Shown here: piece by piece, positions 1 to 64,000 of the stretch
Layout: every line of letters starts with the position of its first letter
How positions within the stretch are numbered: the stretch's first letter is position 1
From: Balanoglossus misakiensis
Lineage: Eukaryota; Animalia; Hemichordata
DNA length: 64,000 bases
Assembly (NCBI GenBank): GCA_040954595.2
Contig: CM082595.2
Span: 8,910,317-8,974,316, forward strand
Direction of reading: 5' to 3'
Program-made: the position numbers and the translations under genes
The notes under the pieces: generated by a model
What the model saw: only the letters and a program-made list of their open reading frames with translations
Told to the model about the DNA's origin: nothing
The model's database searches: none

Positions 1-3000
1 TCATGATTGTGTTCTCACGAGTTTTATTGCTGTCAGGACATAACCCAAATATTTTGATAATTTTGGCAATGACCCTTGATCTACTTGGATATGTCTCTTG
101 TTAAAAAGCACATCAGTCATGATTTTGTTAACATGAGTTTTATTGCTGCCAGGACATACACCAAATATTTTGATAATTTTGGCAATGACTCTTGCTCTAC
201 TTGGATATGTCTCTTGTTAAAAAGCACAACAGTCATTATTTTGTTCACATGAGTTTTATTGCTGCCAGGACATAACCTAAATATTTTGATAATTATGGCA
301 ATGACCCTTGAACTACTTGGATATGTCTCTTGATAAAAAGCCCAACAGTCATTATTTTGTTCACATGAGTTTTATTGCTGCCATGACACAACCAAAATAT
401 TTTGATAATTTTGGCAATGACCCTTGATTTACTTGGATATGTCTCTTGTTAAAAAGCACAACAGTCATGATTTTGTTTACGTGACTACTATTGCTGCCTG
501 GACATAACCCAAATATTTTGATAATTTTGGCAATGACCCTTGATCTACTTGGATATGTCTCTTGTTAAAAAGCACAACAGTCATGATTGTGTTCACACGA
601 GTTTTATTGCTGCCAGGACATAACCCAAATATTTTGATAATTTTGGCAATGACCCTTGATCTACTTGGATATGTCTCTTGATAAAAAGCACAACAGTCAT
701 GATTGTGTTCACATGAGTTTTATTGCTGCCAGGACATAACCCAAATATTTTGATAATTTTGGTAATGACCCTTGATCTTCTTGGATATGTCTCTTGTTAG
801 AAAGCACAACAGTCATGATTGTGTTCACACGAGTTTTATTGCTGCCAGGACATAACCCAAATATTTTGATAATTTTGGCAATGACCCTTGATCTACTTGG
901 ATATGTCTCTTGTTAAAAAGCACATCAGTCATGATTTTGTTAACATGAATTTTATTGCTGCCAGGACATATACCAAATATTTTGATAATTTTTTGCAATG
1001 ACTGTGGATCTACATGAGTTTTATTGCTGACATGACATAACCCAAATATTTTGATAATTTTGGCAATGACCCTTGATCTACTTGGATATGTCTCTTGTTA
1101 AAAAGCACAACAGTCATGATTGTGTTCACACAAGTTTTATTGCTGCCAGGACATAACCCAAATATTTTTTATAATTTTGGCCATGACCCTTGATCTACTT
1201 GGATATGTCTCTTGTTAAAAAGCACAACAGTCATGATTTTGTTTACGTGACTACTATTGCTGCCAGGACTTAACCAAAATATTTTGATAATTTGGGCAAT
1301 GACCCTTGATCCACTTGGATATGTCTCTTGATAAAAAGCACAACAGTCATGATTGTGCTCACATGCGTTTTATTGCTGCCAGGACATATACCAAATATTT
1401 TGATAATTTTGCCAATGACTCTTGATCTACTTGGATATGTCTCTTGTTAAAAAGCACAACAGTCATTATTTTGTTCACATGAGTTTTATTGCTCCCAGGA
1501 CATAACCCAAATATTTTGATAATTATGGCAATGACCCTTGATCTTCTTTGATATGTCTCTTGTTAAAGAGCACAACAGTCATGATTGTGTTCACACAAGT
1601 TTTATTGCTGCCAGGACATAACCCAAATATTTTTTATAATTTTGGCCATGACCCTTGATCTACTTGGATATGTCTCTTGTTAAAAAGCACAACAGTCATG
1701 ATTTTGTTTACGTGACTACTATTGCTGCCAGGACTTAACCCAAATATTTTGATAATTATGGCAATGACCCTTGATCTTCTTTGATATGTCTCTTGTTAAA
1801 GAGCACAACAGTCATGATTGTGTTCACACGAGTTTTATTGCTGTCAGGACATAACCCAAATATTTTGATAATTTTGGCAATGACCCTTGATCTACTTGGA
1901 TATGTCTCTTGTTAAAAAGCACATCAGTCATGATTTTGTTAACATGAGTTTTATTGCTGCCAGGACATAACCCAAATATTTTGATAATTTTGGCAATGAC
2001 CCTTGATCTACTTGGATATGTCTCTTGTTAAAAAGCACATCAGTCATGATTTTGTTAACATGAATTTTATTGCTGCCAGGACATATACCAAATATTTTGA
2101 TAATTTTGGCAATGACTCTGGATCTACATGAGTTTTATTGCTGACATGACATAACCCAAATATTTTGATAATTTTGGCAATGACCCTTGATCTACTTGGA
2201 TATGTCTCTTGTTAAAAAGCACAACAGTCATGATTGTGTTCACACAAGTTTTATTGCTGCCAGGACATAACCCAAATATTTTTTATAATTTTGGCCATGA
2301 CCCTTGATCTACTTGGATATGTCTCTTGTTAAAAAGCACAACAGTCATGATTTTGTTTACGTGACTACTATTGCTGCCAGGACATAACCCAAATATTTTG
2401 ATAATTTTGCCAATGACTCTTGATATACTTGGATATGTCTCTTGTTAAAAAGCACAACAGTCATTATTTTGTTCACATGAGTTTTATTGCTGACATGACA
2501 TAACCCAAATATTTTGATAATTTTGGCAATGACCCTTGATCTACTTGGATATGTCTCTTGTTAAAAAGCACAACAGTCATGATTGTGTTCACACAAGTTT
2601 TATTGCTGCCAGGACATAACCCAAATATTTTTTATAATTTTGGCCATGACCCTTGATCTACTTGGATATGTCTCTTGTTAAAAAGCACAACAGTCATGAT
2701 TTTGTTTACGTGACTACTATTGCTGCCATGACTTAACCCAAATATTTTGATAATCTTGGCAATGACCCTTGATCTACTTGGATATGTCTCTTGATAAAAA
2801 GCACAACAGTCATGATTGTGTTCACACGAGTTTTATTGCTGCCAGGACATACCCCAAATATTTTGATAATTTTGGCCATGACCCTTGATCTACTTGGATA
2901 TGTCTCTTGTTAAAAAGCACAACAGTCATGATTTTGTTTACGTGACTACTATTGCTGCCAGGACTTAACCCAAATATTTTGATAATTTGGGCAATGACCC

Positions 3001-5465
3001 TTGATCTACTTGGATATGTCTCTTGATAAAAAGCACAACAGTCATGATTGTGCTCACATGCGTTTTATTGCTGCCAGGACATATACCAAATATTTTGATA
3101 ATTTTGCCAATGACTCTTGATCTACTTGGATATGTCTCTTGTTAAAAAGCACAACAGTCATTATTTTGTTCACATGAGTTTTATTGCTGCCAGGACATAA
3201 CCCAAATATTTTGATAATTATGGCAATGACCCTTGATCTTCTTTGATATGTCTCTTGTTAAAGAGCACAACAGTCATGATTGTGTTCACACGAGTTTTAT
3301 TGCTGTCAGGACATAACCCAAATATTTTGATAATTTTGGCAATGACTCTGGATCTACATGAGTTTTATTGGTGACATGACATAACCCAAATATTTTGATA
3401 ATTTTGGCAATGACCCTTGATCTACTTGGATATGTCTCTTGTTAAAAAGCACAACAGTCATGATTGTGTTCACACAAGTTTTATTGCTGCCAGGACATAA
3501 CCCAAATATTTTTTATAATTTTGGCCATGACCCTTGATCTACTTGGATATGTCTCTTGTTAAAAAGCACAACAGTCATGATTTTGTTTACGTGACTACTA
3601 TTGCTGCCAGGACATAACCCAAATATTTTGATAATTTTGCCAATGACTCTTGATCTACTTGGATATGTCTCTTGTTAAAAAGCACAACAGTCATTATTTT
3701 GTTCACATGAGTTTTATTGCTGCCAGGACATTACCCAAATATTTTGATAATTATGGCAATGACCCTTGATCTTCTTTGATATGTCTCTTGTTAAAGAGCA
3801 CAACAGTCATGATTGTGTTCACACGAGTTTTATTGCTGTCAGGACATAACCCAAATATTTTGATAATTTTGGCAATGACCCTTGATCTACTTGGATATGT
3901 CTCTTGTTAAAAAGCACATCAGTCATGATTTTGTTAACATGAGTTTTATTCCTGCCAGGACATAACTCAAATATTTTGATAATTTTGGCAATGACCCTTG
4001 ATCTACTTGGATATGTCTCTTGTTAAAAAGCACATCAGTCATGATTTTGTTAACATGAATTTTATTGCTGCCAGGACATATACCAAATATTTTGATAATT
4101 TTGGCAATGACTCTGGATCTACATGAGTTTTATTGCTGACATGACATAACCCAAATATTTTGATAATTTTGGCAATGACCCTTGATCTACTTGGATATGT
4201 CTCTTGTTAAAAAGCACAACAGTCATGATTGTGTTCACACAAGTTTTATTGCTGCCAGGACATAACCCAAATATTTTTTTATAATTTTGGCCATGACCCT
4301 TGATCTACTTGGATATGTCTCTTGTTAAAAAGCACAACAGTCATGATTTTGTTTACGTGACTACTATTGCTGCCAGGACTTAACCCAAATATTTTGATAA
4401 TTTTGGCAATGACCCTTGATCTACTTGGATATGTCTCTTGTTAAAAAGCACATCAGTCATGATTTTGTTAACATGAGTTTTATTGCTGCCAGGACAAACA
4501 CCAAATATTTTGATAATTTTGGCAATGACTCTTGATCTACTTGGATATGTCTCTTGTTAAAAAGCACAACAGTCATTATTTTGTTCACATGAGTTTTATT
4601 GCTGCCAGGACATAACCTAAATATTTTGATAATTATGGCAATGACCCTTGAACTACTTGGTTATGTCTCTTGATAAAAAGCCCAACAGTCATGATTTTGT
4701 TTACGTGACTACTATTGCTGCCAGGACATAACCCAAATATTTTGATAATTTTGGCAATGACCCTTGATCTACTTCGATATGTCTCTTGTTAAAAAGCACA
4801 ACAGTCATGATTGTGTTCACACGAGTTTTATTGCTGCCAGGACATAACCCAAATATTTTGATAATTTTGGCAATGACCCTTGATCTACTTGGATATGTCT
4901 CTTGTTAAAAAGCACAACAGTCACGATTGTGTTCACATGAGTTTTATTGCTGCCAGGACATAACCCAAATATTTTGATAATTTTGGTAATGACCTTTGAT
5001 CTTCTTGGATATGTCTCTTGTTAAAAAGCACAACAGTCATGATTGTGTTCACACGAGTTTTATTGCTGCCAGGACATAACCCAAATATTTTGATAAGTTT
5101 GGCAATGACCCTTGATCTACTTGGATATGTCTCTTGTTAAAAAGCACATCAGTCATGATTTTGTTAACATGAATTTTATTGCTGCCAGGACATATACCAA
5201 ATATTTTGATAATTTTGGCAATGACCCTTGATCTACTTGGATATGTCTCTTGTTAAAAGCACAACAGTCATGATTTGTTCACACAAGTACTACTGCTGCC
5301 AGGGCATAACCCAAATATTTTGATAATTTTTGCAATGACCCTTGATCTACTTGGGTATGTCTCTTGTCAAAAAGCACAGCAGTCATGATTTTGTTCACAT
5401 GAGTTTTATTGCTGCCAGGACATAACCCAAATATTTTGATAATTTTGGCAATGACCCTTGATCTA
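1..5465. repeat. Satellite array 1, 116-bp monomer (runs off the window start)
   Basis: GATATGTCTCTTG recurs at 88, 204, 320, 436 (period 116). Recurring variants include TTTACGTGACTACT and a shortened ...GGATCTACATGAG monomer. Confidence 0.97.
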
Positions 5466-7330
5466 CATTTCCAAAACTTGGTATGCACAGCAGATACAGC
5501 TTTTAAATTTAGAGGACCGGAACACCTAATGAAATACATGTATTAATCTTAACACAATAATTATGTATATAAGCTATTTAAAGTTAACCAATAAAGCGTA
5601 GAAGTCTGCTTGTTGTTGGACACTGATCAGTTTGGTATCAAATTTTGTTGGCACATTTTGCATCACCTCTGGCGTACTTTACCATTTCTAGGCATCCACA
5701 ACAGATACAGCCTTTGCTTTCTGTTGGAACCATGCTAACCACTTTGGCCACTCCAATGCTGCTTGTAGCTCTAATTGTCTTCTTCATGGCGGCCATATTG
5801 GATTTTCTAATAACTTTTAAAAGTTGACATTTTCATAAACTACAGGGCCAATCAAATTGTAGTTTACTGTAGGGTTGAAAGTTTGACAAAAATATCATTA
5901 GTGGTCATGTGACTTTGGGTGCCTTATTAGATTTTTTAAAAATCTCATTAAAAAATTACAAAAAATCTTTTTCTAATCAAGTTTTCAAGTGAATTGTGAT
6001 TGGTGTAACCTTATCAGAGCTAAATTGGATTTTCTGAACCCCGATTAAAAACTAAAATTCCCTATTTCTAGCCTACTCATTGAAAGCACACAATTTCCTT
6101 ATATGGATACGAGTCACCATATGATTAGAATACGTTACATATTTTGGCAACTTTCACATGTTCTTTGATCCATACTGTGCAGTTAAAAGTTTGACAATAA
6201 TATCGTTAGCAGCCATGTGACTTTGAATGCCTTATTGGAATTTTGAAAAAACTCATAAAAAATTCAAACAGACGTTTTCTAATCAAGTTTTCAAGTGAAA
6301 TGTGATTGGTGTCACCTTATTGGAGCCAAATTGGATTTCTCTGAACACTGATTTAAAACTAAGATTTCCTATTTCTAGCCTACTCATTGAAAACAAACAA
6401 ATTAGTTTTTGCCAACAATTTGTTGGCAACTCTCGCATGTCATTTGACCCAGTAATTCCAGAACTTAATTTTATGTGGATATGGCTCTTGTTAAAAAGCA
6501 TAACAGTCATGATTGTGGTCACATGAGTTTTATTGCTGCCAGGACTTAACCCAAATATTTTGATAATTTTGGCAATGACCCTTGATCCAAATTTCCAAAA
6601 CTTGGTATGCACAGCATATACAGCTGTTAAATTTAGAGGACCGGAACACCTAATGAAGTACATGTATTAACCTTAACACAATAATTATGTATATAAGCTA
6701 TTTAAAGTTAACCAATAAAGCGTAGAAGTCTGCTTTTTGTTGGACACTGATCAGTTTGGTATCAAATTTTGTTGGCACATTTTGCATCACCTCTAGCTTA
6801 CTTTACCATTTCTAGGCATCCACAACAGATACAGCCTTTGCTTTCTGTTGGAACCATGCTAACCGCTTTGGCCACTCCAATGCTACTTTTAGTTTTAATT
6901 GTCTTCTTCATGGCGGCCATATTGGCTTTTCTAATAAGCTTTAAAAGTTGAAATTTTCATAATATACAGGGCCAATCAAGTTCTAATTTACTGTGCGATT
7001 GAAAGTTTGACAAAAATATCATTAGTGGTCATGTGACTTTTGGTGCCTTATGGATTTTTTAAAAATCTCATTAAAAACTTCAAAAATCTTTTACTAATCT
7101 AGTTTTCAAGTGAATTGTGATTGGTTAAACCTTATTGGAGTCAAATTGGATTTTCTGAACAACGATTTAAAACTAAGATTTCCTATTTCTGGCCTACTCA
7201 TTAATTATTCGTGGATATGCCTCTTGTTGAAAAGCACAATGGTGATGATTTTTTTCACACGAATAGTACTGCTGCCAGGACATAACCCAAATTTTTTGAT
7301 AACATTGGCATTGAACTTTGTCCTAAGTTT
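5466..7330. repeat. ~1124-bp tandem duplication of a TE-like sequence carrying single diverged satellite-1 monomers
   Basis: Near-identical ORFs at 5645 and 6769 (offset 1124). Satellite-1-like monomers at ~6475-6590 and ~7212-7320. Motif ATGGCGGCCATATTGG in both copies. Confidence 0.85.
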
Positions 7331-7999
7331 GGCACCTGTATTCTTTTCTGAATATCTTATGGCGCCTAGACTAATAGCACTAGAGGTTTGGTTTTTGATG
7401 TATATGGACAAGTATGGGACTTAGCTTTTTTGTTACATTTGGAATCCACTGGACCAATGTTGAGCTTATTAAATATGTGAATAACTAATGCTGAGCTTAC
7501 CTATATTGTTACAGGTTGAATTTTTTATTAACATGCTCTACTATTGGACTTAATCTGAATTTCTTGACCAATGATAACCTTCAAATTTTGAGGGCTGGAA
7601 CACCTAATTACCAGGTTAACCAATAGAGCCAGAAGTCTTGTTTTTCATTTAATGCTGATTATTTTGGAAGAAAAAATTGTTGACAATTTTGGGTGAGCTC
7701 TTGGTGACCTTTGATCAGCTTTCCTATTTACATAGCAGATACAGCATTGGCACTCTCTGGTATCCATAGGAACTGCTTTGACCTAGCCAATGTTGGTTGC
7801 ACCTTAATTGCACCGCAGTATGTTGGTTTGGGCGAGCTTGCCACATTAATCCTATCATTATCATTGATTTTATTGATTTCATGTTTTTAATTCTTTCATT
7901 CTTTTTTTTCTGTAGGTCCCACCGGTACTCTTCTTCTTCTCTCTCTCTCTTTCTTTTTTACTTTTTCCTCTTCTTTCTTTTCTCTTTTTTTTTCTTTTT

Positions 8000-8490
8000 T
8001 TTTCCTGTAGGCCCCAATGGTAACACCATAATCAACCTACTAACGTAAAATTTGATGGATGGAGAGAGCGGAGTGTCAACCATAGTCAACCTACTAATAT
8101 AAACTTTGATGGAGGATGGATGGAGCGTCAACCATAGTCAACCTACTAATATAAACTTTGATGGATGGATGGAGCGGAGCGTCAACCATAGTCAACCTAC
8201 TAAAATATAAACTTTGATGGATGGATGGTGCTGCGGAGCGTCAACTTAAATGATGGAGAAGTGGAAGGATGGAGAAGTGGAGTTTTTTTCTCTGTTTTTT
8301 CCTCTTTTTTTCCTGTAGGGCTCACTGGTAACACCATAATCAACCTACTAACGTAAAATTTGATGGATGGATGAAGCGGCGTGTCAACCATAGTCAACCT
8401 ACTAAAATAAACTTTGATGGATGGATGGATGGAGCATCAACCTAAAGGATGGAGAAGTGGAAGAATGGAGAAGTGGAGTTTCAACATAAT
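8000..8490. repeat. Minisatellite-like short repeats (CAACCATAGTCAACCTACTAA...TTTGATGGATGG) with a duplicated block
   Basis: Motif repeats about seven times. TTTCCTGTAGG...GGTAACACCATAATCAACC occurs at ~8000 and ~8310. Confidence 0.8.
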
Positions 8491-8589
8491 ATCCTATTGA
8501 CCGAAATTATTAGTTAGAGTAATATAGACATACAAAACGAGGTGATCGTAATATAAAACTTAACAGTCCAATAAATCGGGTTAATAATT

Positions 8590-9435
8590 GGTAGTGATTA
8601 CTTGTTTTAAAATTAGGTTAACAGCAATGGCTTTGTGCAGGGTATGATAATAGGTTCTGAAATGTGTATGGTATAATAACGGTGAACAAATTTGAATTTG
8701 GTTTAATAAAAGGGTTAAAAATGTGATGATGGTTTTATGGTAAAATTGGAGTGTACACAGGTTATAAAGGGGTAACAGTGGTTGCTTGTATGAAGGTAAT
8801 GATAATAGGGTAACAAATGTGACTGGTATAAAAAATGTATAATAACGGGTTCATAATATGATGATGGCTTGTGTACACAGGTTATAATGGGTATATGAAT
8901 GTGAAGGGTATAATAATGGTAATAGGGTAACAAATGTGACTGGTATAAAAAGGTATAATAACGGGTTCATAATATGATGATGGCTTGTGTACACAGGTTA
9001 TAATGGGTATATGAATGAGAGGGGTATAATAATGGTAATAACTGTGTCAGGTTTAATAAGGGTAGCAATTGTGCAAGGGTATAATAACGATTAATAATTG
9101 TGGTGATGGCTTATGGTGATATTAAGTATAAAAGGGTGTTTAATATTGATGGTGATGATAAAGGTATAATAATGATAAATCGTTAAATAAGTGTCCAGGG
9201 TCTAATAATCATGTTGGTTCATTCATTGGTTAATGTGAATATTTTATGAATAACATGCTATTATTTCTCAGATAGATAATACTCGTCAGCATCGTTATTC
9301 GGTGGAATTTCTCGCAACGGTACCCGTGATTGTATTCGCGCATCGACACATTGTACGCGACAGACATGCAGAAAATGTTAGCACAATGTTAGGTTAGCTT
9401 AACCTCCCCACCCCATCCAAATTCCAAATTTAGCT
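8590..9435. repeat. Diverged dispersed repeat, copy A, with an internal ~117-bp tandem duplication at ~8800-9040
   Basis: Shares GGTTCATTCATTGGTTAATGTG, GACAGACATGCAGAAAAT and CCTCCCCACCCCATCCAAATTCCAAATTTAGCTT with 20790-21433. Confidence 0.8.
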
Positions 9436-10149
9436 TAGATCATGGGGTGAGAGGAGGAGAGGACAGTTTTTTTCCCTCTTTTGTAATTGGTATGAGGTTT
9501 TTTAACTGCCCTTTAGGCGCGTAAATTAAATATGTTATCATACATGTAGTTATCTTGCTTTATTTTAAAACAATTGTGAATGAGCTCTGCGAGATTATGT
9601 ACACGATAGTGTGTTATATAATGCTAAGGTAAAAGTAAATTTAACCCACTAACCCATCACACTATTGTGTGCATAATTAGCAGATGCTATTTTGACTAGC
9701 CCATTGTTCAACCAAATGACACCTTGTTTCAAAAAGAGCTGAAACTATATTGGTTAATTTCTTTCAGTTTAACCACATGACACATTGCTTCAAATTGGCC
9801 TGCAAGATATGCTACTTGAACACCCCCCCCCCCCCAAAAAAAAACAATTAGGGATTAATCACTCGCTATATTATGAACATTCACATGAAAATTATGCAAC
9901 CAAATTAAAGGTATTCTGGAGGCGTCTTCTGATGTCAGGTGGTTCAAATCCACCGATACCTAAGCTGGAAACATAACTTTTCATTGGTGTTCATGTATGG
10001 CGAATAAAACACGCATATTCGTATTATCATATTTCAGAAATGAACGAATTGAATAAGATTCTTTTCGATATGTCACTATAAACTTTAATCCCATTTCACC
10101 CACTTTACTCAAAATGTAATGTTTAAATAGCAAAGAAGTAATCACTAAA

Positions 10150-13100
10150 CTTTGACACCGGGGTTTAAAATGCATACAGGGATACTAAAAGTTGACTGAA
10201 AATCCCTGGGTTAATACGTGTCCAAAAGCAATTTTATTTGACATTGCTAATGCAGCGATGACATTGAATCTGATTCTTTGCATCAGGGTAAATTGTGATG
10301 CAAGCTTGATGATGCAGCCCGGTAGATAGTGATGCAAACACTTCACTTTGACATGGGTATTTAATGCATGTGCATGGGTATTTAATGTTGACTGTAAATC
10401 CCCAGGTTAATTCTTGGCCAAAAGCACTGTAATTTGACATTGCTAATGCTACCGTGACACTAAATCTGATTCTTTGCATCAGGGTAAATTGTGAAGCAAG
10501 CTTGATGATGCATCGTGATAGATGGTGTTTCAAGCCCTTCACATTGACATTGGAATATAACGCATATGGGGATTGAAAGTTGATTGTGAATCCCCAGGTT
10601 AATACTTGGCCAAAAGCACTGTAATTTAAAATTGCTAATGCAATGGTGACATTCAATGTGATTCTTTGCATTAGGGGAAATGGTGTAGGAAGCCTAATGG
10701 TGCATCAGAGTAGATGGTGATGCAAGCTCTGCACTTTGACATAGGTATTTAATGCATATGCATGGGTATTTAATGTTGACTGTAAATCCCCAGGTTAATA
10801 CGTGGCCAAAAGCACTGTAATTTGACATTGCTAATGCTACCGTGACACTAAGTCTGATTCTTTGCATCAGGGTAAATTGTGAAGCAAGCTTGATGATGCA
10901 TCATGATAGATGGTGTTTCAAGCCCTTCACATTGACATTGGAATATAACGCATATGGGGATTGAAAGTTGATTGTGAATCCCCAGGTTAATACTTGGCCA
11001 AAAGCACTGTAATTTAAAATTGCTAATGCAATGGTGACATTGAATTTGATTCTTTGCATTAGGGGAAATGGTGTAGGAAGCCTAATGGTGCATCAGAGTA
11101 GATGGTGATGCAAGCTCTGCACTTTGACATAGGTATTTAATGCATATGCATGGGTATTTAATGTTGACTGTAAATCATCAGGTTAATACGTGGCCAAAAG
11201 CACTGTAATTTGACATTGCTAATGCTACCGTGACACTTAATCTGATTCTTTGCATCAGGGTAAATTGTGACGCAAGCTTGATGATGCATCATGATAGATG
11301 GTGTTTCAAGCCCTTCACATTGACATTGGAATATAACGCATATGGGGATTGAAAGTTGATTGTGAATCCCCAGGTTAATACTTGGCCAAAAGCACTGTAA
11401 TTTAAAATTGCTAATGCAATGGTGACATTGAATTTGATTCTTTGCATTATGGGAAATGGTGTAGGAAGCCTAATGGTGCATCAGAGTAGATGGTGATGCA
11501 AGCTCTGCACTTTGACATAGGTATTTAATGCATATGCATGTGTATTTAATGTTGACTGTAAATCATCACGTTAATACGTGGCCATAAGCACTGTAATTTG
11601 ACATTGCTAATGCAACAATGATATTGAATCTGATTCTTTGCATCAGGGTTAATGGCATTGCAGGCTTGATGATGCATCCCGGTAGATAGTGAGGCAAACA
11701 CTTCACTTTGACATGGGTATTTAATGCATGCACATTGATATCTAAAGTTGACTCTAAATCCCGAGGTTAATACATGGCCAAAAGCACTGTAATTTTAAAT
11801 TACTAATGCAAGGGTGACATTGAATATGAGTAAATGGTGAAGCAAACGTGATGATGCATCAGGATAGATGGTGTTTCAAGCCCTTCACATTGATTTTTGA
11901 ATATAATGCATATAGGGATTTAAAGATGATTATAAATCCTTAGGTTAAGACATGGCCAAAAGAACTTTTATTTGACATTGCTAATGCAACAGTGACATTG
12001 AATCTGATTCTATGCATCAGGGTAAATGGCGAAGCAAGCTTAATGATGCATCAGGACAGATGGTGTTTCAAGCCCTTCACATTCACATTGGAATATAACG
12101 CATATGGGGATTTGAAGTTGACTGTAAATCCTCAGGTTAATACGTGGCCAAAAGCAATTTTATTTGACATTGCTAATGCAATGGTGACATTGAATCTGAT
12201 CCTATGCATCAGGGTAAATGGCGATGCAGGCTTGATGATGCATCACGGTAGATAGTGATGCAAACAGTTCACTTTGACATGGGTTTAAATGGATATGGGG
12301 ATTTCAAGTTGATTACAAATCCCTGGGTTAATACGTGTCCAAAAGCAATGTAATTTGACATTGCTAATGAAATGGTGACATTGAATGTAATTCTTTGCAT
12401 TAGGGGAAATGGCTAAGCAAGCTTAATGATGCATTGGACTAGATGGTGATGCAAGCTATGCATTTTGACATACATATTTAATGCATATGCATGTGTATTT
12501 AATGTTGACTATAAATCCTCAGGTGAATACATGGCCATAAGCACTATAATTTGACATTGCTAATGAAATGGTGACACTGAATCTGATTCTTTGCATCAGG
12601 GCAAATGGCGAAGCAAGCTTAATGATGCATCGGAGTAGATGTTGATGCAAGCTCTGCATTTTGACATAGGTATTAAATGTATATACATGGATATTTAAAG
12701 TTGTCTGTAAATCCCCAGGTTAATACATGGCCATAAGCACTATAATTTGATATTGCTAATGAAATGGTGACACTGAATCTGATTCTTTGCATCAGGGCAT
12801 ATTGTGAAGCATGCTTGATGATGCATTAGGATCAATAGTGATGGAAACACTGCACTATGACATGGGCATTTAATGCATACGCATTGATATTTACAGTTGA
12901 CTCTAAATCCCAAGGTTAATACATGGCTAAAAGCGCTGTTATTTAAAATTACTAATGCAAGGGTGACATTGAATATGGGTAAATGGTGAAGCAAACATGA
13001 TGATGCATCAGGATAGATGGTGTTTTAAGCCCTTCACATTGACTTTTGAATATAATGCATATGAGGATTTAAAGTTGATTGTAAATCCCTAGGTTAATAC

Positions 13101-16100
13101 ATGGCCAAAAGCAATTTTATTTGACATTGCTAATTGAACGATGACATTGAATCCGATTCTTTGCATCAGGGTAAATGGCGATGCAAGCTTGATGATGCAT
13201 CACGGTAGGTAGTGATGCAAACACTTTACTTTGACATGAGTATTAAATGCAAATGGGGATTTCAAGTTGATTACAAATCCCTGGGTTAATACGCGTCCAA
13301 AAGCACTGTAATTTGACATTGCTAATGCGATGTTGACATTGAATGTAATTCTCCGCATTAGGGCAAATGGCAAAGCAAGCTTAATGATACAATGGAGTAG
13401 ACGGTGATGCAAGCTATGCATTTTGACATAGGTATTTAATGCATGTGCATGGGTATTTAATGTTGAATGTAAATTCTCAGGTTAATACATCTCCAAAAGC
13501 ACTGTAATTTAAAATTGCTAATGTAAGGGTGACATTGAATCTGATTCTTTGCATTAGGGGAAATGGCGTAGCAAGCCTAATGATCCATCTGAGTAGATGG
13601 TGATGCAAGCTAAGCATTTTGACACAGGTACTAAATGTATATACATGGGTATTTAAAGTTGTCTGTAAATCCCCAGGTTAATACATGGCCATAAGCACTA
13701 TAATTTGACATTGCTAATGAAATGGTGACACTGAATCTGATTCTTTGCATCAGGGCATTTTGTGAAGCATGCTTGATGATGTATTAGGGTCAATAGTGAT
13801 GGAAACACTGCACTATGACATGGGTATTTAATGCATACGCATTGATATTTACAGTTGACTCTAAATCCCGAGGTTAATACATGGCTAAAAGCGCTGTAAT
13901 TTAAAATTACTAATGCAAAGGTTACATTGAATATGGGTAAATGGTGAAGCAAGCTTGAAGATGCATCAGGGTAGCTGGTGTTTCAAGCCCTTCACATTGA
14001 CATTGGAATATAATGCATATGGGGATTTAAAATTGATTGTAAATCCCTAGGTTAATACATGGCCAAAAGCACTGTAATTTAAAATTGCTAATGCAATAGT
14101 GACATTGAATGTGATTCTTTGCATCAGGGCATATTGTGAAGCATGCTTGATGATGCATTAGGGTCAATAGTGATGGAAACACTGCACTATGACATGGGTA
14201 TTTAATGCATACGCATTGATATTTACAGTTGACTCTTAATCCCGAGGTTAATACATGGCTAAAAGCACTGTAATTTAAAATTACTAATGCAAAGGTTACA
14301 TTGAATATGGGTAAATGGTGAAGCAAGCTTGAAGATGCATCAGGGTAGATGGTGTTTCAAGCCCTTCACATTGACATTGGAATATAATGCATATGGGGAT
14401 TTAAAATTGATTGTAAATCCCTAGGTTAATACGTGGCCAAAAGCAATTTTATTTGACATTGCTAATGCAACGATGACATTGAATCCGATTCTTTGTATCA
14501 GGGTAAATGGCGATGCAAGCTTGATGATGCATCACGGTAGATAGTGATGCAAACACTTCACTTTGACATGGGCATTAAATGCATATGGGGATTTCAAGTT
14601 GATTACTAATCCCTGGGTTAATACGCGTCCAAAAGCACTATAATTTGACATTGCTAATGCGATGTTGACATTGAATGTAATTCTCCGCATTAGGGCAAAT
14701 GGCAAAGCAAGCTTAATGATGCAATGGAGTAGACGGTCATGCAAGCTATGCATTTTGACATAGGTATTTAATGCATGTGCATGGGTATTTAATGTTGAAT
14801 GTAAATTCTCAGGTTAATACATCTCCAAAAGCACTGTAATTTAAAATTGCTAATGTAAGGGTGACATTGAATCTGATTCTTTGCATTAGGGGAAATGGCG
14901 TAGCAAGCCTAATGATCCATCTGAGTAGATGGTGATGCAAGCTAAGCATTTTGACACAGGTACTAAATGTATATACATGGGTATTTAAAGTTGTCTGTAA
15001 ATCCCCAGGTTAATACATGGCCATAAGCACTATAATTTGACATTGCTAATGAAATGGTGACACTGAATCTGATTCTTTGCATCAGGGCATATTGTGAAGC
15101 ATGCTTGATGATGTATTAGGGTCAATAGTGATGGAAACACTGCACTATAACATGGGTATTTAATGCATACGCATTGATATTTACAGTTGACTCTAAATCC
15201 CAAGGTTAATACACGGCTAAAAGCGCTGTAATTTAAAATTACTAATGCAAAGGTTATATTGAATATGGGTAAATGGTGAAGCAAGCTTGAAGATGCATCA
15301 GGGTAGCTGGTGTTTCAAGCCCTTCACATTGACATTGGAATATAATGCATATGGGGATTTAAAATTGATTGTAAATCCCTAGGTTAATACATGGCCAAAA
15401 GCACTGTAATTTAAAATTGCTAATGCAATGGTGACATTGAATGTGATTCTTTGCATCAGGGCATATTGTGAAGCATGCTTGATGATGCATTAGGGTCAAT
15501 AGTGATGGAAACACTGCACTATGACATGGGTATTTAATGCATACGCATTGATATTTACAGTTGACTCTTAATCCCGAGGTTAATACATGGCTAAAAGCAC
15601 TGTAATTTAAAATTACTAATGCAAAGGTTACATTGAATATGGGTAAATGGTGAAGCAAGCTTGAAGATGCATCAGGGTAGATGGTGTTTCAAGCCCTTCA
15701 CATTGACATTGGAATATAATGCATATGGGGATTTAAAATTGATTGTAAATCCCTAGGTTAATACGTGGCCAAAAGCAATTTTATTTGACATTGATAATGC
15801 AACGATGACATTGAATCCGATTCTTTGTATCAGGGTAAATGACGATGCAAGCTTGATGATGCATCACGGTAGATAGTGATGCAAACACTTCACTTTGACA
15901 TGGGCATTAAATGCATATGGGGATTTCAAGTTGATTACAAATCCCTAGGTTAATACGCGTCCAAAAGCACTATAATTTGACATTTCTAATGCGATGTTGA
16001 CATTGAATGTAATTCTCCACATTAGGGCAAATGGCAAAGCAAGCTTAATGATGCAATGGAGTAGACGGTGATGCAAGCTATGCATTTTGACATAGGTATT

Positions 16101-19100
16101 TAATGCATGTGCATGGGTATTTAATGTTGAATGTAAATTCCCAGGTTAATACATCACCAAAAGCACTGTAATTTAAAATTGCTAATGTAAGGGTGACATT
16201 AAATCTGATTCTTTGCATTATGGGAAATGGCGTAGCAAGCCTAATGATCCATCTGAGTAGATGGTGATGCAAGCTAAGCATTTTGATATAGGTACTAAAT
16301 GTATATACATGGGTATTTAAAGTTGTCTGTAAATCCCCAGGTTAATACTTGGCAAAAAGCAATTTTATTTGACATTGCTAATGAAATGGTGACACTGAAT
16401 CTGATTCTTTGCATCAGGGTAAATGGCGATGCAAGCTTGATGATGCATCCCGGTAGATAGTGATGTAAACACTTCACTGTGACATGGGTATTAAATGCAT
16501 ATGGGGATTAAAAGTTAACTGAAAATCCCTGGATTAATACAGGTCCAAAAGCACTGAAATTTGACATAGCTAATACAATGGTGACATTGAATGTGATTCT
16601 TTGCATCAGGGCAAATTGCGAAGCAAGCTTAATGATGCATCAGAGTATATGGTGATGCAAGCTATGCACTTTGACATAAGTATTTAATGCATATGCATGG
16701 GTATTTAATGTTGACTGTAAATCCCCAGGTTAATACGTGGCCAAAAGCACTGTAATTTGACATTGCTAATGCTACCGTGACACTAAATCTGATTCTTTGC
16801 ATTAGGGTAAATTGTGAAGCAAGCTTGATGATGCATCAGGATAGATGGTGTTTTAAGCCCCTCACATTGACATTGGAATATAACGCATATGGGGATTTAA
16901 AGTTAATTGTAAATACCCAGGTTAATACATTGCCAAAAGCACTGTAATTTAAAATTGCTAATGCAATGGTGACATTGAATGTGATTATTTGCATTAGGGG
17001 AACTGGCGTAGCAATCCTAATAGTGCATCAGAGTAGATGGTGATGCAAGCTCTGCACTTTGACATAGGTATTTAATGCATATGCATGTGTATTTAATGTT
17101 GACTATAAATCCTCAGGTGAATACATGGCCATAAACACTATAATTTGACATTGCTAATGAAATGGTGACACTGAATCTGATTCTTTGCATCAGGGCATAT
17201 TGTGAAGCATGCTTGATGATGCATTAGGGTCAATAGTGATGGAAACACTGCACTATGACATGGGTATTTAATGCATACGCATTGATATTTACAGTTGACT
17301 CTAAATCCCGAGGTTTATACATGGCTAAAAGCGCTGTAATTTAAAATTACTAATGCAAAGGTTACATTGAATATGGGTAAATGGTGAAGCAAGATTGAAG
17401 ATGCATCAGGGTAGCTGGTGTTTCAAGCCCTTCACATTGACATTGGAATATAATGCATATGGGGATTTAAAATTGATTGTAAATCCCTAGGTTAATACAT
17501 GGCCAAAAGCACTGTAATTTAAAATTTCTAATGCAATGGTGACATTGAATGTGATTCTTTGCATCAGGGCATATTGTGAAACATGCTTGATGATGCATTA
17601 GGGTCAATAGTGATGGAAACACTGCACTATGACATGGGTATTTAATGCATACGCATTGATATTTACAGTTGACTCTTAATCCCGAGGTTAATACATGGCT
17701 AAAAGCACTGTAATTTAAAATTACTAATGCAAAGGTTACATTGAATATGGGTAAATGGTGAAGCAAGCTTGAAGATGCATCAGGGTAGATGGTGTTTCAA
17801 GCCCTTCACATTGACATTGGAATATAATGCATATGGGGATTTAAAATTGATTGTAAATCCCTAGGTTAATACGTGGCCAAAAGCAATTTTATTTGACATT
17901 GCTAATGCAACGATGACATTGAATCCGATTCTTTGTATCAGGGTAAATGGCGATGCAAGCTTGATGATGCATCACGGTAGATGGTGATGCAAACACTTCA
18001 CTTTGACATGGGCATTAAATGCATATGGGGATTTCAAGTTGATTACAAATCCCTGGGTTAATACGCGTCCAAAAGCACTGTAATTTGACATTGCTAATGC
18101 GATGTTAACATTGAATGTAATTCTCCGCATTAGGGCAAATGGCAAAGCAAGCTTAATGATGCAATGGAGTAGACGGTGATGCAAGCTATGCATTTTGACA
18201 TAGGTATTTAATGCATGTGCATGGGTATTTAATGTTGAATGTAAATTCCCAGGTTAATACATCTCCAAAAGCACTGTAATTTAAAATTGCTAATGTAAGG
18301 GTGACATTGAATCTGATTCTTTGCATTATGGGAAATGGCCTAGCAAGCCTAATGATCCATCTGAGTAGATGGTGATGCAAGCTAAGCATTTTGACATAGG
18401 TACTAAATGTATATACATGGGTATTTAAAGTTGTCTGTAAATCCCCAGGTTAATACATGGCCATAAGCTCTATAATTTGACATTGCTAATGAAATGGTGA
18501 CACTGAATCTGATTCTTTGCATCAGGGCATATTGTGAAGCATGCTTGATGATGTATTAGGGTCAACAGTGATGGAAACACTGCACTATGACATGGGTATT
18601 TAATGCATACGCATTGATATTTACAGTTGACTCTAAATCCCGAGGTTAATACATGGCTAAAAGCGCTGTAATTTAAAATTACTAATGCAAAGGTTACATT
18701 GAATATGGGTAAATGGTGAAGCAAGCTTGAAGATGCATCAGCGTAGATGGTTTTTCAAGCCCTTCACATTGACTTGGAATATAATGCATATGGGGATTTA
18801 AAATTGATTGTAAATCCCTAGGTTAATACGTGGCCAAAAGCAATTTTATTTGACATTGCTAATGCAACGATGACATTGAATCCGATTCTTTGCATCAGGG
18901 TAAATGGCGATGCAAGCTTGATGATGCATCATGGTAGATAGTGATGCAAACACTTCACTTTGACATGGGCATTAAATGCATATGGGGATTTCAAGTTGAT
19001 TACAAATCCCTGGATTAATACGCGTCCAAAAGCACTGTAATTTGACATTGCTAATGCGATGTTGACATTGAATGTAATTCTCCGCATTAGGGCAAATGGC

Positions 19101-19995
19101 AAAGCAAGCTTAATGATGCAATGGAGTAGACGGTGATGCAAGCTATGCATTTTGACATAGGTATTTAATGCATGTGCTTGGGTATTTAATGTTGAATGTA
19201 AATTCCCAGGTTAATACATCTCCAAAAGCACTGTAGTTTAAAATTGCTAATGTAAGGGTGACATTGAATCTGATTCTTTGCATTATGGGAAATGGCGTAG
19301 CAAGCCTAATGATCCATCTGAGTAGATGGTGATGCAAGCTAAGCATTTTGATATAGGTACTAAATGTATATACATGGGTATTTAAAGTTGTCTGTAAATC
19401 CCCAGGTTAATACTTGGCAAAAAGCAATTTTATTTTACATTGCTAATGAAATGGTGACACTGAATCTGATTCTTTGCATCAGGGTAAATGGCGATGCAAG
19501 CTTGATGATGCATCCCGGTAGATAGTGATGCAAACACTTCACTTTGACATGGGTATTAAATGCATATGGGGATTAAAAGTTGACTGAAAATCCCTGGGTT
19601 AATACAAGTCCAAAAGCACTGAAATTTGACATAGCTAATACAATGGTGACATTGAATGTGATTCTTTGCATTAGGGGAAATGGCGTAGCAAGCCTAATGA
19701 TGCATCAGTGTAGATGGTGATCCAAGCTCTGCGCTTTGGCATACATATTTAATGCATGTGCATGGGTATTTAATGTTGAATGTAAATTCCCAGGTTAATA
19801 TATGCATGAGTATTTAATGTTGACTGTAAATCCCTAGGTTAATACATGGCCATAAGTACTGTAAGGGGTAGATGGTGATGCAAGCTCTGCACTTTGACAT
19901 GGGGATTAAATGCCTGCTGAGGGGGATTTTAAGTTGTCTGTAAATCCCCAGGTTGATATGTGGCCAAAAGCACTGTAATTTGACATTGCTAATGA
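10150..19995. repeat. Satellite array 2, ~192/196-bp monomers (plus a ~178-bp variant) with 388-, 958- and 1332-bp higher-order repeats
   Basis: GGTTAAT motif at 10211, 10407, 10599, 10795 (spacings 196, 192, 196). Matching ORFs recur at offsets 958 (12740/13698), 957 (17972/18929) and 1332 (13200/14532, 13698/15030, 14027/15359). Confidence 0.97.
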
Positions 19996-20789
19996 TGGTG
20001 AGCTGTACTCCCCAGGGAGTTGAATGGAATGTTTAGGTCCAACGACCTAGGTCAAATGACCATGGGACAACTTTAAAGCATGTTGAGATTTAATGTGCTA
20101 CATAAGTTATAGATATTATATTAATATTATTACATAAACAACACTCTTACCTAGCTAAGGAAGTGGTCAGGTGAAAAGTATTTGCAGAGCTGACCAATTA
20201 TTTAAGGAATATTAAAGTTGGGTAATTTGGACGTATTCATACGGGTGTTGGTCAATGGAAAGTCCTTTGTTCATTTTCAAAATGGCAACCAAAAATGCGA
20301 ACAAAACACACTGAATTATGTACGGGATATTGGTGTTGCCTAATTTGCGTGTTTCCACATTTACTTAAACTCTCACAGGCAGACAAATGTCACAGCAAAC
20401 GGAAAAATGACTATGCTACACACAACACTTTTATTGATCATGGAAAATGTTCATGAGAATTGTGTTATGGTACTTTTCAGGGCTCACGACCTGTGTTATA
20501 GGAAATCTGACAAGGAATCCAAACTGTACCACGTACACAACACTTTAATTAAGCATGGGAAATGGTCCTGAGAACAATATTCTCAGAGTTGACAAACTGT
20601 GTTATCTGCGTTATATTGATGTTGTCTGATTTACACGCCTGTACATTTATTTATACTCTGACTTTGAGCTTAATAAGGCAGCGCCTGCTAAGGTCAATTT
20701 GCCACGTACACTTTTAATTAGCATAGATAATGATCATGATAACTTCATTTTCAGAGCTGACAAACTGTGTTATGTGAAATTCATGTTGC

Positions 20790-21433
20790 CTATTTCATGA
20801 TAATGGCTTGTGGTACACAAGGGTTAACAGCAATCAGCAATTGCTTGTATGATAGGTATAATGATCGATTTACAAATTTCAATGGTATAATGATGGGCAA
20901 CACATGTGGAAGTGTTTAAGTAACAGTTAACTGATGTGGTGATGGTTTGTGGTAAAATTGAGGGTACACAGATTATAATGGGCAAAACAATGAATATAAT
21001 AGAGGTTGATGATGGTGAATGGTTTCATATGAATGGTGTAATAAAGGTTAACAAATGTGGTGATAGCTTTGGTGTACAGGGCTATTCATATCTTTAGTAA
21101 TGACAAAGGTATAATAGTGATAAAAGCTTAAATAAGTGTTAGGGCACAATCTTCATGATGGTTCATTCATTGGTTAATGTGTATATTTTATTAATATCAT
21201 GCTATTGTTTATCAGTTAGATCATAATCAGGGTTTTTCCATGCACATAGTCATCATGAATCAGCGGAATTCTTCTGAATAGTACCTGTGATCATTTTTGC
21301 GCACCGACGCATTGTACGTGACAGACATGCAGAAAATATTAACATGTAACTCACAGGCATAGTGTTAAATCTAAACGACTATATGTTAGATAAGCTTTAC
21401 CTCCCCACCCCATCCAAATTCCAAATTTAGCTT
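20790..21433. repeat. Diverged dispersed repeat, copy B
   Basis: Same orientation and same 3' end (...CCAAATTTAGCTT) as 8590-9435. Confidence 0.8.
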
Positions 21434-22450
21434 GATGTGACTTTTCGGGTAGTACCAATTCGGAAACTTTCATGGTTCATTCATTGAACTAAATATTGGA
21501 TTTGACACACTGTGTCTTGGGTGGGTAAAGCATGGTGAAATGTTGGCAGTAAACTTTAACCAGACAGGTCACATGAAAGGAAGATTTTATCATTTGAGTT
21601 CGATGGCATACATGATAAGATATGTCAGTTCTGACACCTTTTTTGCAGACGTAGATGCTGATGTATTTTTTCCATTGGACACAATACTCAAAGTCCAGTC
21701 TGTGTTTAAAATGATACCCTGGTCACACACAGTGAGAAATGTCAGCCTTTGACTTAATTATCTAATTTATGCATTGTTAACAATGCACTGTGACATTTAC
21801 TGCATGTATTTTTCCCCCTGTGGAAACTTACTATGCTTTGAATACATGTTCCTTAATGGGGTGTTAAAGGATACAGTAGGATCTGTTTCGGTAGCAAATA
21901 TGACACTGTTTTCAACATATTTGACTGGTGGCAATATGTGGTTTTACGTTGGTATCCATCATGTAACTCAGATCACCTATATGAAGCTCCATAGTAAATT
22001 TCACAGAAGTCGGCTGATCAATTCCAGAAAAGTAGATTTTTTACCAAAAATGTGGAAAAAGACAAAAAAATGCATAACAAGTAGAAAATTCACACTATTA
22101 GCTTAAAACATACAGAAATGTGTGAGGCTAATATAAGGTACTATCATACCATTTTTTCAAATCAATATGACCAGGACTTGTCGAGTTTCTGAGTTTTGAC
22201 CAAATTAAGGTTTTCCCAGCTAATTTGTATATATTTTTGGCAATGACAACTTCGTTTGAACAAACTCCCATCTACAGCCTAGCATGCATCTACACACCAA
22301 ATATCGAGGTTATTGGCGCAACGGTTTTCAAGTTTTTGATGTGTACGGACATACATCCATCTATCCGTCCATATGTCCATACATACATACAGACGCAACC
22401 AAATCCATAAGGTCCCACTGTATATACCTATACAAATGGGACCAAATAAA
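21434..22450. mobile_element. Probable non-autonomous Helentron/HINE-like element
   Basis: Ends in a degenerate CATC/CATA microsatellite (~22350-22395) followed by a stem-loop GGTCCCA(22411)...TGGGACC(22443) and an A-rich tract. The left boundary is inferred from where similarity to 8590-9435 stops. Confidence 0.4.
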
Positions 22451-23220
22451 ACACACAAAAAATAACACTTAACATCTTACAGTGCAGGGCCTTGCTAGTT
22501 GATGTGGTACAATTCTATCATATCACTTCACAGCTGGTAGCCAAGGGCAGTGTTTGCACAGAGGAGCCTCCTGAATGTCTTCGCTCGTTCACACCTCTTC
22601 AGTGATAATGTCTGGATTACATTGACATGAAACTGTTTGTTCAGTAGTGTTTCAACTGCCAGCTACCTGGGTTCATTTTACACCCAAACACTGATAATAT
22701 TGTAGCAGTCAATAATATAACCTACACACTGTGTGAAATTCACCATGTTCTAAAGTAATGTTGATGTCTAATGTGCATTGTGACTTACAGGGCATGCACG
22801 GCTAAAGCTTGTCGAAAGTTGACAAAGCAAAAGACCAGACCAGTTGCCTGTTTTAAAATGTGCTTCATTCCAAGGACCTTGGCGATGAGTCATGAATTGG
22901 GGAACGTTCATGAGACCCATTTTTTTTCACTGGACCAGCACATTTAATGATATGACCATGAAATTGAACTGTTCCCAGGAGCTACTGAGAGTTGCCTTGT
23001 TTCACCCCCAAGTTACTACCTGGGGTTTTTACAATGTCGACAATAGTTCCAAAAAAAAACGTTGTACTTTTATGAATAATCGATTAGGGTAGATTTATTC
23101 ATGGTAGTAAAACTTTTTGGCCTGCAGTTGCCAAACAAAGACAATTACAAGTAAGGGACTGGACGTAAACTACCAGGGGGAGCGCAGGGGAATTGACGAA
23201 AGCGATGGCCTCAAATTAAT

Positions 23221-23604
23221 GTCATAGTCCAGTGGTTAGAGCATCAGACCCATAATCAAAGAATCAAGAGTTTGATCCCTGGCATGGTTGTGGTGTTGTG
23301 TCCTCTAGCAAGGCAATTTACATCTCCTTGCCTCTCCCCGCCTATAAGAAAAGGGTAATTTGGTGGATCGGATATTGTAATGTGTATGTATAGGTCTGCT
23401 TTGCTGATATAAAAGCTGCACATGTGAGCTGTTGTTTGCTCCCCATGGAGTGGAATGGAATATTTTAGGTCCCATGGAGTGGAATGGAATATTTTAGGTC
23501 CAACGACCTAGGTCAAATTACCATGGGAAACACTTCAAAGCAGCACATTGAGATTTATTGCATAATGTGCTATATAAGTAATAAATATTATATTGATATT
23601 ATTA
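23221..23604 (+). mobile_element. Degenerate tRNA-derived SINE
   Basis: A-box-like TAGTCCAGTGGTTAGAGC, B-box-like GAGTTTGATCCC, central GTGTTGTGTCCTCTAGCAAGGCAATTTAC resembling conserved SINE cores, and a (TAT)n-like tail. Confidence 0.7.
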
Positions 23605-23677
23605 CATAAACAACACTCTTACTTAGCAAAGGAAGTGGTCAGGTGAACTATATTCGCAGAGCTGACCAATTGTTTAA

Positions 23678-24020
23678 AGGGGCAAAGTCTCTCATCGCTG
23701 CCTTTTTTCAATTAATTATGTATGATACAAGACGCCATTGATGTTATTCTACATGTGGATATATGGTGAATCAACATTCGACCACACACAACTTCCGTCT
23801 CGTTTGTACGATATGAGAGTAAAAACTCGCCCAAAATGAATAAATGGTAAAGAACGATTATTCATTTTGGCGAGTTTTTCACTCTCCTGTCTATAAGAGG
23901 GATGGAAGTTGTGTGTGGTTGAACGTTCATTCGCTATATATCCACATGTAGAATAACAAACGGTGTCTCTTATCAAATATAATATGGGAAAAAGGGCAGC
24001 GAGAGAGAGACTTTGTCCCT
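23678..24020. mobile_element. Fold-back MITE, Kolobok-like (AGG...CCT termini, TTAA on the left)
   Basis: TIRs AGGGGCAAAGTCTCTC / AGGGACAAAGTCTCTC. Internal arms are also inverted (TCTACATGTGGATATA...TATATCCACATGTAGA). TTAA at 23674-23677; right-hand TTAA is absent. Confidence 0.8.
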
Positions 24021-24551
24021 CACATGGGGATTAAATGCATATGCGTGTGTATTTAAAGTTAACTGTAAATCCCCAGGTTAATACGTGGCCAAAAGCACTG
24101 TAATTTGGCATTTCTAATGATGGTGAGATGTTGTTTGCTCCCCAGGGAGTTGAATGGAATATTTAGGTCCAACATCCTAGCTCAAATGACCATGGGACAA
24201 CTTAAAGCACGTTGATATTTAATGTTCTACATAAGTTATAAATATTATAAAAATATTATTACATAAACAACACTCTTCCTTAGCAAAGGAAGTGGTCAGG
24301 TGAAATATATTCGCAGAGCTGACCAATTCTTTAAGGAAAATTAAAGTTGGGTAATTTGGATGTATTCATACGAGTGTTGGTCAATGATAGGAAAGTCCTT
24401 TGTTCATTTTCAAAATGAAAACCAAAAATGCGAACAAAACACACTGAATTACGTATGGGATATTGATGTTGCCTAATTTGCGTGACTCTACATTTACTTA
24501 AACTCTCACAGGGAGACAAATGTCACAGCAAACGGAAAAATGATTATGCTA
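24021..24551. repeat. Duplicate of 19897-20418 (terminal satellite-2 monomer, SINE 3' half and flank)
   Basis: Colinear from ACATGGGGATTAAATGC to GGAAAAATGA(C/T)TATGCTA. Confidence 0.9.
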
Positions 24552-24553
24552 AG

Positions 24554-26460
24554 CAATACGCCAACCTTTAAAATATTACTTTAGAAAGTTTGTATTCATA
24601 CTTTCTTCAAGTTGTCATAACGCTACCCCGAAATGTGTTTAAGTATTGCCTTTGTATTAATGGGCTAGATTCATGGCGTTATATGTCATAAATTAAAAAG
24701 CCAACCCTTATTGATTTTGATAATATTTATGTCGGAGAATCCACAATGAAAAATATGTATTTCAATTTCATAACTCAAAATGATTTTCAAATCCATGACC
24801 TTATTTTCAACTCCAGTGATCGTACATCCTGAACCTTGTGCCAGTAAATGATTGGCCATTACAGGGTTAATGGGCACTCTCCCGTTCTCTTCCTCCGCAG
24901 TTTCATTCATGTTCTTGTTTGACGGAAATGGGTGTGACCAGACGCTTGAATGTTTTCATGTGGGTGTCGTTGTTCATCGGGATCGGTCTCCTGGTGTGTC
25001 TGTACAGGTACGCAAGGAGAAACTGCCCACAAGAAGCTGCGAGTGAAACTATTTAAGGTAGTATGTGCCTCGCGGTCCGAGATTCAGACAAATGATAGTC
25101 CTCAAAACTTTTTCAAGTCTTTGATTTACTAAAGTGTATGGTGAGTCTCTTTGAAAACAACAAAAACATTACTCACCATATTGTTATTTTTTTGAAAGTT
25201 TAAAATGAAGTTGACAATGTACCAAACAGATTCTATTTATTTCTTCATGACCATGTTCACCCCAAGGTCATATGGACCTGCAAGTATATGCCAGAGCCAG
25301 AGTCGACATTACCGAAGCCAGAGTTCAAAGCTTGCAGGTCACCCCTTGCCAGCTCATGTCTAGCTAAACTGCCATGGATGCCAAGAGATATAGGACTACA
25401 GTAACCTGTAGATGGTTTCAGTATGTTTGAAGAAAGTGGTGGCGCACTTTTGGCTACATTTGAAATGGCTATGGTACCAGTGGTTGAATTTGCAAAGGTG
25501 ACCTTTGACCTGGCATCATTAAAGATATTAAAGAACGATTGAACATTCCTTGTTGTCGTAAAATGACATCTGTAATAACTTATATTTTATCTGTTCATCT
25601 TGAAGTACTATATATTTAAACGCCAATTTTCCATTGCCAATCAATTTTTACAAATAAATTGTAATATGCATGTTGATTTTACAAAAACTCCTTACTTCAA
25701 AGTGAATTCTGTTACACATCACGTAAATATTTTCCCCACGAATTCTTCAGTTGCTGACTCGGAAATTTCATATATTGGGCAGAAATTGGATACATTACCG
25801 AGCCATTAAAATTACAGTTTTCTATTTTAATTGATCTTCCATAACTTCAAGTACTTTGATTTGACATAAATTAAAAACATCATGGTGAATAAATAAAAAA
25901 TCTTTGATTATCTAATTGTGCATGTTTACATGGTTTTATTTTAGTATGCTGGGTACTTAATGTCTAATTGCTCGCTGATTTTATACTGTTCAAGATGACA
26001 ATCTAATTTTAGTTTTCAGCTGATAATGGAAATCACTGATTAAAAAAATTGAATTTTGTCATGAATAAACTTGTTGTTCAAGGCAGTTGCTGTATTTTGT
26101 TTCATGTGTATTCAATTTTTGCAAGAATACCATTGAGCACAGTTTGATTTGATTAAACACGTTTATCGGAAAATTTTGTCATTTGAAATATCTGTTTTTG
26201 CGCCCTCTACCATTTGACCAAATGATTCTCTTATTTTGGTGGCCTTTGTCCGTGTATATGAGAATACTATAGTACTCTCGCATCGATGATAGTAGAAGTT
26301 GAAAACGTCTCTTGCCACGTGGCCTAGAAGAAAGGTGATCTTTAGAGTAAAATAAAACAAACTATCCAGATAGGAAGCTAGAAAAGAAATTGAATCGTTG
26401 AAATTTTATTTATTTTTATATTGTTAATATCGTTGGTGATGTTGACTGGCCGACAATCTT
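24554..26460. repeat. ~1.9-kb repeat of unknown class, copy 1 (uninterrupted; provides the empty site for the 36898-42268 transposon)
   Basis: Colinear with 35874-36897 plus 42272-43155 with scattered substitutions. Empty site TGTAATAACTTATA at 25571-25584. Confidence 0.93.
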
Positions 26461-28032
26461 TGTCACACCAGTATTTGCAGGTAGATTAAAACATTGCCTA
26501 TTCCAGCAATAATCACAACAGTCTTACTTTTTCTATCTTTGTAAGCGTTAATCTTTATTGACCTCGCTTGTTGTTTTGTGTTTTTGTGTTGTTTTTGTTT
26601 TTGTTTTGTTTTTTTAGTAGTTTCATAATTTTATTTGTATTTTTAAAATGTTTTCCTGTTTTTTGTTTACTTTTTTATTTTGTTTACTATTTGTTGATTG
26701 TAATGCTGTATGGGTCTCGACTGTCGGTCCCAACTTGTCATATAATTAGGTAGTACTGGAGTCAGTGGAAACCCAGGTGCCCGCATAATTTCAGGTGTAG
26801 TGACACCGTGTATTGTCATGTTAATGAATAGGGCTTCGTTAGCTAAGTTTCGTGTAGTAAGAGAGCACACTTCAATTTAGGTCTTGAAGGGAGCAACAAG
26901 TCGGGTCTCCCTGCTCAGTGAGTAGAAATACTAGGGGAAATATTGCACCATACCTTGCTGTGTCCATGTAATGCTGTAGCGCGCATTAGTGCTCTCAGGA
27001 CCACTGTTTCTGCAATTCGAGTGGAAGTAAATTCAGTACTTCTAGAAAGCAGAATTGTGCTTATTCAGTGCAAACCGGTGTGGTCGGGCGATTGGCGTGG
27101 CTGGCATGGTCGTATGTGGTGTGGCTGGAAATTGCTCCAAGCAGAGTTCTGTGGAACCATCCTATAGACCCGGTATTGCTGAGTATGAAGTGTGGTGAAG
27201 AATTCTCGTGTAAGTAATGTATTTGTTTATTTATTTACTATAACTTAAATTTATTTTTTATGGATATTTATGTCAAATTCGACAATTTGTAAGTAATAGG
27301 ACGGTCATAGTTAAAGCATAATTTTCCATGATATCACATGTAATCATGACGCTTTAACTAGTCCAAATTTCTGATAATTATTATTGAGAAACGTCAGTAT
27401 TCATTTGTGAACAGTTGCTAAGGTGGACATTTCAGTCAATGTTTGTTGATTTTTCATTCAGCCATTTAACCCAAGACTTGCATCTAACAAGTCAGTCTTC
27501 AGTGTGTTTACTTGACTACTGGAGGACTACAAGTGGTAGAAAACATGGTGTATCACAGATTGTATGTGTAATGTGGATCGTCGCTACATCGTTCATCTAT
27601 ACAGGACTCCATCCCATATTGTGGTTGAATCATGATTGTTTACTATGAATGTTATATACAGCTAAGTGACACTTACCATTGTTTAGACAATATGCAATAG
27701 ACAATAAACTATAGTGATATTGTGAATATATTCATTTATGTAATATATTAAGTAACCCATTGTATTGTATGACCAATTGTATCAGCATACCTGTACCTGC
27801 TAAATTGGTTAGGACAGAGACATTTGATATTGTGCATATTGTGCACAAAAATTATATTCCTAGTATTATCTTTATATTATTTAATTGATTTAAATTAAAT
27901 CAACTGTATTATTGTATCCGCACTGGTTTGTGTAGTTTCTCCCCATACCTTATCCACGGATGTTTACTCCTTGGCACTGAGAGCAGCTCAATATTTATCC
28001 TGGAATCAGAGGGGTGCCCTCCACCTCTGACA
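26461..28032 (+). mobile_element. 5' LTR (1572 bp) of a Gypsy retrotransposon
   Basis: Begins TGTCA essentially where similarity to copy 2 of the 1.9-kb repeat ends. Ends TGACA immediately before a PBS. Confidence 0.85.
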
Positions 28033-28034
28033 TT

Positions 28035-28051
28035 TGGGGGCTCGTCCGGGA
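28035..28051 (+). promoter_or_regulatory. Primer-binding site complementary to the 3' end of tRNA-Pro
   Basis: TGGGGGCTCGTCCGGGA matches the canonical tRNA-Pro PBS TGGGGGCTCGTCCGGGAT, 2 nt after the LTR end. Confidence 0.92.
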
Positions 28052-28371
28052 GTTTTATCGTTTTGTTGTGCATTTGTTTGTATACTATCATAAATTGTTG
28101 CCATATAGTGGAGACCATGGTTTTGATAGGTAGAGATTCTGCAAATTGTGGAGACGGTGCTGGGTCTGTAGGCTGGTACTGTTACTGTATGTGCGCTTGT
28201 GGTTTCCTGCTATATAATATGGGCCGTGTTGGTTTGCGTCGTGCGTTTGGCTGTGTTGACTTGTGCTGAATGCCCTGTACTGCTAGGGGTTGTCAAACTG
28301 GGGGTTGTAAATCGCGATACAGCAAAGCATATATGCAGAAAGAATATATAAGATAGGGAGAAAAATTTGGG

Positions 28372-31237
28372 TTGGAAGGGACTGCTTTAAAAGATTATGT
28401 TAGAGAGGAACAAATTAGACAGAGGGATCTTAGGGCTACTGAGAGAGAGGAGCAGAGAGAAGATAATAGGCGGCGCGAGGAACATGAGAGAGAGATACTG
28501 AAAATGCAACTTCACTTACAAGAATTAAAATTGAAAGGGGAAAATACAGAACAGCAGGTTACTGAAAATAATTTGGCCAAAGCGCGTGCTCCGAGACTAC
28601 AGGGTTTTCGTGAGGATGTTGATGATATGGATGCGTACCTTCAACGTTTTCAGCGCTACGCCACTGCTCAGAAGTGGGAAAAAGATGACTGGGGGTGAAT
28701 CTCAGTGCATATTGTTACAAGGTAAGGATGTATCCACATACAACCAAATGCCTGCAGCGTCTGCAAATAATTATGATGAATTGAAACCAGAGTTATTGAG
28801 GGCTTACCAGTTAAGTGAGGAGAGTTTTCATGACAAGTTCCGTTCGTGTATGCCACATTATGATGAAAGTGCTCAAAAGTTTATGGACCGTATTGGTGAC
28901 TATTTGGGCAGATGGGTAGAACTGGCTGGTACTCCAAAGACGTACAATGGGCTTACAGATCTGTTACTTCGAGAGCAGTTTATTGGAGTATGTTCCAGAG
29001 ACATGGCAATGTTCATTAGAGAGCGACGGCCAGAGAATGTCCAAGAGATGGTATCTACTGCCTCAAAATACTTAGATGCCCGAGGGTGGTGGAAACTGCC
29101 AAGTAATGCCAAGAATAATCCAAGGAGCCAGCCGACAGCAAATACCAGGCCTGCTGTATATCCAAATCAAGTAAAGAAGTTTAATAACAAAACCAATGGT
29201 TCCCATGTTTTTAAAGGTACGTGCTTCGTATGTGGTAAAGGTGGTCATATGGCCAAAGATTGTAGAAGTAAGCCAAAGATGCATAACACGGCGGTATTGT
29301 TAACTGAAGAAGATAGAAACTATCCACCTAAACAAGAATGTACACATTGGGGCAACCGTCAACAGCCCAGGGGACTAGACACTGGTTATGCATGTATGGT
29401 GGTAGCAATGGAAATAGATAAAACAGATGCAACACTGAATAAGGAGTTCGTGTTACCATGTGGTCATAAGCTCCCAGTGATGAGTGCTGCTTGTAGTGCC
29501 CATGGAGTGAAGAAGATGCCGGTAATGAAGGGATTGGTCGATGGTAAGCTGGTTAGCGTTTTGCGTGATAGTGGGTGTAGTAGCGTGGTAGTTCGAAGAA
29601 GTCTGGTGTCAAGTAGTCAGCTGACTGGTAAGTACAGGACGTGTGTTCTGATAGATCGGACTATTAGAAGAGTACCTGCAGCCTCAATAAAAGTTGATAC
29701 CCCTTACTTTGTTGGTGATGTTACTGCACTGTGCATGATGAACCCTGTGTATGATTTAATACTGGGCAACATTGATGGTGTATCTGACCCTTCGAATCCT
29801 GATACTACATGGCAGGAACCATTGCCGACATGTAGACTGTGTACAACTGTTGGACAGGTACCAGGTTTAGCATATGCTGTGGAGACCAGAGCCCAGAAGA
29901 TAGCCAACCAAAAACCAATCAGAGAGCTTAAAGTACCTAAAGCTGTTGGTGAAGTGGTGATGCCAGGGAAGCTTCAACAAGCTCAAGAAGAATACTCCAC
30001 TCTTGACAAACTACGTGAGAAGGCAATTTTGGGTGACCAGAAAGTGACTAGGAATGGAGGTAGGTTGAAGTTCATCATGAAAGATGGGATCCTGTACAGA
30101 GAGTTCAATTCGCCAATGGTCCAATTTGGTGAAAAGCTGTTACAGGTGGTGGTTCCCAGAGTGTATCGTAACCAGGTGATGAGACTAGCCCATGAATCAG
30201 TGCTGCGTGGTCACCACGGAACTCACAAGACCACAGACAAGATCCTCAGCAACTTCGTTTGGCCTGGGCTAACATCAGATGTTTCCCGTTACTGTCAGTC
30301 CTGTGATTCATGTCAACGGACACAACAAAAGGGACGGGTGACCAAGGTACCACTTGGAAGTATGCCACTAATAGATATCCCTTTCCTACGTATTGCAGTA
30401 GACCTGGTTGGCCCTATTCATCCATGCACTGAACGCAAGAATAGGTACATACTTACTGTTGTTGATTATGCAACACGCTATCCGGAGGCTGTTGCATTGA
30501 CTAACATTGATACCAAGACTGTTGCAGAGGCGCTCCTGGACATCTACTCAAGAGTGGGGTGTCCACGTGAAATTCTGACAGATCAAGGAACTCAATTTAC
30601 ATCAGATGTGATGCGTGAGGTCAGCCGGCTTTTGTCTATAAAGCAGATGACTACCACCCCATACCACCCAGCATTCAATGGTCTAGTGGAACGGTTCAAT
30701 GGTACATTGAAACTCATGCTCAGGAAGATGTGTGAGGAACGTCCAACATATTGGGATCGTTATCTGAATGCTTTACTATTTGCCTACAGAGAAACGCCTC
30801 AATCGAGCACAGGATTCTCTCCGTTTGAGTTACTTTATGGGAGGAGTGTGCGTGGTCCAATGGCTATCTTGAAAGAACTATGGACTGGAGAGATCAGTGA
30901 ACCAGAAACCAAAACGACTTATCAATACATCCTTGATCTTCAAAAGAAATTAAAGAAGGCATGCGATTTAGCAAGACAAGAACTGAAGATATCACAAGGC
31001 AAATACAAGTCCTACTACAATAGAAAGGCCAAATGGAGGAAGTTCAACAAAGGTGACGAGGTGTTATTGCTACTACCTACTGACCATAATAAACTACTTA
31101 TGCACTGGAAGGGTCCTTTTCCAGTGGTGGAGAAAGCGAGCAATATGGATTACAAGATTGACTTTGGTCATAGGGTGAAAACATTCCATGCCAACCTGTT
31201 GAAGAGGTACTATCGAAGAACTGATCAGCTAGAATAA
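28372..31237 (+). pseudogene. Gypsy (Gmr1-like) gag-protease-integrase, frameshifted near 28695
   Basis: Coiled-coil N-terminus, capsid/SCAN-like LLREQF, CCHC knuckle CFVCGKGGHMAKDC, aspartic protease LRDSGCS, integrase HHCC (AHES...GHHG...CDSC), core DLVGP/TDQG/VERFN and GPF motif. Confidence 0.93.
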
Positions 31238-32155
31238 GTATCAGCTGGACTTCTTGAGATTGTGTGTGTATCTGTGATAGATGAGCAGAGTTATGAATCT
31301 TCAGAAGTACAAGAGAACACAGGGGTTAAAGTAAACGATGACTTACTGCGGGTTCCTGCATTCAAGCAGAAAGAATTTGCTGCAGATGTGAATGTATGTG
31401 ACAACTTGTCAGACATACAGAAGCAAGTGGTGAGGAGGTTGCTGATCAATTACAAAGATATGTTAACTGATATTCGTGGTAACACCAACCTGGGTTTCCA
31501 TGACATCAAGTTGATGGATCCAACACCAGTATGCAGTAGGCCATACCCCATCCCTCATGCACTCCGTGAAGCAGTGAAAGATGAAGTCAAAATGATGATT
31601 AAGATGGGAGTAGCTGAACCTTCAGAGAGTCCATATGCTGTTCCACTGGTAATGGTGAAGAAATCTGATGGGTCCAATCATTGTTGTGTTGACATGAGAA
31701 AGCTCAATCGCATAACAGTGTTTGATGCAGAGCCTACACCAGACCTGAGTGAGCTTTTTGCTTTTTGCTAAGTTATCCAAGGATCACTATTTCACTAAAG
31801 TAGATCTCAGCAAAGAATATTGGCAAGTCCCGTTGACTGATAATTCTAAACAATTGACGGCATTTATCACGCATGATGGGCTATACCAATTTATCAAAAT
31901 GCATTTCGGACTTGTAAATAGTGCTGCGACTTTTAGCAGAATTATGAGAAGATTGTTAAGAGATATGAAGAACGTAGACAACTATATCGATCACATACTG
32001 ATCCACACTGCATCATGGGAAGAACATATCAAGACAATTACAGATTTGATGAGCAGACTACGAAAGGCAAAGTTAACAGCGAGACCAACTAAGTGTTATG
32101 TGGGTTATGAGCAGATCGATTTCCTGGGTCATGTGGTTGGTCATGGTGAACTAGT
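31238..32155 (+). pseudogene. Reverse transcriptase downstream of the integrase; disabled and 3'-truncated
   Basis: Motifs PYPIP, VDMRKLN, VDLSKEYWQVP, MHFGLVNSAATF and FLGHVVG. YIDD has become YIDH. Stop at 31235-31237 and frameshift near 31765. No RNase H or 3' LTR follows. Confidence 0.92.
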
Positions 32156-32254
32156 CCTGTTTCAAAATGACCTACATTACAGGTCCTATGCAAACGTATT
32201 ACATGTTCTGATTGGTTTATCCACTTCTCTAAGGTCCACTTGCGGCTCGCTGAT

Positions 32255-32510
32255 TGGAGGGACCTTATGTGTTAGGTCTTATTACTATGTATTATTCACC
32301 AGACCTTGTAGGTTAGGTCTTATTACAATGCATTATTCACTTTACAGCTCCCTGATTGGTTAATGTGTAGGTCTGGTCCTCCAGTGTTCACTGCCTCATT
32401 ATGCAGGACCTTGTAGGTTAGGTCTTATTAATATGTATTTATTCACCATACAGCTCCCTGATTGGTTAACGTGTCAGTCTGGTTCCCCCCAGTGTTCACT
32501 GCCTCATTGT
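32255..32510. repeat. Short imperfect tandem repeats (GACCTTGTAGGTTAGGTCTTATTA...)
   Basis: Copies at ~32261, ~32302 and ~32406. Confidence 0.7.
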
Positions 32511-34046
32511 GAAATGTCCCATGTGCTTCCTGGCTAGCGTTGTGGTAACATATTATTCGGGGTGTCCGCAGATCGTTCATTGATTTTCTGAGAAATAGCC
32601 TAACTGATACTATCTCCAACATAAACCGCACCCTGGAAAGATTAAATGATCTTTTAGGTGGACTTTGAAAATCTGATTAACTCATCTAAGCATTTTAGCT
32701 AAGTTGTATATTTTTTAATTATAATCATACAAAATACTTAAAAAATAAAAACAATGTTCAGTTTTAATACCCACTGATGAGGGGAAACATCAGTTTCAAA
32801 TTCTTTTCATGGGAGCGCTTGAGCAGAGTTATGAGTTTTGCTCTGTGAAAGAAAATGGGGGGATTTCAAAATTTTGGCAGTTCGGAAGGGGGATTTCAAA
32901 ATATTTCGGGTTGTGAAAGGGGGGGGCATGTGAAAATTAGCGGTAAAAGATTAATTCCCCCCCCCCCCTCCAGAGGTGTTTGTGAATGCAGCCTAAGAAA
33001 GAAAAAATGTGAAATGGGTCAAATATGGGCCGGACGTGCCCATTCAACTCAATTTACTTTTGTTTGCTTTAAGTAGGAATTGATCACAGCTATATTTATT
33101 TTGGACACCTGAGCGACAAGAAAACAATCTGATTCTACATTTTAAAAAGCGTCATTGGAAAAGCACTGCAATTTTGTTTCTTGATTTAAAAAAGTTTGGG
33201 GTGGCATGTAAAAATTAAGGTGTGTCTAAATTACTAATTTGGTGCACCTCAAAGCCCTTAGCCAATGTAAATTATATCCTGCATTGTATTCATGAAGGAT
33301 ATCCTCCCGCGAGGTCAATGTCATTCAATGTCAAACAGTCTCAACAAAGACCATTGGACACTCATAGCCGTTTTGTATGAAAGTGACTGGAGTACGAGAT
33401 GAGTTTCATGACAACAACAAATCATGCTCAGTCTCGCTGCAGGGTCTATAATTTCAATAACGGCTAGACGATGGACACTATCTTAGGTAACACTTTAGGG
33501 TCATAGTGCTGGAACGACATGTTTAAACAGGTCGTTCCGGCACTCTGACCCTTTCGGCCCCAGTCGTTTCAGCCCCCATTTTCCACGACCCAAGTCGTTA
33601 CAGCCCGGACAGTAACACCCCAAACATTTCAACACTTATCAGGGAAGACCTTAGCCCAACTATTAAAACTTGGCTTGAACCTACTTAAGTTCTCCGCATG
33701 AAATATGAGCGAGCGTTGTCAGAGGACGACAGCTACGCACACTTTGGGCATGACCGAATCAAACAGAATTGAATATTCTATATTCGGAAAAAACACCTTA
33801 TCTCCGTTTTGCCGTTGACAAACCGATTTCTGTCATGACAGTTACTCCCGGGGACTGTGACAGACCATATACAGACAGTAGAGGCCGCGCGCTGGGGGTC
33901 TACACAAGTCACTACAGCTGATGTAAGCAAGTACAACATGCTTTGCTTGCAGGAATGTTCCGTTTTCAATAGAGGGGTGTGTATATTCAGAGGGAATGTC
34001 AGTCGGGGCCCTGGCTGGCAACATGCGGCGTATATATTGACAATCT

Positions 34047-34974
34047 TAGCCGGGAGACCAGGGCGTCGATCTAAAATACAACGCTCGGGGACAGTCGAGC
34101 AAGTCCTGCTGAGCTGAAAGATAGTAGTCTTGGCAACGATCGAGGTCGCTTAGTAACAAATGGATAACGAGTGATCTATCAAATGTTGACGGGCGCCAGT
34201 GGTTGGATGATATAATTAAAGGCACGTAAGCTGTAACTGGATAAAAAATTAAAGTTTTAAATAATCTCATATATGCTTTTAATTATGTCTATTAAATGCT
34301 ATTTCATGATAATATATCAAGCTCAACACTTATTTATGACAAAATGGCCAAAAATTAAAGAAAAACGAAAATTCCTGCAATTTTAAAAAAAGCGCAATAT
34401 TGCAATGAAAAATGAAAATCTGATGTCTCAGTGGTGTACATTTACTTCCATGAGCTCAAGTGGATGAGATCATGTTTTGTTTATGAAGTTTCACAACCGG
34501 AAATGCAACATTTTCATTGTTTCTTGCATTTTCCCACGGTGGCGGCCATAATCGCTTGCGGCAAAGCTTTATTATTTATCTGGTTAAAACTTGCATATGC
34601 ACTCATACTTAGGGTTTATAATGCTTGTGTATTGTTCACTACCTTCATCTGCATGGACTAATGGTAGTGCAGTTTGAAACAAAAATTATGAAAATTATCC
34701 CAAAAGTTACACCTTACGTGCCTTTAACAAAGCTTGGTTATGAATATTCATACACCTTCAAAACCACTCCCACATCCCATCGCGGGAATTTCACACATGA
34801 CTCCACCTCTATTTCCTTATTTAGAAGGCGACGATGTCATGTGGTTAACATTGAGTGACCAATTAGCTTACACGCAAGATTTACCACACGTGTCGTTCTA
34901 CGAACAGAATTCTGTTCGTAAATAGAGACTGTCCCCGGGCGTTTCTTTTCCCCGACGCCCTGGTCTCCAGGCTA
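34047..34974. mobile_element. Non-autonomous DNA transposon, AcademH-like (TAG...CTA termini, 9-bp TSD)
   Basis: TSD TGACAATCT at 34038-34046 and 34975-34983. Interrupted TIRs TAGCC(G/T)GGAGACCAGGGCGTCG-[unrelated]-AACGC(T/C)CGGGGACAGTC. Confidence 0.85.
34220..34723. mobile_element. Non-autonomous Kolobok-like element nested in the AcademH-like element
   Basis: TTAA on both sides (34216-34219, 34724-34727). TIR AGGCACGTAAG(C/G)TGTAACT, 18 of 19 identical. Confidence 0.88.
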
Positions 34975-35286
34975 TGACAATCTCGCTGATAGGCGCAGCT
35001 GGAATTTATGTTTCTGTGGTATGATTATTGTATTTTATCAATGCACAATCACGATGGGCGAGTTTCAAGCAAGCAATTGGATTCGCTTCAATCCCTCACT
35101 AAAATCTAGACTGCACCACTGTATAATAACACAATACAGTCTTCTAGCCTCATGGTATAAACAGGAACTCTTGTCTGCTGGACATCCGGGTACTTTGGTC
35201 TACTGAGTGAACGCGTTACGTATAGAGGTAGCGCAAAGTGAAAACCTATTTAAGGCAGCCACAACAATCAGTGTTGACGTACATAC

Positions 35287-35389
35287 AATCTGACTAAAAT
35301 CGCAGTTGGTATGACGACAGCATACTAATAATACTGTACCACATAAGTAAAAGACGTCGTCGTACCATACATCTGATTTTATTCAGATT
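35287..35389. mobile_element. ~100-bp palindromic MITE, degenerate copy
   Basis: AATCTGACTAAAATC...GATTTTATTCAGATT; related to 35652-35759. Confidence 0.6.
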
Positions 35390-35407
35390 ACTGCATATTT
35401 GCATATA

Positions 35408-35615
35408 CTGTGAAACAAGTTATTTTCGCGAGCAATACATTTTCGCGAGATACGTGAGAGCCAAAATGGTATAAAAAATAAGAGGTCGCATAATTATTTT
35501 TGAAGATAACGATGCAGTGAATGAAATAAGAGAACGCGAAAATTAATACTCGCGAAACAGTAGCCTCTCTCGATATCGTGAAAATTTCAACTCGCTAAAA
35601 TAAAGTGTTTTACAG
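35408..35615. mobile_element. TA-flanked MITE (Tc1/mariner-like ends)
   Basis: TA|CTGTGAAACA...TGTTTTACAG|TA with internal inverted TTTTCGCGA/CGCGAAAA motifs. Confidence 0.7.
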
Positions 35616-35651
35616 TAGTTTATGTATGTAAAGTGTTCCTGATGTTAACAC

Positions 35652-35759
35652 AATCTGATTAAAATCAGATGTAGGCCTAGGGAATGGCGACGTAGTTTTT
35701 TGATGCTGCGACAGCATAAAAACACGTCGCCGTTCCCTACATCTGATTTTAATCAGATT
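35652..35759. mobile_element. ~108-bp near-perfect hairpin MITE
   Basis: AATCTGATTAAAATCAGATGTAGG...CCTACATCTGATTTTAATCAGATT with paired interior (GGCGACGT/ACGTCGCC, ATGCTG/CAGCAT). Confidence 0.75.
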
Positions 35760-37839
35760 AGCGTTAACATAACTTTGACAGAATAAGTTAACGCCATAAC
35801 TTTGACAGAATAAGAGTTGCCTCAAACGGCTCTAACCGAATTTCCATTAATAGCAGAACAAACAAGCTGTAATCAATACGCCAACCTTTAAAATATTACT
35901 TTAGAAAGTTTGTATTCATACTTTCTTCAAGTTGTCATAACGCTAACCCGAAATGTGTTTTAGTATTGCCTTTGTATTAATGGGCTAGATTCATGGCGTT
36001 ATATGTCATAAATTAAAAAGACAACCCTTATTGTTTTTGATAATATTTATGTCGGAGAATCCACAATGAAAAATATGTATTTCAATTTCATAACTCAAAA
36101 TGATTTTCAAATCCATGACCTTATTTTCAACTCCAGTGATCGTACATCCTGAACCTTGTTCCAGTAAATGATTGGTCATTACAGGGTTAATGGGCACTCT
36201 CCCGTTCTCTTCCTCCGCAGTTTCATTCATGTTCTTGTTTGACGGAAATGGGTGTGACCAGACGCTTGAATGTTTTCATGTGGGTTGAGTTGTTCATCGG
36301 GAACGGCCTCCTGGTGTGTCTGTACAGGTACGCAAGGAGAAACTGCCCACAAGAAGCTGCGAGTGAAACTATTTAAGGTAGTATGTGCCTCGCGGTCCGA
36401 GATTCAGACAAATGATAGTCCTCAAAACTTTTTCAAGTCATTGATTTACTAAAGTGTGTGGTGAGTCTCTTTGAAAACAACAACAATATTACTCATCATA
36501 TTGTATTTTTTTGAAACTATAAAATGAAGTTGACAATGCACCAAACAGATTCTATTTATTTCTTCATGACCATGTTCACCCCAAGGTCATAAGGACCTGC
36601 AAGTATATGCCAGAGCCAGAGTCGACATTACCGAAGCCAGAGTTTAAAGCTTACAGGTCACCCCTTGCCAGCTCATGACTAGCTAAACTGCCATGGATGC
36701 CAAGAGATATAGGACTACGGTAACCTGTAGATGGTTTCAGTATGTTTGAAGAAAGTGGTGGCGCACTTTTGGCTACATTTGAAATGGCTATGGTACCAGT
36801 GGTTGAATTTGCAAAGGTGACCTTTGACCTGGCATCTTTAAAGATATTAAAGAACGATTTACCATTCCTTGTTGTCGTAAAATGACATCTGTAATAACAC
36901 TGCGGCCCAAACGCCGCCCTCTCGGGGCAGTATTTCTGTGGCGCGTTTCAATAGCTCATGAATAATTAATTAGCGCGATCATGGCGGTCGCTCAGCGGAG
37001 CTGAAACCTGAATACAGTGAAATTCGGTAAGTGTTTCTTGTCATTTTTTACGATCTACTGCACCATACATAATAGTGTTCACAGTAAACGAAACAAAAAT
37101 ATTATTTCATCTGTACATTTCATATTGAATCACTGAAATAACTTTAAAAATAACTGATTTACCGCGCGGGTGTGCTGTTGCTAACGACAGCACTGCCCTC
37201 AGCAACCACTTACACAGGGTGGAAAATTCAACGATTTAGCCTTGCTAACCTGTTATCTGACATTTCAAAACCATACGAGTTTACCTAACTATGGTTATTT
37301 CACGGATGTTATATTTGAACAACTGCTACCACAGGTTTAACGAAATTACACCAAGCGATTCTCGATACCTCAGCATGTCGTACGCCTCCGGCTGTGTTTA
37401 CATGTACTGCAATGGCGACACGTCTCAGCTGTCACTGCGTGTGGTTTTGTTAGCAAAAGTCTGAGTTGGAATGGATTAAATTTTAAAATCGAGAACCAAT
37501 AGTTTTAGCTAAATTACGTACTTAATGCATTACACTATAAATGCAAAGTTAAAAATCAAAACAGAAAATTTTGAACCTGTGTCTGCGCAGTACAGTTATA
37601 TTCACTCCAATTCTCCCATTGAAATATGCCCATCTCTGCGTATACACGTTGGTATGTATGGAGAGCTGTGGTCGATATGCCTAGCTCAGAGCAGGTTTTA
37701 TCAAATGTCTTTCAGTGATTTTCTTTGCATTGCTGTTGGGTATCGGTTGAAAAATACTAAAGTCACTAATGTACTATAAATATACATGCATAATTATTAA
37801 TTATTATACATTCTTATTCATTGTAATTTTCCTCTTCAG

Positions 37840-38305
37840 ATCAGAAACAGCTCAGGTATGTGGTGGAGTAAACTGTTACTTAGATGTAGGGCACCCCTGC
37901 AAAGTTTATCCATCAACATGCCAAGTAGGAAAGAAAAAAACATACTTCAACATAGGTCAGTGGGCAAAGGAACAGAAGCTAGCCAGAGAAATTGCAAAGG
38001 AAAAGCATTCACAGGAGCTATTAAGAGAAAATTCAAAGACTAGGTCATTGCTAGAAAGAGTGCAGACTAATGCCTTGCTATAGAGGACAGAAGAATGCCA
38101 GCCAAAATATCGGTTTAACTTGGGGGAGTGGTCTAGACAGCGGAAGAGAAAGAGGGATCAGGAGAGTAGCATAATCGAGGATAACCTTAATAAGATCAGT
38201 GCTGCTAAAAGACTAGTAAAACGGGCTAAAACCCGTCTTGCTAGACTTGAGCAGAGGAATAATAATGTGAGACAGGAGTTAGGTGCTAGGACCTACAGTA
38301 TAAAG
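37840..38305 (+). pseudogene. Predicted upstream coding exon of the transposase, with an in-frame TAG at 38081-38083
   Basis: Acceptor TTTTCCTCTTCAG ends at 37839. ORFs 37769-38083 and 38120-38314 share a frame and are separated by a single stop. Donor AAG|GTACAG is phase 0, matching the acceptor ending at 38536. Confidence 0.6.
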
Positions 38306-38536
38306 GTACAGTGAGTTTAAACGATTGAATAAATTTAATTTGTCAGTTTTACTCAAATAGAATTCAATCATATGCACAGTTAGCTAATGTTAGGGGAACA
38401 TCGTCTGTTTTTATCATGCATATTTTGAAGTCCTTGGGATTACTAGCTTGCTCCTATAATCACAATGAAATGCTCAAAATTTAGGCTGATAAATCCACTA
38501 ACCTCTTCATGTACATTTTTTTGTGTAATCTTGCAG

Positions 38537-40768
38537 AGAAAACTAGATGCTTTGCAACCCAGGTGGATTCACAAGAACTCAGAAGTGTGTGAAGATAACA
38601 GTGAGGTTTTGACAATATCACGGCGTGAACAGTATGAACGTAGATGTAAAACCTTGTCAGCCGCCACATCTATTCATGTATCAACAACCGATACCAGTTT
38701 AGCCAATGGTGTAGGTAATTTTACCAGATTGAAACCTTCAAAAGCTGCACTTGATGGTTTGTGGTTTACCCTCATCAACTCTGCCAAACCTGAACAGATT
38801 GAAACCTATTTGAAAACATCACCTCAAATCAGAGAGAAATTAATGCCATCGATAGTAGACAAATCTATTGATCAATTTGAAAAAAGTGAAAGCAATTTAA
38901 TAAGGAGTGTCAGAGTTCTGTATGAGGGTGGAGTGCTATCAAAACGCAAATACACTTGTCTGAGGCTGAGTGAACTGCAAACATCATCTAAAATACAAAA
39001 TCCAAGTAGGGCAATGCAGTTTCACTTTGGCTGCAGAATACCAAGATTACTGACATACAACAAAGTTGTACGCTATGTTAGTAATCTTGATATTTGTACT
39101 CTTGAACCCATTCTGACAGCAGAAGGGAAACAGGTAGGTTTGAAACGTAACATTGAAGAGTTACTTGTTAAGATTGCCAATCTGTATTTACAAATGAAAT
39201 CAACCCAGCCAGACATTCTTAACTGGTTTGATAGACAAGAAGGTAACTTCCAGATTAGTATAGGTGCTGATGGTGCACCATTTGGAAAACATGGCCAAGC
39301 TACTGCCTGGTTGGTCAGTTGTTTGAATGTTGGACATCGTGTTGCAAGCCCAGATGATAATTTTCTACTGTTGGGGGCAAATCTCAAAGAAGATGATCCG
39401 ATTATGATTGACTATGCACATTCATTATCAAAAGAACTGAATTGTATCCAGAAACGTAAATACAATGTTGGCAATCTTTGTGTGACTTTCCAAGTTTCGC
39501 TCTTGCCTTTTGATCAGAAAGGTTTAGCTTCAATGCCTGGAGAGCTTTCCAATGCTGCACAGTACTTAAGCTCTTTTGCTAATGTTTCAAAGTCAGATAG
39601 AGATTGTATTGGAGCAGATATTGGTCCAGGTAAAAAATGGCAAGAATGGTCATATGACAAACGCATTAAAGATGTTGAAGCTGTGGAGAAATTCAAATCG
39701 CAACCAAAGAATAGAGATGGCAAGCCAAAAACTGTGCGGCCAAAAGTCACTAAATTTATAGCCAGTAGAAAATCCAGACAGGAATTTGTACCCCCTCTTG
39801 GTCGATTTATCGACTGTGCTAAAGTTGAACCATTGCACATGAAAAACAATGCATGGCAGTACTATTTCCAGATGCTGTTGATAGATGCAGTTGCTCACAC
39901 TTCACAAACAGATTTTGATAAGGGGGTTAAGATTGAAAATCTCCCAAAGGAGTCTTGTCTATACAAATTCCTGTCTGCATTAAAATACCAAGTGAGAGCT
40001 GGAAAACTGTACAACAAAATTTGAAAGTTCTTTAGTGAAAACAATGCAAAATCACTTTCTCAAATAAGTGCTGTTTATCGCTTTACTGGGGAAGAGTCCC
40101 GTAAACTAGCATGGAAATTCATGTCACTGATTAAGACACCCATGGGTGATAAAGATAGTGTAAAGCGGCGAGCTCGATTGGCTCTTTTCACATATCTTGG
40201 GTTGTTGCTGAGGGATATTACCTTGCTCTTTTCAAGGTTTAATCTGAGTGAAGGGGATTTACTTGTCCTGAAACAGAAATGTACATGGTACTTTAACCTC
40301 CATTCACTATTTTTTGATGTAAATAATACTGTTTGGCATATTGGATACGCAGTACCTAAACATGCAGCAAGTGTGTATCAGCAATTCAAACTTGGTTTGG
40401 GGTTGAATACTATGGAAGGTCGAGAAGCAAAACATCTTCGTCTTCTTGAATTGAGTAAGAATTCCACTCCTCAGAACAGGTGGACCCTCATATTCCGCCA
40501 TGAATACACAATGCTCTTTTGGCTAAGAGAAAGAAATCCAAAAGCAGACAAATATAGGCGGGCCAATCTAGTTCAGTATGAACTTAAAGAAAGAGAAAAA
40601 TATATACCCAGTCTGTACTATGACAGTGCAGGTTACTGTATGTGTGGTAACATGAAAGATGAAGCAGTGTCTACATGTAAAATTTGTAATGACCCAGTTA
40701 TTGCTGAAATAAAACAAGCAGCAGTGTCTGGCAAGCTGAGTAATAAACTGAAGAAAATTGTTCTGTGA
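38537..40768 (+). pseudogene. DDE transposase related to RAG1/Transib/Chapaev, with an in-frame TGA at 40022-40024
   Basis: The 519-aa and 215-aa ORFs share a frame and are bridged by KFFSEN...VYRFTGEESRKLAWKF. Motifs in order: IGADGAPFG (D, 39269), PFDQK (D, 39512), VEPLHMKNN, YRFTG, WHIGYAVPKH, GLGLNTMEGREAKH (E, 40424), then a C-terminal CxC...CxxC. Confidence 0.78.
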
Positions 40769-41378
40769 AGTGTATTTGCCCTTCTGTGCAAAATGTTTCC
40801 TGTTTCAGTGTTTTTAACTTACCGTGTTGAAATGTTGTGAATGTCAAATTGAAATGAATGATATTATTAACATGTATTAAACTGGAAATAAACTCTGCCA
40901 CACTTCTGTGTTCACAACTGTTACAACAGATGCATGTCAGGCCATTGTAACTAAACGGTATATATGCAACATCATGAACTTCAGTATTCTCACAGTGTAC
41001 ATAAACATGTCATGATTCTGATACAACTGCATGTTATCTGTACTAACACAAACCTTAAATGCAGGGTTAATGTGATATTCTATTACAGTCTAAATGAATA
41101 GATTTGAAACGTTTGTGTCTTAAGTCTATCATATTACAATAATATTGAATATAATTATAAGATTTCCTTGCTAAGTAATTAACGATAATCAGAATACATT
41201 AATTTAATGTAGTTAAAATCACAATAAGTTAACTTTCAAATCCCATGAATTGTATATATCAAATTGAATGATTTTATATTTATTGAATGCTAAGAAAGTT
41301 AAATGCAATTTATAATGAAATTCATGACAATTCCTTGTACTTCTGCTGTATTGCATGTAATGTTGATTGTTGGAATTG

Positions 41379-41421
41379 AATAAAGACAATACTACTTCAT
41401 TTTCAATCTACTGTTTTTATT
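41379..41421. terminator. Candidate opposing polyadenylation signals between the convergent genes
   Basis: AATAAA (+) at 41379-41384 and TTTATT (AATAAA on -) at 41416-41421. Another + AATAAA lies near 40887. The context is AT-rich, so chance occurrence is possible. Confidence 0.35.
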
Positions 41422-41530
41422 TCTTAATTAATGAGAACACAACACCGACAAACTGTATATATTGACTGAAGTGTCAAGAGTATTGGACAGAAGGCCAATT
41501 TTGCATTAGACTTGCAATGTTACTGATGTT

Positions 41531-42184
41531 CTAGTTCTCTGAGTGCATTGGAATGCTGTGTTTGTTCCAGGCTCCAAAGCAAAAGTTGACCACAACAGAT
41601 TCCCTGTTCATGTAGTATTTGACAATACACGGCTTTGTTTCTGTGCATATGACAGCCACTCGCTTTCCTTTGACCACTCTCGCCAGCACATTCTCCTTAT
41701 CTTCCGGTCCGAGATTTCTGTCATCACAGCAACCTCTCCGCAGGACGTAAGTCAGCTTCAATAGGTTGGTAAAGGTCAAGGTTACGATGGCCTTGGACGT
41801 CTTCTCATGGATCCCAAAACTATTCCGAGTGGCGTCATGATGAAATACAGCAAACACTTCCTTGGGCATTTGTCTAGAAAAGCCGCTTTTCCAAGGCGAT
41901 CTCAACGAAGGTGAGGCTGACAGGCGTGCGTGGAAACAACGCAGCCAGTGACCCATTTCACGTTGGAAAATAGGGAATACCGCAACATCTCGATAACGAA
42001 TTTTGTCTTTTGTAATCTTGTCGTTCCTCAGTAGAACCCTTTTGGCTGAATCGGACAATTCATCAAACAGGGAATGTACATGTATAACATCCAACATACA
42101 TTTTCGACGCAGAATTAATGACTTAGCAGCTCGTAATTTGCGCTGTATGATTTTCTCCGTATCAACCAACACGGCCGCCGCCAT
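41531..42184 (-). CDS. Intact 217-aa basic protein of unknown family; transposon-borne second gene
   Basis: Uninterrupted ATG-to-stop ORF starting 84 bp inside the right terminus in a CAAGATGGCGG context. Minus-strand AATAAA at 41416-41421. Confidence 0.7.
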   Translation of the reverse strand: MAAAVLVDTEKIIQRKLRAAKSLILRRKCMLDVIHVHSLFDELSDSAKRVLLRNDKITKDKIRYRDVAVFPIFQREMGHWLRCFHARLSASPSLRSPWKSGFSRQMPKEVFAVFHHDATRNSFGIHEKTSKAIVTLTFTNLLKLTYVLRRGCCDDRNLGPEDKENVLARVVKGKRVAVICTETKPCIVKYYMNRESVVVNFCFGAWNKHSIPMHSEN

Positions 42185-43749
42185 CTTGGAAAAAGCGTTG
42201 CTACGGTGATGGCGGCAATCGCGCTTCGCGGAATACTGCTCAAACTACAGTGGGTCTGGCCCGTAGTGTAACTTATACTTTATCTGTTCATCTTGAAGTA
42301 CTATATATTTAAACGCCAATTTTCCATTGCCAATCAAGTTTTTACAAATAAATTGTAATATGCATGTTGATTTTACAAAAACTCCTTACTTCCAAGTGAA
42401 TTCTGTTACACATCACGTAACTATTTTCCCCACGAATTCTTCAGTTGCTAACTCGGAAATTTCATATATTGGGCAGAAATTGGATACATTACCCAACCAT
42501 TAAAATTACAGTTTTCTATTTTAATTGATCGTCCATAACTTCAAGTACTTTGACTTGACATACATTAAAAACATCATGGTGAATAAATAAAAATTATTTG
42601 ATTATCTAATTGTGCATGTTTACATGGTTTTATTTTAGTATGCTGGGTACTTAATGTCTAATGGCTCGCTGATTTTATACTGTTCAAGATGACAATCTAA
42701 TTTTAGTTTTCAGCTAATAATTGAAATCAATGATTCAAAAAAATTGAATTTTGACATGAATAAACTTCTTGTTCATGGCAGTTGCTGTGTTTTGTTTCAT
42801 TTGTATTCAATTTTGCAAGCATACCATTGAGCACAGTTTGATTTGATTAAACACGTTTATCGGAAAATTTTGTCATTTGAAATATCTGTTTTTGCGCCCT
42901 CTACCATTTGACCAAATGATTCTCTTATTTTGGTGGCCTTTGTCTGTGTATATGAGAATACTATAGTACTCTCGCATCGATCATAGTAGAAGTTGAAAAC
43001 GTCTCTTGCCACGTGGCCTGGAAGAAAGGCGATCTTTAGAGTAAAATAAAACAAACTATCCAGATAGGAAGCTAGAAAAGAAGTTGAATCGTTGAAATTT
43101 TATTTATTTTATATTGTTAATATCGTTGGTGATGTTGACTGGCCGACAATCTTTGCATACAGCAATATCTTTCAAGATAAATAATTTATGTCCTAAAGGT
43201 ATTACTTTTAGTGGTCTGACGGAGATTTTTTCTGCTGTAACATGCAAAACCTGCGGCGGACCTGAGGTCATGTTGCGAACACTGTAGTTTTGTTACGCCC
43301 GCCATCCTTCGGACGTTTACCTCATCGGGGCTTCTTTGGGGAATCAGCCACGTCCGAAGGGTGAGAGTGTAAATTCTCTCCCTCTCCTTCTCCACCCAAC
43401 ATATTCATAGAGTCAGAGAGAGGTACCCGGCATATCGTAAACTTAACGAGAGGCATAACGAGACTTTCAACAAGTTTTCCGAGTAACACAAATAGTTCTG
43501 GTTTATTACTGGTCACACGTAAGAATTACACGACTCTATCCATGCTCGTTGACTCCCGTCACGGATCTCCGGTGATAATAATGTGATATCAAATTTCACC
43601 ACCTCTTATTAATACGTTAGTCAAGTATTATGTCATAAAAAGAACACGTCATCTTAATATTTCTTAAACATGAACTTAGCGCGTGATATCTCTATCTCGT
43701 TCTGACATGTATCAATTACACAATCTTGTTTACTCTGAGTCAAGTACCT

Positions 43750-46700
43750 ATGTTTTTTGATGATTTTCACCGATGTTTTTTTTTTCAAAAATCGACGAAC
43801 CCATGATTTTTTTCAAAATCGACGAAATTTTGAGATTTTGCAAAGTCGAAAATTTTTCATTTTTTGATGATTTTCACCCATGATTTTTTTCAAAAATCGA
43901 CGAACCCATGATTTTTTTCAAAATCGACGAAATTTTGAGATTTTGCAGTCTAAAATGTTTCATTTTTTGATGATTTTCACCCATGTTTTTTTTTCAAAAA
44001 TCGACGAAATTTTGAGATTTGCAAAGTCGAACATTGGACATTTTGATGATTTTCACCCATTTTTTTTTCAAAAATCGACGAACCCATGATTTTTTTTCAA
44101 AATCGACGAAATTTTGAGATTTTGCAAAGTCGAAAATTTGTCATTTTTTGATGATTTTCATCCATGTTTTTTTTCACAATTCAACGAACCCATGATTGTT
44201 TTCAAAATCGACGAAATTTTGAGATTTTGCAAGAACCCATGATTTTTTTCAAATTCGACGAAATTTTGAGATTTTGCACAGTCGAAAATTTGTCATTTTT
44301 TGATGATTTTCACCCATGATTTTTTGCAAAAATTGACGAACCCATGATTTTTTTCCAAAATCGACGAAATTTTGAGATTTTGCAAAATCAAAAATTTGTC
44401 ATTTTTTGATGATTTTCACCCATGTTTTTTTTTTTCAAAAATCGACGAAATTTTGAGATTTTGCAGTCGAAAATTTGTCATTTTTTGATGGTTTTCACCA
44501 TGTTTTTTTAAAAAATCGACGAACCCGTGATTTTTTTCAAAATCGACGAAATTTTGAGATTTTGCAAAATCAAAAATTTGTCATTTTTTTGATGATTTTC
44601 ACCCATGATTTTTTTTCAAAAATCGACGAAATTTTGAGATTTTGCAGTCGAAAATTTGTCATTTTTTGATGATTTTCACCCATGATTTTTTTCAAAAATC
44701 GACGAACCCATAATTTTTTTCAAAATCGACGAAATTTTGAGATTTTGCAAAGTCGAAAATTTGTCATTTTTTGATGATTTTCACCCATGTTTTTTTTCAA
44801 AAATCGACGAACCCATGTTTTTTTTTCAAAAATCGACGATATTTTGAGATTTCGCAAAGTTGAAAATTTGACATTTGTTGATGATTTTCATGAGCTATAG
44901 CCAATGATTTTTTTTTTCAAAAATCGACGAAATTTTGAGATTTTGCAGTCGAAAATTTGTCATTTTGTTGATTTTCACCCATGTTTTTTTTAAACAATCG
45001 ACGAACCCATGATTTTTTTTCAAAATCGAAAATTTGTCATTTTTTGATGATTTTCACTCATGATTTTTTTTCAAAAATCGACGAACCCATAATTTTTTTC
45101 AAAATCGACGAAATTTTGAGGTTTTGCAAAGTCGAAAATTTTTCATTTTTTGATGATTTTCACCCATGTTTTTTTTTAAAAATCAACGAACCCATGATTT
45201 TTTTTCAAAATCGACGAAATTTTGAAATTTTGCAAAATCAAAAATTTGTCATTTTTTGATGATTTTCACCATGATTTTTTTCAAAAATCGACCAAATTTT
45301 GAGATTTTGCAGTCGAAAATTTTTAATTTTTGGATGATTTTCACCCATGATTTTTTCAAAAATCGACGAAATTTTGAGATTTTGCAAAATCGAAAATTTG
45401 TCATTTTTTGATGATTTTCACCCATGATTTTTTTTCAAAAATCGACGAACCCATAATTTTTTTCAAAATCGACGAAATTTTGAGATTTTGCAAAGTCGAA
45501 AATGTTTCATTTTTTGATGATTTTCACCCATGTTTTTTTTTCAAAAATTGACGAACCCATGTTTTTTTTCAAAAGTCGACGAAATTTTAAGATTTTGCAG
45601 TCTTAAATTTGTCATTTTTTGATGGTTTTCACTCATGTTTTTTTAAAAAATCGACGAACCCGCGATTTTTTTTCAAAATCGACGAAATTTTGAGATTTTG
45701 CAAAATCAAAAATTTGTCATTTTTTTGATGATTTTCACCTATGATTTTTTTTCAAAAATCGACGAAATTTTGAGATTTTGCAGTCAAAAATGTTTCATTT
45801 TTTGATGATTTTCACCAATGTTTTTTTTTTTTCAAAAATCGACGAACGCATGTTTTTTTTCAAAAATCGACGAAATTTTGAGATTTTGCAGTCGAAAATT
45901 TGTCATTTTTTGATGGTTTTCACCCATGTTTTTCTAAAAAATCGACGAACCCGTGATTTTTTTTCAAAATCGACGAAATTTTGAGATTTTGCAAAATCAA
46001 AAATTTGTCATTTTTTTGATGATTTTCACCCATGATTTTTTTTCAAAAATCGACGAAATTTTGAGATTTTGCAGTCGAAAATTTGTCATTTTTTGATGAT
46101 TTTCACCCATGATTTTTTTCAAAAATCGACGAACCCATAATTTTTTTCAAAATCGACGAAATATTGAGATTTTGCAAAGTCGAAAATTTGTCATTTTTTG
46201 ATGATTTTCACCCATGTTTTTTTTCAAAAATCGACGAACCCATGTTTTTTTTTCAAAAATCGACGATATTTTGAGATTTCGCAAAGTTGAAAATTTGACA
46301 TTTGTTGATGATTTTCATGAGCTATAGCCAATGATTTTTTTTTTCAAAAATCGACGAAATTTTGAGATTTTGCAGTCGAAAATTTGTCATTTTGTTGATT
46401 TTCACCCATGTTTTTTTTTAAACAATCGACGAACCCATGATTTTTTTTCAAAATCGACGAACTTTTGAGATTTTGCAAAATCGAAAATTTGTCATTTTTT
46501 GATGATTTTCACTCATGATTTTTTTTCAAAAATCGACGAAGCCATAATTTTTTTCAAAATCGACGAAATTTTGAGGTTTTGCAAAGTCGAAAATTTTTCA
46601 TTTTTTGATGATTTTCACCCATGTTTTTTTTTAAAAATCAACGAACCCATGATTTTTTTTCAAAATCGACGAAATTTTGAAATTTTGCAAAATCAAAAAT

Positions 46701-49700
46701 TTGTCATTTTTTGATGATTTTCACCATGATTTTTTTCAAAAATCGACCAAATTTTGAGATTTTGCAGTCGAAAATTTTTAATTTTTTGATGATTTTCACC
46801 CATGTTTTTTTTTCAAAAATCGACGAACCCATGATTTTTTTCGAAATCGACGAAATTTTGAGATTTTGCAGTCGAAAATTTGTCATTTTTTGATGATTTT
46901 CACCCATGATGTTTTTCAAAAATCGACGAACCCATAATTTTTTTCAAAATCGACGAAATTTTGAGATTTCGCAAAGTTGAAAATTTGACATTTGTTGATG
47001 ATTTTCATGAGCTATAGCCCATGATTTTTTTTTCAAAAATCGACGAACCCATGTTTTTTTTTTCAAAAATCGACGATATTTTGAGATTTCGCAAAGTTGA
47101 AAATTTGACATTTGTTGATGATTTTCATGAGCTATAGCCCATGATTTTTTTTTTCAAAAATCGACGAAATTTTGAGATTTGCAAAGTCGAACATTGGTCA
47201 TTTTGATGATTTTCACCCATTTTTTTTTTCAAAAATCGACGAACCCATGATTTTTTTTCAAAATCGACGAAATTTTGAGATTTTGCAAAGTCGAAAATTT
47301 GTCATTTTTTGATGATTTTCATCCATGTTTTTTTTCACAATTCAACGAACCCATGATTGTTTTCAAAATCGACGAAATTTTGAGATTTTGAAAGAACCCA
47401 TGATTTTTGTCAAAAATCGACGAAATTTAGAGATTTTGCAGTCGAAAATTTGTCATTTTTTGATGGTTTTCACCCATGTTTTTCTAAAAAATCGACGAAC
47501 CCGTGATTTTTTTCAAAATCGACGAAATTTTGAGATTTTGCAAAATCAAAAATTTGTCATTTTTTTGATGATTTTCACCCATGATTTTTTTTCAAAAATC
47601 GACGAAATTTTGAGATTTTGCAGTCGAAAATTTGTCATTTTTTGATGATTTTCACCCATGATTTTTTTCAAAAATCGACGAACCCATAATTTTTTTCAAA
47701 ATCGACGAAATTTTGAGATTTTGCAAAGTCGAAAATTTGTCATTTTTTGATGATTTTCACCCATGTTTTTTTTCAAAAATCGACGAACCCATGTTTTTTT
47801 TTCAAAAATCGTCGATATTTTGAGATTTCGCAAAGTTGAAAAGTTGACATTTGTTGATGATTTTCATGAGCTATAGCCAATGATTTTTTTTTTCAAAAAT
47901 CGACGAAATTTTGAGATTTTGCAGTCGAAAATTTGTCATTTTGTTGATTTTCACCCATGTTTTTTTTAAACAATCGACGAACCCATGATTTTTTTTCAAA
48001 ATCGACGAACTTTTGAGATTTTGCAAAATCGAAAATTTGTCATTTTTTGATGATTTTCACTCATGATTTTTTTTCAAAAATCGACGAACCCATAATTTTT
48101 TTCAAAATCGACGAAATTTTGAGGTTTTGCAAAGTCGAAAATTTTTCATTTTTTGATGATTTTCACCCATGTTTTTTTTTAAAAATCAACGAACCCATGA
48201 TTTTTTTTCAAAATCGACGAAATTTTGAAATTTTGCAAAATCAAAAATTTGTCATTTTTTGATGATTTTCACCATGATTTTTTTCAAAAATCGACCAAAT
48301 TTTGAGATTTTGCAGTCGAAAATTTTTAATTTTTTGATGATTTTCACCCATGTTTTTTTTTCAAAAATCGACGAACCCATGATTTTTTTCGAAATCGACG
48401 AAATTTTGAGATTTTGCAGTCGAAAATTTGTCATTTTTTGATGATTTTCACCCATGATTTTTTTCAAAAATCGACGAACCCATAATTTTTTTCAAAATCG
48501 ACGAAATTTTGAGATTTCGCAAAGTTGAAAATTTGACATTTGTTGATGATTTTCATGAGCTATAGCCCATGATTTTTTTTTCAAAAATCGACGAACCCAT
48601 GTTTTTTTTTTCAAAAATCGACGATATTTTGAGATTTCGCAAAGTTGAAAATTTGACATTTGTTGATGATTTTCATGAGCTATAGCCCATGATTTTTTTT
48701 TTCAAAAATCGACGAAATTTTGAGATTTGCAAAGTCGAACATTGGTCATTTTGATGATTTTCACCCATTTTTTTTTTTCAAAAATCGACGAACCCATGAT
48801 TTTTTTTCAAAATCGACGAAATTTTGAGATTTTGCAGCCGAAAATTTATCATTTTTTGATGATTTTCACCCATGATTTTTTTTTCAAATTCGACAAAATT
48901 TTGAGATTTTGCAAAGTCGAAAATTTGTCATTTTTTGATGATTTTCACCCATGTTTTTTAAAAAATCAACGAACCCATGATTTTTTTCAAAATCAACGAA
49001 ATTTTGAGATTTTGCAAAATCAAAAATTTGTCATTTTTTGATTATTTTCACCATGATTTTTTTCAAAAATCGACCAAATTTTGAGATTTTGCAGTCGAAA
49101 ATTTTTAATTTTTTGATGATTTTCACCCATGTTTTTTTTTCAGAAATCGACGAACCCATGATTTATTTCGAAATCGACGAAATTTTGAGATTTTGCAGCC
49201 GAAAATTTGTCATTTTTTGATGATTTTCACCCATGATTTTTTTTCAAAAATCGACGAACCCATAATTTTTTTCAAAATCGACGAAATTTTGAGATTTCGC
49301 AAAGTTGAAAATTTGACATTTGTTGATGATTTTCATGAGCTATAGCCCATGATTTTTTTTTTCAAAAATCGACGAAATTTTGAGGTTTTGCAAAGTCGAA
49401 AATTTTTCATTTTTTGATGATTTTCACCCATGTTTTTTTTTAAAAATCAACGAACCCATGATTTTTTTTCAAAATCGACGAAATTTTGAAATTTTGCAAA
49501 ATCAAAAATTTGTCATTTTTTGATGATTTTCACCATGATTTTTTTTCAAAAATCTACCAAATTTTGAGATTTTGCAGTCGAAAATTTGTCATTTTTTGAT
49601 GATTTTCACCCATGATTTTTTTCAAAAATCGACGAACCCATAATTTTTTTCAAAATCGACGAAATTTTGAGATTTCGCAAAGTTGAAAATTTGACATTTG

Positions 49701-52700
49701 TTGATGATTTTCATGAGCTATAGCCCATGATTTTTTTTTCAAAAATCGACGAACCCATGTTTTTTTTTTCAAAAATCGACGATATTTTGAGATTTCGCAA
49801 AGTTGAAAATTTGACATTTGTTGATGATTTTCATGAGCTATAGCCCATGATTTTTTTTTTTTAAAATCGACGAAATTTTGAGATTTGCAAAGTCGAACAT
49901 TGGTCATTTTGATGATTTTCACCCATTTTTTTTTTTCAAAAATCGACGAACCCATGATTTTTTTTCAAAATCGACGAAATTTTGAGATTTTGCAAAGTCG
50001 AAAATTTGTCATTTTTTGATGATTTTCATCCATGTTTTTTTTCACAATTCAACGAACCCATGATTGTTTTCAAAATCGACGAAATTTTGAGATTTTGCAA
50101 GAACCCATGATTTTTGTCAAAAATCGACGAAATTTTGAGATTTTGCAGTCGAAAATTTGTCATTTTTTGATGGTTTTCACCCATGTTTTTCTAAAAAATC
50201 GACGAACCCGTGATTTTTTTTCAAAATCGACGAAATTTTGAGATTTTGCAAAATCAAAAATTTGTCATTTTTTTGATGATTTTCACCCATGATTTTTTTT
50301 CAAAAATCGACGAAATTTTGAGATTTTGCAGTCGAAAATTTGTCATTTTTTGATGATTTTCACACATGATTTTTTTCAAAAATCGACGAACCCATAATTT
50401 TTTTCAAAATCGACGAAATTTTGAGATTTTGCAAAGTCGAAAATTTGTCATTTTTTGATGATTTTCATCCATGTTTTTTTTCAAAAATCGACGAACCCAT
50501 GTTTTTTTTTCAAAAATCGACGATATTTTGAGATTTCGCAAAGTTGAAAATTTGACATTTGTTGATGATTTTCATGAGCTATAGCCAATGATTTTTTTTT
50601 TCAAAAATCGACGAAATTTTGAGATTTTGCAGTCGAAAATTTGTCATTTTGTTGATTTTCACCCATGTTTTTTTTTAACAATCGACGAACCGATGATTTT
50701 TTTTCAAAATCGACGAACTTTTGAGATTTTGCAAAATCGAAAATTTGTCATTTTTTGATGATTTTCACTCCTGATTTTTTTTCAAAAATCGACGAACCCA
50801 TAATTTTTTTCAAAATCGACGAAATTTTGAGGTTTTGCAAAGTCGAAAATTTTTCATTTTTTGATGATTTTCACCCATGTTTTTTTTTAAAAATCAACGA
50901 ACCCATGATTTTTTTTCAAAATCGACGAAATTTTGAAATTTTGCAAAATCAAAAATTTGTCATTTTTTGATGATTTTCACCATGATTTTTTTCAAAAATC
51001 GACCAAATTTTGAGATTTTGCAGTCGAAAATTTTTAATTTTTTGATGATTTTCACCCATGATTTTTTTCAAAAATCGACGAACCCATAACTTTTTCAAAA
51101 TCGACGAAATTTTGAGATTTCGCAAAGTTGAAAATTTGACATTTGTTGATGATTTTCATGAGCTATAGCCCATGATTTTTTTTTCAAAAATCGACGAACC
51201 CATGTTTTTTTTTTCAAAAATCGACGATATTTTGAGATTTCGCAAAGTTGAAAATTTGACATTTGTTGATGATTTTCATGAGCTATAGCCCATGATTTTT
51301 TTTTTCAAAAATCGACGAAATTTTGAGATTTGCAAAGTCGAACATTGGTCATTTTGATGATTTTCACCCATTTTTTTTTTCAAAAATCGACGAACCCATG
51401 ATTTTTTTTCAAAATCGACGAAATTTTGAGATTTTGCAAAGTCGAAAATTTGTCATTTTTTGATGATTTTCATCCATGTTTTTTTTCACAATTCAACGAA
51501 CCCATGATTGTTTTCAAAATCGACGAAATTTTGAGATTTTGAAAGAACCCATGATTTTTGTCAAAAATCGACGAAATTTTGAGATTTTGCAGTCGAAAAT
51601 TTGTCATTTTTTGATGGTTTTCACCCATGTTTTTCTAAAAAATCGACGAACCCGTGATTTTTTTTCAAAATCGACGAAATTTTGAGATTTTGCAAAATCA
51701 AAAATTTGTCATTTTTTTGATGATTTTCACCCATGATTTTTTTTCAAAAATCGACGAAATTTTGAGATTTTGCAGTCGAAAATTTGTCATTTTTTGATGA
51801 TTTTCACCCATGATTTTTTTCAAAAATCGACGAACCCATAATTTTTTTCAAAATCGACGAAATTTTGAGATTTTGCAAAGTCGAAAATTTGTCATTTTTT
51901 GATGATTTTCACCCATGTTTTTTTTCAAAAATCGACGAACCCATGTTTTTTTTTCAAAAATCGACGATATTTTGAGATTTCGCAAAGTTGAAAATTTGAC
52001 ATTTGTTGATGATTTTCATGAGCTATAGCCAATGATTTTTTTTTTCAAAAATCGACGAAATTTTGAGATTTTGCAGTCGAAAATTTGTCATTTTGTTGAT
52101 TTTCACCCATGTTTTTTTTAAACAATCGACGAACCCATGATTTTTTTTCAAAATCGACGAACTTTTGAGATTTTGCAAAATCGAAAATTTGTCATTTTTT
52201 GATGATTTTCACTCATGATTTTTTTTCAAAAATCGACGAACCCATAATTTTTTTCAAAATCGACGAAATTTTGAGGTTTTGCAAAGTCGAAAATTTTTCA
52301 TTTTTTGATGATTTTCACCCATGTTTTTTTTTAAAAATCAACGAACCCATGATTTTTTTTCAAAATCGACGAAATTTTGAAATTTTGCAAAATCAAAAAT
52401 TTGTCATTTTTTGATGATTTTCACCATGATTTTTTTTCAAAAATCGACCAAATTTTGAGATTTTGCAGTCGAAAATTTTTAATTTTTTGATGATTTTCAC
52501 CCATGTTTTTTTTTCAAAAATCGACGAACCCATGATTTTTTTCGAAATCGACGAAATTTTGAGATTTTGCAGTCGAAAATTTGTCATTTTTTGATGATTT
52601 TCACCCATGATTTTTTTCAAAAATCGACGAACCCATAATTTTTTTCAAAATCGACGAAATTTTGAGATTTCGCAAAGTTGAAAATTTGACATTTGTTGAT

Positions 52701-55700
52701 GATTTTCATGAGCTATAGCCCATGATTTTTTTTTCAAAAATCGACGAACCCATGTTTTTTTTTTCAAAAATCGACGATATTTTGAGATTTCGCAAAGTTG
52801 AAAATTTGACATTTGTTGATGATTTTCATGAGCTATAGCCCATGATTTTTTTTTTCAAAAATCGACGAAATTTTGAGATTTGCAAAGTCGAACATTGGTC
52901 ATTTTGATGATTTTCACCCATTTTTTTTTTCAAAAATCGACGAACCCATGATTTTTTTTCAAAATCGACGAAATTTTGAGATTTTGCAGCCGAAAATTTG
53001 TCATTTTTTGATGATTTTCACCCATGATTTTTTTTTCAAATTCGACAAAATTTTGAGATTTTGCAAAGTCGAAAATTTGTCATTTTTTGATGATTTTCAC
53101 CCATGTTTTTTTAAAAAATCAACGAACCCATGATTTTTTTCAAAATCAACGAAATTTTGAGATTTTGCAAAATCAAAAATTTGTCATTTTTTGATTATTT
53201 TCACCATGATTTTTTTCAAAAATCGACCAAATTTTGAGATTTTGCAGTCGAAAATTTTTAATTTTTTGATGATTTTCACCCATGTTTTTTTTTCAGAAAT
53301 CGACGAACCCATGATTTATTTCGAAATCGACGAAATTTTGAGATTTTGCAGCCGAAAATTTGTCATTTTTTGATGATTTTCACCCATGATTTTTTTTCAA
53401 AAATCGACGAACCCATAATTTTTTTCAAAATCGACGAAATTTTGAGATTTCGCAAAGTTGAAAATTTGACATTTGTTGATGATTTTCATGAGCTATAGCC
53501 CATGATTTTTTTTTTCAAAAATCGACGAAATTTTGAGATTTTGCAGTCGAAAATTTGTCATTTTGTTGATTTTCACCCATGTTTTTTTTAAACAATCGAC
53601 GAACCCATGATTTTTTTTCAAAATCGACGAACTTTTGAGATTTTGCAAAATCGAAAATTTGTCATTTTTTGATGATTTTCACTCATGATTTTTTTTCAAA
53701 AATCGACGAACCCATAATTTTTTTCAAAATCGACGAAATTTTGAGGTTTTGCAAAGTCGAAAATTTTTCATTTTTTGATGATTTTCACCCATGTTTTTTT
53801 TAAAAATCAACGAACCCATGATTTTTTTTCAAAATCGACGAAATTTTGAAATTTTGCAAAATCAAAAATTTGTCATTTTTTGATGATTTTCACCATGATT
53901 TTTTTCAAAAATCTACCAAATTTTGAGATTTTGCAGTCGAAAATTTTTAATTTTTTGATGATTTTCACCCATGTTTTTTTTTCAAAAATCGACGAACCCA
54001 TGATTTTTTTCGAAATCGACGAAATTTTGAGATTTTGCAGTCGAAAATTTGTCATTTTTTGATGATTTTCACCCATGATTTTTTTCAAAAATCGACGAAC
54101 CCATAATTTTTTTCAAAATCGACGAAATTTTGAGATTTCGCAAAGTTGAAAATTTGACATTTGTTGATGATTTTCATGAGCTATAGCCCATGATTTTTTT
54201 TTCAAAAATCGACGAACCCATGTTTTTTTTTTCAAAAATCGACGATATTTTGAGATTTCGCAAAGTTGAAAATTTGACATTTGTTGATGATTTTCATGAG
54301 CTATAGCCCATGATTTTTTTTTTTAAAAATCGACGAAATTTTGAGATTTGCAAAGTCGAACATTGGTCATTTTGATGATTTTCACCCATTTTTTTTTTCA
54401 AAAATCGACGAACCCATGATTTTTTTTCAAAATCGACGAAATTTTGAGATTTTGCAAAGTCGAAAATTTGTCATTTTTTGATGATTTTCATCCATGTTTT
54501 TTTTCACAATTCAACGAACCCATGATTGTTTTCAAAATCGACGAAATTTTGAGATTTTGCAAGAACCCATGATTTTTGTCAAAAATCGACGAAATTTTGA
54601 GATTTTGCAGTCGAAAATTTGTCATTTTTTGATGGTTTTCACCCATGTTTTTCTAAAAAATCGACGAACCCGTGATTTTTTTTCAAAATCGACGAAATTT
54701 TGAGATTTTGCAAAATCAAAAATTTGTCATTTTTTTGATGATTTTCACCCATGATTTTTTTTCAAAAATCGACGAAATTTTGAGATTTTGCAGTCGAAAA
54801 TTTGTCATTTTTTGATGATTTTCACCCATGATTTTTTTCAAAAATCGACGAACCCATAATTTTTTTCAAAATCGACGAAATTTTGAGATTTTGCAAAGTC
54901 GAAAATTTGTCATTTTTTGATGATTTTCACCCATGTTTTTTTTCAAAAATCGACGAACCCATGTTTTTTTTTCAAAAATCGACGATATTTTGAGATTTCG
55001 CAAAGTTGAAAATTTGACATTTGTTGATGATTTTCATGAGCTATAGCCAATGATTTTTTTTTTCAAAAATCGACGAAATTTTGAGATTTTGCAGTCGAAA
55101 ATTTGTCATTTTGTTGATTTTCACCCATGTTTTTTTTAAACAATCGACGAACCCATGATTTTTTTTCAAAATCGACGAACTTTTGAGATTTTGCAAAATC
55201 GAAAATTTGTCATTTTTTGATGATTTTCACTCATGATTTTTTTTCAAAAATCGACGAACCCATAATTTTTTTCAAAATCGACGAAATTTTGAGGTTTTGC
55301 AAAGTCGAAAATTTTTCATTGTTGATTTTCACCCATGTTTTTTTTTAAAAATCAACGAACCCATGATTTTTTTTCAAAATCGACGAAATTTTGAAATTTT
55401 GCAAAATCAAAAATTTGTCATTTTTTGATGATTTGCACCATGATTTTTTTCAAAAATCGACCAAATTTTGAGATTTTGCAGTCGAAAATTTTTAATTTTT
55501 TGATGATTTTCACCCATGTTTTTTTTTCAAAAATCGACGAACCCATGATTTTTTTCGAAATCGACGAAATTTTGAGATTTTGCAGTCGAAAATTTGTCAT
55601 TTTTTGATGATTTTCACCCATGATTTTTTTCAAAAATCGACGAACCCATAATTTTTTTCAAAATCGACGAAATTTTGAGATTTCGCAAAGTTGAAAATTT

Positions 55701-58700
55701 GACATTTGTTGATGATTTTCATGAGCTATAGCCCATGATTTTTTTTTCAAAAATCGACGAACCCATGTTTTTTTTTTCAAAAATCGACGATATTTTGAGA
55801 TTTCGCAAAGTTGAAAATTTGACATTTGTTGATGATTTTCATGAGCTATAGCCCATGATTTTTTTTTTCAAAAATCGACGAAATTTTGAGATTTGCAAAG
55901 TCGAACATTGGTCATTTTGATGATTTTCACCCATTTTTTTTTTCAAAAATCGACGAACCCATGATTTTTTTTCAAAATCGACGAAATTTTGAGATTTTGC
56001 AAAGTCGAAAATTTGTCATTTTTTGATGATTTTCATCCATGTTTTTTTTCACAATTCAACGAACCCATGATTGTTTTCAAAATCGACGAAATTTTGCGAT
56101 TTTGCAAGAACCCATGATTTTTGTCAAAAATCGACGAAATTTTGAGATTTTGCAGTCGAAAATTTGTCATTTTTTGATGGTTTTCACCCATGTTTTTCTA
56201 AAAAATCGACGAACCCGTGATTTTTTTTCAAAATCGACGAAATTTTGAGATTTTGCAAAATCAAAAATTTGTCATTTTTTTGATGATTTTCACCCATGAT
56301 TTTTTTTCAAAAATCGACGAAATTTTGAGATTTTGCAGTCGAAAATTTGTCATTTTTTGATGATTTTCACCCATGATTTTTTTCAAAAATCGACGAACCC
56401 ATAATTTTTTTCAAAATCGACGAAATTTTGAGATTTTGCAAAGTCGAAAATTTGTCATTTTTTGATGATTTTCACCCATGTTTTTTTTCAAAAATCGACG
56501 AACCCATGTTTTTTTTTCAAAAATCGACGATATTTTGAGATTTCGCAAAGTTGAAAATTTGACATTTGTTGATGATTTTCATGAGCTATAGCTAATGATT
56601 TTTTTTTTCAAAAATCGACGAAATTTTGAGATTTTGCAGTCGAAAATTTGTCATTTTGTTGATTTTCACCCATGTTTTTTTTAAACAATCGACGAACCCA
56701 TGATTTTTTTTCAAAATCGACGAACTTTTGAGATTTTGCAAAATCGAAAATTTGTCATTTTTTGATGATTTTCACTCATGATTTTTTTTCAAAAATCGAC
56801 GAACCCATAATTTTTTTCAAAATCGACGAAATTTTGAGGTTTTGCAAAGTCGAAAATTTTTCATTTTTTGATGATTTTCACCCATGTTTTTTTTTAAAAA
56901 TCAACGAACCCATGATTTTTTTTCAAAATCGACGAAATTTTGAAATTTTGCAAAATCAAAAATTTGTCATTTTTTGATGATTTTCACCATGATTTTTTTC
57001 AAAAATCGACCAAATTTTGAGATTTTGCAGTCGAAAATTTTTAATTTTTTGATGATTTTCACCCATGTTTTTTTTTTCAAAAATCGACGAACCCATGATT
57101 TTTTTCGAAATCGACGAAATTTTGAGATTTTGCAGTCGAAAATTTGTCATTTTTTGATGATTTTCACCCATGATTTTTTTCAAAAATCGACGAACCCATA
57201 ATTTTTTTCAAAATCGACGAAATTTTGAGATTTCGCAAAGTTGAAAATTTGACATTTGTTGATGATTTTCATGAGCTATAGCCCATGATTTTTTTTTCAA
57301 AAATCGACGAACCCATGTTTTTTTTTTCAAAAATCGACGATATTTTGAGATTTCGCAAAGTTGAAAATTTGACATTTGTTGATGATTTTCATGAGCTATA
57401 GCCCATGATTTTTTTTTTCAAAAATCGACGAAATTTTGAGATTTGCAAAGTCGAACATTGGTCATTTTGATGATTTTCACCCATTTTTTTTTTTCAAAAA
57501 TCGACGAACCCATGATTTTTTTTCAAAATCGACGAAATTTTGAGATTTTGCAAAGTCGAAAATTTGTCATTTTTTGATGATTTTCATCCATGTTTTTTTT
57601 CACAATTCAACGAACCCATGATTGTTTTCAAAATCGACGAAATTTTGAGATTTTGCAAGAACCCATGATTTTTTTCAAATTCGACAAAATTTTGAGATTT
57701 TGCAAAGTCGAAAATTTGTCATTTTTTGATGATTTTCACCCATGTTTTTTTAAAAAATCAACGAACCCATGATTTTTTTCAAAATCAACGAAATTTTGAG
57801 ATTTTGCAAAATCAAAAATTTGTCATTTTTTGATTATTTTCACCATGATTTTTTTCAAAAATCGACCAAATTTTGAGATTTTGCAGTCGAAAATTTTTAA
57901 TTTTTTGATGATTTTCACCCATGTTTTTTTTTCAGAAATCGACGAACCCATGATTTATTTCGAAATCGACGAAATTTTGAGATTTTGCGGCCGAAAATTT
58001 GTCATTTTTTGATGATTTTCACCCATGATTTTTTTTCAAAAATCGACGAACCCATAATTTTTTTCAAAATCGACGAAATTTTGAGATTTCGCAAAGTTGA
58101 AAATTTGACATTTGTTGATGATTTTCATGAGCTATAGCCCATGATTTTTTTTTCAAAAATCGACGAACCCATGTTTTTTTTTTCAAAAATCGACGATATT
58201 TTGAGATTTCGCAAAGTTGAAAATTTGACATTTGTTGATGATTTTTATGAGCTATAGCCCATGATTTTTTTTTTCAAAAATCGACGAAATTTTGAGATTT
58301 GCAAAGTCGAACATTGGTCATTTTGATGATTTTCACCCATTTTTTTTTCAAAAATCTACGAACCCATGATTTTTTTTCAAAATCGACGAAATTTTGAGAT
58401 TTTGCAAAGTCGAAAATTTGTCATTTTTTGATGATTTTCACCCATGATTTTTTTCACAATTCAACGAACCCATGATTGTTTTCAAAAGTGACGAAATTTT
58501 GAGATTTTGCAAGAACCCATGATTTTTTTCAAATTCGACGAAATTTTGCGATTTTGCAATGTCGAAAATTTGTCATTTTTTGATGATTTTCACCCATGAT
58601 TTTTTGCAAAAATCGACGAACCCATGATTTTTTCCAAAATCGACGAAATTTTGAGATTTTGCAAAGTCGAAAATTTGTCATTTTTTCATGATTTTCATCC

Positions 58701-58767
58701 ATGTTTTTTTTTCAAAATTCAACGAACCCATGATTTTTTTCAAAATCGACGAAATTTTGAGATTTTG
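43750..58767 (+). repeat. Satellite array 3, T-rich orientation: ~78-bp monomer plus an optional ~28-bp submonomer, with ~1.45-1.55-kb higher-order repeats
   Basis: Unit AAAATCGACGAAATTTTGAGATTTTGCAAAGTCGAAAATTTGTCATTTTTTGATGATTTTCACCCATG. Matching ORFs recur at offsets 1548, 1444, 1545 and 1551. Confidence 0.97.
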
Positions 58768-61700
58768 CAAAATCTCAAAATTTCGTGGATTTTTGAAAAA
58801 AAACTAATGGTTGAAAATCATCAAAAAATGACAAATAAATCTCAAAATTTCGTCGATTTGTGAAAAAAAATCCTGGGTGAAAATCATCAAAAAATGACAA
58901 ATTTTCGACTTTGCAAAATCTCAAAATTTCGTCGATTTTTGAAAAAAATCATGGGTGAAAATCATCAAAAAATGACAAATTTTCGACTTTGCAAAATCTC
59001 AAAATTTCGTCGATTTTGAAAAAAATCATGGGTTCGTCGATTTTTTAAAAACAACATTGGTGAAAATCATCAAAAAATGACAAATTTTCGACTTTGCAAA
59101 ATCTCAAAATTTCGTCGATTTTTAAAAAAAAATCATGGATGAAAATCATTAAAAAATGACAAATTTTCGACTTTGCAAAAACTCAACATTTCGTCGATTT
59201 TCGAAAAAAATCATGGGTGAAAATCATCAAAAAATGACAAATTTTCGACTTTGCGAAATCTCAAAATTTCGTCGATTTTTGAAAAAAATCATGGGTGAAA
59301 ATCATCAAAAAATGACAAATTTTCGACTTTGCAAAATCTCAAAATTTCGTCGATTTTTGAAAAAAAATAATGGTTGAAAATCATCAAAAAATGACAAATT
59401 TTCGACTTTGCAAAATCTCAAAATTTCGTCGATTTTGAAAAAAATCATGGGTTCGTCGATTTTTTAAAAACAACATTGGTGAAAATCATCAAAAAATGAC
59501 AAATTTTCGACTTTGCAAAATCTCAAAATTTCGTCGATTTTTAAAAAAAAATCATGGTTGAAAATCATCAAAAAATGACAAATTTTCGACTTTGCAAAAA
59601 CTCAACATTTCGTCGATTTTCGAAAAAAATCATGGGTGAAAATCATCAAAAAATGACAAATTTTCGACTTTGCAAAATCTCAAAATTTCATCAATTTTTG
59701 AAAAAATCATGGGTGAAAATCATCAAAAAATGACAAAATTTTCGACTTTGCAAAATCTCAAAATTTCGTCGATTTTTGAAAAAAAATTATTGTTGAAAAT
59801 CATCAAAAAATGACAAAATTTTCGAGTTTGCAAAATCACACAATTTCGCCGATTTTGAAAAAAATCATAGGTTCGTCGATTTTTTAAAAAAAAACATGGG
59901 TGAAAATCATCAAAAAATGACAAATTTTCGACTTTGCAAAATCTCAAAATTTCGTCGATTTTTGAAAAAAATCATGGGGGAAAATCATCAAAAAATGACA
60001 AATTTTCGACTTTGCAAAATCTCAAAATTTCGTCCATTTTTGAAAAAAAATCATGGAGGAAAATCATTAAAAAATGACAAATTTACGACTGCAAAATCTC
60101 AAAATTTCGTCCATTTGTGAAAAAAAATCCTGGGTGAAAATCATCAAAAAATGACAAATTTTCGACTTTGCAAAATCTCAAAATTTCGTCGATTTTTGAA
60201 AAAAATCATGGGTGAAAATCATCAAAAAATGACAAATTTTCGACTTCGCAAAATCTCAACATTTCGTCGATTTTTGAAAAAAATCATAGGTGAAAATCAT
60301 CAAAAAGTGACAAATTTTCGACTTTGCAAAATCTCAAAATTTCGTCGATTTTTGAAAAAAAATAATGGTTGAAAATCATCAAAAAATGACAAATAAATCT
60401 CAAAATTTCGTCGATTTGTGAAAAAAAATCCTGGGTGAAAATCATCAAAAAATGACAAATTTTCGACCTTGCAAAATCTCAAAATTTCGTCGATTTTTGA
60501 AAAAAATCATGGGTGAAAATCATCAAAAAATGACAAATTTTCGACTTTGCAAAATCTCAAAATTTCGTCGATTTTTGAAAAAAAATCATGGAGGAAAATC
60601 ATTGAAAAATGACAAATTTACTACTGCAAAATCTCAAAATTTCGTCGATTTGTGAAAAAAAATCCTGGGTGAAAATCATCAAAAAATGATAAATTTTTGA
60701 CTTTGCAAAACCTCAAAATTTCGTCGATTTTGAAAAAAATCATGGGTTCGTCGATATTTTAAAAACAACATTGGTGAAAATCATCAAAAAATGACAAATT
60801 TTCGACTTTGCAAAATCTCAAAATTTCGTCGATTTTTAAAAAAAAATCATGGATGAAAATCATCAAAAAATGACAAATTTTCGACTTTGCAAAAACTCTA
60901 CATTTCGTCGATTTTCGAAAAAAATCATGGGTGAAAATCATCAAAAAATGACAAATTTTCGACTTTGCGAAATCTCAAAATTTCGTCGATTTTTGAAAAA
61001 AATCATGGGTGAAAATCATCAAAAAATGACAAATTTTCGACTTTGCAAAATCTCAAAATTTCGTCGATTTTTGAAAAAAAATAATGGTTGAGAATCATCA
61101 AAAAATGACAAATTTTCGACTTTGCAAAATCTCAAAATTTCGTCGATTTTGAAAAAAATCATGGGTTCGTCGATTTTTTAAAAACAACATTGGTGAAAAT
61201 CATCAAAAAATGACAAATTTTCGACTTTGCAAAATCTCAAAATTTCGTCGATTTTTAAAAAAAAATCATGGATGAAAATCATCAAAAAATGACAAATTTT
61301 CGACTTTGCAAAAACTCAACATTTCGTCGATTTTCGAAAAAAATCATGGGTGAAAATCATCAAAAAATGACAAATTTTCGACTTTGCAAAATCTCAAAAT
61401 TTCATCAATTTTTGAAAAAATCATGGGTGAAAATCATCAAAAAATGACAAAATTTTCGACTTTGCAAAATCTCAAAATTTCGTCGATTTTTGAAAAAAAA
61501 TTATTGTTGAAAATCATCAAAAAATGACAAAATTTTCGAGTTTGCAAAATCACACAATTTCGCCGATTTTGAAAAAAATCATAGGTTCGTCCATTTTTTT
61601 AAAAAAAACATGGGTGAAAATCATCAAAAAATGACAAATTTTCGACTTTGCAAAATCTCAAAATTTCGTCGATTTTGAAAAAAATCATGGGTTCGTCGAT

Positions 61701-64000
61701 TTTTTAAAAACAACATTGGTGAAAATCATCAAAAAATGACAAATTTTCGACTTTGCAAAATCTCAAAATTTCGTCGATTTTTAAAAAAAAATCATGGATG
61801 AAAATCATCAAAAAATGACAAATTTTCGACTTTGCAAAAACTCTACATTTCGTCGATTTTCGAAAAAAATCATGGGTGAAAATCATCAAAAAATGACAAA
61901 TTTTCGACTTTGCGAAATCTCAAAATTTCGTCGATTTTTGAAAAAAATCATGGGTGAAAATCATCAAAAAATGACAAATTTTCGACTTTGCAAAATCTCA
62001 AAATTTCGTCGATTTTTGAAAAAAAATAATGGTTGAGAATCATCAAAAAATGACAAATTTTCGACTTTGCAAAATCTCAAAATTTCGTCGATTTTGAAAA
62101 AAATCATGGGTTCGTCGATTTTTTAAAAACAACATTGGTGAAAATCATCAAAAAATGACAAATTTTCGACTTTGCAAAATCTCAAAATTTCGTCGATTTT
62201 TGAAAAAAAATAATGGTTGAGAATCATCAAAAAATGACAAATTTTCGACTTTGCAAAATCTCAAAATTTCGTCGATTTTGAAAAAAATCATGGGTTCGTC
62301 GATTTTTTAAAAACAACATTGGTGAAAATCATCAAAAAATGACAAATTTTCGACTTTGCAAAATCTCAAAATTTCGTCGATTTTTAAAAAAAAATCATGG
62401 ATGAAAATCATCAAAAAATGACAAATTTTCGACTTTGCAAAAACTCAACATTTCGTCGATTTTCGAAAAAAATCATGGGTGAAAATCATCAAAAAATGAC
62501 AAATTTTCGACTTTGCAAAATCTCAAAATTTCATCAATTTTTGAAAAAATCATGGGTGAAAATCATCAAAAAATGACAAAATTTTCGACTTTGCAAAATC
62601 TCAAAATTTCGTCGATTTTTGAAAAAAAATTATTGTTGAAAATCATCAAAAAATGACAAAATTTTCGAGTTTGCAAAATCACACAATTTCGCCGATTTTG
62701 AAAAAAATCATAGGTTCGTCCATTTTTTTAAAAAAAACATGGGTGAAAATCATCAAAAAATGACAAATTTTCGACTTTGCAAAATCTCAAAATTTCGTCG
62801 ATTTTTGAAAAAAATCATGGGGGAAAATCATCAAAAAATGACAAATTTTCGACTTTGCAAAATCTCAAAATTTCGTCTATTTTTGAAAAAAAATCATGGA
62901 GGAAAATCATTAAAAAATGACAAATTTACGACTGCAAAATCTCAAAATTTCGTCCATTTGTGAAAAAAAATCCTGGGTGAAAATCATCAAAAAATGACAA
63001 ATTTTCGACTTTGCAAAATCTCAAAATTTCGTCGATTTTTGAAAAAAAATAATGGTTGAAAATCATCAAAAAATGACAAATAAATCTCAAAATTTCGTCG
63101 ATTTGTGAAAAAAAATCCTGGGTGAAAATCATCAAAAAATGACAAATTTTCGACCTTGCAAAATCTCAAAATTTCGTCGATTTTTAAAAAAAATCATGGG
63201 TGAAAATCATCAAAAAATGACAAATTTTCGACTTTGCAAAATCTCAAAATTTCGTCGATTTTTGAAAAAAAATCATGGAGGAAAATCATTAAAAAATGAC
63301 AAATTTACAACTGCAAAATCTCAAAATTTCGTCGATTTGTGAGAAAAATCATGGGCAAAAATCATCAAAAAATGACAAATTTTCGACTTTGCAAAATCTC
63401 AAAATTTCGTCGATTTTTGAAAAAAATCATGGGTTCGTTTATTTTTGAAAAAAAATATGGGTGAAAATCATCAAAAAATTACAAATTTTCGACTTTGTAA
63501 AATCGCAAAATTTCGTACATTTTTGAAAAAAAATCATGGGTGAAAATCATCAAAAAATGACAAATTTTCGTCTTTGCAAAATCTCAAAATTTCGAACATT
63601 TTTCAAAAAAAATCATGGGTGAAAATCATCAAAAAATGACAAATTTTCGTCTTTGCAAAATTTCAAAATTTAGTACATTTTTGAAAAAAAATCATGGGTG
63701 AAAATCATCAAAAAATGACAAATTTTCGACTTTGCAAAATCTCAAAATTTCGTCGATTTTTGAAAAAAAATCATGGAGGAAAATCATTAAAAAATGACAA
63801 ATTTACGACTGCAAAATCTCAAAATTTCGTCGATTTGTGAAAAAAAATCATGGGTGAAAATCATCAAAAAATGACAAATTTTCGACATTGCAAAATCTCA
63901 AAATTTCGTCGATTTTTGAAAAAAATCATGGGTGAAAATCATCAAAAAATGACAAATTTTCGACTTTGCAAAAACTCAACATTTCGTCGATTTTCGAAAA
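58768..64000 (-). repeat. Satellite array 3, inverted (A-rich) orientation, with its own variants and higher-order repeats; runs off the window end
   Basis: Reverse complement of the same monomer. The 26-aa ORF periodicity corresponds to 78 bp. Blocks recur at offset 945 (60759/61704). Confidence 0.97.

Follow-up and report, generated by a model that had tools for sequence, protein, structure and literature searches.

RAG is thought to stem from a Transib-type element that acquired a RAG2-like (RAG2L) gene. Arrays of subterminal repeats are a hallmark of CACTA elements. The CMCT clade has CA..TG termini and duplications of 2-5 bp, and a CxxC motif is said to be common to all CMCT lineages (PMC12730594). 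Transib elements contain a single gene, duplicate 5 bp of the target and show an SxxCxxC motif; the spacing from the second Asp to the Glu is 206-214 residues in Transib and 253 in RAG1 (PMC1131882). ProtoRAG/RAGL elements, which like the family described here occur in hemichordates and corals (PMC10629977, PMC9435367), carry a C-terminal CX2CX3GHX4C motif (PMC10629977). At Chapaev3 insertions the duplicated TWA lies between A and T (PMC4079192), and Chapaev and Chapaev3 proteins have an N-terminal Chapa zinc finger (PMC4411706). EnSpm/CACTA elements are characterised by two ORFs, ends of the CACTA/CACTG type and a duplication of 3 bp (PMC4158355).

The window analyzed here, a stretch of 64,000 nucleotides of the hemichordate Balanoglossus misakiensis (contig CM082595.2), harbours a 5.4-kb CAC...GTG element with a 3-bp duplication. 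It encodes a DDE protein with a predicted RAG1/Transib fold and a facing gene of 217 aa that recurs throughout the family and, on balance, probably supplies a helper subunit to a cut-and-paste reaction. The features are as follows.

24550..26462, + strand: empty paralog, a copy of the ~1.9-kb host repeat that shares 97% identity with 35870-36897 plus 42269-43155
36895..36897, no strand: left target-site duplication TAA, from the empty paralog
36898..36937, + strand: left imperfect terminal inverted repeat, CACTG..., with an inner GCAGTATT block at 30-37
37027..37839, + strand: putative intron in the 5' UTR of the transposase, predicted from sequence, with donor GTAAGT and acceptor TTCAG
37918..38305, + strand: transposase coding exon A, ATG at 37918, basic coiled-coil-like N-terminus
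38306..38536, + strand: phase-0 GT-AG intron, predicted from splice signals and frame
38537..40768, + strand: exon B of the transposase (743 codons), with the RAG1-fold core and a C-terminal CxCG-CxxC
40887..40892, + strand: candidate polyadenylation signal of the transposase gene
41531..42184, - strand: intact convergent gene for the 217-aa partner; its ATG lies 84 nt inside the right end
42229..42268, - strand: right imperfect terminal inverted repeat, CACTA... read from the end
42269..42271, no strand: right target-site duplication TAA, from the empty paralog

The element is a 5,371-bp insertion (TAA/CAC…GTG/TAA) with exact boundaries at 36898-42268. When joined with one TAA, its flanks match the empty paralog at 25279-25874 with 97% identity over 597 nt, and this paralog carries a single TAA (25576-25578). 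The boundaries, the 3-bp TAA duplication and the CAC/GTG termini given in a preliminary description of this DNA, made from the letters alone, were thereby borne out. The ends read CACTG... and ...TAGTG, and the inverted repeats are imperfect: 13 of the first 17 nt match, and both ends carry GCAGTATT at positions 30-37. Among relatives the left end begins with CACG in 12/14 and the right end reads CACG in 14/14; coral members end in CACGC. A 3-bp match flanks 6 of 15 complete elements (shuffle mean 1.0, p=1.3e-4), while a match of 4-6 bp flanks none of the 15. The duplications found were TAA, ATT, AGC, AAT, TAG and ATA. Only one of these six fits TWA, and a C follows the right TAA in the window, which speaks against a Chapaev3-type TWA target preference. 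The other nine complete elements have no 3-bp duplication. Several of them share a single flank with another contig (pairs L005/L009, L038/L039 and L014/L015), which points to chimeric short-read assembly in these cases. None of three candidate short non-autonomous copies in the collected loci had duplications. In the window element and in 9/10 relatives, the terminal 300 nt contain no 9-mer in three or more copies, arguing against a CACTA-type array of subterminal binding sites.

The long plus-strand gene and the tail-to-tail minus-strand gene reported earlier were both found, as a two-exon gene and an ORF of 217 aa. The exons first proposed (37840-38305 and 38537-40768) are separated by a GT-AG phase-0 intron. 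The coding start is likely to be ATG 37918 rather than 37840, judging from the reading frame: public DNA contigs (two runs, one sample) have one A fewer at 37934, which places this ATG in frame, and long homologues share similar basic N-termini. Translation from 37840 was rejected on these two grounds. The window copy itself is dead, carrying one frameshift (an extra A in the run 37934-37940) and two stops (TAG 38081 and TGA 40022). The public contigs show another copy, with other letters at all three lesions (position 38081 being covered in one of the two runs only) and a different right flank. No RNA run was among those listed as containing the sequence.

An AF2 model of the transposase (pLDDT 87.8) matched RAG1 in Foldseek (E 8e-12) and in VIA (Z 22.7, rmsd 3.9 Å over 467 residues, RAG1 461-1005), where BbRAG1L (Z 20.1) and HzTransib (Z 19.7) were also matched. 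Searches of the PDB by sequence gave nothing significant, either with the single transposase sequence or with a transposase profile. No Chapaev or EnSpm structure is among the PDB matches, so the match to RAG1 does not rank those families. Exon B holds the residues D245 (39269), D326 (39512), H434 (39836) and E630 (40424); both Asp residues are kept in 81/81 aligned sequences and the Glu in 74/75. The earlier proposal of a RAG1-type DDE transposase thus agrees with the modelling, by which the plus-strand gene encodes a DDE transposase with a predicted RAG1/Transib fold. All motifs listed in that proposal are present, but their one-to-one mapping on RAG1 fails at the zinc site. CxxC (C(2)C) after the second Asp was seen in 0/189 proteins with the segment located, of 194; the segment reads YFSxF. 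Of the H(3-4)H before the Glu, the second His is kept in 76/81 sequences and the first in 84/194, being Tyr in the window copy. The 'WH...KH' motif had been mis-registered: the H601 position is T in 59/81 aligned sequences, for which reason H601 was rejected as a zinc ligand, and the variable His is at position 604 (Y here). The C-terminal finger CxCG-CxxC is present in 162/194 proteins, CX2CX3GHX4C (CCGHC) in 0/194 and GRPR/K in 1/194. Loss of the CxxC could mean a chemistry that differs from that of RAG.

Homologues of the window transposase share 80% identity in Ptychodera and 30-41% in corals; 365 transposase clusters were found at E<=1, and the family is multi-copy in Nematostella. Pfam gave no meaningful match for the window ORFs or for 48 + 41 transposases, and among the matches listed for the latter the Transposase_21, DUF1258, DUF1280 and RAG1 families were absent. 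PHROGs gave none for 10 proteins. For one Nematostella protein of the family, the nearest clusters in the ESM Atlas are cnidarian and unnamed, followed by the families DUF1280 (16% of members) and RAG1. No relatives were present among 42 pattern matches in viral contigs, and one locus (L081) was present among 20 matches to a single pattern in prokaryote genomes. The outer flanks of L081 have no ORF of 100 aa, and it is therefore read as mis-binned animal DNA and not as a bacterial copy.

The conservation of the convergent ORF, which the preliminary description had put forward as a check, was confirmed. The partner is convergent in 30/80 loci, in 29/35 of those with at least 1450 nt downstream and in 11/12 of those with at least 3000 nt; none of the six long-flank loci lacking it had a recognisable pair of ends. 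It was found in 16/45 nucleotide families at the same position and orientation, plus L081 and the window. At E<=1e-3 it has 740 representative homologues, and the longest of 150 listed has 296 aa. Identity to homologues is only 18-31%; a leave-one-out profile gave E 1.4e-36. The window protein is basic (pI 9.9; median 9.3 over 78 homologues), with a helical N-terminal half and an alpha/beta C-terminal half. It has no invariant residue, but a C-terminal YGxWNxxGxPxH motif and the basic residues R86, R87, R95, R104 and K184 are conserved. Across 18 families the identities of the partner are correlated with those of the transposase (Mantel rho 0.61, p=1e-4), and the two trees are largely congruent, the partner evolving about twice as fast (median identity 0.21 vs 0.39). 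Its dN/dS was 0.19-0.46 in 6/12 pairs, which are not independent, the other six being saturated; judged from these sequences, the partner is under purifying selection. No transposase-partner fusion was seen among the proteins compared.

The partner model is confident (pLDDT 93.5) and consists of helices plus one alpha/beta domain. Foldseek searches of PDB and BFVD gave nothing at E<=1e-3, and VIA returned generic helical hairpins only (Z<=7.9; C-terminal domain Z<=4.9). A single-sequence search and an Atlas look-up were blank, a partner profile found nothing significant among PDB sequences, and Pfam gave no meaningful match for 24 partner proteins. By its model, the partner has no recognised fold and is not kelch-like. 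Homology to RAG2 was rejected on its size of 217 aa and this architecture.

It is proposed that the transposase, ~870 aa long (129 + 743 codons), uses its N-terminal helices and its C-terminal CxCG-CxxC finger to bind the bipartite ends of ~35-40 bp, and may cut them by the nick-hairpin route of RAG and Transib, by analogy (PMC10629977). Integration would join the ends to the target at a stagger of 3 nt, with hardly any preference for sequence. As a non-catalytic cofactor, the role that RAG2 has, the small basic partner would enter the transposase-end complex; it is likely to be a helper subunit unrelated to RAG2 and recruited separately. Against such a role it can be said that any gene carried within an element would be co-inherited with the transposase. 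An alternative that we regard as rather unlikely gives the partner a TnpA-like role, as a regulator that binds DNA or as a factor that counters silencing, which would act on the ends or the promoter to keep the element expressed or accessible and would not be a subunit of the cutting complex. The basic charge, the conserved Arg and Lys residues and the fast evolution of the partner would suit such a regulator, and ORF2 of CACTA aids excision and transposition (PMC4158355). However, the partner matched no known DNA-binding fold in the Foldseek and VIA searches made, and the subterminal sites expected from CACTA were missing. That the ORF is passive cargo or arose by chance, with no role in the life cycle, is very improbable and already largely refuted. 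The failure of the single partner sequence to find a match and the low identity to homologues would fit this explanation, but position and orientation are kept across families, the trees are congruent, selection is purifying and both the fold and the profile are confident.

If the helper-subunit reading is true, the same fold and tail-to-tail layout with an unrelated partner in at least 18 diverged families would show that recruitment happened more than once. The added value of the partner would then be open to experiment, the family offering intact candidates for transposition assays. The absent zinc cysteines challenge a motif held to be universal in the CMCT clade. The family also accounts for hundreds of 'uncharacterized' coral and hemichordate proteins.

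Compared with the descriptions of known families, this one is likely to form a lineage within the CMCT/RAG1 clade that has not been described before and that carries a partner gene of its own. No described family with the combination that the preliminary description did not recognise was found in the searches made, nor was any description of the family found in the literature searched. Much more tentatively, it may be an unnamed superfamily-level branch near Transib/RAG and Chapaev that is common in corals and has moved recently in an acorn-worm-like animal. Its zinc-free RAG1-fold transposase, needing a second subunit of new fold, would then represent an independent second origin of the RAG1-plus-partner design and a natural system in which to ask why RAG1 acquired RAG2. 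It is possible, but in our judgement doubtful, that the family is instead a divergent animal subgroup of EnSpm/CACTA or Chapaev already in Repbase. Nematostella, where the family is multi-copy, has its genome repeats curated by Repbase. The nearest named family by language-model features in the Atlas, DUF1280, is Chapaev. Elements with CAC..GTG ends and a 3-bp duplication are classed as EnSpm by Kojima 2025 (PMC12730594). Against this stand the lack of a transposase Pfam family among the listed matches, the missing CMCT-wide CxxC, the CACGC ends of coral members and the lack of a description.

The EnSpm/CACTA signature had been overlooked in the preliminary description; EnSpm/CACTA is the main rival filing. 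The window copy resembles these elements in its CACTG/CACTA ends, its variable 3-bp duplication and its transposase plus second ORF (PMC4158355). The family differs in lacking the C(2)C, subterminal repeat arrays and, among the Pfam matches listed, Transposase_21, in the CACGC ends of most relatives, and in a second ORF that is short, single-exon and convergent. With Chapaev/Chapaev3 the family shares CAC...GTG ends, a 3-bp duplication and the LH motif, but it lacks the TWA rule and the C(2)C, has H(4)H in only 84/194 proteins, carries a second gene and shows no DUF1280 match among those listed for 89 members. Inspection of window exon A and of 11 long homologues showed basic, helical N-termini without a Cys-rich Chapa finger. 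Transib shares the fold and CAC ends; the second-D-to-E spacing is 304 aa in the window family. CA..TG termini, a duplication within 2-5 bp and a RAG1-type DDE core are held in common with the CMCT clade as a whole; because the C(2)C is missing and the H(3-4)H degenerate, the family fits none of its lineages as defined. It thus falls outside Chapaev3 and Transib/ProtoRAG and fits EnSpm only partly. The description of the element as 'ProtoRAG-like' holds for the layout of two convergent genes, and ProtoRAG/RAGL (BbeRAGL, PflRAGL-A, TransibSU) and RAG1-RAG2 also share the transposase fold (Z 20-23, at 10-13% identity in structural alignment to RAG1/RAGL), CAC ends and bipartite end sequences. 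It does not hold for the duplication, which is 5 bp in ProtoRAG/RAGL and 3 bp here, nor for the RAG-type CxxC after the second Asp, the C-terminal motif, which is CxCG-CxxC here, or the second gene, which encodes a six-bladed kelch RAG2L in ProtoRAG/RAGL and a 217-aa alpha/beta protein in the window family.

A ~1.9-kb host repeat also occurs empty in the window (24550-26462), and this empty copy matches the flanks of the element joined with one TAA, at 97% identity. The match fixes both ends exactly, and with them the 3-bp duplication, which confirms the boundaries and the TAA duplication of the preliminary description. The long + strand gene and the tail-to-tail - strand gene that it had reported were also both found:

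36898-42268, window: the element, delimited by empty-site comparison
37840-38305 and 38537-40768, + strand: transposase exons, from sequence
Right part of the element, - strand: partner ORF, intact, 217 aa, ATG 84 nt from the right end, from sequence

The termini repeat each other imperfectly in inverted orientation, agreeing at 13 of the first 17 nt, and GCAGTATT occurs at positions 30-37 of both ends. The host repeat (24550-26462; 35870-43155 including the element) shows high contig depth in public sequencing runs, and there are inverted-repeat patches at 23678-24020 and 35642-35770. The window also harbours a Gypsy-type LTR retroelement remnant (28535-32363), split by stops, in which zinc knuckle, protease, integrase and reverse-transcriptase-like stretches were discerned by eye, and three satellite arrays (1-5466, 116 bp; 10188-19800, ~196 bp; 43753-64000, AT-rich 27/79/106-bp units), the last switching orientation near 58.8 kb.

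The window copy is a dead copy. Contigs from two public runs, both of one sample, are ~99.5% identical to it across the element. The extra A at 37934 is absent from the contigs of both runs, the stop at 40022 is a different letter in both, and the stop at 38081 is a different letter in one run, the other being without coverage there. With one A fewer at 37934, ATG 37918 would be in frame and the transposase would measure ~870 aa. Beyond the right end both runs enter a flank unlike that of the window, beginning AAA, and in one public contig AA precedes the left CAC. Since the contigs differ at the lesions and carry another flank, the element appears to have a copy free of the three lesions elsewhere. 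Public run X1 displays, over window 41533-42243, a high-depth related deletion derivative (41580 joined to 42130, partner-gene pieces retained), whose loose end can be read as a related right terminus, ...GCAGTG then TGT; it is likely a non-autonomous relative.

Searches with the 743-codon transposase exon revealed 99 relatives among 7,993 candidates, and a profile of the transposase family gave 365 at E<=1 among 7,996. The relatives include Ptychodera flava (80%), and Nematostella, Porites and many environmental proteins (29-41%); the named members of the relative clusters are anthozoans and the hemichordate, a distribution from which an acorn worm or a related animal would be the probable host. 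All 81 aligned sequences have D245 and D326 (exon numbering); E630 occurs in 74 of 75 and H434 in all 80. A structure search with the AF2 model (pLDDT 87.8) retrieved RAG1 (E 8e-12), HzTransib (1e-6) and the P element (0.02). In structure comparison (VIA), modelled residues 115-672 aligned with mouse RAG1 461-1005 (Z 22.7, rmsd 3.9 A, 467 residues), with Z scores of 20.1 for BbRAG1L, 19.7 for HzTransib, 12.6 for the P element and 6.2 for Hermes. That the transposase is of the RAG1 type, as proposed earlier, is supported by predicted fold and conserved D-D-E residues. The predicted match places the transposase in the CMCT clade, not in a branch, because the structure lists contained no Chapaev or EnSpm structure. 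For one Nematostella member, the language-model neighbours comprise unnamed clusters from cnidarians (0.97), a cluster in which DUF1280 accounts for 16% of members (0.96), and RAG1 families (0.92-0.94); DUF1280 denotes Chapaev (PMC3985635). Pfam listed no transposase family for 48 + 41 family members. In Dendronephthya gigantea, the 1124-aa gene model P0449 combines a family transposase with weak matches to CUE and HECT, which could reflect either a fusion or faulty annotation.

The proposed motif correspondence with RAG1 is not supported at the zinc site, whose ligands we take to correspond to family positions by motif order and RAG1 numbering rather than residue-level superposition: CxxC after the second Asp occurs in 0 of 189 family proteins, and position 604, the first His of H(3-4)H, is His in just 84 of 194 (Tyr in the window copy). 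By contrast, the second His, at 609, hardly varies. According to Kojima 2025 (PMC12730594), C(2)C and H(3-4)H are common to all CMCT lineages and RAG1. Of 194 family proteins, 162 have a C-terminal CxCG-CxxC finger and one has a GRPR/K motif; the RAG1L CCGHC motif was found in none of the 194. Following the missing CxxC, residues 350-420 of family protein P0001 cluster 7 of the 15 family-invariant residues (F347 just before, W368, K387, R401, R414, E416, P419), a segment that may structurally replace the zinc site.

Both ends, picked by inverted-repeat score and inspection, were available for 15 family elements of 4.2-8.5 kb. Their termini are CAC...GTG, mostly CACGC, with one left end TAC. 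Six of the 15 carry a 3-bp duplication (TAA, ATT, AGC, AAT, TAG, ATA; shuffle mean 1.0, p=1.3e-4), nine lack matching 3-bp flanks, and 4-6-bp duplications were found in none. In at least three contig pairs one flank is common and the other different, as expected of short-read assembly through repeats. The duplications depart from the TWA between A and T that characterizes Chapaev3 (PMC4079192), the pattern raised for testing in the preliminary description; Transib and RAGL duplicate 5 bp (PMC10629977, PMC4411706). A complete 8.5-kb member (L081:4178-12719) has an ATA duplication and both genes intact, and its long internal inverted repeats duplicate part of the partner gene at the left end. 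Its contig, labelled Anaerolineae MAG, is probably mis-binned animal DNA, because the outer flanks are without ORFs.

Among the best 80 of 195 metagenome stretches encoding a transposase relative, 30 harbour a convergent homologue of the 217-aa partner downstream of the transposase, representing 16 of 45 nucleotide families. The convergent ORF proved conserved where flanks suffice: 29 of 35 loci with >=1,450 nt and 11 of 12 with >=3,000 nt. The pairing may extend further than counted, since a borderline convergent match (L071:4102-4329, E 0.056) lies next to a transposase that ranks among the most diverged. Partner homologues share 18-31% identity with the window ORF and no residue was found invariant across them. 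A profile built without the window partner recovers it (E 1.4e-36), and the profile search gave 740 representatives at E<=1e-3. With one member from each of 18 families, among them the window and L081, identities between partners rise with those between transposases (rho 0.61, p=1e-4); most clades are common to both trees, the window branch being placed differently. Partner dN/dS is 0.19-0.46 in the 6 of 12 pairs that are unsaturated. Judged from these sequence comparisons, the partner is co-inherited with the transposase and under selection. In its model (pLDDT 93.5) long helices make up the N-terminal part and the C-terminal domain is alpha/beta; the predicted fold is not a propeller, and it matched nothing in structural searches. 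The protein is basic, with YGxWNxxGxPxH conserved at its C-terminal end.

The element has moved with a 3-bp duplication, and its transposase has a conserved DDE within a predicted RAG1 fold. The transposase would bind the element ends through N-terminal helices and the C-terminal finger, cut them by nick-hairpin cleavage by analogy with RAG, and join them to the target with a 3-nt stagger. We lean, on indirect grounds, towards the partner being a subunit of the transposition complex without a catalytic role: partner and transposase trees are congruent, the terminal motif suggests a docking surface, the catalytic region is longer than that of RAG1 (second D to E 304 vs 253 aa; PMC1131882), and the element has no subterminal repeat arrays. 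A DNA-binding regulator is the alternative, which we consider less likely.

A search of the published literature, with Repbase Reports (including Lanisha), Repbase and Dfam outside its scope, returned no description of the family, and no such partner is described in the main text of Tao et al. 2022 (PMC9435367) or in passages of bioRxiv 2021.09.26.461848. It is possible, though less likely than not, that the family has already been deposited in Repbase or Dfam. Possibly it is a new lineage; of the separate lineage with a different accessory protein envisaged earlier, the RAG1-fold clade and the convergent partner are supported, the TWA duplication and the zinc-site motif are not. Membership of RAGL, Transib or Chapaev3 was rejected on the features tested, as the duplications follow neither the 5-bp nor the TWA rule and CCGHC is absent. 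Filing under EnSpm is the serious alternative. EnSpm is defined by CACTA ends, a 3-bp duplication and two ORFs (PMC4158355), all of which the window copy has, but its transposase sequence and motifs are unlike those of EnSpm. The element works like a CMCT/RAG-type cut-and-paste transposon, sharing with ProtoRAG the same convergent two-gene layout.

Follow-up and report, generated by a model that had tools for sequence, protein, structure and literature searches.

The window analyzed in this study, a stretch of 64,000 nt from Balanoglossus misakiensis, contains a cut-and-paste transposon of 5,371 bp (36898-42268), flanked on either side by a 3-bp duplication of its target, TAA. The element carries a transposase gene and a second, convergent gene (ORF2) between two ends that share a terminal block and an inner block (Table 1). 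Contigs from two public runs represent the same host repeat without the insert: they join position 36894 to 42269, omitting 5,374 bases with four ambiguous letters, and contain a single TAA where the window has one on each side. These uninterrupted host-repeat contigs fix both ends of the element to the base, and a loose contig end lies at 36898 in the run data. The element shows all the features by which a cut-and-paste DNA transposon is recognized: terminal repeats in inverted orientation, a duplicated target site and the corresponding empty site.

Table 1. Features of the transposon and its insertion site (positions are those of the window; a dot marks features without strand)
Feature	Position	Strand	Basis or remark
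Left target site duplication, TAA, 3 bp	36895..36897	.	Empty-site contigs with a single TAA
Left terminal block CACTGCGGCCCAAAC, starting with CAC	36898..36912	+	12/15 match to right block
Left spacer gccgccctctcggg, 14 nt, G+C-rich, unrelated to right spacer	36913..36926	+	3/14 matches in register
Left inner block GCAGTATT, positions 30-37 from the end	36927..36934	+	Family-wide second peak at 29-36
Left subterminal motif ATCATGGCG, positions 81-89, opening a 7-codon frame	36978..36986	+	One mismatch to YY1-type consensus, other strand
Upstream transposase coding pieces in two frames, with a basic FNIGQW-type motif twice and a coiled-coil part	37751..38314	+	ORFs compared with P0083/P0093 N-termini
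Main transposase frame, 773 codons, one TGA at 40022-40024	38447..40765	+	ORFs, run contigs, predicted fold
ORF2, 217 codons, ATG at 42184, convergent with the transposase; basic, no known family	41534..42184	-	Homologous ORFs
Right subterminal motif AAGATGGCG, positions 82-90 from the right end	42179..42187	-	Perfect CGCCATNTT on + strand; contains ORF2 start codon
Right inner block GCAGTATT, positions 30-37 from the end	42232..42239	-	Read from sequence, pattern count
Right spacer ccactgtagtttga, 14 nt	42240..42253	-	Read from sequence
Right terminal block CACTACGGGCCAGAC, ending in GTG on + strand	42254..42268	-	12/15 match to left block
Right target site duplication, TAA	42269..42271	.	Window sequence and run contigs

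The element itself is also represented in the run contigs, in a version that differs from the window copy by 16 letters and three gaps across about 3.9 kb. The runs have a G at 40022, which gives a sense codon in place of the window's TGA, and one base fewer at 37934, within the upstream coding pieces. Run contigs covering the element ends at 99% or more contain no alternative letter inside 36898-36945 or 42214-42268, so that the difference between the two spacers is not decay private to the window copy; for the window's own family a single version of each end was seen.

Both ends are built in two parts, as the sequence-only reading had described. With the right end read as the reverse complement from 42268, the terminal blocks differ at positions 5, 9 and 13 only, the two spacers are equally long but unrelated, and the inner 8-mer is identical and stands at the same distance from either end. 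The spacer region (positions 12-28) has a G+C content of 0.71 on the left and 0.47 on the right. The GCGCG that had been noted behind the 8-mer with an offset of 1 nt is indeed found at positions 44-48 (left) and 45-49 (right), which as a 5-mer is weak alone. Beyond about 50 nt, end-to-end alignment yielded no convincing similarity except ATGGCGG (positions 84-90 and 85-91). The possibility that the resemblance past the terminal block is a product of chance can be set aside as exceedingly improbable. The 8-mer alone is as frequent in the 64 kb as expected (at the two ends only; 1.24 expected, with at least two in 37 of 100 shuffles), so its count by itself is not unusual. A degenerate form of the 15-mer (up to two mismatches), however, has its only two matches at the two ends (0.10 expected), the pattern of 15-mer, N14 and 8-mer has two matches against 0.00 expected (none of 100 shuffles), and the architecture recurs in independent families when the window's element is left out.

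A high-copy relative in the same genome (run-contig record 6, depth 1,734) has an end reading ...CCCGCAGTG. It has the terminal CACTGCGGG in common with the window's element, while the following 16 bases are different. If its end is placed as in the window, GCAGTATT would again lie at positions 30-37; the start might instead be two bases further out. With 11 of its 20 differences listed, this is not enough to call the inner block kept.

The layout was followed across 80 metagenome loci, and 11 families, that of the window's element among them, were compared. Ends of the CACGCYGGG type bracket the transposase gene in the complete elements from these loci, and in one multi-copy family the ends were fixed by comparison of copies. 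Left and right ends were paired on the basis of nine matches in positions 1-10, which partly builds in the identity there, and only the profile past position 10 is independent of this selection. Left/right identity in register amounts to 0.42 at positions 16-27, rises to 0.705 at 29-36 (62/88) and falls to 0.25 at 37-60, and it remains 0.44, 0.69 and 0.26 for the same stretches without the window's element. The best 8-nt window begins at position 29, and none of 5,000 shuffles reached its 62 matches (maximum 40). The families, which are spread over at least three deep clades in a quick tree, have their best left/right shift at zero in 8 out of 11 cases. Across families, the terminal form is CAC-N2-Y-GGG with a conserved block of about 9-11 nt rather than 15, and the inner block has no sequence common to all of them. 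The second identity peak behind a poorly conserved stretch, together with equal spacing in eight of the 11 families, indicates that the two-part symmetric end is a trait of the family.

Alternatively, the ends could be a single continuous repeat of about 37-45 bp with its middle under weaker selection, without modules or a constraint on spacing. Two families do have a conserved spacer: the repeat of the L069/L068 family is an unbroken 33 bp and L018 retains most of its spacer. In addition, identity falls gradually over positions 12-15 (0.73) and stays above the background at 16-27 (0.42 against 0.25). The second peak is sharp, however, with 1 and 4 of the 11 families matching at positions 27 and 28 and then 9, 7, 10, 10 and 9 at positions 29-33, and family L011 has two near-perfect blocks separated by ten wholly unrelated bases. 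The inner block also remains in register in eight of the 11 families, with no build-up of indels in a stretch that freely accepts substitutions, which indicates a constraint on length. We therefore regard a continuous repeat as quite unlikely.

The register is not universal. In L059 the spacing differs by 1 between the ends, L004 and L048 have no clear left/right register, and the right spacer of L015 is shortened by a deletion of 8 bp, although the element is flanked by a perfect TAG duplication. The 11 families are not 11 independent trials, as the ends of L048 are related to those of L001 and the ends of L014 to those of L069; two of the end pairs are composites of loci that are 87-94% alike. 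A perfect 3-bp duplication flanks 6 of the 11 complete elements and the other five have no match, which may reflect the joining of different copies in metagenome assemblies. Of the two complete copies in the multi-copy family L008, neither has matching duplications, and L008 and L009 share the left flank only, which, judged from the flanks, suggests a chimeric assembly.

The main frame of the first gene encodes a DDE transposase, since D275 (39269-39271), D356 (39512-39514) and E660 (40424-40426) are invariant in 21 sequences, as is L463-H464. We found 114 relatives, the best of which carries the name of Ptychodera flava and is 82% identical, with others in cnidarians, a nemertean and amphioxus, and a profile search gave 3,436 clusters (50% identity) at E ≤ 1e-3. 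The best 150 matches of this large search are all strong family members, with no bridge to a named family among them. No relevant Pfam family was matched by the 21 members at E ≤ 10, nor did the members have a zinc-finger Pfam family in common. The family profile matched no RAG1 or Transib chain among the PDB sequences at E ≤ 10 (a single stray match had an E-value of 1.1), and no longer fused forms of the transposase were found, which is weak evidence.

The predicted structure (pLDDT 82.3), on the other hand, points to RAG1. Foldseek returned 49 matches at E ≤ 0.001 (best 1.2e-12), which are RAG1, BbRAGL or HzTransib throughout among the matches listed. With VIA-align, residues 143-700 of the model were superposed on RAG1 459-1006 with a Z-score of 22.5 and an rmsd of 3.9 Å over 468 residues; the Z-scores were 20.2 for BbRAGL, 20.1 for HzTransib, 11.5 for the P element and 6.0 for Hermes. 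Within the RNase H-like part of the model, D275 lies on a strand (267-277), D356 just past a strand (344-352) and E660 on a helix (657-669); the D-D-E residues of RAG1 are D600, D708 and E962. The transposase core is thus predicted to have the RAG1/Transib fold. Clusters of Transposase_21 and Plavaka proteins in the Atlas are about as close to the model (TM 0.59-0.62) as RAG1 (0.60-0.63), and the wider CMC-Transib group may therefore share this fold. The clusters containing Transposase_21 are structural neighbours (TM 0.61-0.62), while the Pfam family Transposase_21 itself had no match in the 21 members at E ≤ 10.

The second gene has a homologous ORF at the same place and in the same orientation in all nine complete elements and in 24 of the 31 loci with room for it, and its proteins are basic in nine out of nine cases (pI 9.0-9.9). 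A search of 5.8 billion proteins found no relatives of near length, the Atlas gave no lead, no Pfam family was matched, and the matches to PDB sequences are at chance level (E above 1). With regard to a RAG2-like partner, ORF2 is a convergent second gene of about 210 residues to which no family could be assigned. A second candidate for a DNA-binding role lies in the transposase itself. The model of its N-terminal domain places the DNA-bound RAG1 nonamer-binding domain (3gnb_A) at rank 8 of 48,161 chains, with 62 of 68 residues aligned (model 1-89 on 390-456) and collinear with the alignment of the core. The Z-score of 4.0 is at noise level (other rows 3.5-5.3), and Foldseek found no match for the domain alone at E ≤ 0.001; two full-length VIA-align rows (24 and 31) extend into the nonamer-binding domain. 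The weakly similar N-terminal domain and the conserved basic ORF2 protein are therefore both candidates for binding the inner block, on the basis of the predicted model and of gene conservation, respectively.

Taken together, the two ends form the inverted repeats that bound a cut-and-paste transposon of 5,371 bp, which made a 3-bp duplication (TAA) and has a DDE enzyme of predicted RAG1/Transib-core fold. In the reading that we consider probable, the CAC block serves as the recognition and cutting site of this core, and the block at positions 30-37 as a separate protein-binding site held at a fixed distance at both ends. The enzyme would nick at the CAC and free the element in the manner of RAG1 and Transib, while the inner block would be held by the N-terminal helical domain of the transposase (residues about 40-128, collinear with the nonamer-binding domain of RAG1) or by ORF2. 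The spacer would count mainly through its length, and two like, 23-type ends would be paired, as described for most Transib families. We infer distinct roles in cleavage and binding for the two blocks from this arrangement.

The inner block and a deeper motif, AANATGGCG, could instead be promoter or host-factor sites of the two inward-facing genes, the symmetry arising from a promoter at each end. This would resemble the ProtoRAG transposon, in which the inner block TR5 (GCCATCTTG) is itself a YY1 site that, according to PMC7481187, influences transcription as well as recombination. The YY1-type consensus outlined in the same source, CGCCATNTT, is enriched in our ends: allowing one mismatch, the outer 100 nt of the 22 ends contain 19 occurrences (in 17 of the ends), whereas shuffles gave 1.6 on average and never more than 7, and element interiors gave 0.8 per 22 windows. 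A motif of this type lies in or near the inner block in L014 (right end, position 29) and L059 (left end, position 18), and left spacers are richer in G+C than right spacers in 8 of the 11 families (p = 0.008), which would fit a promoter. The GCAGTATT of the window is not YY1-like, however, and its YY1-type motif lies 45-50 nt further in. At the right ends this motif mostly includes the start of ORF2 (Met-Ala), which itself explains part of the conservation, and a promoter element would not have to be equally far from the cut site on the left and on the right. Moreover, the inner blocks vary between families, which fits co-evolution with a protein encoded by the element better than binding of a conserved host factor. 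We consider the promoter explanation unlikely and favour a transposition signal of two modules.

The two-part symmetric end of this family corresponds in geometry to the Transib ends and 23-type RAG signals of the literature; in the Transib end, a variable spacer of 22/23 bp separates a heptamer from a nonamer, the whole lying within 38 bp (Kapitonov and Jurka, 2005; PMC1131882). Here, a CAC terminal block and a variable spacer are likewise followed by a second block near position 30, all within about 38 bp. The proposed likeness of these ends to RAG signals and with Transib and ProtoRAG ends is accordingly supported by the published Transib geometry, the end profile of the 11 families and the RAG1-like predicted fold of the core. 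The symmetric spacing, equal at both ends in eight of the 11 families, was confirmed, but it does not set the element apart from Transib, as most Transib families are outlined as having 23-like ends on both sides (PMC1131882), the same form at both ends that prevails here. The differences from Transib lie elsewhere. The duplication is 3 bp in the window and in five further elements in contrast to 5 bp in Transib, although some elements of the Transib lineage are described with 3-bp duplications in a 2026 preprint (10.64898/2026.08.26.747230). The heptamer shares only CAC: the ends begin with CACTRCGG (CACTGCG, CACTACG) in the window's element and with CACGCYGGG in its relatives, as opposed to the CACAATG/CACTATG type of Transib, and the inner block is family-specific and not A-rich. 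Furthermore, no RAG1 or Transib model is matched at the sequence level, neither C(2)C nor H(4)H is preserved at its position, and the element carries a conserved second gene.

The amphioxus transposon ProtoRAG is similar in that two convergent genes lie inside two-part ends (TR1, spacer and TR5 in ProtoRAG), an initial CAC, described as essential in ProtoRAG, is present, YY1-type motifs occur in the end regions, and the transposase has a RAG1-like predicted fold (BbRAGL, Z 20.2). It differs by its 5-bp duplication and by unequal spacers (TR1 and TR5 are given as separated by 27/31 bp; PMC8289069), by an inner block that is itself the YY1 site and is read in the opposite direction, and by a RAG2-like partner where our family has ORF2, with about 210 residues and no known family.

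Kapitonov and Koonin (2015; PMC4411706) group Chapaev and Chapaev3 (CMC) together with Transib, and the hallmarks of these elements, as given in PMC4079192, include a 3-4-bp duplication, invariable 5'-CAC...GTG-3' termini and a set of protein motifs. The window's element has such a duplication and such termini, its DDE enzyme carries the LH motif as invariant L463-H464, and cnidarians and deuterostomes are among the animal hosts in both cases. Its TAA, preceded by A, fits the Chapaev3 target TWA, but the site A-TAA-C fits only TWA and the A, not the following T, and the duplications of related elements (AGC, ATT, GAT, AAT and TAG) are not TWA. The zinc motifs of Chapaev are absent from the 21 sequences: instead of C(2)C, the second D is followed by F..F[AG][ND]V, in which no more than a single Cys occurs, and instead of H(4)H, H639 is the sole invariant His of that region. 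No conserved N-terminal Cys/His cluster corresponding to the Chapa zinc finger was found in the 21 sequences either, several of which begin at Met; first exons may be missing. No description of Chapaev elements with a second gene was found in the literature searched, to which Repbase Reports do not belong, and PMC3630058 only lists Chapaev3 fragments. The 3-bp duplication and the missing zinc motifs place the family outside Transib and Chapaev proper.

Two further superfamilies were considered. PIF/Harbinger, with its TAA/TTA duplication, Harbinger-type DDE domain and Myb-like partner, was suggested by the TAA duplication and the two genes but was rejected given the RAG1-like fold and the lack of a Pfam match for either protein. 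En/Spm (CACTA) elements of plants have a short CACTA-type terminal repeat, a 3-bp duplication and inner protein-binding motifs, and encode two proteins from one transcription unit, one of them a DNA-binding helper. Their inner sites are many repeated 12-bp motifs across hundreds of bases, compared to a single block at a fixed distance in our family. The literature searched likewise contained no pertinent family that combines 3-bp duplications with two genes or with a RAG1 fold; a name for the family may already exist in Repbase Reports or the RepeatMasker libraries, which lie outside this literature.

RAG1 is the recombinase of antibody genes, and RAG signals are usually traced back only to Transib and RAG-like transposons, which make 5-bp duplications. 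The same end geometry is found here in a large, unnamed family of animal transposases with a RAG1-like predicted fold, 3-bp duplications and no RAG1-type zinc motifs. As the layout recurs in ten related families, the principle of heptamer, spacer and nonamer would, if homologous, be older than the split between Transib and RAG. We tentatively put forward, as a possible but still doubtful scenario, that the layout of RAG signals and a RAG1-fold gene convergent with a small partner are ancestral to the CMC-Transib-RAG group, that our widespread metazoan family is a surviving side branch of it in which an NBD-like domain or ORF2 reads the inner block, and that, like ProtoRAG, the element is linked to a host factor through a YY1-type site in each end. 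Further resemblances to ProtoRAG, accessible to direct testing, are the conserved second gene and the presence of the YY1-type motif in both end regions. Judging from its sequence, the element is young and may still be active, and such an element would suit the study of spacer-length rules, of end pairing and of the role of the small partner protein.

Both ends of the transposon consist of three parts, namely a terminal block of 15 nt, a spacer of 14 nt and an inner 8-mer at positions 30-37. Letters and layout are present in the window as quoted by the sequence-only reading (see the table of features). The left and right terminal blocks are equal at 12/15 positions, while the spacers, compared in register, agree at 3/14. 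In 64 kb, the terminal 15-mer pattern matches nowhere but at these two ends (0.10 matches expected). The 8-mer is found in the window at these two places only, which for an 8-mer alone is unremarkable; the combined pattern has 0.00 expected occurrences. The bipartite-end observation is real. In one contig of run X2 (depth 510), the left end, present from 36901 on, adjoins another flank ending in ...AAACCAT, which suggests a second insertion site, with CAT for CAC or a clipped alignment.

Features of the element and its surroundings (window positions unless a metagenome locus is named)
Feature	Position	Strand	Description
Left end	inward from 36898		CACTGCGGCCCAAAC + 14 nt + GCAGTATT, read directly
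Right end	inward from 42268		CACTACGGGCCAGAC + 14 nt + GCAGTATT, read directly
Transposase frame	38447-40765	+	773 codons
Upstream transposase part	37900-38314		basic motif twice (..KTYFNIGQWAKEQK.. and ..KYRFNLGEWSRQRK..), then coiled-coil-like stretch
ORF2 (second gene)	41534-42184, ATG at 42184	-	237-codon frame adjoining the right end, 217 codons from the ATG, protein of ~210 residues
ORF2 homologues	L004:5706-6350; L018:3678-4316; L059:6431-7060; and others		
YY1-type motif, left	36978-36986		ATGGCG starts at position 84 of the end
YY1-type motif, right	42179-42187		ATGGCG starts at position 85 of the end
ProtoRAG TR5 9-mer	42180-42188	+	GCCATCTTG
Three large satellite arrays	1-5466; 10188-19804; 43753 to ~64000		units of 116 bp; 196 bp (~50 copies); 27/105/181 bp (A+T-rich, G+C 0.27)

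Contigs from two public runs that contain the window stretch supplied insert-free host sequence. A loose contig end at 36898 continues into sequence right of 42272, and a contig joint leads from 36894 to 42269, skipping 5,374 bases with four ambiguous letters (depths 3,030 and 5,160). The flanks of the element are a high-copy repeat (flank depths of 1,000-8,000 in the run contigs), so the insert-free contigs represent paralogous empty sites. These contain a single TAA, whereas the window has TAA at both 36895-36897 and 42269-42271. Therefore, the element spans 36898-42268 (5,371 bp), starts with CAC, finishes with GTG and is flanked by a 3-bp duplication. The run contigs covering the element are at least 99% identical to the window, with no alternative letter within either end, and differ from the window copy by 16 letters and three gaps across ~3.9 kb. 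Among these differences are a missing base at 37934 and a G at 40022 in place of the T in the window's TGA stop. The window copy thus belongs to a young family and is itself slightly damaged.

A relative in the run contigs, ~82% alike, corresponds to window 42130-42243 and 41533-41580 (depth 1,734 vs. 116, 15 times). Position 41580 is joined to 42130, with 549 bases of ORF2 missing, and its end reads ...CCCGCAGTG. This relative probably represents a derivative, non-autonomous family that shares the terminal 9-mer and differs in the spacer. The host repeat is distinct from the three satellite arrays.

The TGA at 40022 is the sole break in the transposase frame, which matched no Pfam family. We found 114 relatives. 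The best (82% identity) is named as a Ptychodera flava protein; others (24-44% identity) bear the names of corals, a sea anemone, a soft coral, a nemertean and amphioxus. A profile search retrieved 3,436 clusters at E ≤ 1e-3. Across 21 aligned sequences, D275 (GADGAPFGK), D356 (P.D.K), L463-H464, N468 and E660 (GREAKH) are invariant, and a C-terminal Cys cluster is common to all. The N-termini of two relatives (proteins P0083 and P0093) carry the same basic motif as the upstream part of the window's gene.

The AlphaFold model of the transposase (pLDDT 82.3) gave 49 Foldseek matches at E ≤ 0.001 and, among the matches listed, all are RAG1 (1.2e-12), BbRAGL or HzTransib. VIA-align places model residues 143-700 on RAG1 459-1006 (Z 22.5, rmsd 3.9 Å, 468 residues), followed by BbRAGL (Z 20.2) and HzTransib (Z 20.1) and, after a gap, by P element transposase (Z 11.5), ISCth4 (7.6) and Hermes (6.0). 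In the ESM Atlas, the model of the closest named relative matched RAG1 clusters (TM 0.60-0.63) and Transposase_21/Plavaka clusters (0.59-0.62) about equally. Since the solved structures matched included no CMC transposase, we keep the placement at the wider CMC-Transib group, of which the enzyme, judged by its predicted fold, can safely be read as a member. In the scheme of Kapitonov and Koonin (PMC4411706), Transib, TransibSU, Chapaev and Chapaev3 make up this group as one superfamily.

All nine complete elements considered (9/9) contain, in the same place and orientation as ORF2, a homologous frame of 190-237 codons. Compared with the window ORF2, the frame of L059 scores 4e-23 and that of L004 6e-17, both being metagenome loci encoding transposase relatives. 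ORF2 is convergent with the transposase and occurs in 24/31 loci that offer 1,500 nt or more of sequence past the 3' end of the transposase frame. The protein is basic (pI 9.0-9.9 in 9/9), and P-W, F and G positions are invariant in the alignment. No relatives were found in a large protein search or the Atlas and no family in Pfam, and solved-structure sequences gave chance-level matches only (E above 1).

The sequence-only reading had proposed RSS-like ends with an unconserved 14-bp spacer and symmetric spacing, to be judged by aligning ends from many family members and non-autonomous derivatives. We scanned metagenome contigs and obtained 80 loci encoding transposase relatives. Screening for CAC/GTG pairs yielded 179 with 9/10 terminal matches, containing a distinct subset that starts with CACGCYGGG and encloses the transposase gene. 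A motif scan independent of pairing found 55 ends of this type (~9 expected), a few of them inside the gene. In a multi-copy family, the limits follow from copy comparison, with similarity beginning at L008:668 and ending at 8048. Among 11 complete elements (window, L004, L018, L059, L011, L014, L015, L048, L001, L008, and L009), six have a perfect 3-bp duplication (TAA, AGC, ATT, GAT, AAT, TAG). Chimeric assembly may account for those without a matching duplication; L008 and L009 have only the left flank in common.

For 11 families we compared the left with the right end in register; a single locus supplied both ends in nine pairs, and two pairs are composites of loci 87-94% alike. Identity is 0.96 at positions 1-11 (1-10 being built in by the search), 0.73 at 12-15 and 0.42 at 16-27, with a second peak of 0.705 (62/88) at 29-36, and 0.25 at 37-60. 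The best 8-nt window past position 19 begins at 29, and its 62 matches were reached in 0/5,000 shuffles (maximum 40). Excluding the window's element, from which the idea arose, the values are 0.44 (16-27), 0.69 (29-36) and 0.26 (37-60). The inner region aligns best at a left/right shift of 0 in 8/11 families, in line with the proposed symmetry, and at +1 in one; two families give no clear value. As far as sequence comparison reaches, the RSS-like, bipartite reading holds up across families.

Clear two-part cases are L011 (11 identical, 10 unrelated and 14/15 identical positions), L014 (15 + 12 + GCGCCAWTT), L004 (16 + 12 + GGCCA) and L017/L058 (14 + 14 + GGCACGTT at 29-36). Counter-cases are the L069/L068 family with a continuous 33-bp repeat, L018 with a mostly kept spacer, and L015, in which the right spacer is short by 8 bp with the duplication intact. 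The right end of one family exists in two versions (L015:6941 vs. L014:7313), the 8-bp spacer deletion being in the copy with the perfect TAG. In a quick tree, the six element-defined transposases that were included (window, L018, L059, L011, L014, L008) fall into at least three deep clades, with that of the window and the Ptychodera protein on their own branch. Terminal blocks are alike between clades (CACTACGGGCCAGAC in the window vs. CACGCCGGGCCAGCG in L014).

If the enzyme acts as in the solved complexes of RAG1, BbRAGL and HzTransib, which its model matches, the RAG1-like core would recognize the CAC block and cut there, another contact some three helical turns further in would hold the DNA, and the spacer would mainly serve as a ruler. 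The end geometry equals that published for Transib, whose 38-bp repeat has its nonamer at position 30 or 31, with 23-like ends on both sides in most families (PMC1131882). Element-encoded candidates that could read the inner block are the N-terminal helical domain of the transposase and the basic ORF2 protein. Folded alone (pLDDT 84), this domain ranks the DNA-bound RAG1 nonamer-binding domain 8th of 48,161 chains, with a Z of just 4.0 over 62/68 residues; the alignment is collinear with that of the core, and two full-length rows reach into the nonamer-binding domain. Foldseek with the domain alone found no match at E ≤ 0.001. The alignment gives no more than a hint of likeness to the RAG1 nonamer-binding domain.

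The element resembles Transib and RAG-like transposons in end layout and predicted enzyme fold, but is without three features that define them, namely the 5-bp duplication, the heptamer past CAC and any sequence match. Outwardly it looks like Chapaev, whose hallmarks are a duplication of 3-4 bp and CAC...GTG termini (PMC4079192), but C(2)C and H(4)H, two of the three motifs diagnostic of Chapaev, are absent from the transposase family, as is the Chapa zinc finger, and the TWA target rule of Chapaev3 is broken across the element family. Duplication length and end sequence are weak classification traits, since both vary inside the Transib lineage, 3-bp cases included, according to a 2026 preprint (10.64898/2026.08.26.747230). 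Within the CMC-Transib group we treat the family as a branch without a name, although Repbase may already have one for it. Beyond the two ends, the analysis describes a large transposon family with two genes, a predicted RAG1-like enzyme and RAG-signal-like ends. Two-part RSS-like ends are not categorically new, since they are already published for Transib and ProtoRAG.

Both end regions are strongly enriched in a YY1-type motif (CGCCATNTT, one mismatch allowed), with 19 hits within 100 nt of the 22 ends (loci L001-L069 and the window), against 1.6 in shuffles and 0.8 in interiors. Its usual inward reading is AANATGGCG, at a distance of 47-92 nt from the end. The right-end motif contains the ORF2 start codon (Met-Ala), which accounts for part of its conservation; the left-end motif of the window opens merely a 7-codon frame. 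The ProtoRAG inner block TR5 is a YY1 site affecting transcription and recombination (PMC7481187). Its 9-mer is also present in the right end of the window, but further in and in opposite orientation.

Spacer G+C (positions 12-28) is higher at the transposase-gene end than at the ORF2 end in 8/11 families and reversed in none (Wilcoxon p 0.008), for instance 0.71 vs. 0.47 in the window and 0.71 vs. 0.18 in L011. This bias could be a promoter feature or a means of telling the ends apart. The multi-copy 7.4-kb family (L008; also L005-L010) has a third end-like sequence at L008:1513, 845 bp inside the true left end; it is inverted and matches ~45 nt of the right end. In the same family, ATTTCGG lies ~24 from the left end vs. 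~34 from the right end, a possible end asymmetry of one turn.

Follow-up and report, generated by a model that had tools for sequence, protein, structure and literature searches.

How RAG1 came to have RAG2 as an obligatory partner is an unsolved question about the origin of adaptive immunity. Transib can act on its own and ProtoRAG requires RAG2L, and we know of nothing intermediate between the two. The window analysed here, a stretch of 64,000 nucleotides from the hemichordate Balanoglossus misakiensis, carries an open reading frame of 217 codons (ORF217) that an earlier note had placed where RAG2L lies in ProtoRAG. We asked what kind of gene this is, and what its product might do for the transposon in which it resides.

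Boundaries and ends of the element

ORF217 is harboured by a transposon of the cut-and-paste type, 5,371 bp long, which occupies positions 36898-42268, has the ends CACTGCGG/CACTACGG and is flanked by a TAA target duplication. An empty paralogous site elsewhere in the window, at about 25576, fixes the termini. When the window was searched by blastn, the left flank (36701-36898) matched 25382-25579 at 98%, and the right flank (42269-42500) matched 25576-25806 at 97%. Contigs from a DNA run contained the empty-site joint, running from 36894 directly to 42269, and also showed a different flank after 42268. TAA was chosen over TAAC as the duplication because it yields symmetric CAC...GTG ends. The features of the ends are as follows.

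36898-42268, plus strand: whole transposon copy (flanks match the empty paralogous site 25382-25806; DNA-run contigs)
36895-36897: target-site duplication TAA, left copy (read from the sequence; the empty site has TAAC once)
42269-42271: target-site duplication TAA, right copy (read from the sequence; empty-site comparison)
25576-25579: empty paralogous target site in the second copy of the flanking repeat (blastn of element and flanks against the window)
36898-36912, plus strand: left terminal inverted repeat CACTGCGGCCCAAAC (12/15 match to the right end)
42254-42268, minus strand: right terminal inverted repeat, CACTACGGGCCAGAC read inward (sequence)
36927-36934, plus strand: second conserved block GCAGTATT, left end +30 to +37 (identical 8-mer, equal offset at both ends)
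42232-42239, minus strand: second conserved block GCAGTATT, right end +30 to +37 (identical 8-mer, equal offset at both ends)

The CAC...GTG termini are common to the window element and to its relatives, which end in CACGCCGGGC and CACGCTGGG. In ten metagenome loci with paired ends, the 14 bp inverted repeats differed by 0-3 mismatches and were perfect in four. Matching 3-bp duplications were present in the window and at three of these ten loci (AGC in L028, ATT in L025 and TAG in L019). The other seven had no matching 3-bp duplication, for which chimeric metagenome contigs may be the cause. Copies of the L007 family shared positions 2395-9813 of L007 at 98-99% and diverged beyond them, with the ATG of the ORF217 homologue about 100 bp within the boundary. 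The window element is an insertion with defined boundaries, ends of the form CAC...GTG and a target duplication of 3 bp.

ORF217 belongs to a conserved protein family

The gene and its predicted polyadenylation signal lie at the right of the element.

41531-42184, minus strand: ORF217, the ORF2 of the element, 217 aa, intact, convergent with the transposase (ORF call and relatives)
41416-41421, minus strand: AATAAA, predicted polyadenylation signal about 110 nt past the ORF2 stop (read from the sequence)

ORF217 was found where the earlier note had put it, on the minus strand, as a single uninterrupted frame of 217 codons from ATG to stop, and only four other ORFs in the 64-kb window reach 150 aa. 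Its product is basic, again as described (pI 9.93); the median pI of the family is 9.38, with values above 8 in 57 of 64 members. By chance, a frame open for 217 codons would arise 0.009 times per window at the base composition of the window and 0.35 times at that of the ORF itself. The length of the frame alone is therefore weak evidence, and homology decides.

A word-indexed protein search with ORF217 alone gave no match. An exhaustive search recovered 69 relatives at E<=1e-3, seven of them at E<=1e-10, so that the description of ORF217 as an orphan does not hold. The relatives are about 205-245 aa long, begin alike with MA(A) and carry YGxWNxxGxPQH at the C-terminal end, and their alignments with ORF217 reach the C-terminal end of both proteins. 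Common motifs were seen in alignments of 40 and of 81 sequences; polar or aromatic residues make up the near-invariant positions, which are grouped in the last strand and tail. Pfam entry PF26709.1 is precomputed on all 18 relatives retrieved by a profile of the family, which is therefore probably already a curated Pfam entry. A literature search found no mention of PF26709.

Pfam found no domain in ORF217 itself, whether kelch, PHD, Myb/SANT or other, which agrees with what had been read from the sequence by eye, and NCBIfam was likewise empty. Pfam searches with 40 relatives returned scattered single weak matches only, and a sequence profile search of the PDB gave nothing meaningful (best E 0.17). 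In the Pfam, Foldseek and other searches, ORF2 resembled no known silencing suppressor and no known chromatin reader. ORF2 was also considered as a piece of the transposase and rejected, as hhalign of the two profiles gave a probability of 0.1.

The structural model of ORF2 (pLDDT 91.7) comprises three helices and a 7-strand alpha/beta domain. The predicted fold consists of an N-terminal helical hairpin (residues 2-53), a third helix, a compact alpha/beta domain (residues 99-206) and, last, the YGxWNxxGxPQH tail, which is invariant; the hairpin is predicted to resemble those through which histidine kinases dimerise. Foldseek searches of the PDB gave nothing at E<=1e-3 and no RAG2 chain among the matches. 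The best match in the BFVD viral library had an E of 1.1e-3 and a TM below 0.2, and the ESM Atlas gave no usable match to either the whole protein or residues 88-217. As modelled, the fold is without a convincing match to any solved structure.

A broken transposase with a predicted RAG1-type core

The transposase gene occupies the left part of the element.

37918-38305, plus strand: transposase exon 1, predicted, broken in the window copy (frames; splice sites by eye)
38537-40768, plus strand: transposase exon 2, predicted, RAG1-type core, broken by TGA 40022-40024 (frames, relatives, fold)

Both nonsense codons reported earlier are present, TAG at 38081-38083 and TGA at 40022-40024, and comparison with the DNA-run contigs added a third break, an extra A in the run 37934-37940 (the start codon is at 37918). 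The run contigs differ from the window at both exon 1 breaks and at 40022. With three breaks, the window transposase is dead. The protein measures about 870 aa, in an element of 5.4 kb, and its N-terminus (MPSRKEK..) is similar to the MPRKRNN..IG..AK start of the Nematostella protein P0045. Of 93 relatives found, a Ptychodera flava protein was the best match, at 80% identity.

Pieces of the window transposase matched no Pfam family at E<=1 and nothing in NCBIfam, and 27 family members matched no Pfam family at E<=10, transposase families included. A PDB sequence profile search at E<=10 returned no RAG1, RAG1L or Transib chain (best E 0.54). The top Foldseek matches of the transposase model (pLDDT 86.6) were all RAG1, with an E of 5.7e-11. 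Three acidic residues are invariant in 27 transposase sequences: D181 (GADGAP), which the model places on strand 173-182, D262 (LLPFD), just past strand 250-259, and E566 (GREAKH), on helix 563-575. This is the layout of an RNase-H-fold DDE acidic triad in the model, and a catalytic role for these residues is predicted. The likeness to RAG1 is, as far as the model tells, purely structural and invisible to sequence profiles.

Linkage, co-divergence and selection

We examined 80 metagenome loci, retrieved via the transposase, for ORF2. A relative was present in 34, invariably downstream and on the opposite strand. It was found at 31 of the 34 loci with at least 1.5 kb of downstream DNA and at 21 of the 23 with at least 2 kb. 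The association with GADGAPFG-type transposases for which the earlier note had proposed to look is thus borne out, always in the convergent arrangement, and the capture of a host fragment unique to this copy, which it had named as a possible outcome, was not seen: the relatives hold the same position in all 34 loci. Where the terminus could be placed (21 loci), ORF2 started 76-131 bp inside the right end. At L026, L052 and L068, with 1.8-4.6 kb of downstream DNA, ORF2 went undetected even with all filters off; the transposase may therefore do without ORF2, or use a diverged partner.

The two proteins have diverged together, with a Spearman coefficient of 0.753 over 45 pairs from 10 loci, a value reached by 0 of 2000 permutations. 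Mean pairwise identity is 0.25 for ORF2 against 0.41 for the transposase, so that ORF2 evolves faster. Three comparisons were informative for dN/dS, near-identical pairs having too few changes. ORF2 of L008 and L073 compared with L037 gave 0.31-0.33, with 22-23 synonymous against 28 non-synonymous changes and, for L008/L037, a binomial p of 3.7e-4, and L004 compared with L037 gave 0.52 (p 0.028). In deeper pairs dS was saturated and dN was 0.37-0.46. These codon comparisons show purifying selection on the ORF2 family, dN/dS being 0.3-0.5 where measurable, as against the value near 1 that the earlier note would have taken as a refutation. A dN/dS of about 0.5 is just moderately below 1.

Both genes were intact in 18 of the 34 loci, ORF2 only in nine, and the transposase only, with ORF2 short or broken, in four. 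The asymmetry of nine to four is expected from gene length alone, as ORF2 is 3-4 times shorter. The window copy differs from the DNA-run contigs at about 23 positions in 5.4 kb, and its intact ORF2 is therefore explained by youth and shortness together; shortness had already been offered as a sufficient reason, and for this copy it holds with youth added. By itself, the intact ORF2 of the window copy is not evidence of selection. The segment 41481-42268 had 0 differences from the run contigs where about 4 were expected (P about 0.016), a weak hint of selection on the window ORF2.

A YY1-type motif at the ORF2 start codon

Short motifs related to YY1 sites lie near both ends of the element.

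42180-42188, plus strand: GCCATCTTG, YY1-type motif (AAGATGGCGGC on the ORF2 strand), overlapping the ORF2 start codon (sequence)
42209-42216, plus strand: second ATGGCGGC, in opposite orientation; GCCAT at +56 inward of the right terminus (sequence)
36981-36987, plus strand: left-end ATGGCGG, 83 bp inside terminus 36898; predicted transposase promoter and 5'-UTR element (sequence)

The ATG of ORF217, at 42184, lies 84 bp from the right terminus at 42268 in the context CCAAGATGGCGGCGGC; this distance, the YY1-like context and the 83 bp spacing of the left-end ATGGCGG are all as first noted. The ORF2 start codon falls within a conserved YY1-type motif, AAnATGGCGGC. Among 17 distinct ORF2 start contexts AAnATGGCG was found in 15, and the Ala2 codon was GCG in all 17. 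An inward GCCAT is present at +17 to +74 of the right end in 7 of 10 relatives with paired ends, and an inward ATGGCGG at +61/+62 of the left ends of L017/L019 and L007/L011. In the window, the ATGGCGG at 36981 opens a frame of just seven codons, and a GT resembling a splice donor comes after it near 37027. From these motifs we infer that YY1 may bind at GCCATCTTG in the ORF2 start region and that the left-end ATGGCGG may have a promoter role.

Possible functions of ORF2

With moderate confidence, we interpret ORF217 as the conserved ORF2 of a two-gene DNA transposon with a predicted RAG1/Transib-type transposase core, its product being likely to act as an accessory factor in transposition. 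A right-end promoter, built round the YY1-type AAnATGGCGGC and including the start codon, would transcribe ORF2 inward, and the left end would likewise drive the transposase. The ORF2 protein, probably a dimer, would bind the transposase and/or subterminal element DNA and help the RAG1-fold enzyme to recognise, pair or cleave the ends. Its task would be akin to that of RAG2L in ProtoRAG, TnpA in En/Spm and the Myb-like protein in Harbinger, performed by an unrelated fold.

Conservation, linkage and basic charge would fit equally well if ORF2 were instead an element-encoded regulator or host-interaction factor, such as an inhibitor, a copy-number controller, or a chromatin-targeting or anti-silencing protein. 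Proteins in conflict with host factors typically evolve fast, and ORF2 is the faster-evolving of the two proteins (0.25 against 0.41 identity). ORF2 is also intact beside a broken transposase in 9 of 34 loci, and three loci are without it, so it is perhaps dispensable for transposition. However, gene length alone predicts the asymmetry in intactness, the strict co-divergence and fixed position at the end suit a core component at least as well, and nothing in ORF2 resembles known silencing suppressors or chromatin readers. We consider a regulatory role rather unlikely, though it is the most serious competitor to an accessory role.

Considerably less probable is a small enzyme acting on DNA ends, nucleotides or chromatin, with the invariant polar residues R87, N207 and H214 forming an active site together with W206 and the C-terminal PQH. 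The near-invariant polar and aromatic residues do cluster in the last strand and tail, and the model of the compact alpha/beta domain is a confident one, but no enzyme family or fold was matched, the few invariant residues form no recognisable catalytic motif, and the conserved tail would equally suit a docking peptide. A chance open frame, for which the expectation of 0.35 per window at the ORF's own composition might speak, or a host-gene fragment captured by a single copy, is refuted by the 69 relatives, the same position in 34 diverged loci, the co-divergence and a dN/dS below 1, and we give it practically no weight.

An accessory role for ORF2, if true, would provide a second independent case of partner dependence in this class of enzyme, and the question of partner dependence would become open to experiment. 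If ORF2 proves to be a regulator, it would represent a new type of transposon-encoded control protein. Either way, fold-level searches reveal RAG1-type transposases that domain libraries overlook. The lineage is widespread in marine invertebrates (hemichordate, cnidarians and a nemertean) and joins a predicted complete RAG1 core fold, a ProtoRAG-like layout with CAC ends and a YY1-type motif, and a conserved partner of unmatched fold. Copies in which both genes are intact and the ends matched do exist, for example at L025, L019 and L072, and activity assays are therefore feasible.

A wider scenario is speculative, and we think it unlikely, if somewhat less so than an enzymatic role for ORF2. 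The layout of a transposase and a convergent partner, the CAC ends and the YY1-type end promoters would be older than RAG2, and a deep sister lineage of RAG1/Transib would have kept its novel partner since before the cnidarian-bilaterian split. The partner slot would be exchangeable, the RAG ancestor having swapped an ORF2-like helper for RAG2L or the reverse, and ORF2 would be the first cofactor other than RAG2 for an enzyme with the RAG1 fold.

Comparison with known systems

A literature search, outside which Repbase Reports and Dfam lie, found no description of this two-gene family. Transib duplicates 5 bp of its target and has only one gene, for the transposase; the window element differs from it (HzTransib) in its 3-bp duplication and two genes, and there is no sequence-level match between them. 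The solved HzTransib structures hold the transposase alone, so a partner is no general need of this fold.

En/Spm, with TnpA, and PIF/Harbinger, with its Myb-like protein, encode a second, smaller protein of DNA-binding type beside a DDE transposase, and in this they offer a functional model for ORF2. The Harbinger target duplication is TWA, 3 bp, a pattern to which the TAA of the window conforms. The TAA duplication and the two genes suggested a PIF/Harbinger element, a reading that we rejected: ORF2 is without Myb/SANT, and the transposase has no DDE_Tnp_4 match and a predicted fold of RAG1 type.

In 2015, Kapitonov and Koonin reportedly assigned Chapaev and Chapaev3 to the Transib superfamily. 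The available portion of PMC4079192 gives Chapaev, of the CMC superfamily, a target duplication of 3-4 bp and invariable 5'-CAC...GTG-3' termini, and the window element has both. In the accessible part of PMC4411706 the Chapaev transposase is only distantly related to Transib and RAG1; a distant relationship of this kind and animal hosts including cnidarians are common to both groups. The TAA of the window agrees with the TWA target of Chapaev3, whereas the duplications of the relatives (AGC, ATT and TAG) do not all fit TWA. The Chapaev3 elements that have been described measure about 1.9 kb and carry a single ORF of 485-561 aa, as far as the available text of PMC3014272 goes, in contrast to 5.4 kb, a transposase of about 870 aa and ORF2 here. 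No Cys/His cluster resembling the Chapa zinc-finger was found in the N-terminal 130 aa of the window frame or of P0045, upstream exons being possible. The 27 family members match no Pfam transposase family, and the comparison with Chapaev was made by description.

A close parallel in organisation is with ProtoRAG and the RAGL elements of amphioxus, echinoderms and hemichordates, which likewise have a convergent gene pair inside inverted ends starting with CAC. Both ProtoRAG ends act as promoters, with a YY1 site in the TIR, and TR1 is CACTATG, according to the available portions of PMC7481187 and PMC8289069; the right-end heptamer of the window, CACTACG, matches this TR1 at 6 of 7 positions. 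The window GCCATCTTG is identical to TR5 as it appears in the available part of PMC7481187. The YY1-type motif lies at +84 over the start codon here, whereas TR5 follows TR1 at 27 or 31 bp. The window element duplicates 3 bp of its target rather than 5 bp, the transposase has no sequence match to the RAG1 core in Pfam or PDB sequences, and the partner is a 217-aa protein predicted to combine a helical hairpin with an alpha/beta domain, with no kelch propeller or PHD finger. On these three grounds the element is not a member of RAGL/ProtoRAG. The analogy drawn by the earlier note has a firmer basis than the note itself could give it: a pair of tail-to-tail genes within CAC...GTG ends and an exact copy of the TR5/YY1 motif at the start codon of the partner gene.

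The element and the state of the window copy

A blastn search against the window showed that the sequences flanking the transposon, 36701-36898 and 42269-42500, belong to a repeat whose second copy, at 25382-25806, has them side by side (98% and 97% identity). This marks the element as a bounded insertion, with the following features.

Features of the element
36898-42268, whole element, 5,371 bp, bounded by comparison with the empty second copy of the flanking repeat
38081-38083, plus strand, TAG in the transposase frame
40022-40024, plus strand, TGA in the transposase frame
41531-42184, minus strand, ORF217 (ORF2), 217 codons from ATG to stop

The target duplication is TAA; TAAC is also possible, and TAA is favoured because it makes the ends symmetric. 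The inverted ends are imperfect (CACTGCGGCCCAAAC and CACTACGGGCCAGAC, 12 of 15 positions matching), and a second block, GCAGTATT, is common to both ends at +30..+37. The flanking repeat (36701-36897 plus 42269-42500, and again 25382-25806) is short and has at least two copies in the window.

Contigs from two DNA runs of a single sample confirm the bounded insertion: they include the joint of an empty site (36894->42269), run on from the right end into another flank after 42268, and span the entire element, at depths of ~116 and 336 against thousands for the flanking repeat. A word depth in the thousands therefore identifies the latter as a very high-copy host repeat. The window element differs from these contigs at ~23 places. 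Both transposase stop codons have other letters there, and one A is missing from the run at 37934-37940, which closely follows the transposase start codon (37918). Because the contigs differ at so few places and read through all three breaks, the window copy is young, and dead through private breaks; a version lacking them is present in the same organism. Across ORF2 and the right end (41481-42268) there were zero listed differences where about 4 are expected (P ~0.016), a weak hint and no more.

Elsewhere, three long satellite arrays jointly make up more than one third of the window, and two frames lie in a block of higher G+C (0.41-0.44); these frames are probably the remnant of a rearranged LTR retrotransposon.

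Other features of the window
1-5466, satellite array, 116-bp unit
10188-19804, satellite array, 196-bp unit, ~50 copies, 76% match
43753 to ~58000, satellite array, AT-rich, periods of 27, 105 and 181 bp
28616-31237, plus strand, 873-aa open frame, by eye with a CCHC zinc knuckle and integrase-like motifs
31899-32363, plus strand, 154-aa frame, by eye resembling a reverse-transcriptase fragment

ORF217 belongs to a protein family

An ORF scan bore out the observation, made from the sequence in an earlier note, that ORF217 is open throughout while the transposase has two nonsense codons. The 64 kb contain only five ORFs of 150 aa or more, ORF217 among them. Its length alone is weak evidence, since 0.35 frames of 217 codons per window are expected by chance at its own base composition. 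The protein is basic, as noted before (pI 9.93), and scans with Pfam and NCBIfam found no domain, in agreement with the reported lack of kelch, PHD and Myb/SANT motifs. The description of ORF217 as an orphan was wrong. No match was obtained in a word-indexed protein search; an exhaustive HMMER search gave 69 proteins at E<=1e-3, seven of them at E<=1e-10 (best 1.9e-14). The relatives are mostly 205-245 aa long, and the alignments reach the very C-terminus on both sides.

Two alignments were built, one of 40 sequences (the query and 39 of the 69 matches) and one of 81 (the query, 62 of the matches and 18 ORFs from metagenome loci). In both, the proteins begin with MA(A), share the block RR..P....PW..F.R..P.E.F and end in YGxWNxxGxPQH; the end of ORF217 reads FGAWNKHSIPMHSEN. 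The family is basic (median pI 9.38; above 8 in 57 of 64 members), and its clusters reach 216 near-identical proteins, spread over different contigs and with no informative names. A profile search added 18 proteins, all of which carry the precomputed Pfam accession PF26709.1, so the family is probably already catalogued; no mention of PF26709 was found in the literature searched. In two database proteins, P0276 (397 aa, with a reverse-transcriptase domain) and P0182 (558 aa, a long member of an ORF2 cluster), a family segment is joined to other sequence. In both, the gene model has probably been fused with a neighbouring element.

ORF2 is linked to the transposase within the mobile unit

Metagenome contigs were scanned with the transposase alignment, yielding 80 loci. 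An HMM of the ORF2 family detected a relative in 34 of them (E 1e-25 to 1e-54), always on the opposite strand with the transposase upstream. Relatives were present in 34 of 43 loci with at least 1 kb of DNA after the transposase match, in 31 of 34 with at least 1.5 kb and in 21 of 23 with at least 2 kb, the earlier note having proposed a check of whether matches to ORF217 lie beside such transposases. Three loci (L026, L052 and L068) had enough room, and ORF2 was unmatched there even with filters off.

ORF2 lies inside the mobile unit: the segment L007:2395-9813 is common to six copies of one family at 98-99%, with divergence beyond it. A terminus pattern could be recognised in 22 of 26 loci. 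One of these termini (L002, at +23) is probably spurious; in the other 21 loci the ORF2 start codon is 76-131 bp in from the right terminus. Pairs of 14-bp inverted repeats with 0-3 mismatches were found in 10 loci, and are perfect in L028, L025, L017 and L019. Matching 3-bp duplications (AGC, ATT, TAG) flank three of these 10; those of the other seven are mismatched, perhaps owing to chimeric repeat contigs.

The L007 family shows two further repeats. About 105 bp of ORF2 coding sequence recurs inverted, at 92% identity, towards the left of the element, ahead of the transposase (L007:3131-3234 and L007:9307-9414; the same in L009, L010, L011, L014 and L006), and a transcript across both copies could pair with ORF2 mRNA. 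A tandem duplication of ~170 bp (86% identity) lies between transposase and ORF2 at L007:7397-7730.

The two genes have diverged together. At 10 loci with both genes intact, pairwise identities of ORF2 and transposase were correlated (Spearman 0.753; 0 of 2000 permutations as high), ORF2 being the faster-evolving (mean identity 0.25 versus 0.41). Ratios of dN/dS for ORF2 were calculated by the Nei-Gojobori method, the earlier note having proposed that a value near 1 would count against conservation. Values lay below 1 for L008/L073 against L037 (0.31-0.33; p 3.7e-4 for L008/L037) and L004 against L037 (0.52; p 0.028); the 0.51 for L008 against L004 comes from only 14 changes and is not significant. 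Near-identical pairs were uninformative, and at 47-55% amino-acid identity dS was saturated (dN 0.37-0.46). Among the 34 loci, both genes were intact in 18, the transposase was broken and ORF2 intact in nine, the reverse held in four, and both were damaged in three; gene length alone predicts the asymmetry of nine to four.

The transposase has a predicted RAG1/Transib-type core

A search with the frame 38465-40768, with X at the TGA, found 93 relatives. The closest, an 'uncharacterized protein' of Ptychodera flava, is 80% identical; the remainder (32-44%) come from the cnidarians Nematostella, Porites, Dendronephthya, Actinostola and Desmophyllum, the nemertean Lineus and many unnamed contigs. 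Just one of the 93 has a precomputed Pfam domain, a bromodomain. Some annotated relatives (P0070 and P0095, Lineus longissimus) bear a bromodomain at the N-terminus, which may reflect fused gene models or a true fusion to a chromatin reader.

No Pfam transposase family was matched by 27 members at E<=10, including those of the EnSpm, Mirage, Chapaev, Transib and RAG1 clade, and a profile search of PDB sequences found nothing. The Ptychodera protein was modelled with AlphaFold (27-sequence alignment; pLDDT 86.6, pTM 0.85), and the top Foldseek matches of the model were all RAG1 chains (E 5.7e-11, ~630-700 aligned columns), followed by HzTransib (7.8e-7) and amphioxus RAG1L (5.1e-6). Structural scores were 19.7 for BbRAGL and 19.6 for HzTransib, and 12.5, 7.3 and 6.3 for the next classes, P element, ISCth4 and Hermes. 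Residues D181, D262 and E566 are invariant in the 27 sequences, and the model places them where the DDE triad of an RNase-H fold belongs. The transposase is thus predicted to have a whole RAG1/Transib-type core, one invisible to sequence profiles. Beyond the RAG1-aligned part lies a C-terminal CxC...CxxC cluster (P0003 residues 637-653; C637, C639 and C650 nearly invariant, C653 invariant), likely a small zinc-binding tail.

Start motifs and element ends

The ORF217 ATG, in the context CCAAGATGGCGGCGGC, is 84 bp from the right terminus, and on the left an ATGGCGG is found 83 bp in from the terminus; both distances agree with the earlier reading. Start contexts were compared in 27 copies (17 distinct contexts), using the internal MAAN methionine for four loci of one family. 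AAnATGGCG occurs in 15 of the 17; all 17 encode the alanine with GCG, and in 14 this codon is followed by GC. Fixation of a synonymous position suggests that the DNA itself is constrained. The motif corresponds to the YY1 consensus and is a putative YY1 site. The plus strand at 42180-42188, GCCATCTTG, is an exact copy of TR5, a block of the ProtoRAG ends; according to two reports, TR5 is present in both ends, is bound by YY1 and adds to promoter activity and recombination (PMC7481187, PMC8289069). Inward ATGGCGG also occurs at +61, +62 and +84 of left ends, opening no long frame, and GCCAT at +17..+74 in the right ends of seven of 10 relatives. We infer that each end may drive one gene inward.

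Possible functions of ORF2

ORF217 is the second, conserved gene (ORF2) of a mobile two-gene element apparently related to Chapaev and Transib. That it is a chance frame or a capture is refuted by its relatives, which recur beside transposases inside the mobile unit. The ORF2 model (81-sequence alignment; pLDDT 91.7, pTM 0.79) has helices at 2-26, 33-53 and 69-87, then an alpha/beta domain at 99-206. Foldseek gave a best E of 0.025 against PDB and of 1.1e-3 against BFVD (TM <0.2), and nothing in the ESM Atlas; the ORF2 and transposase profiles did not match each other. The model is thus without a convincing structural match, and we do not claim a new fold.

On balance we lean towards ORF2 as a basic, probably dimeric accessory factor of transposition, which would bind the transposase and/or subterminal DNA and fill the role played elsewhere by RAG2L, TnpA or the Myb-like protein of Harbinger. 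A regulator or host-interaction factor, which could likewise be basic, seems rather unlikely, and a small enzyme, for which the alpha/beta domain might speak and the structural searches do not, is improbable.

Comparison with known systems

In the literature searched, Repbase Reports and the PF26709 entry aside, no Chapaev- or Transib-type element was found described as carrying a second gene of this kind. The element lacks three features that define RAG-like transposons, namely sequence similarity to RAG1, a partner of the kelch type and a duplication of 5 bp; from Transib it differs in the length of its duplication. No Chapa zinc finger was seen at the transposase N-terminus and no Pfam transposase was matched, whereas the ends and duplication are those of Chapaev: a 3-bp duplication with CAC...GTG ends is a published Chapaev-type hallmark (PMC4079192, PMC3014272). 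Chapaev-type elements are in turn placed in the Transib superfamily by Kapitonov and Koonin (PMC4411706).
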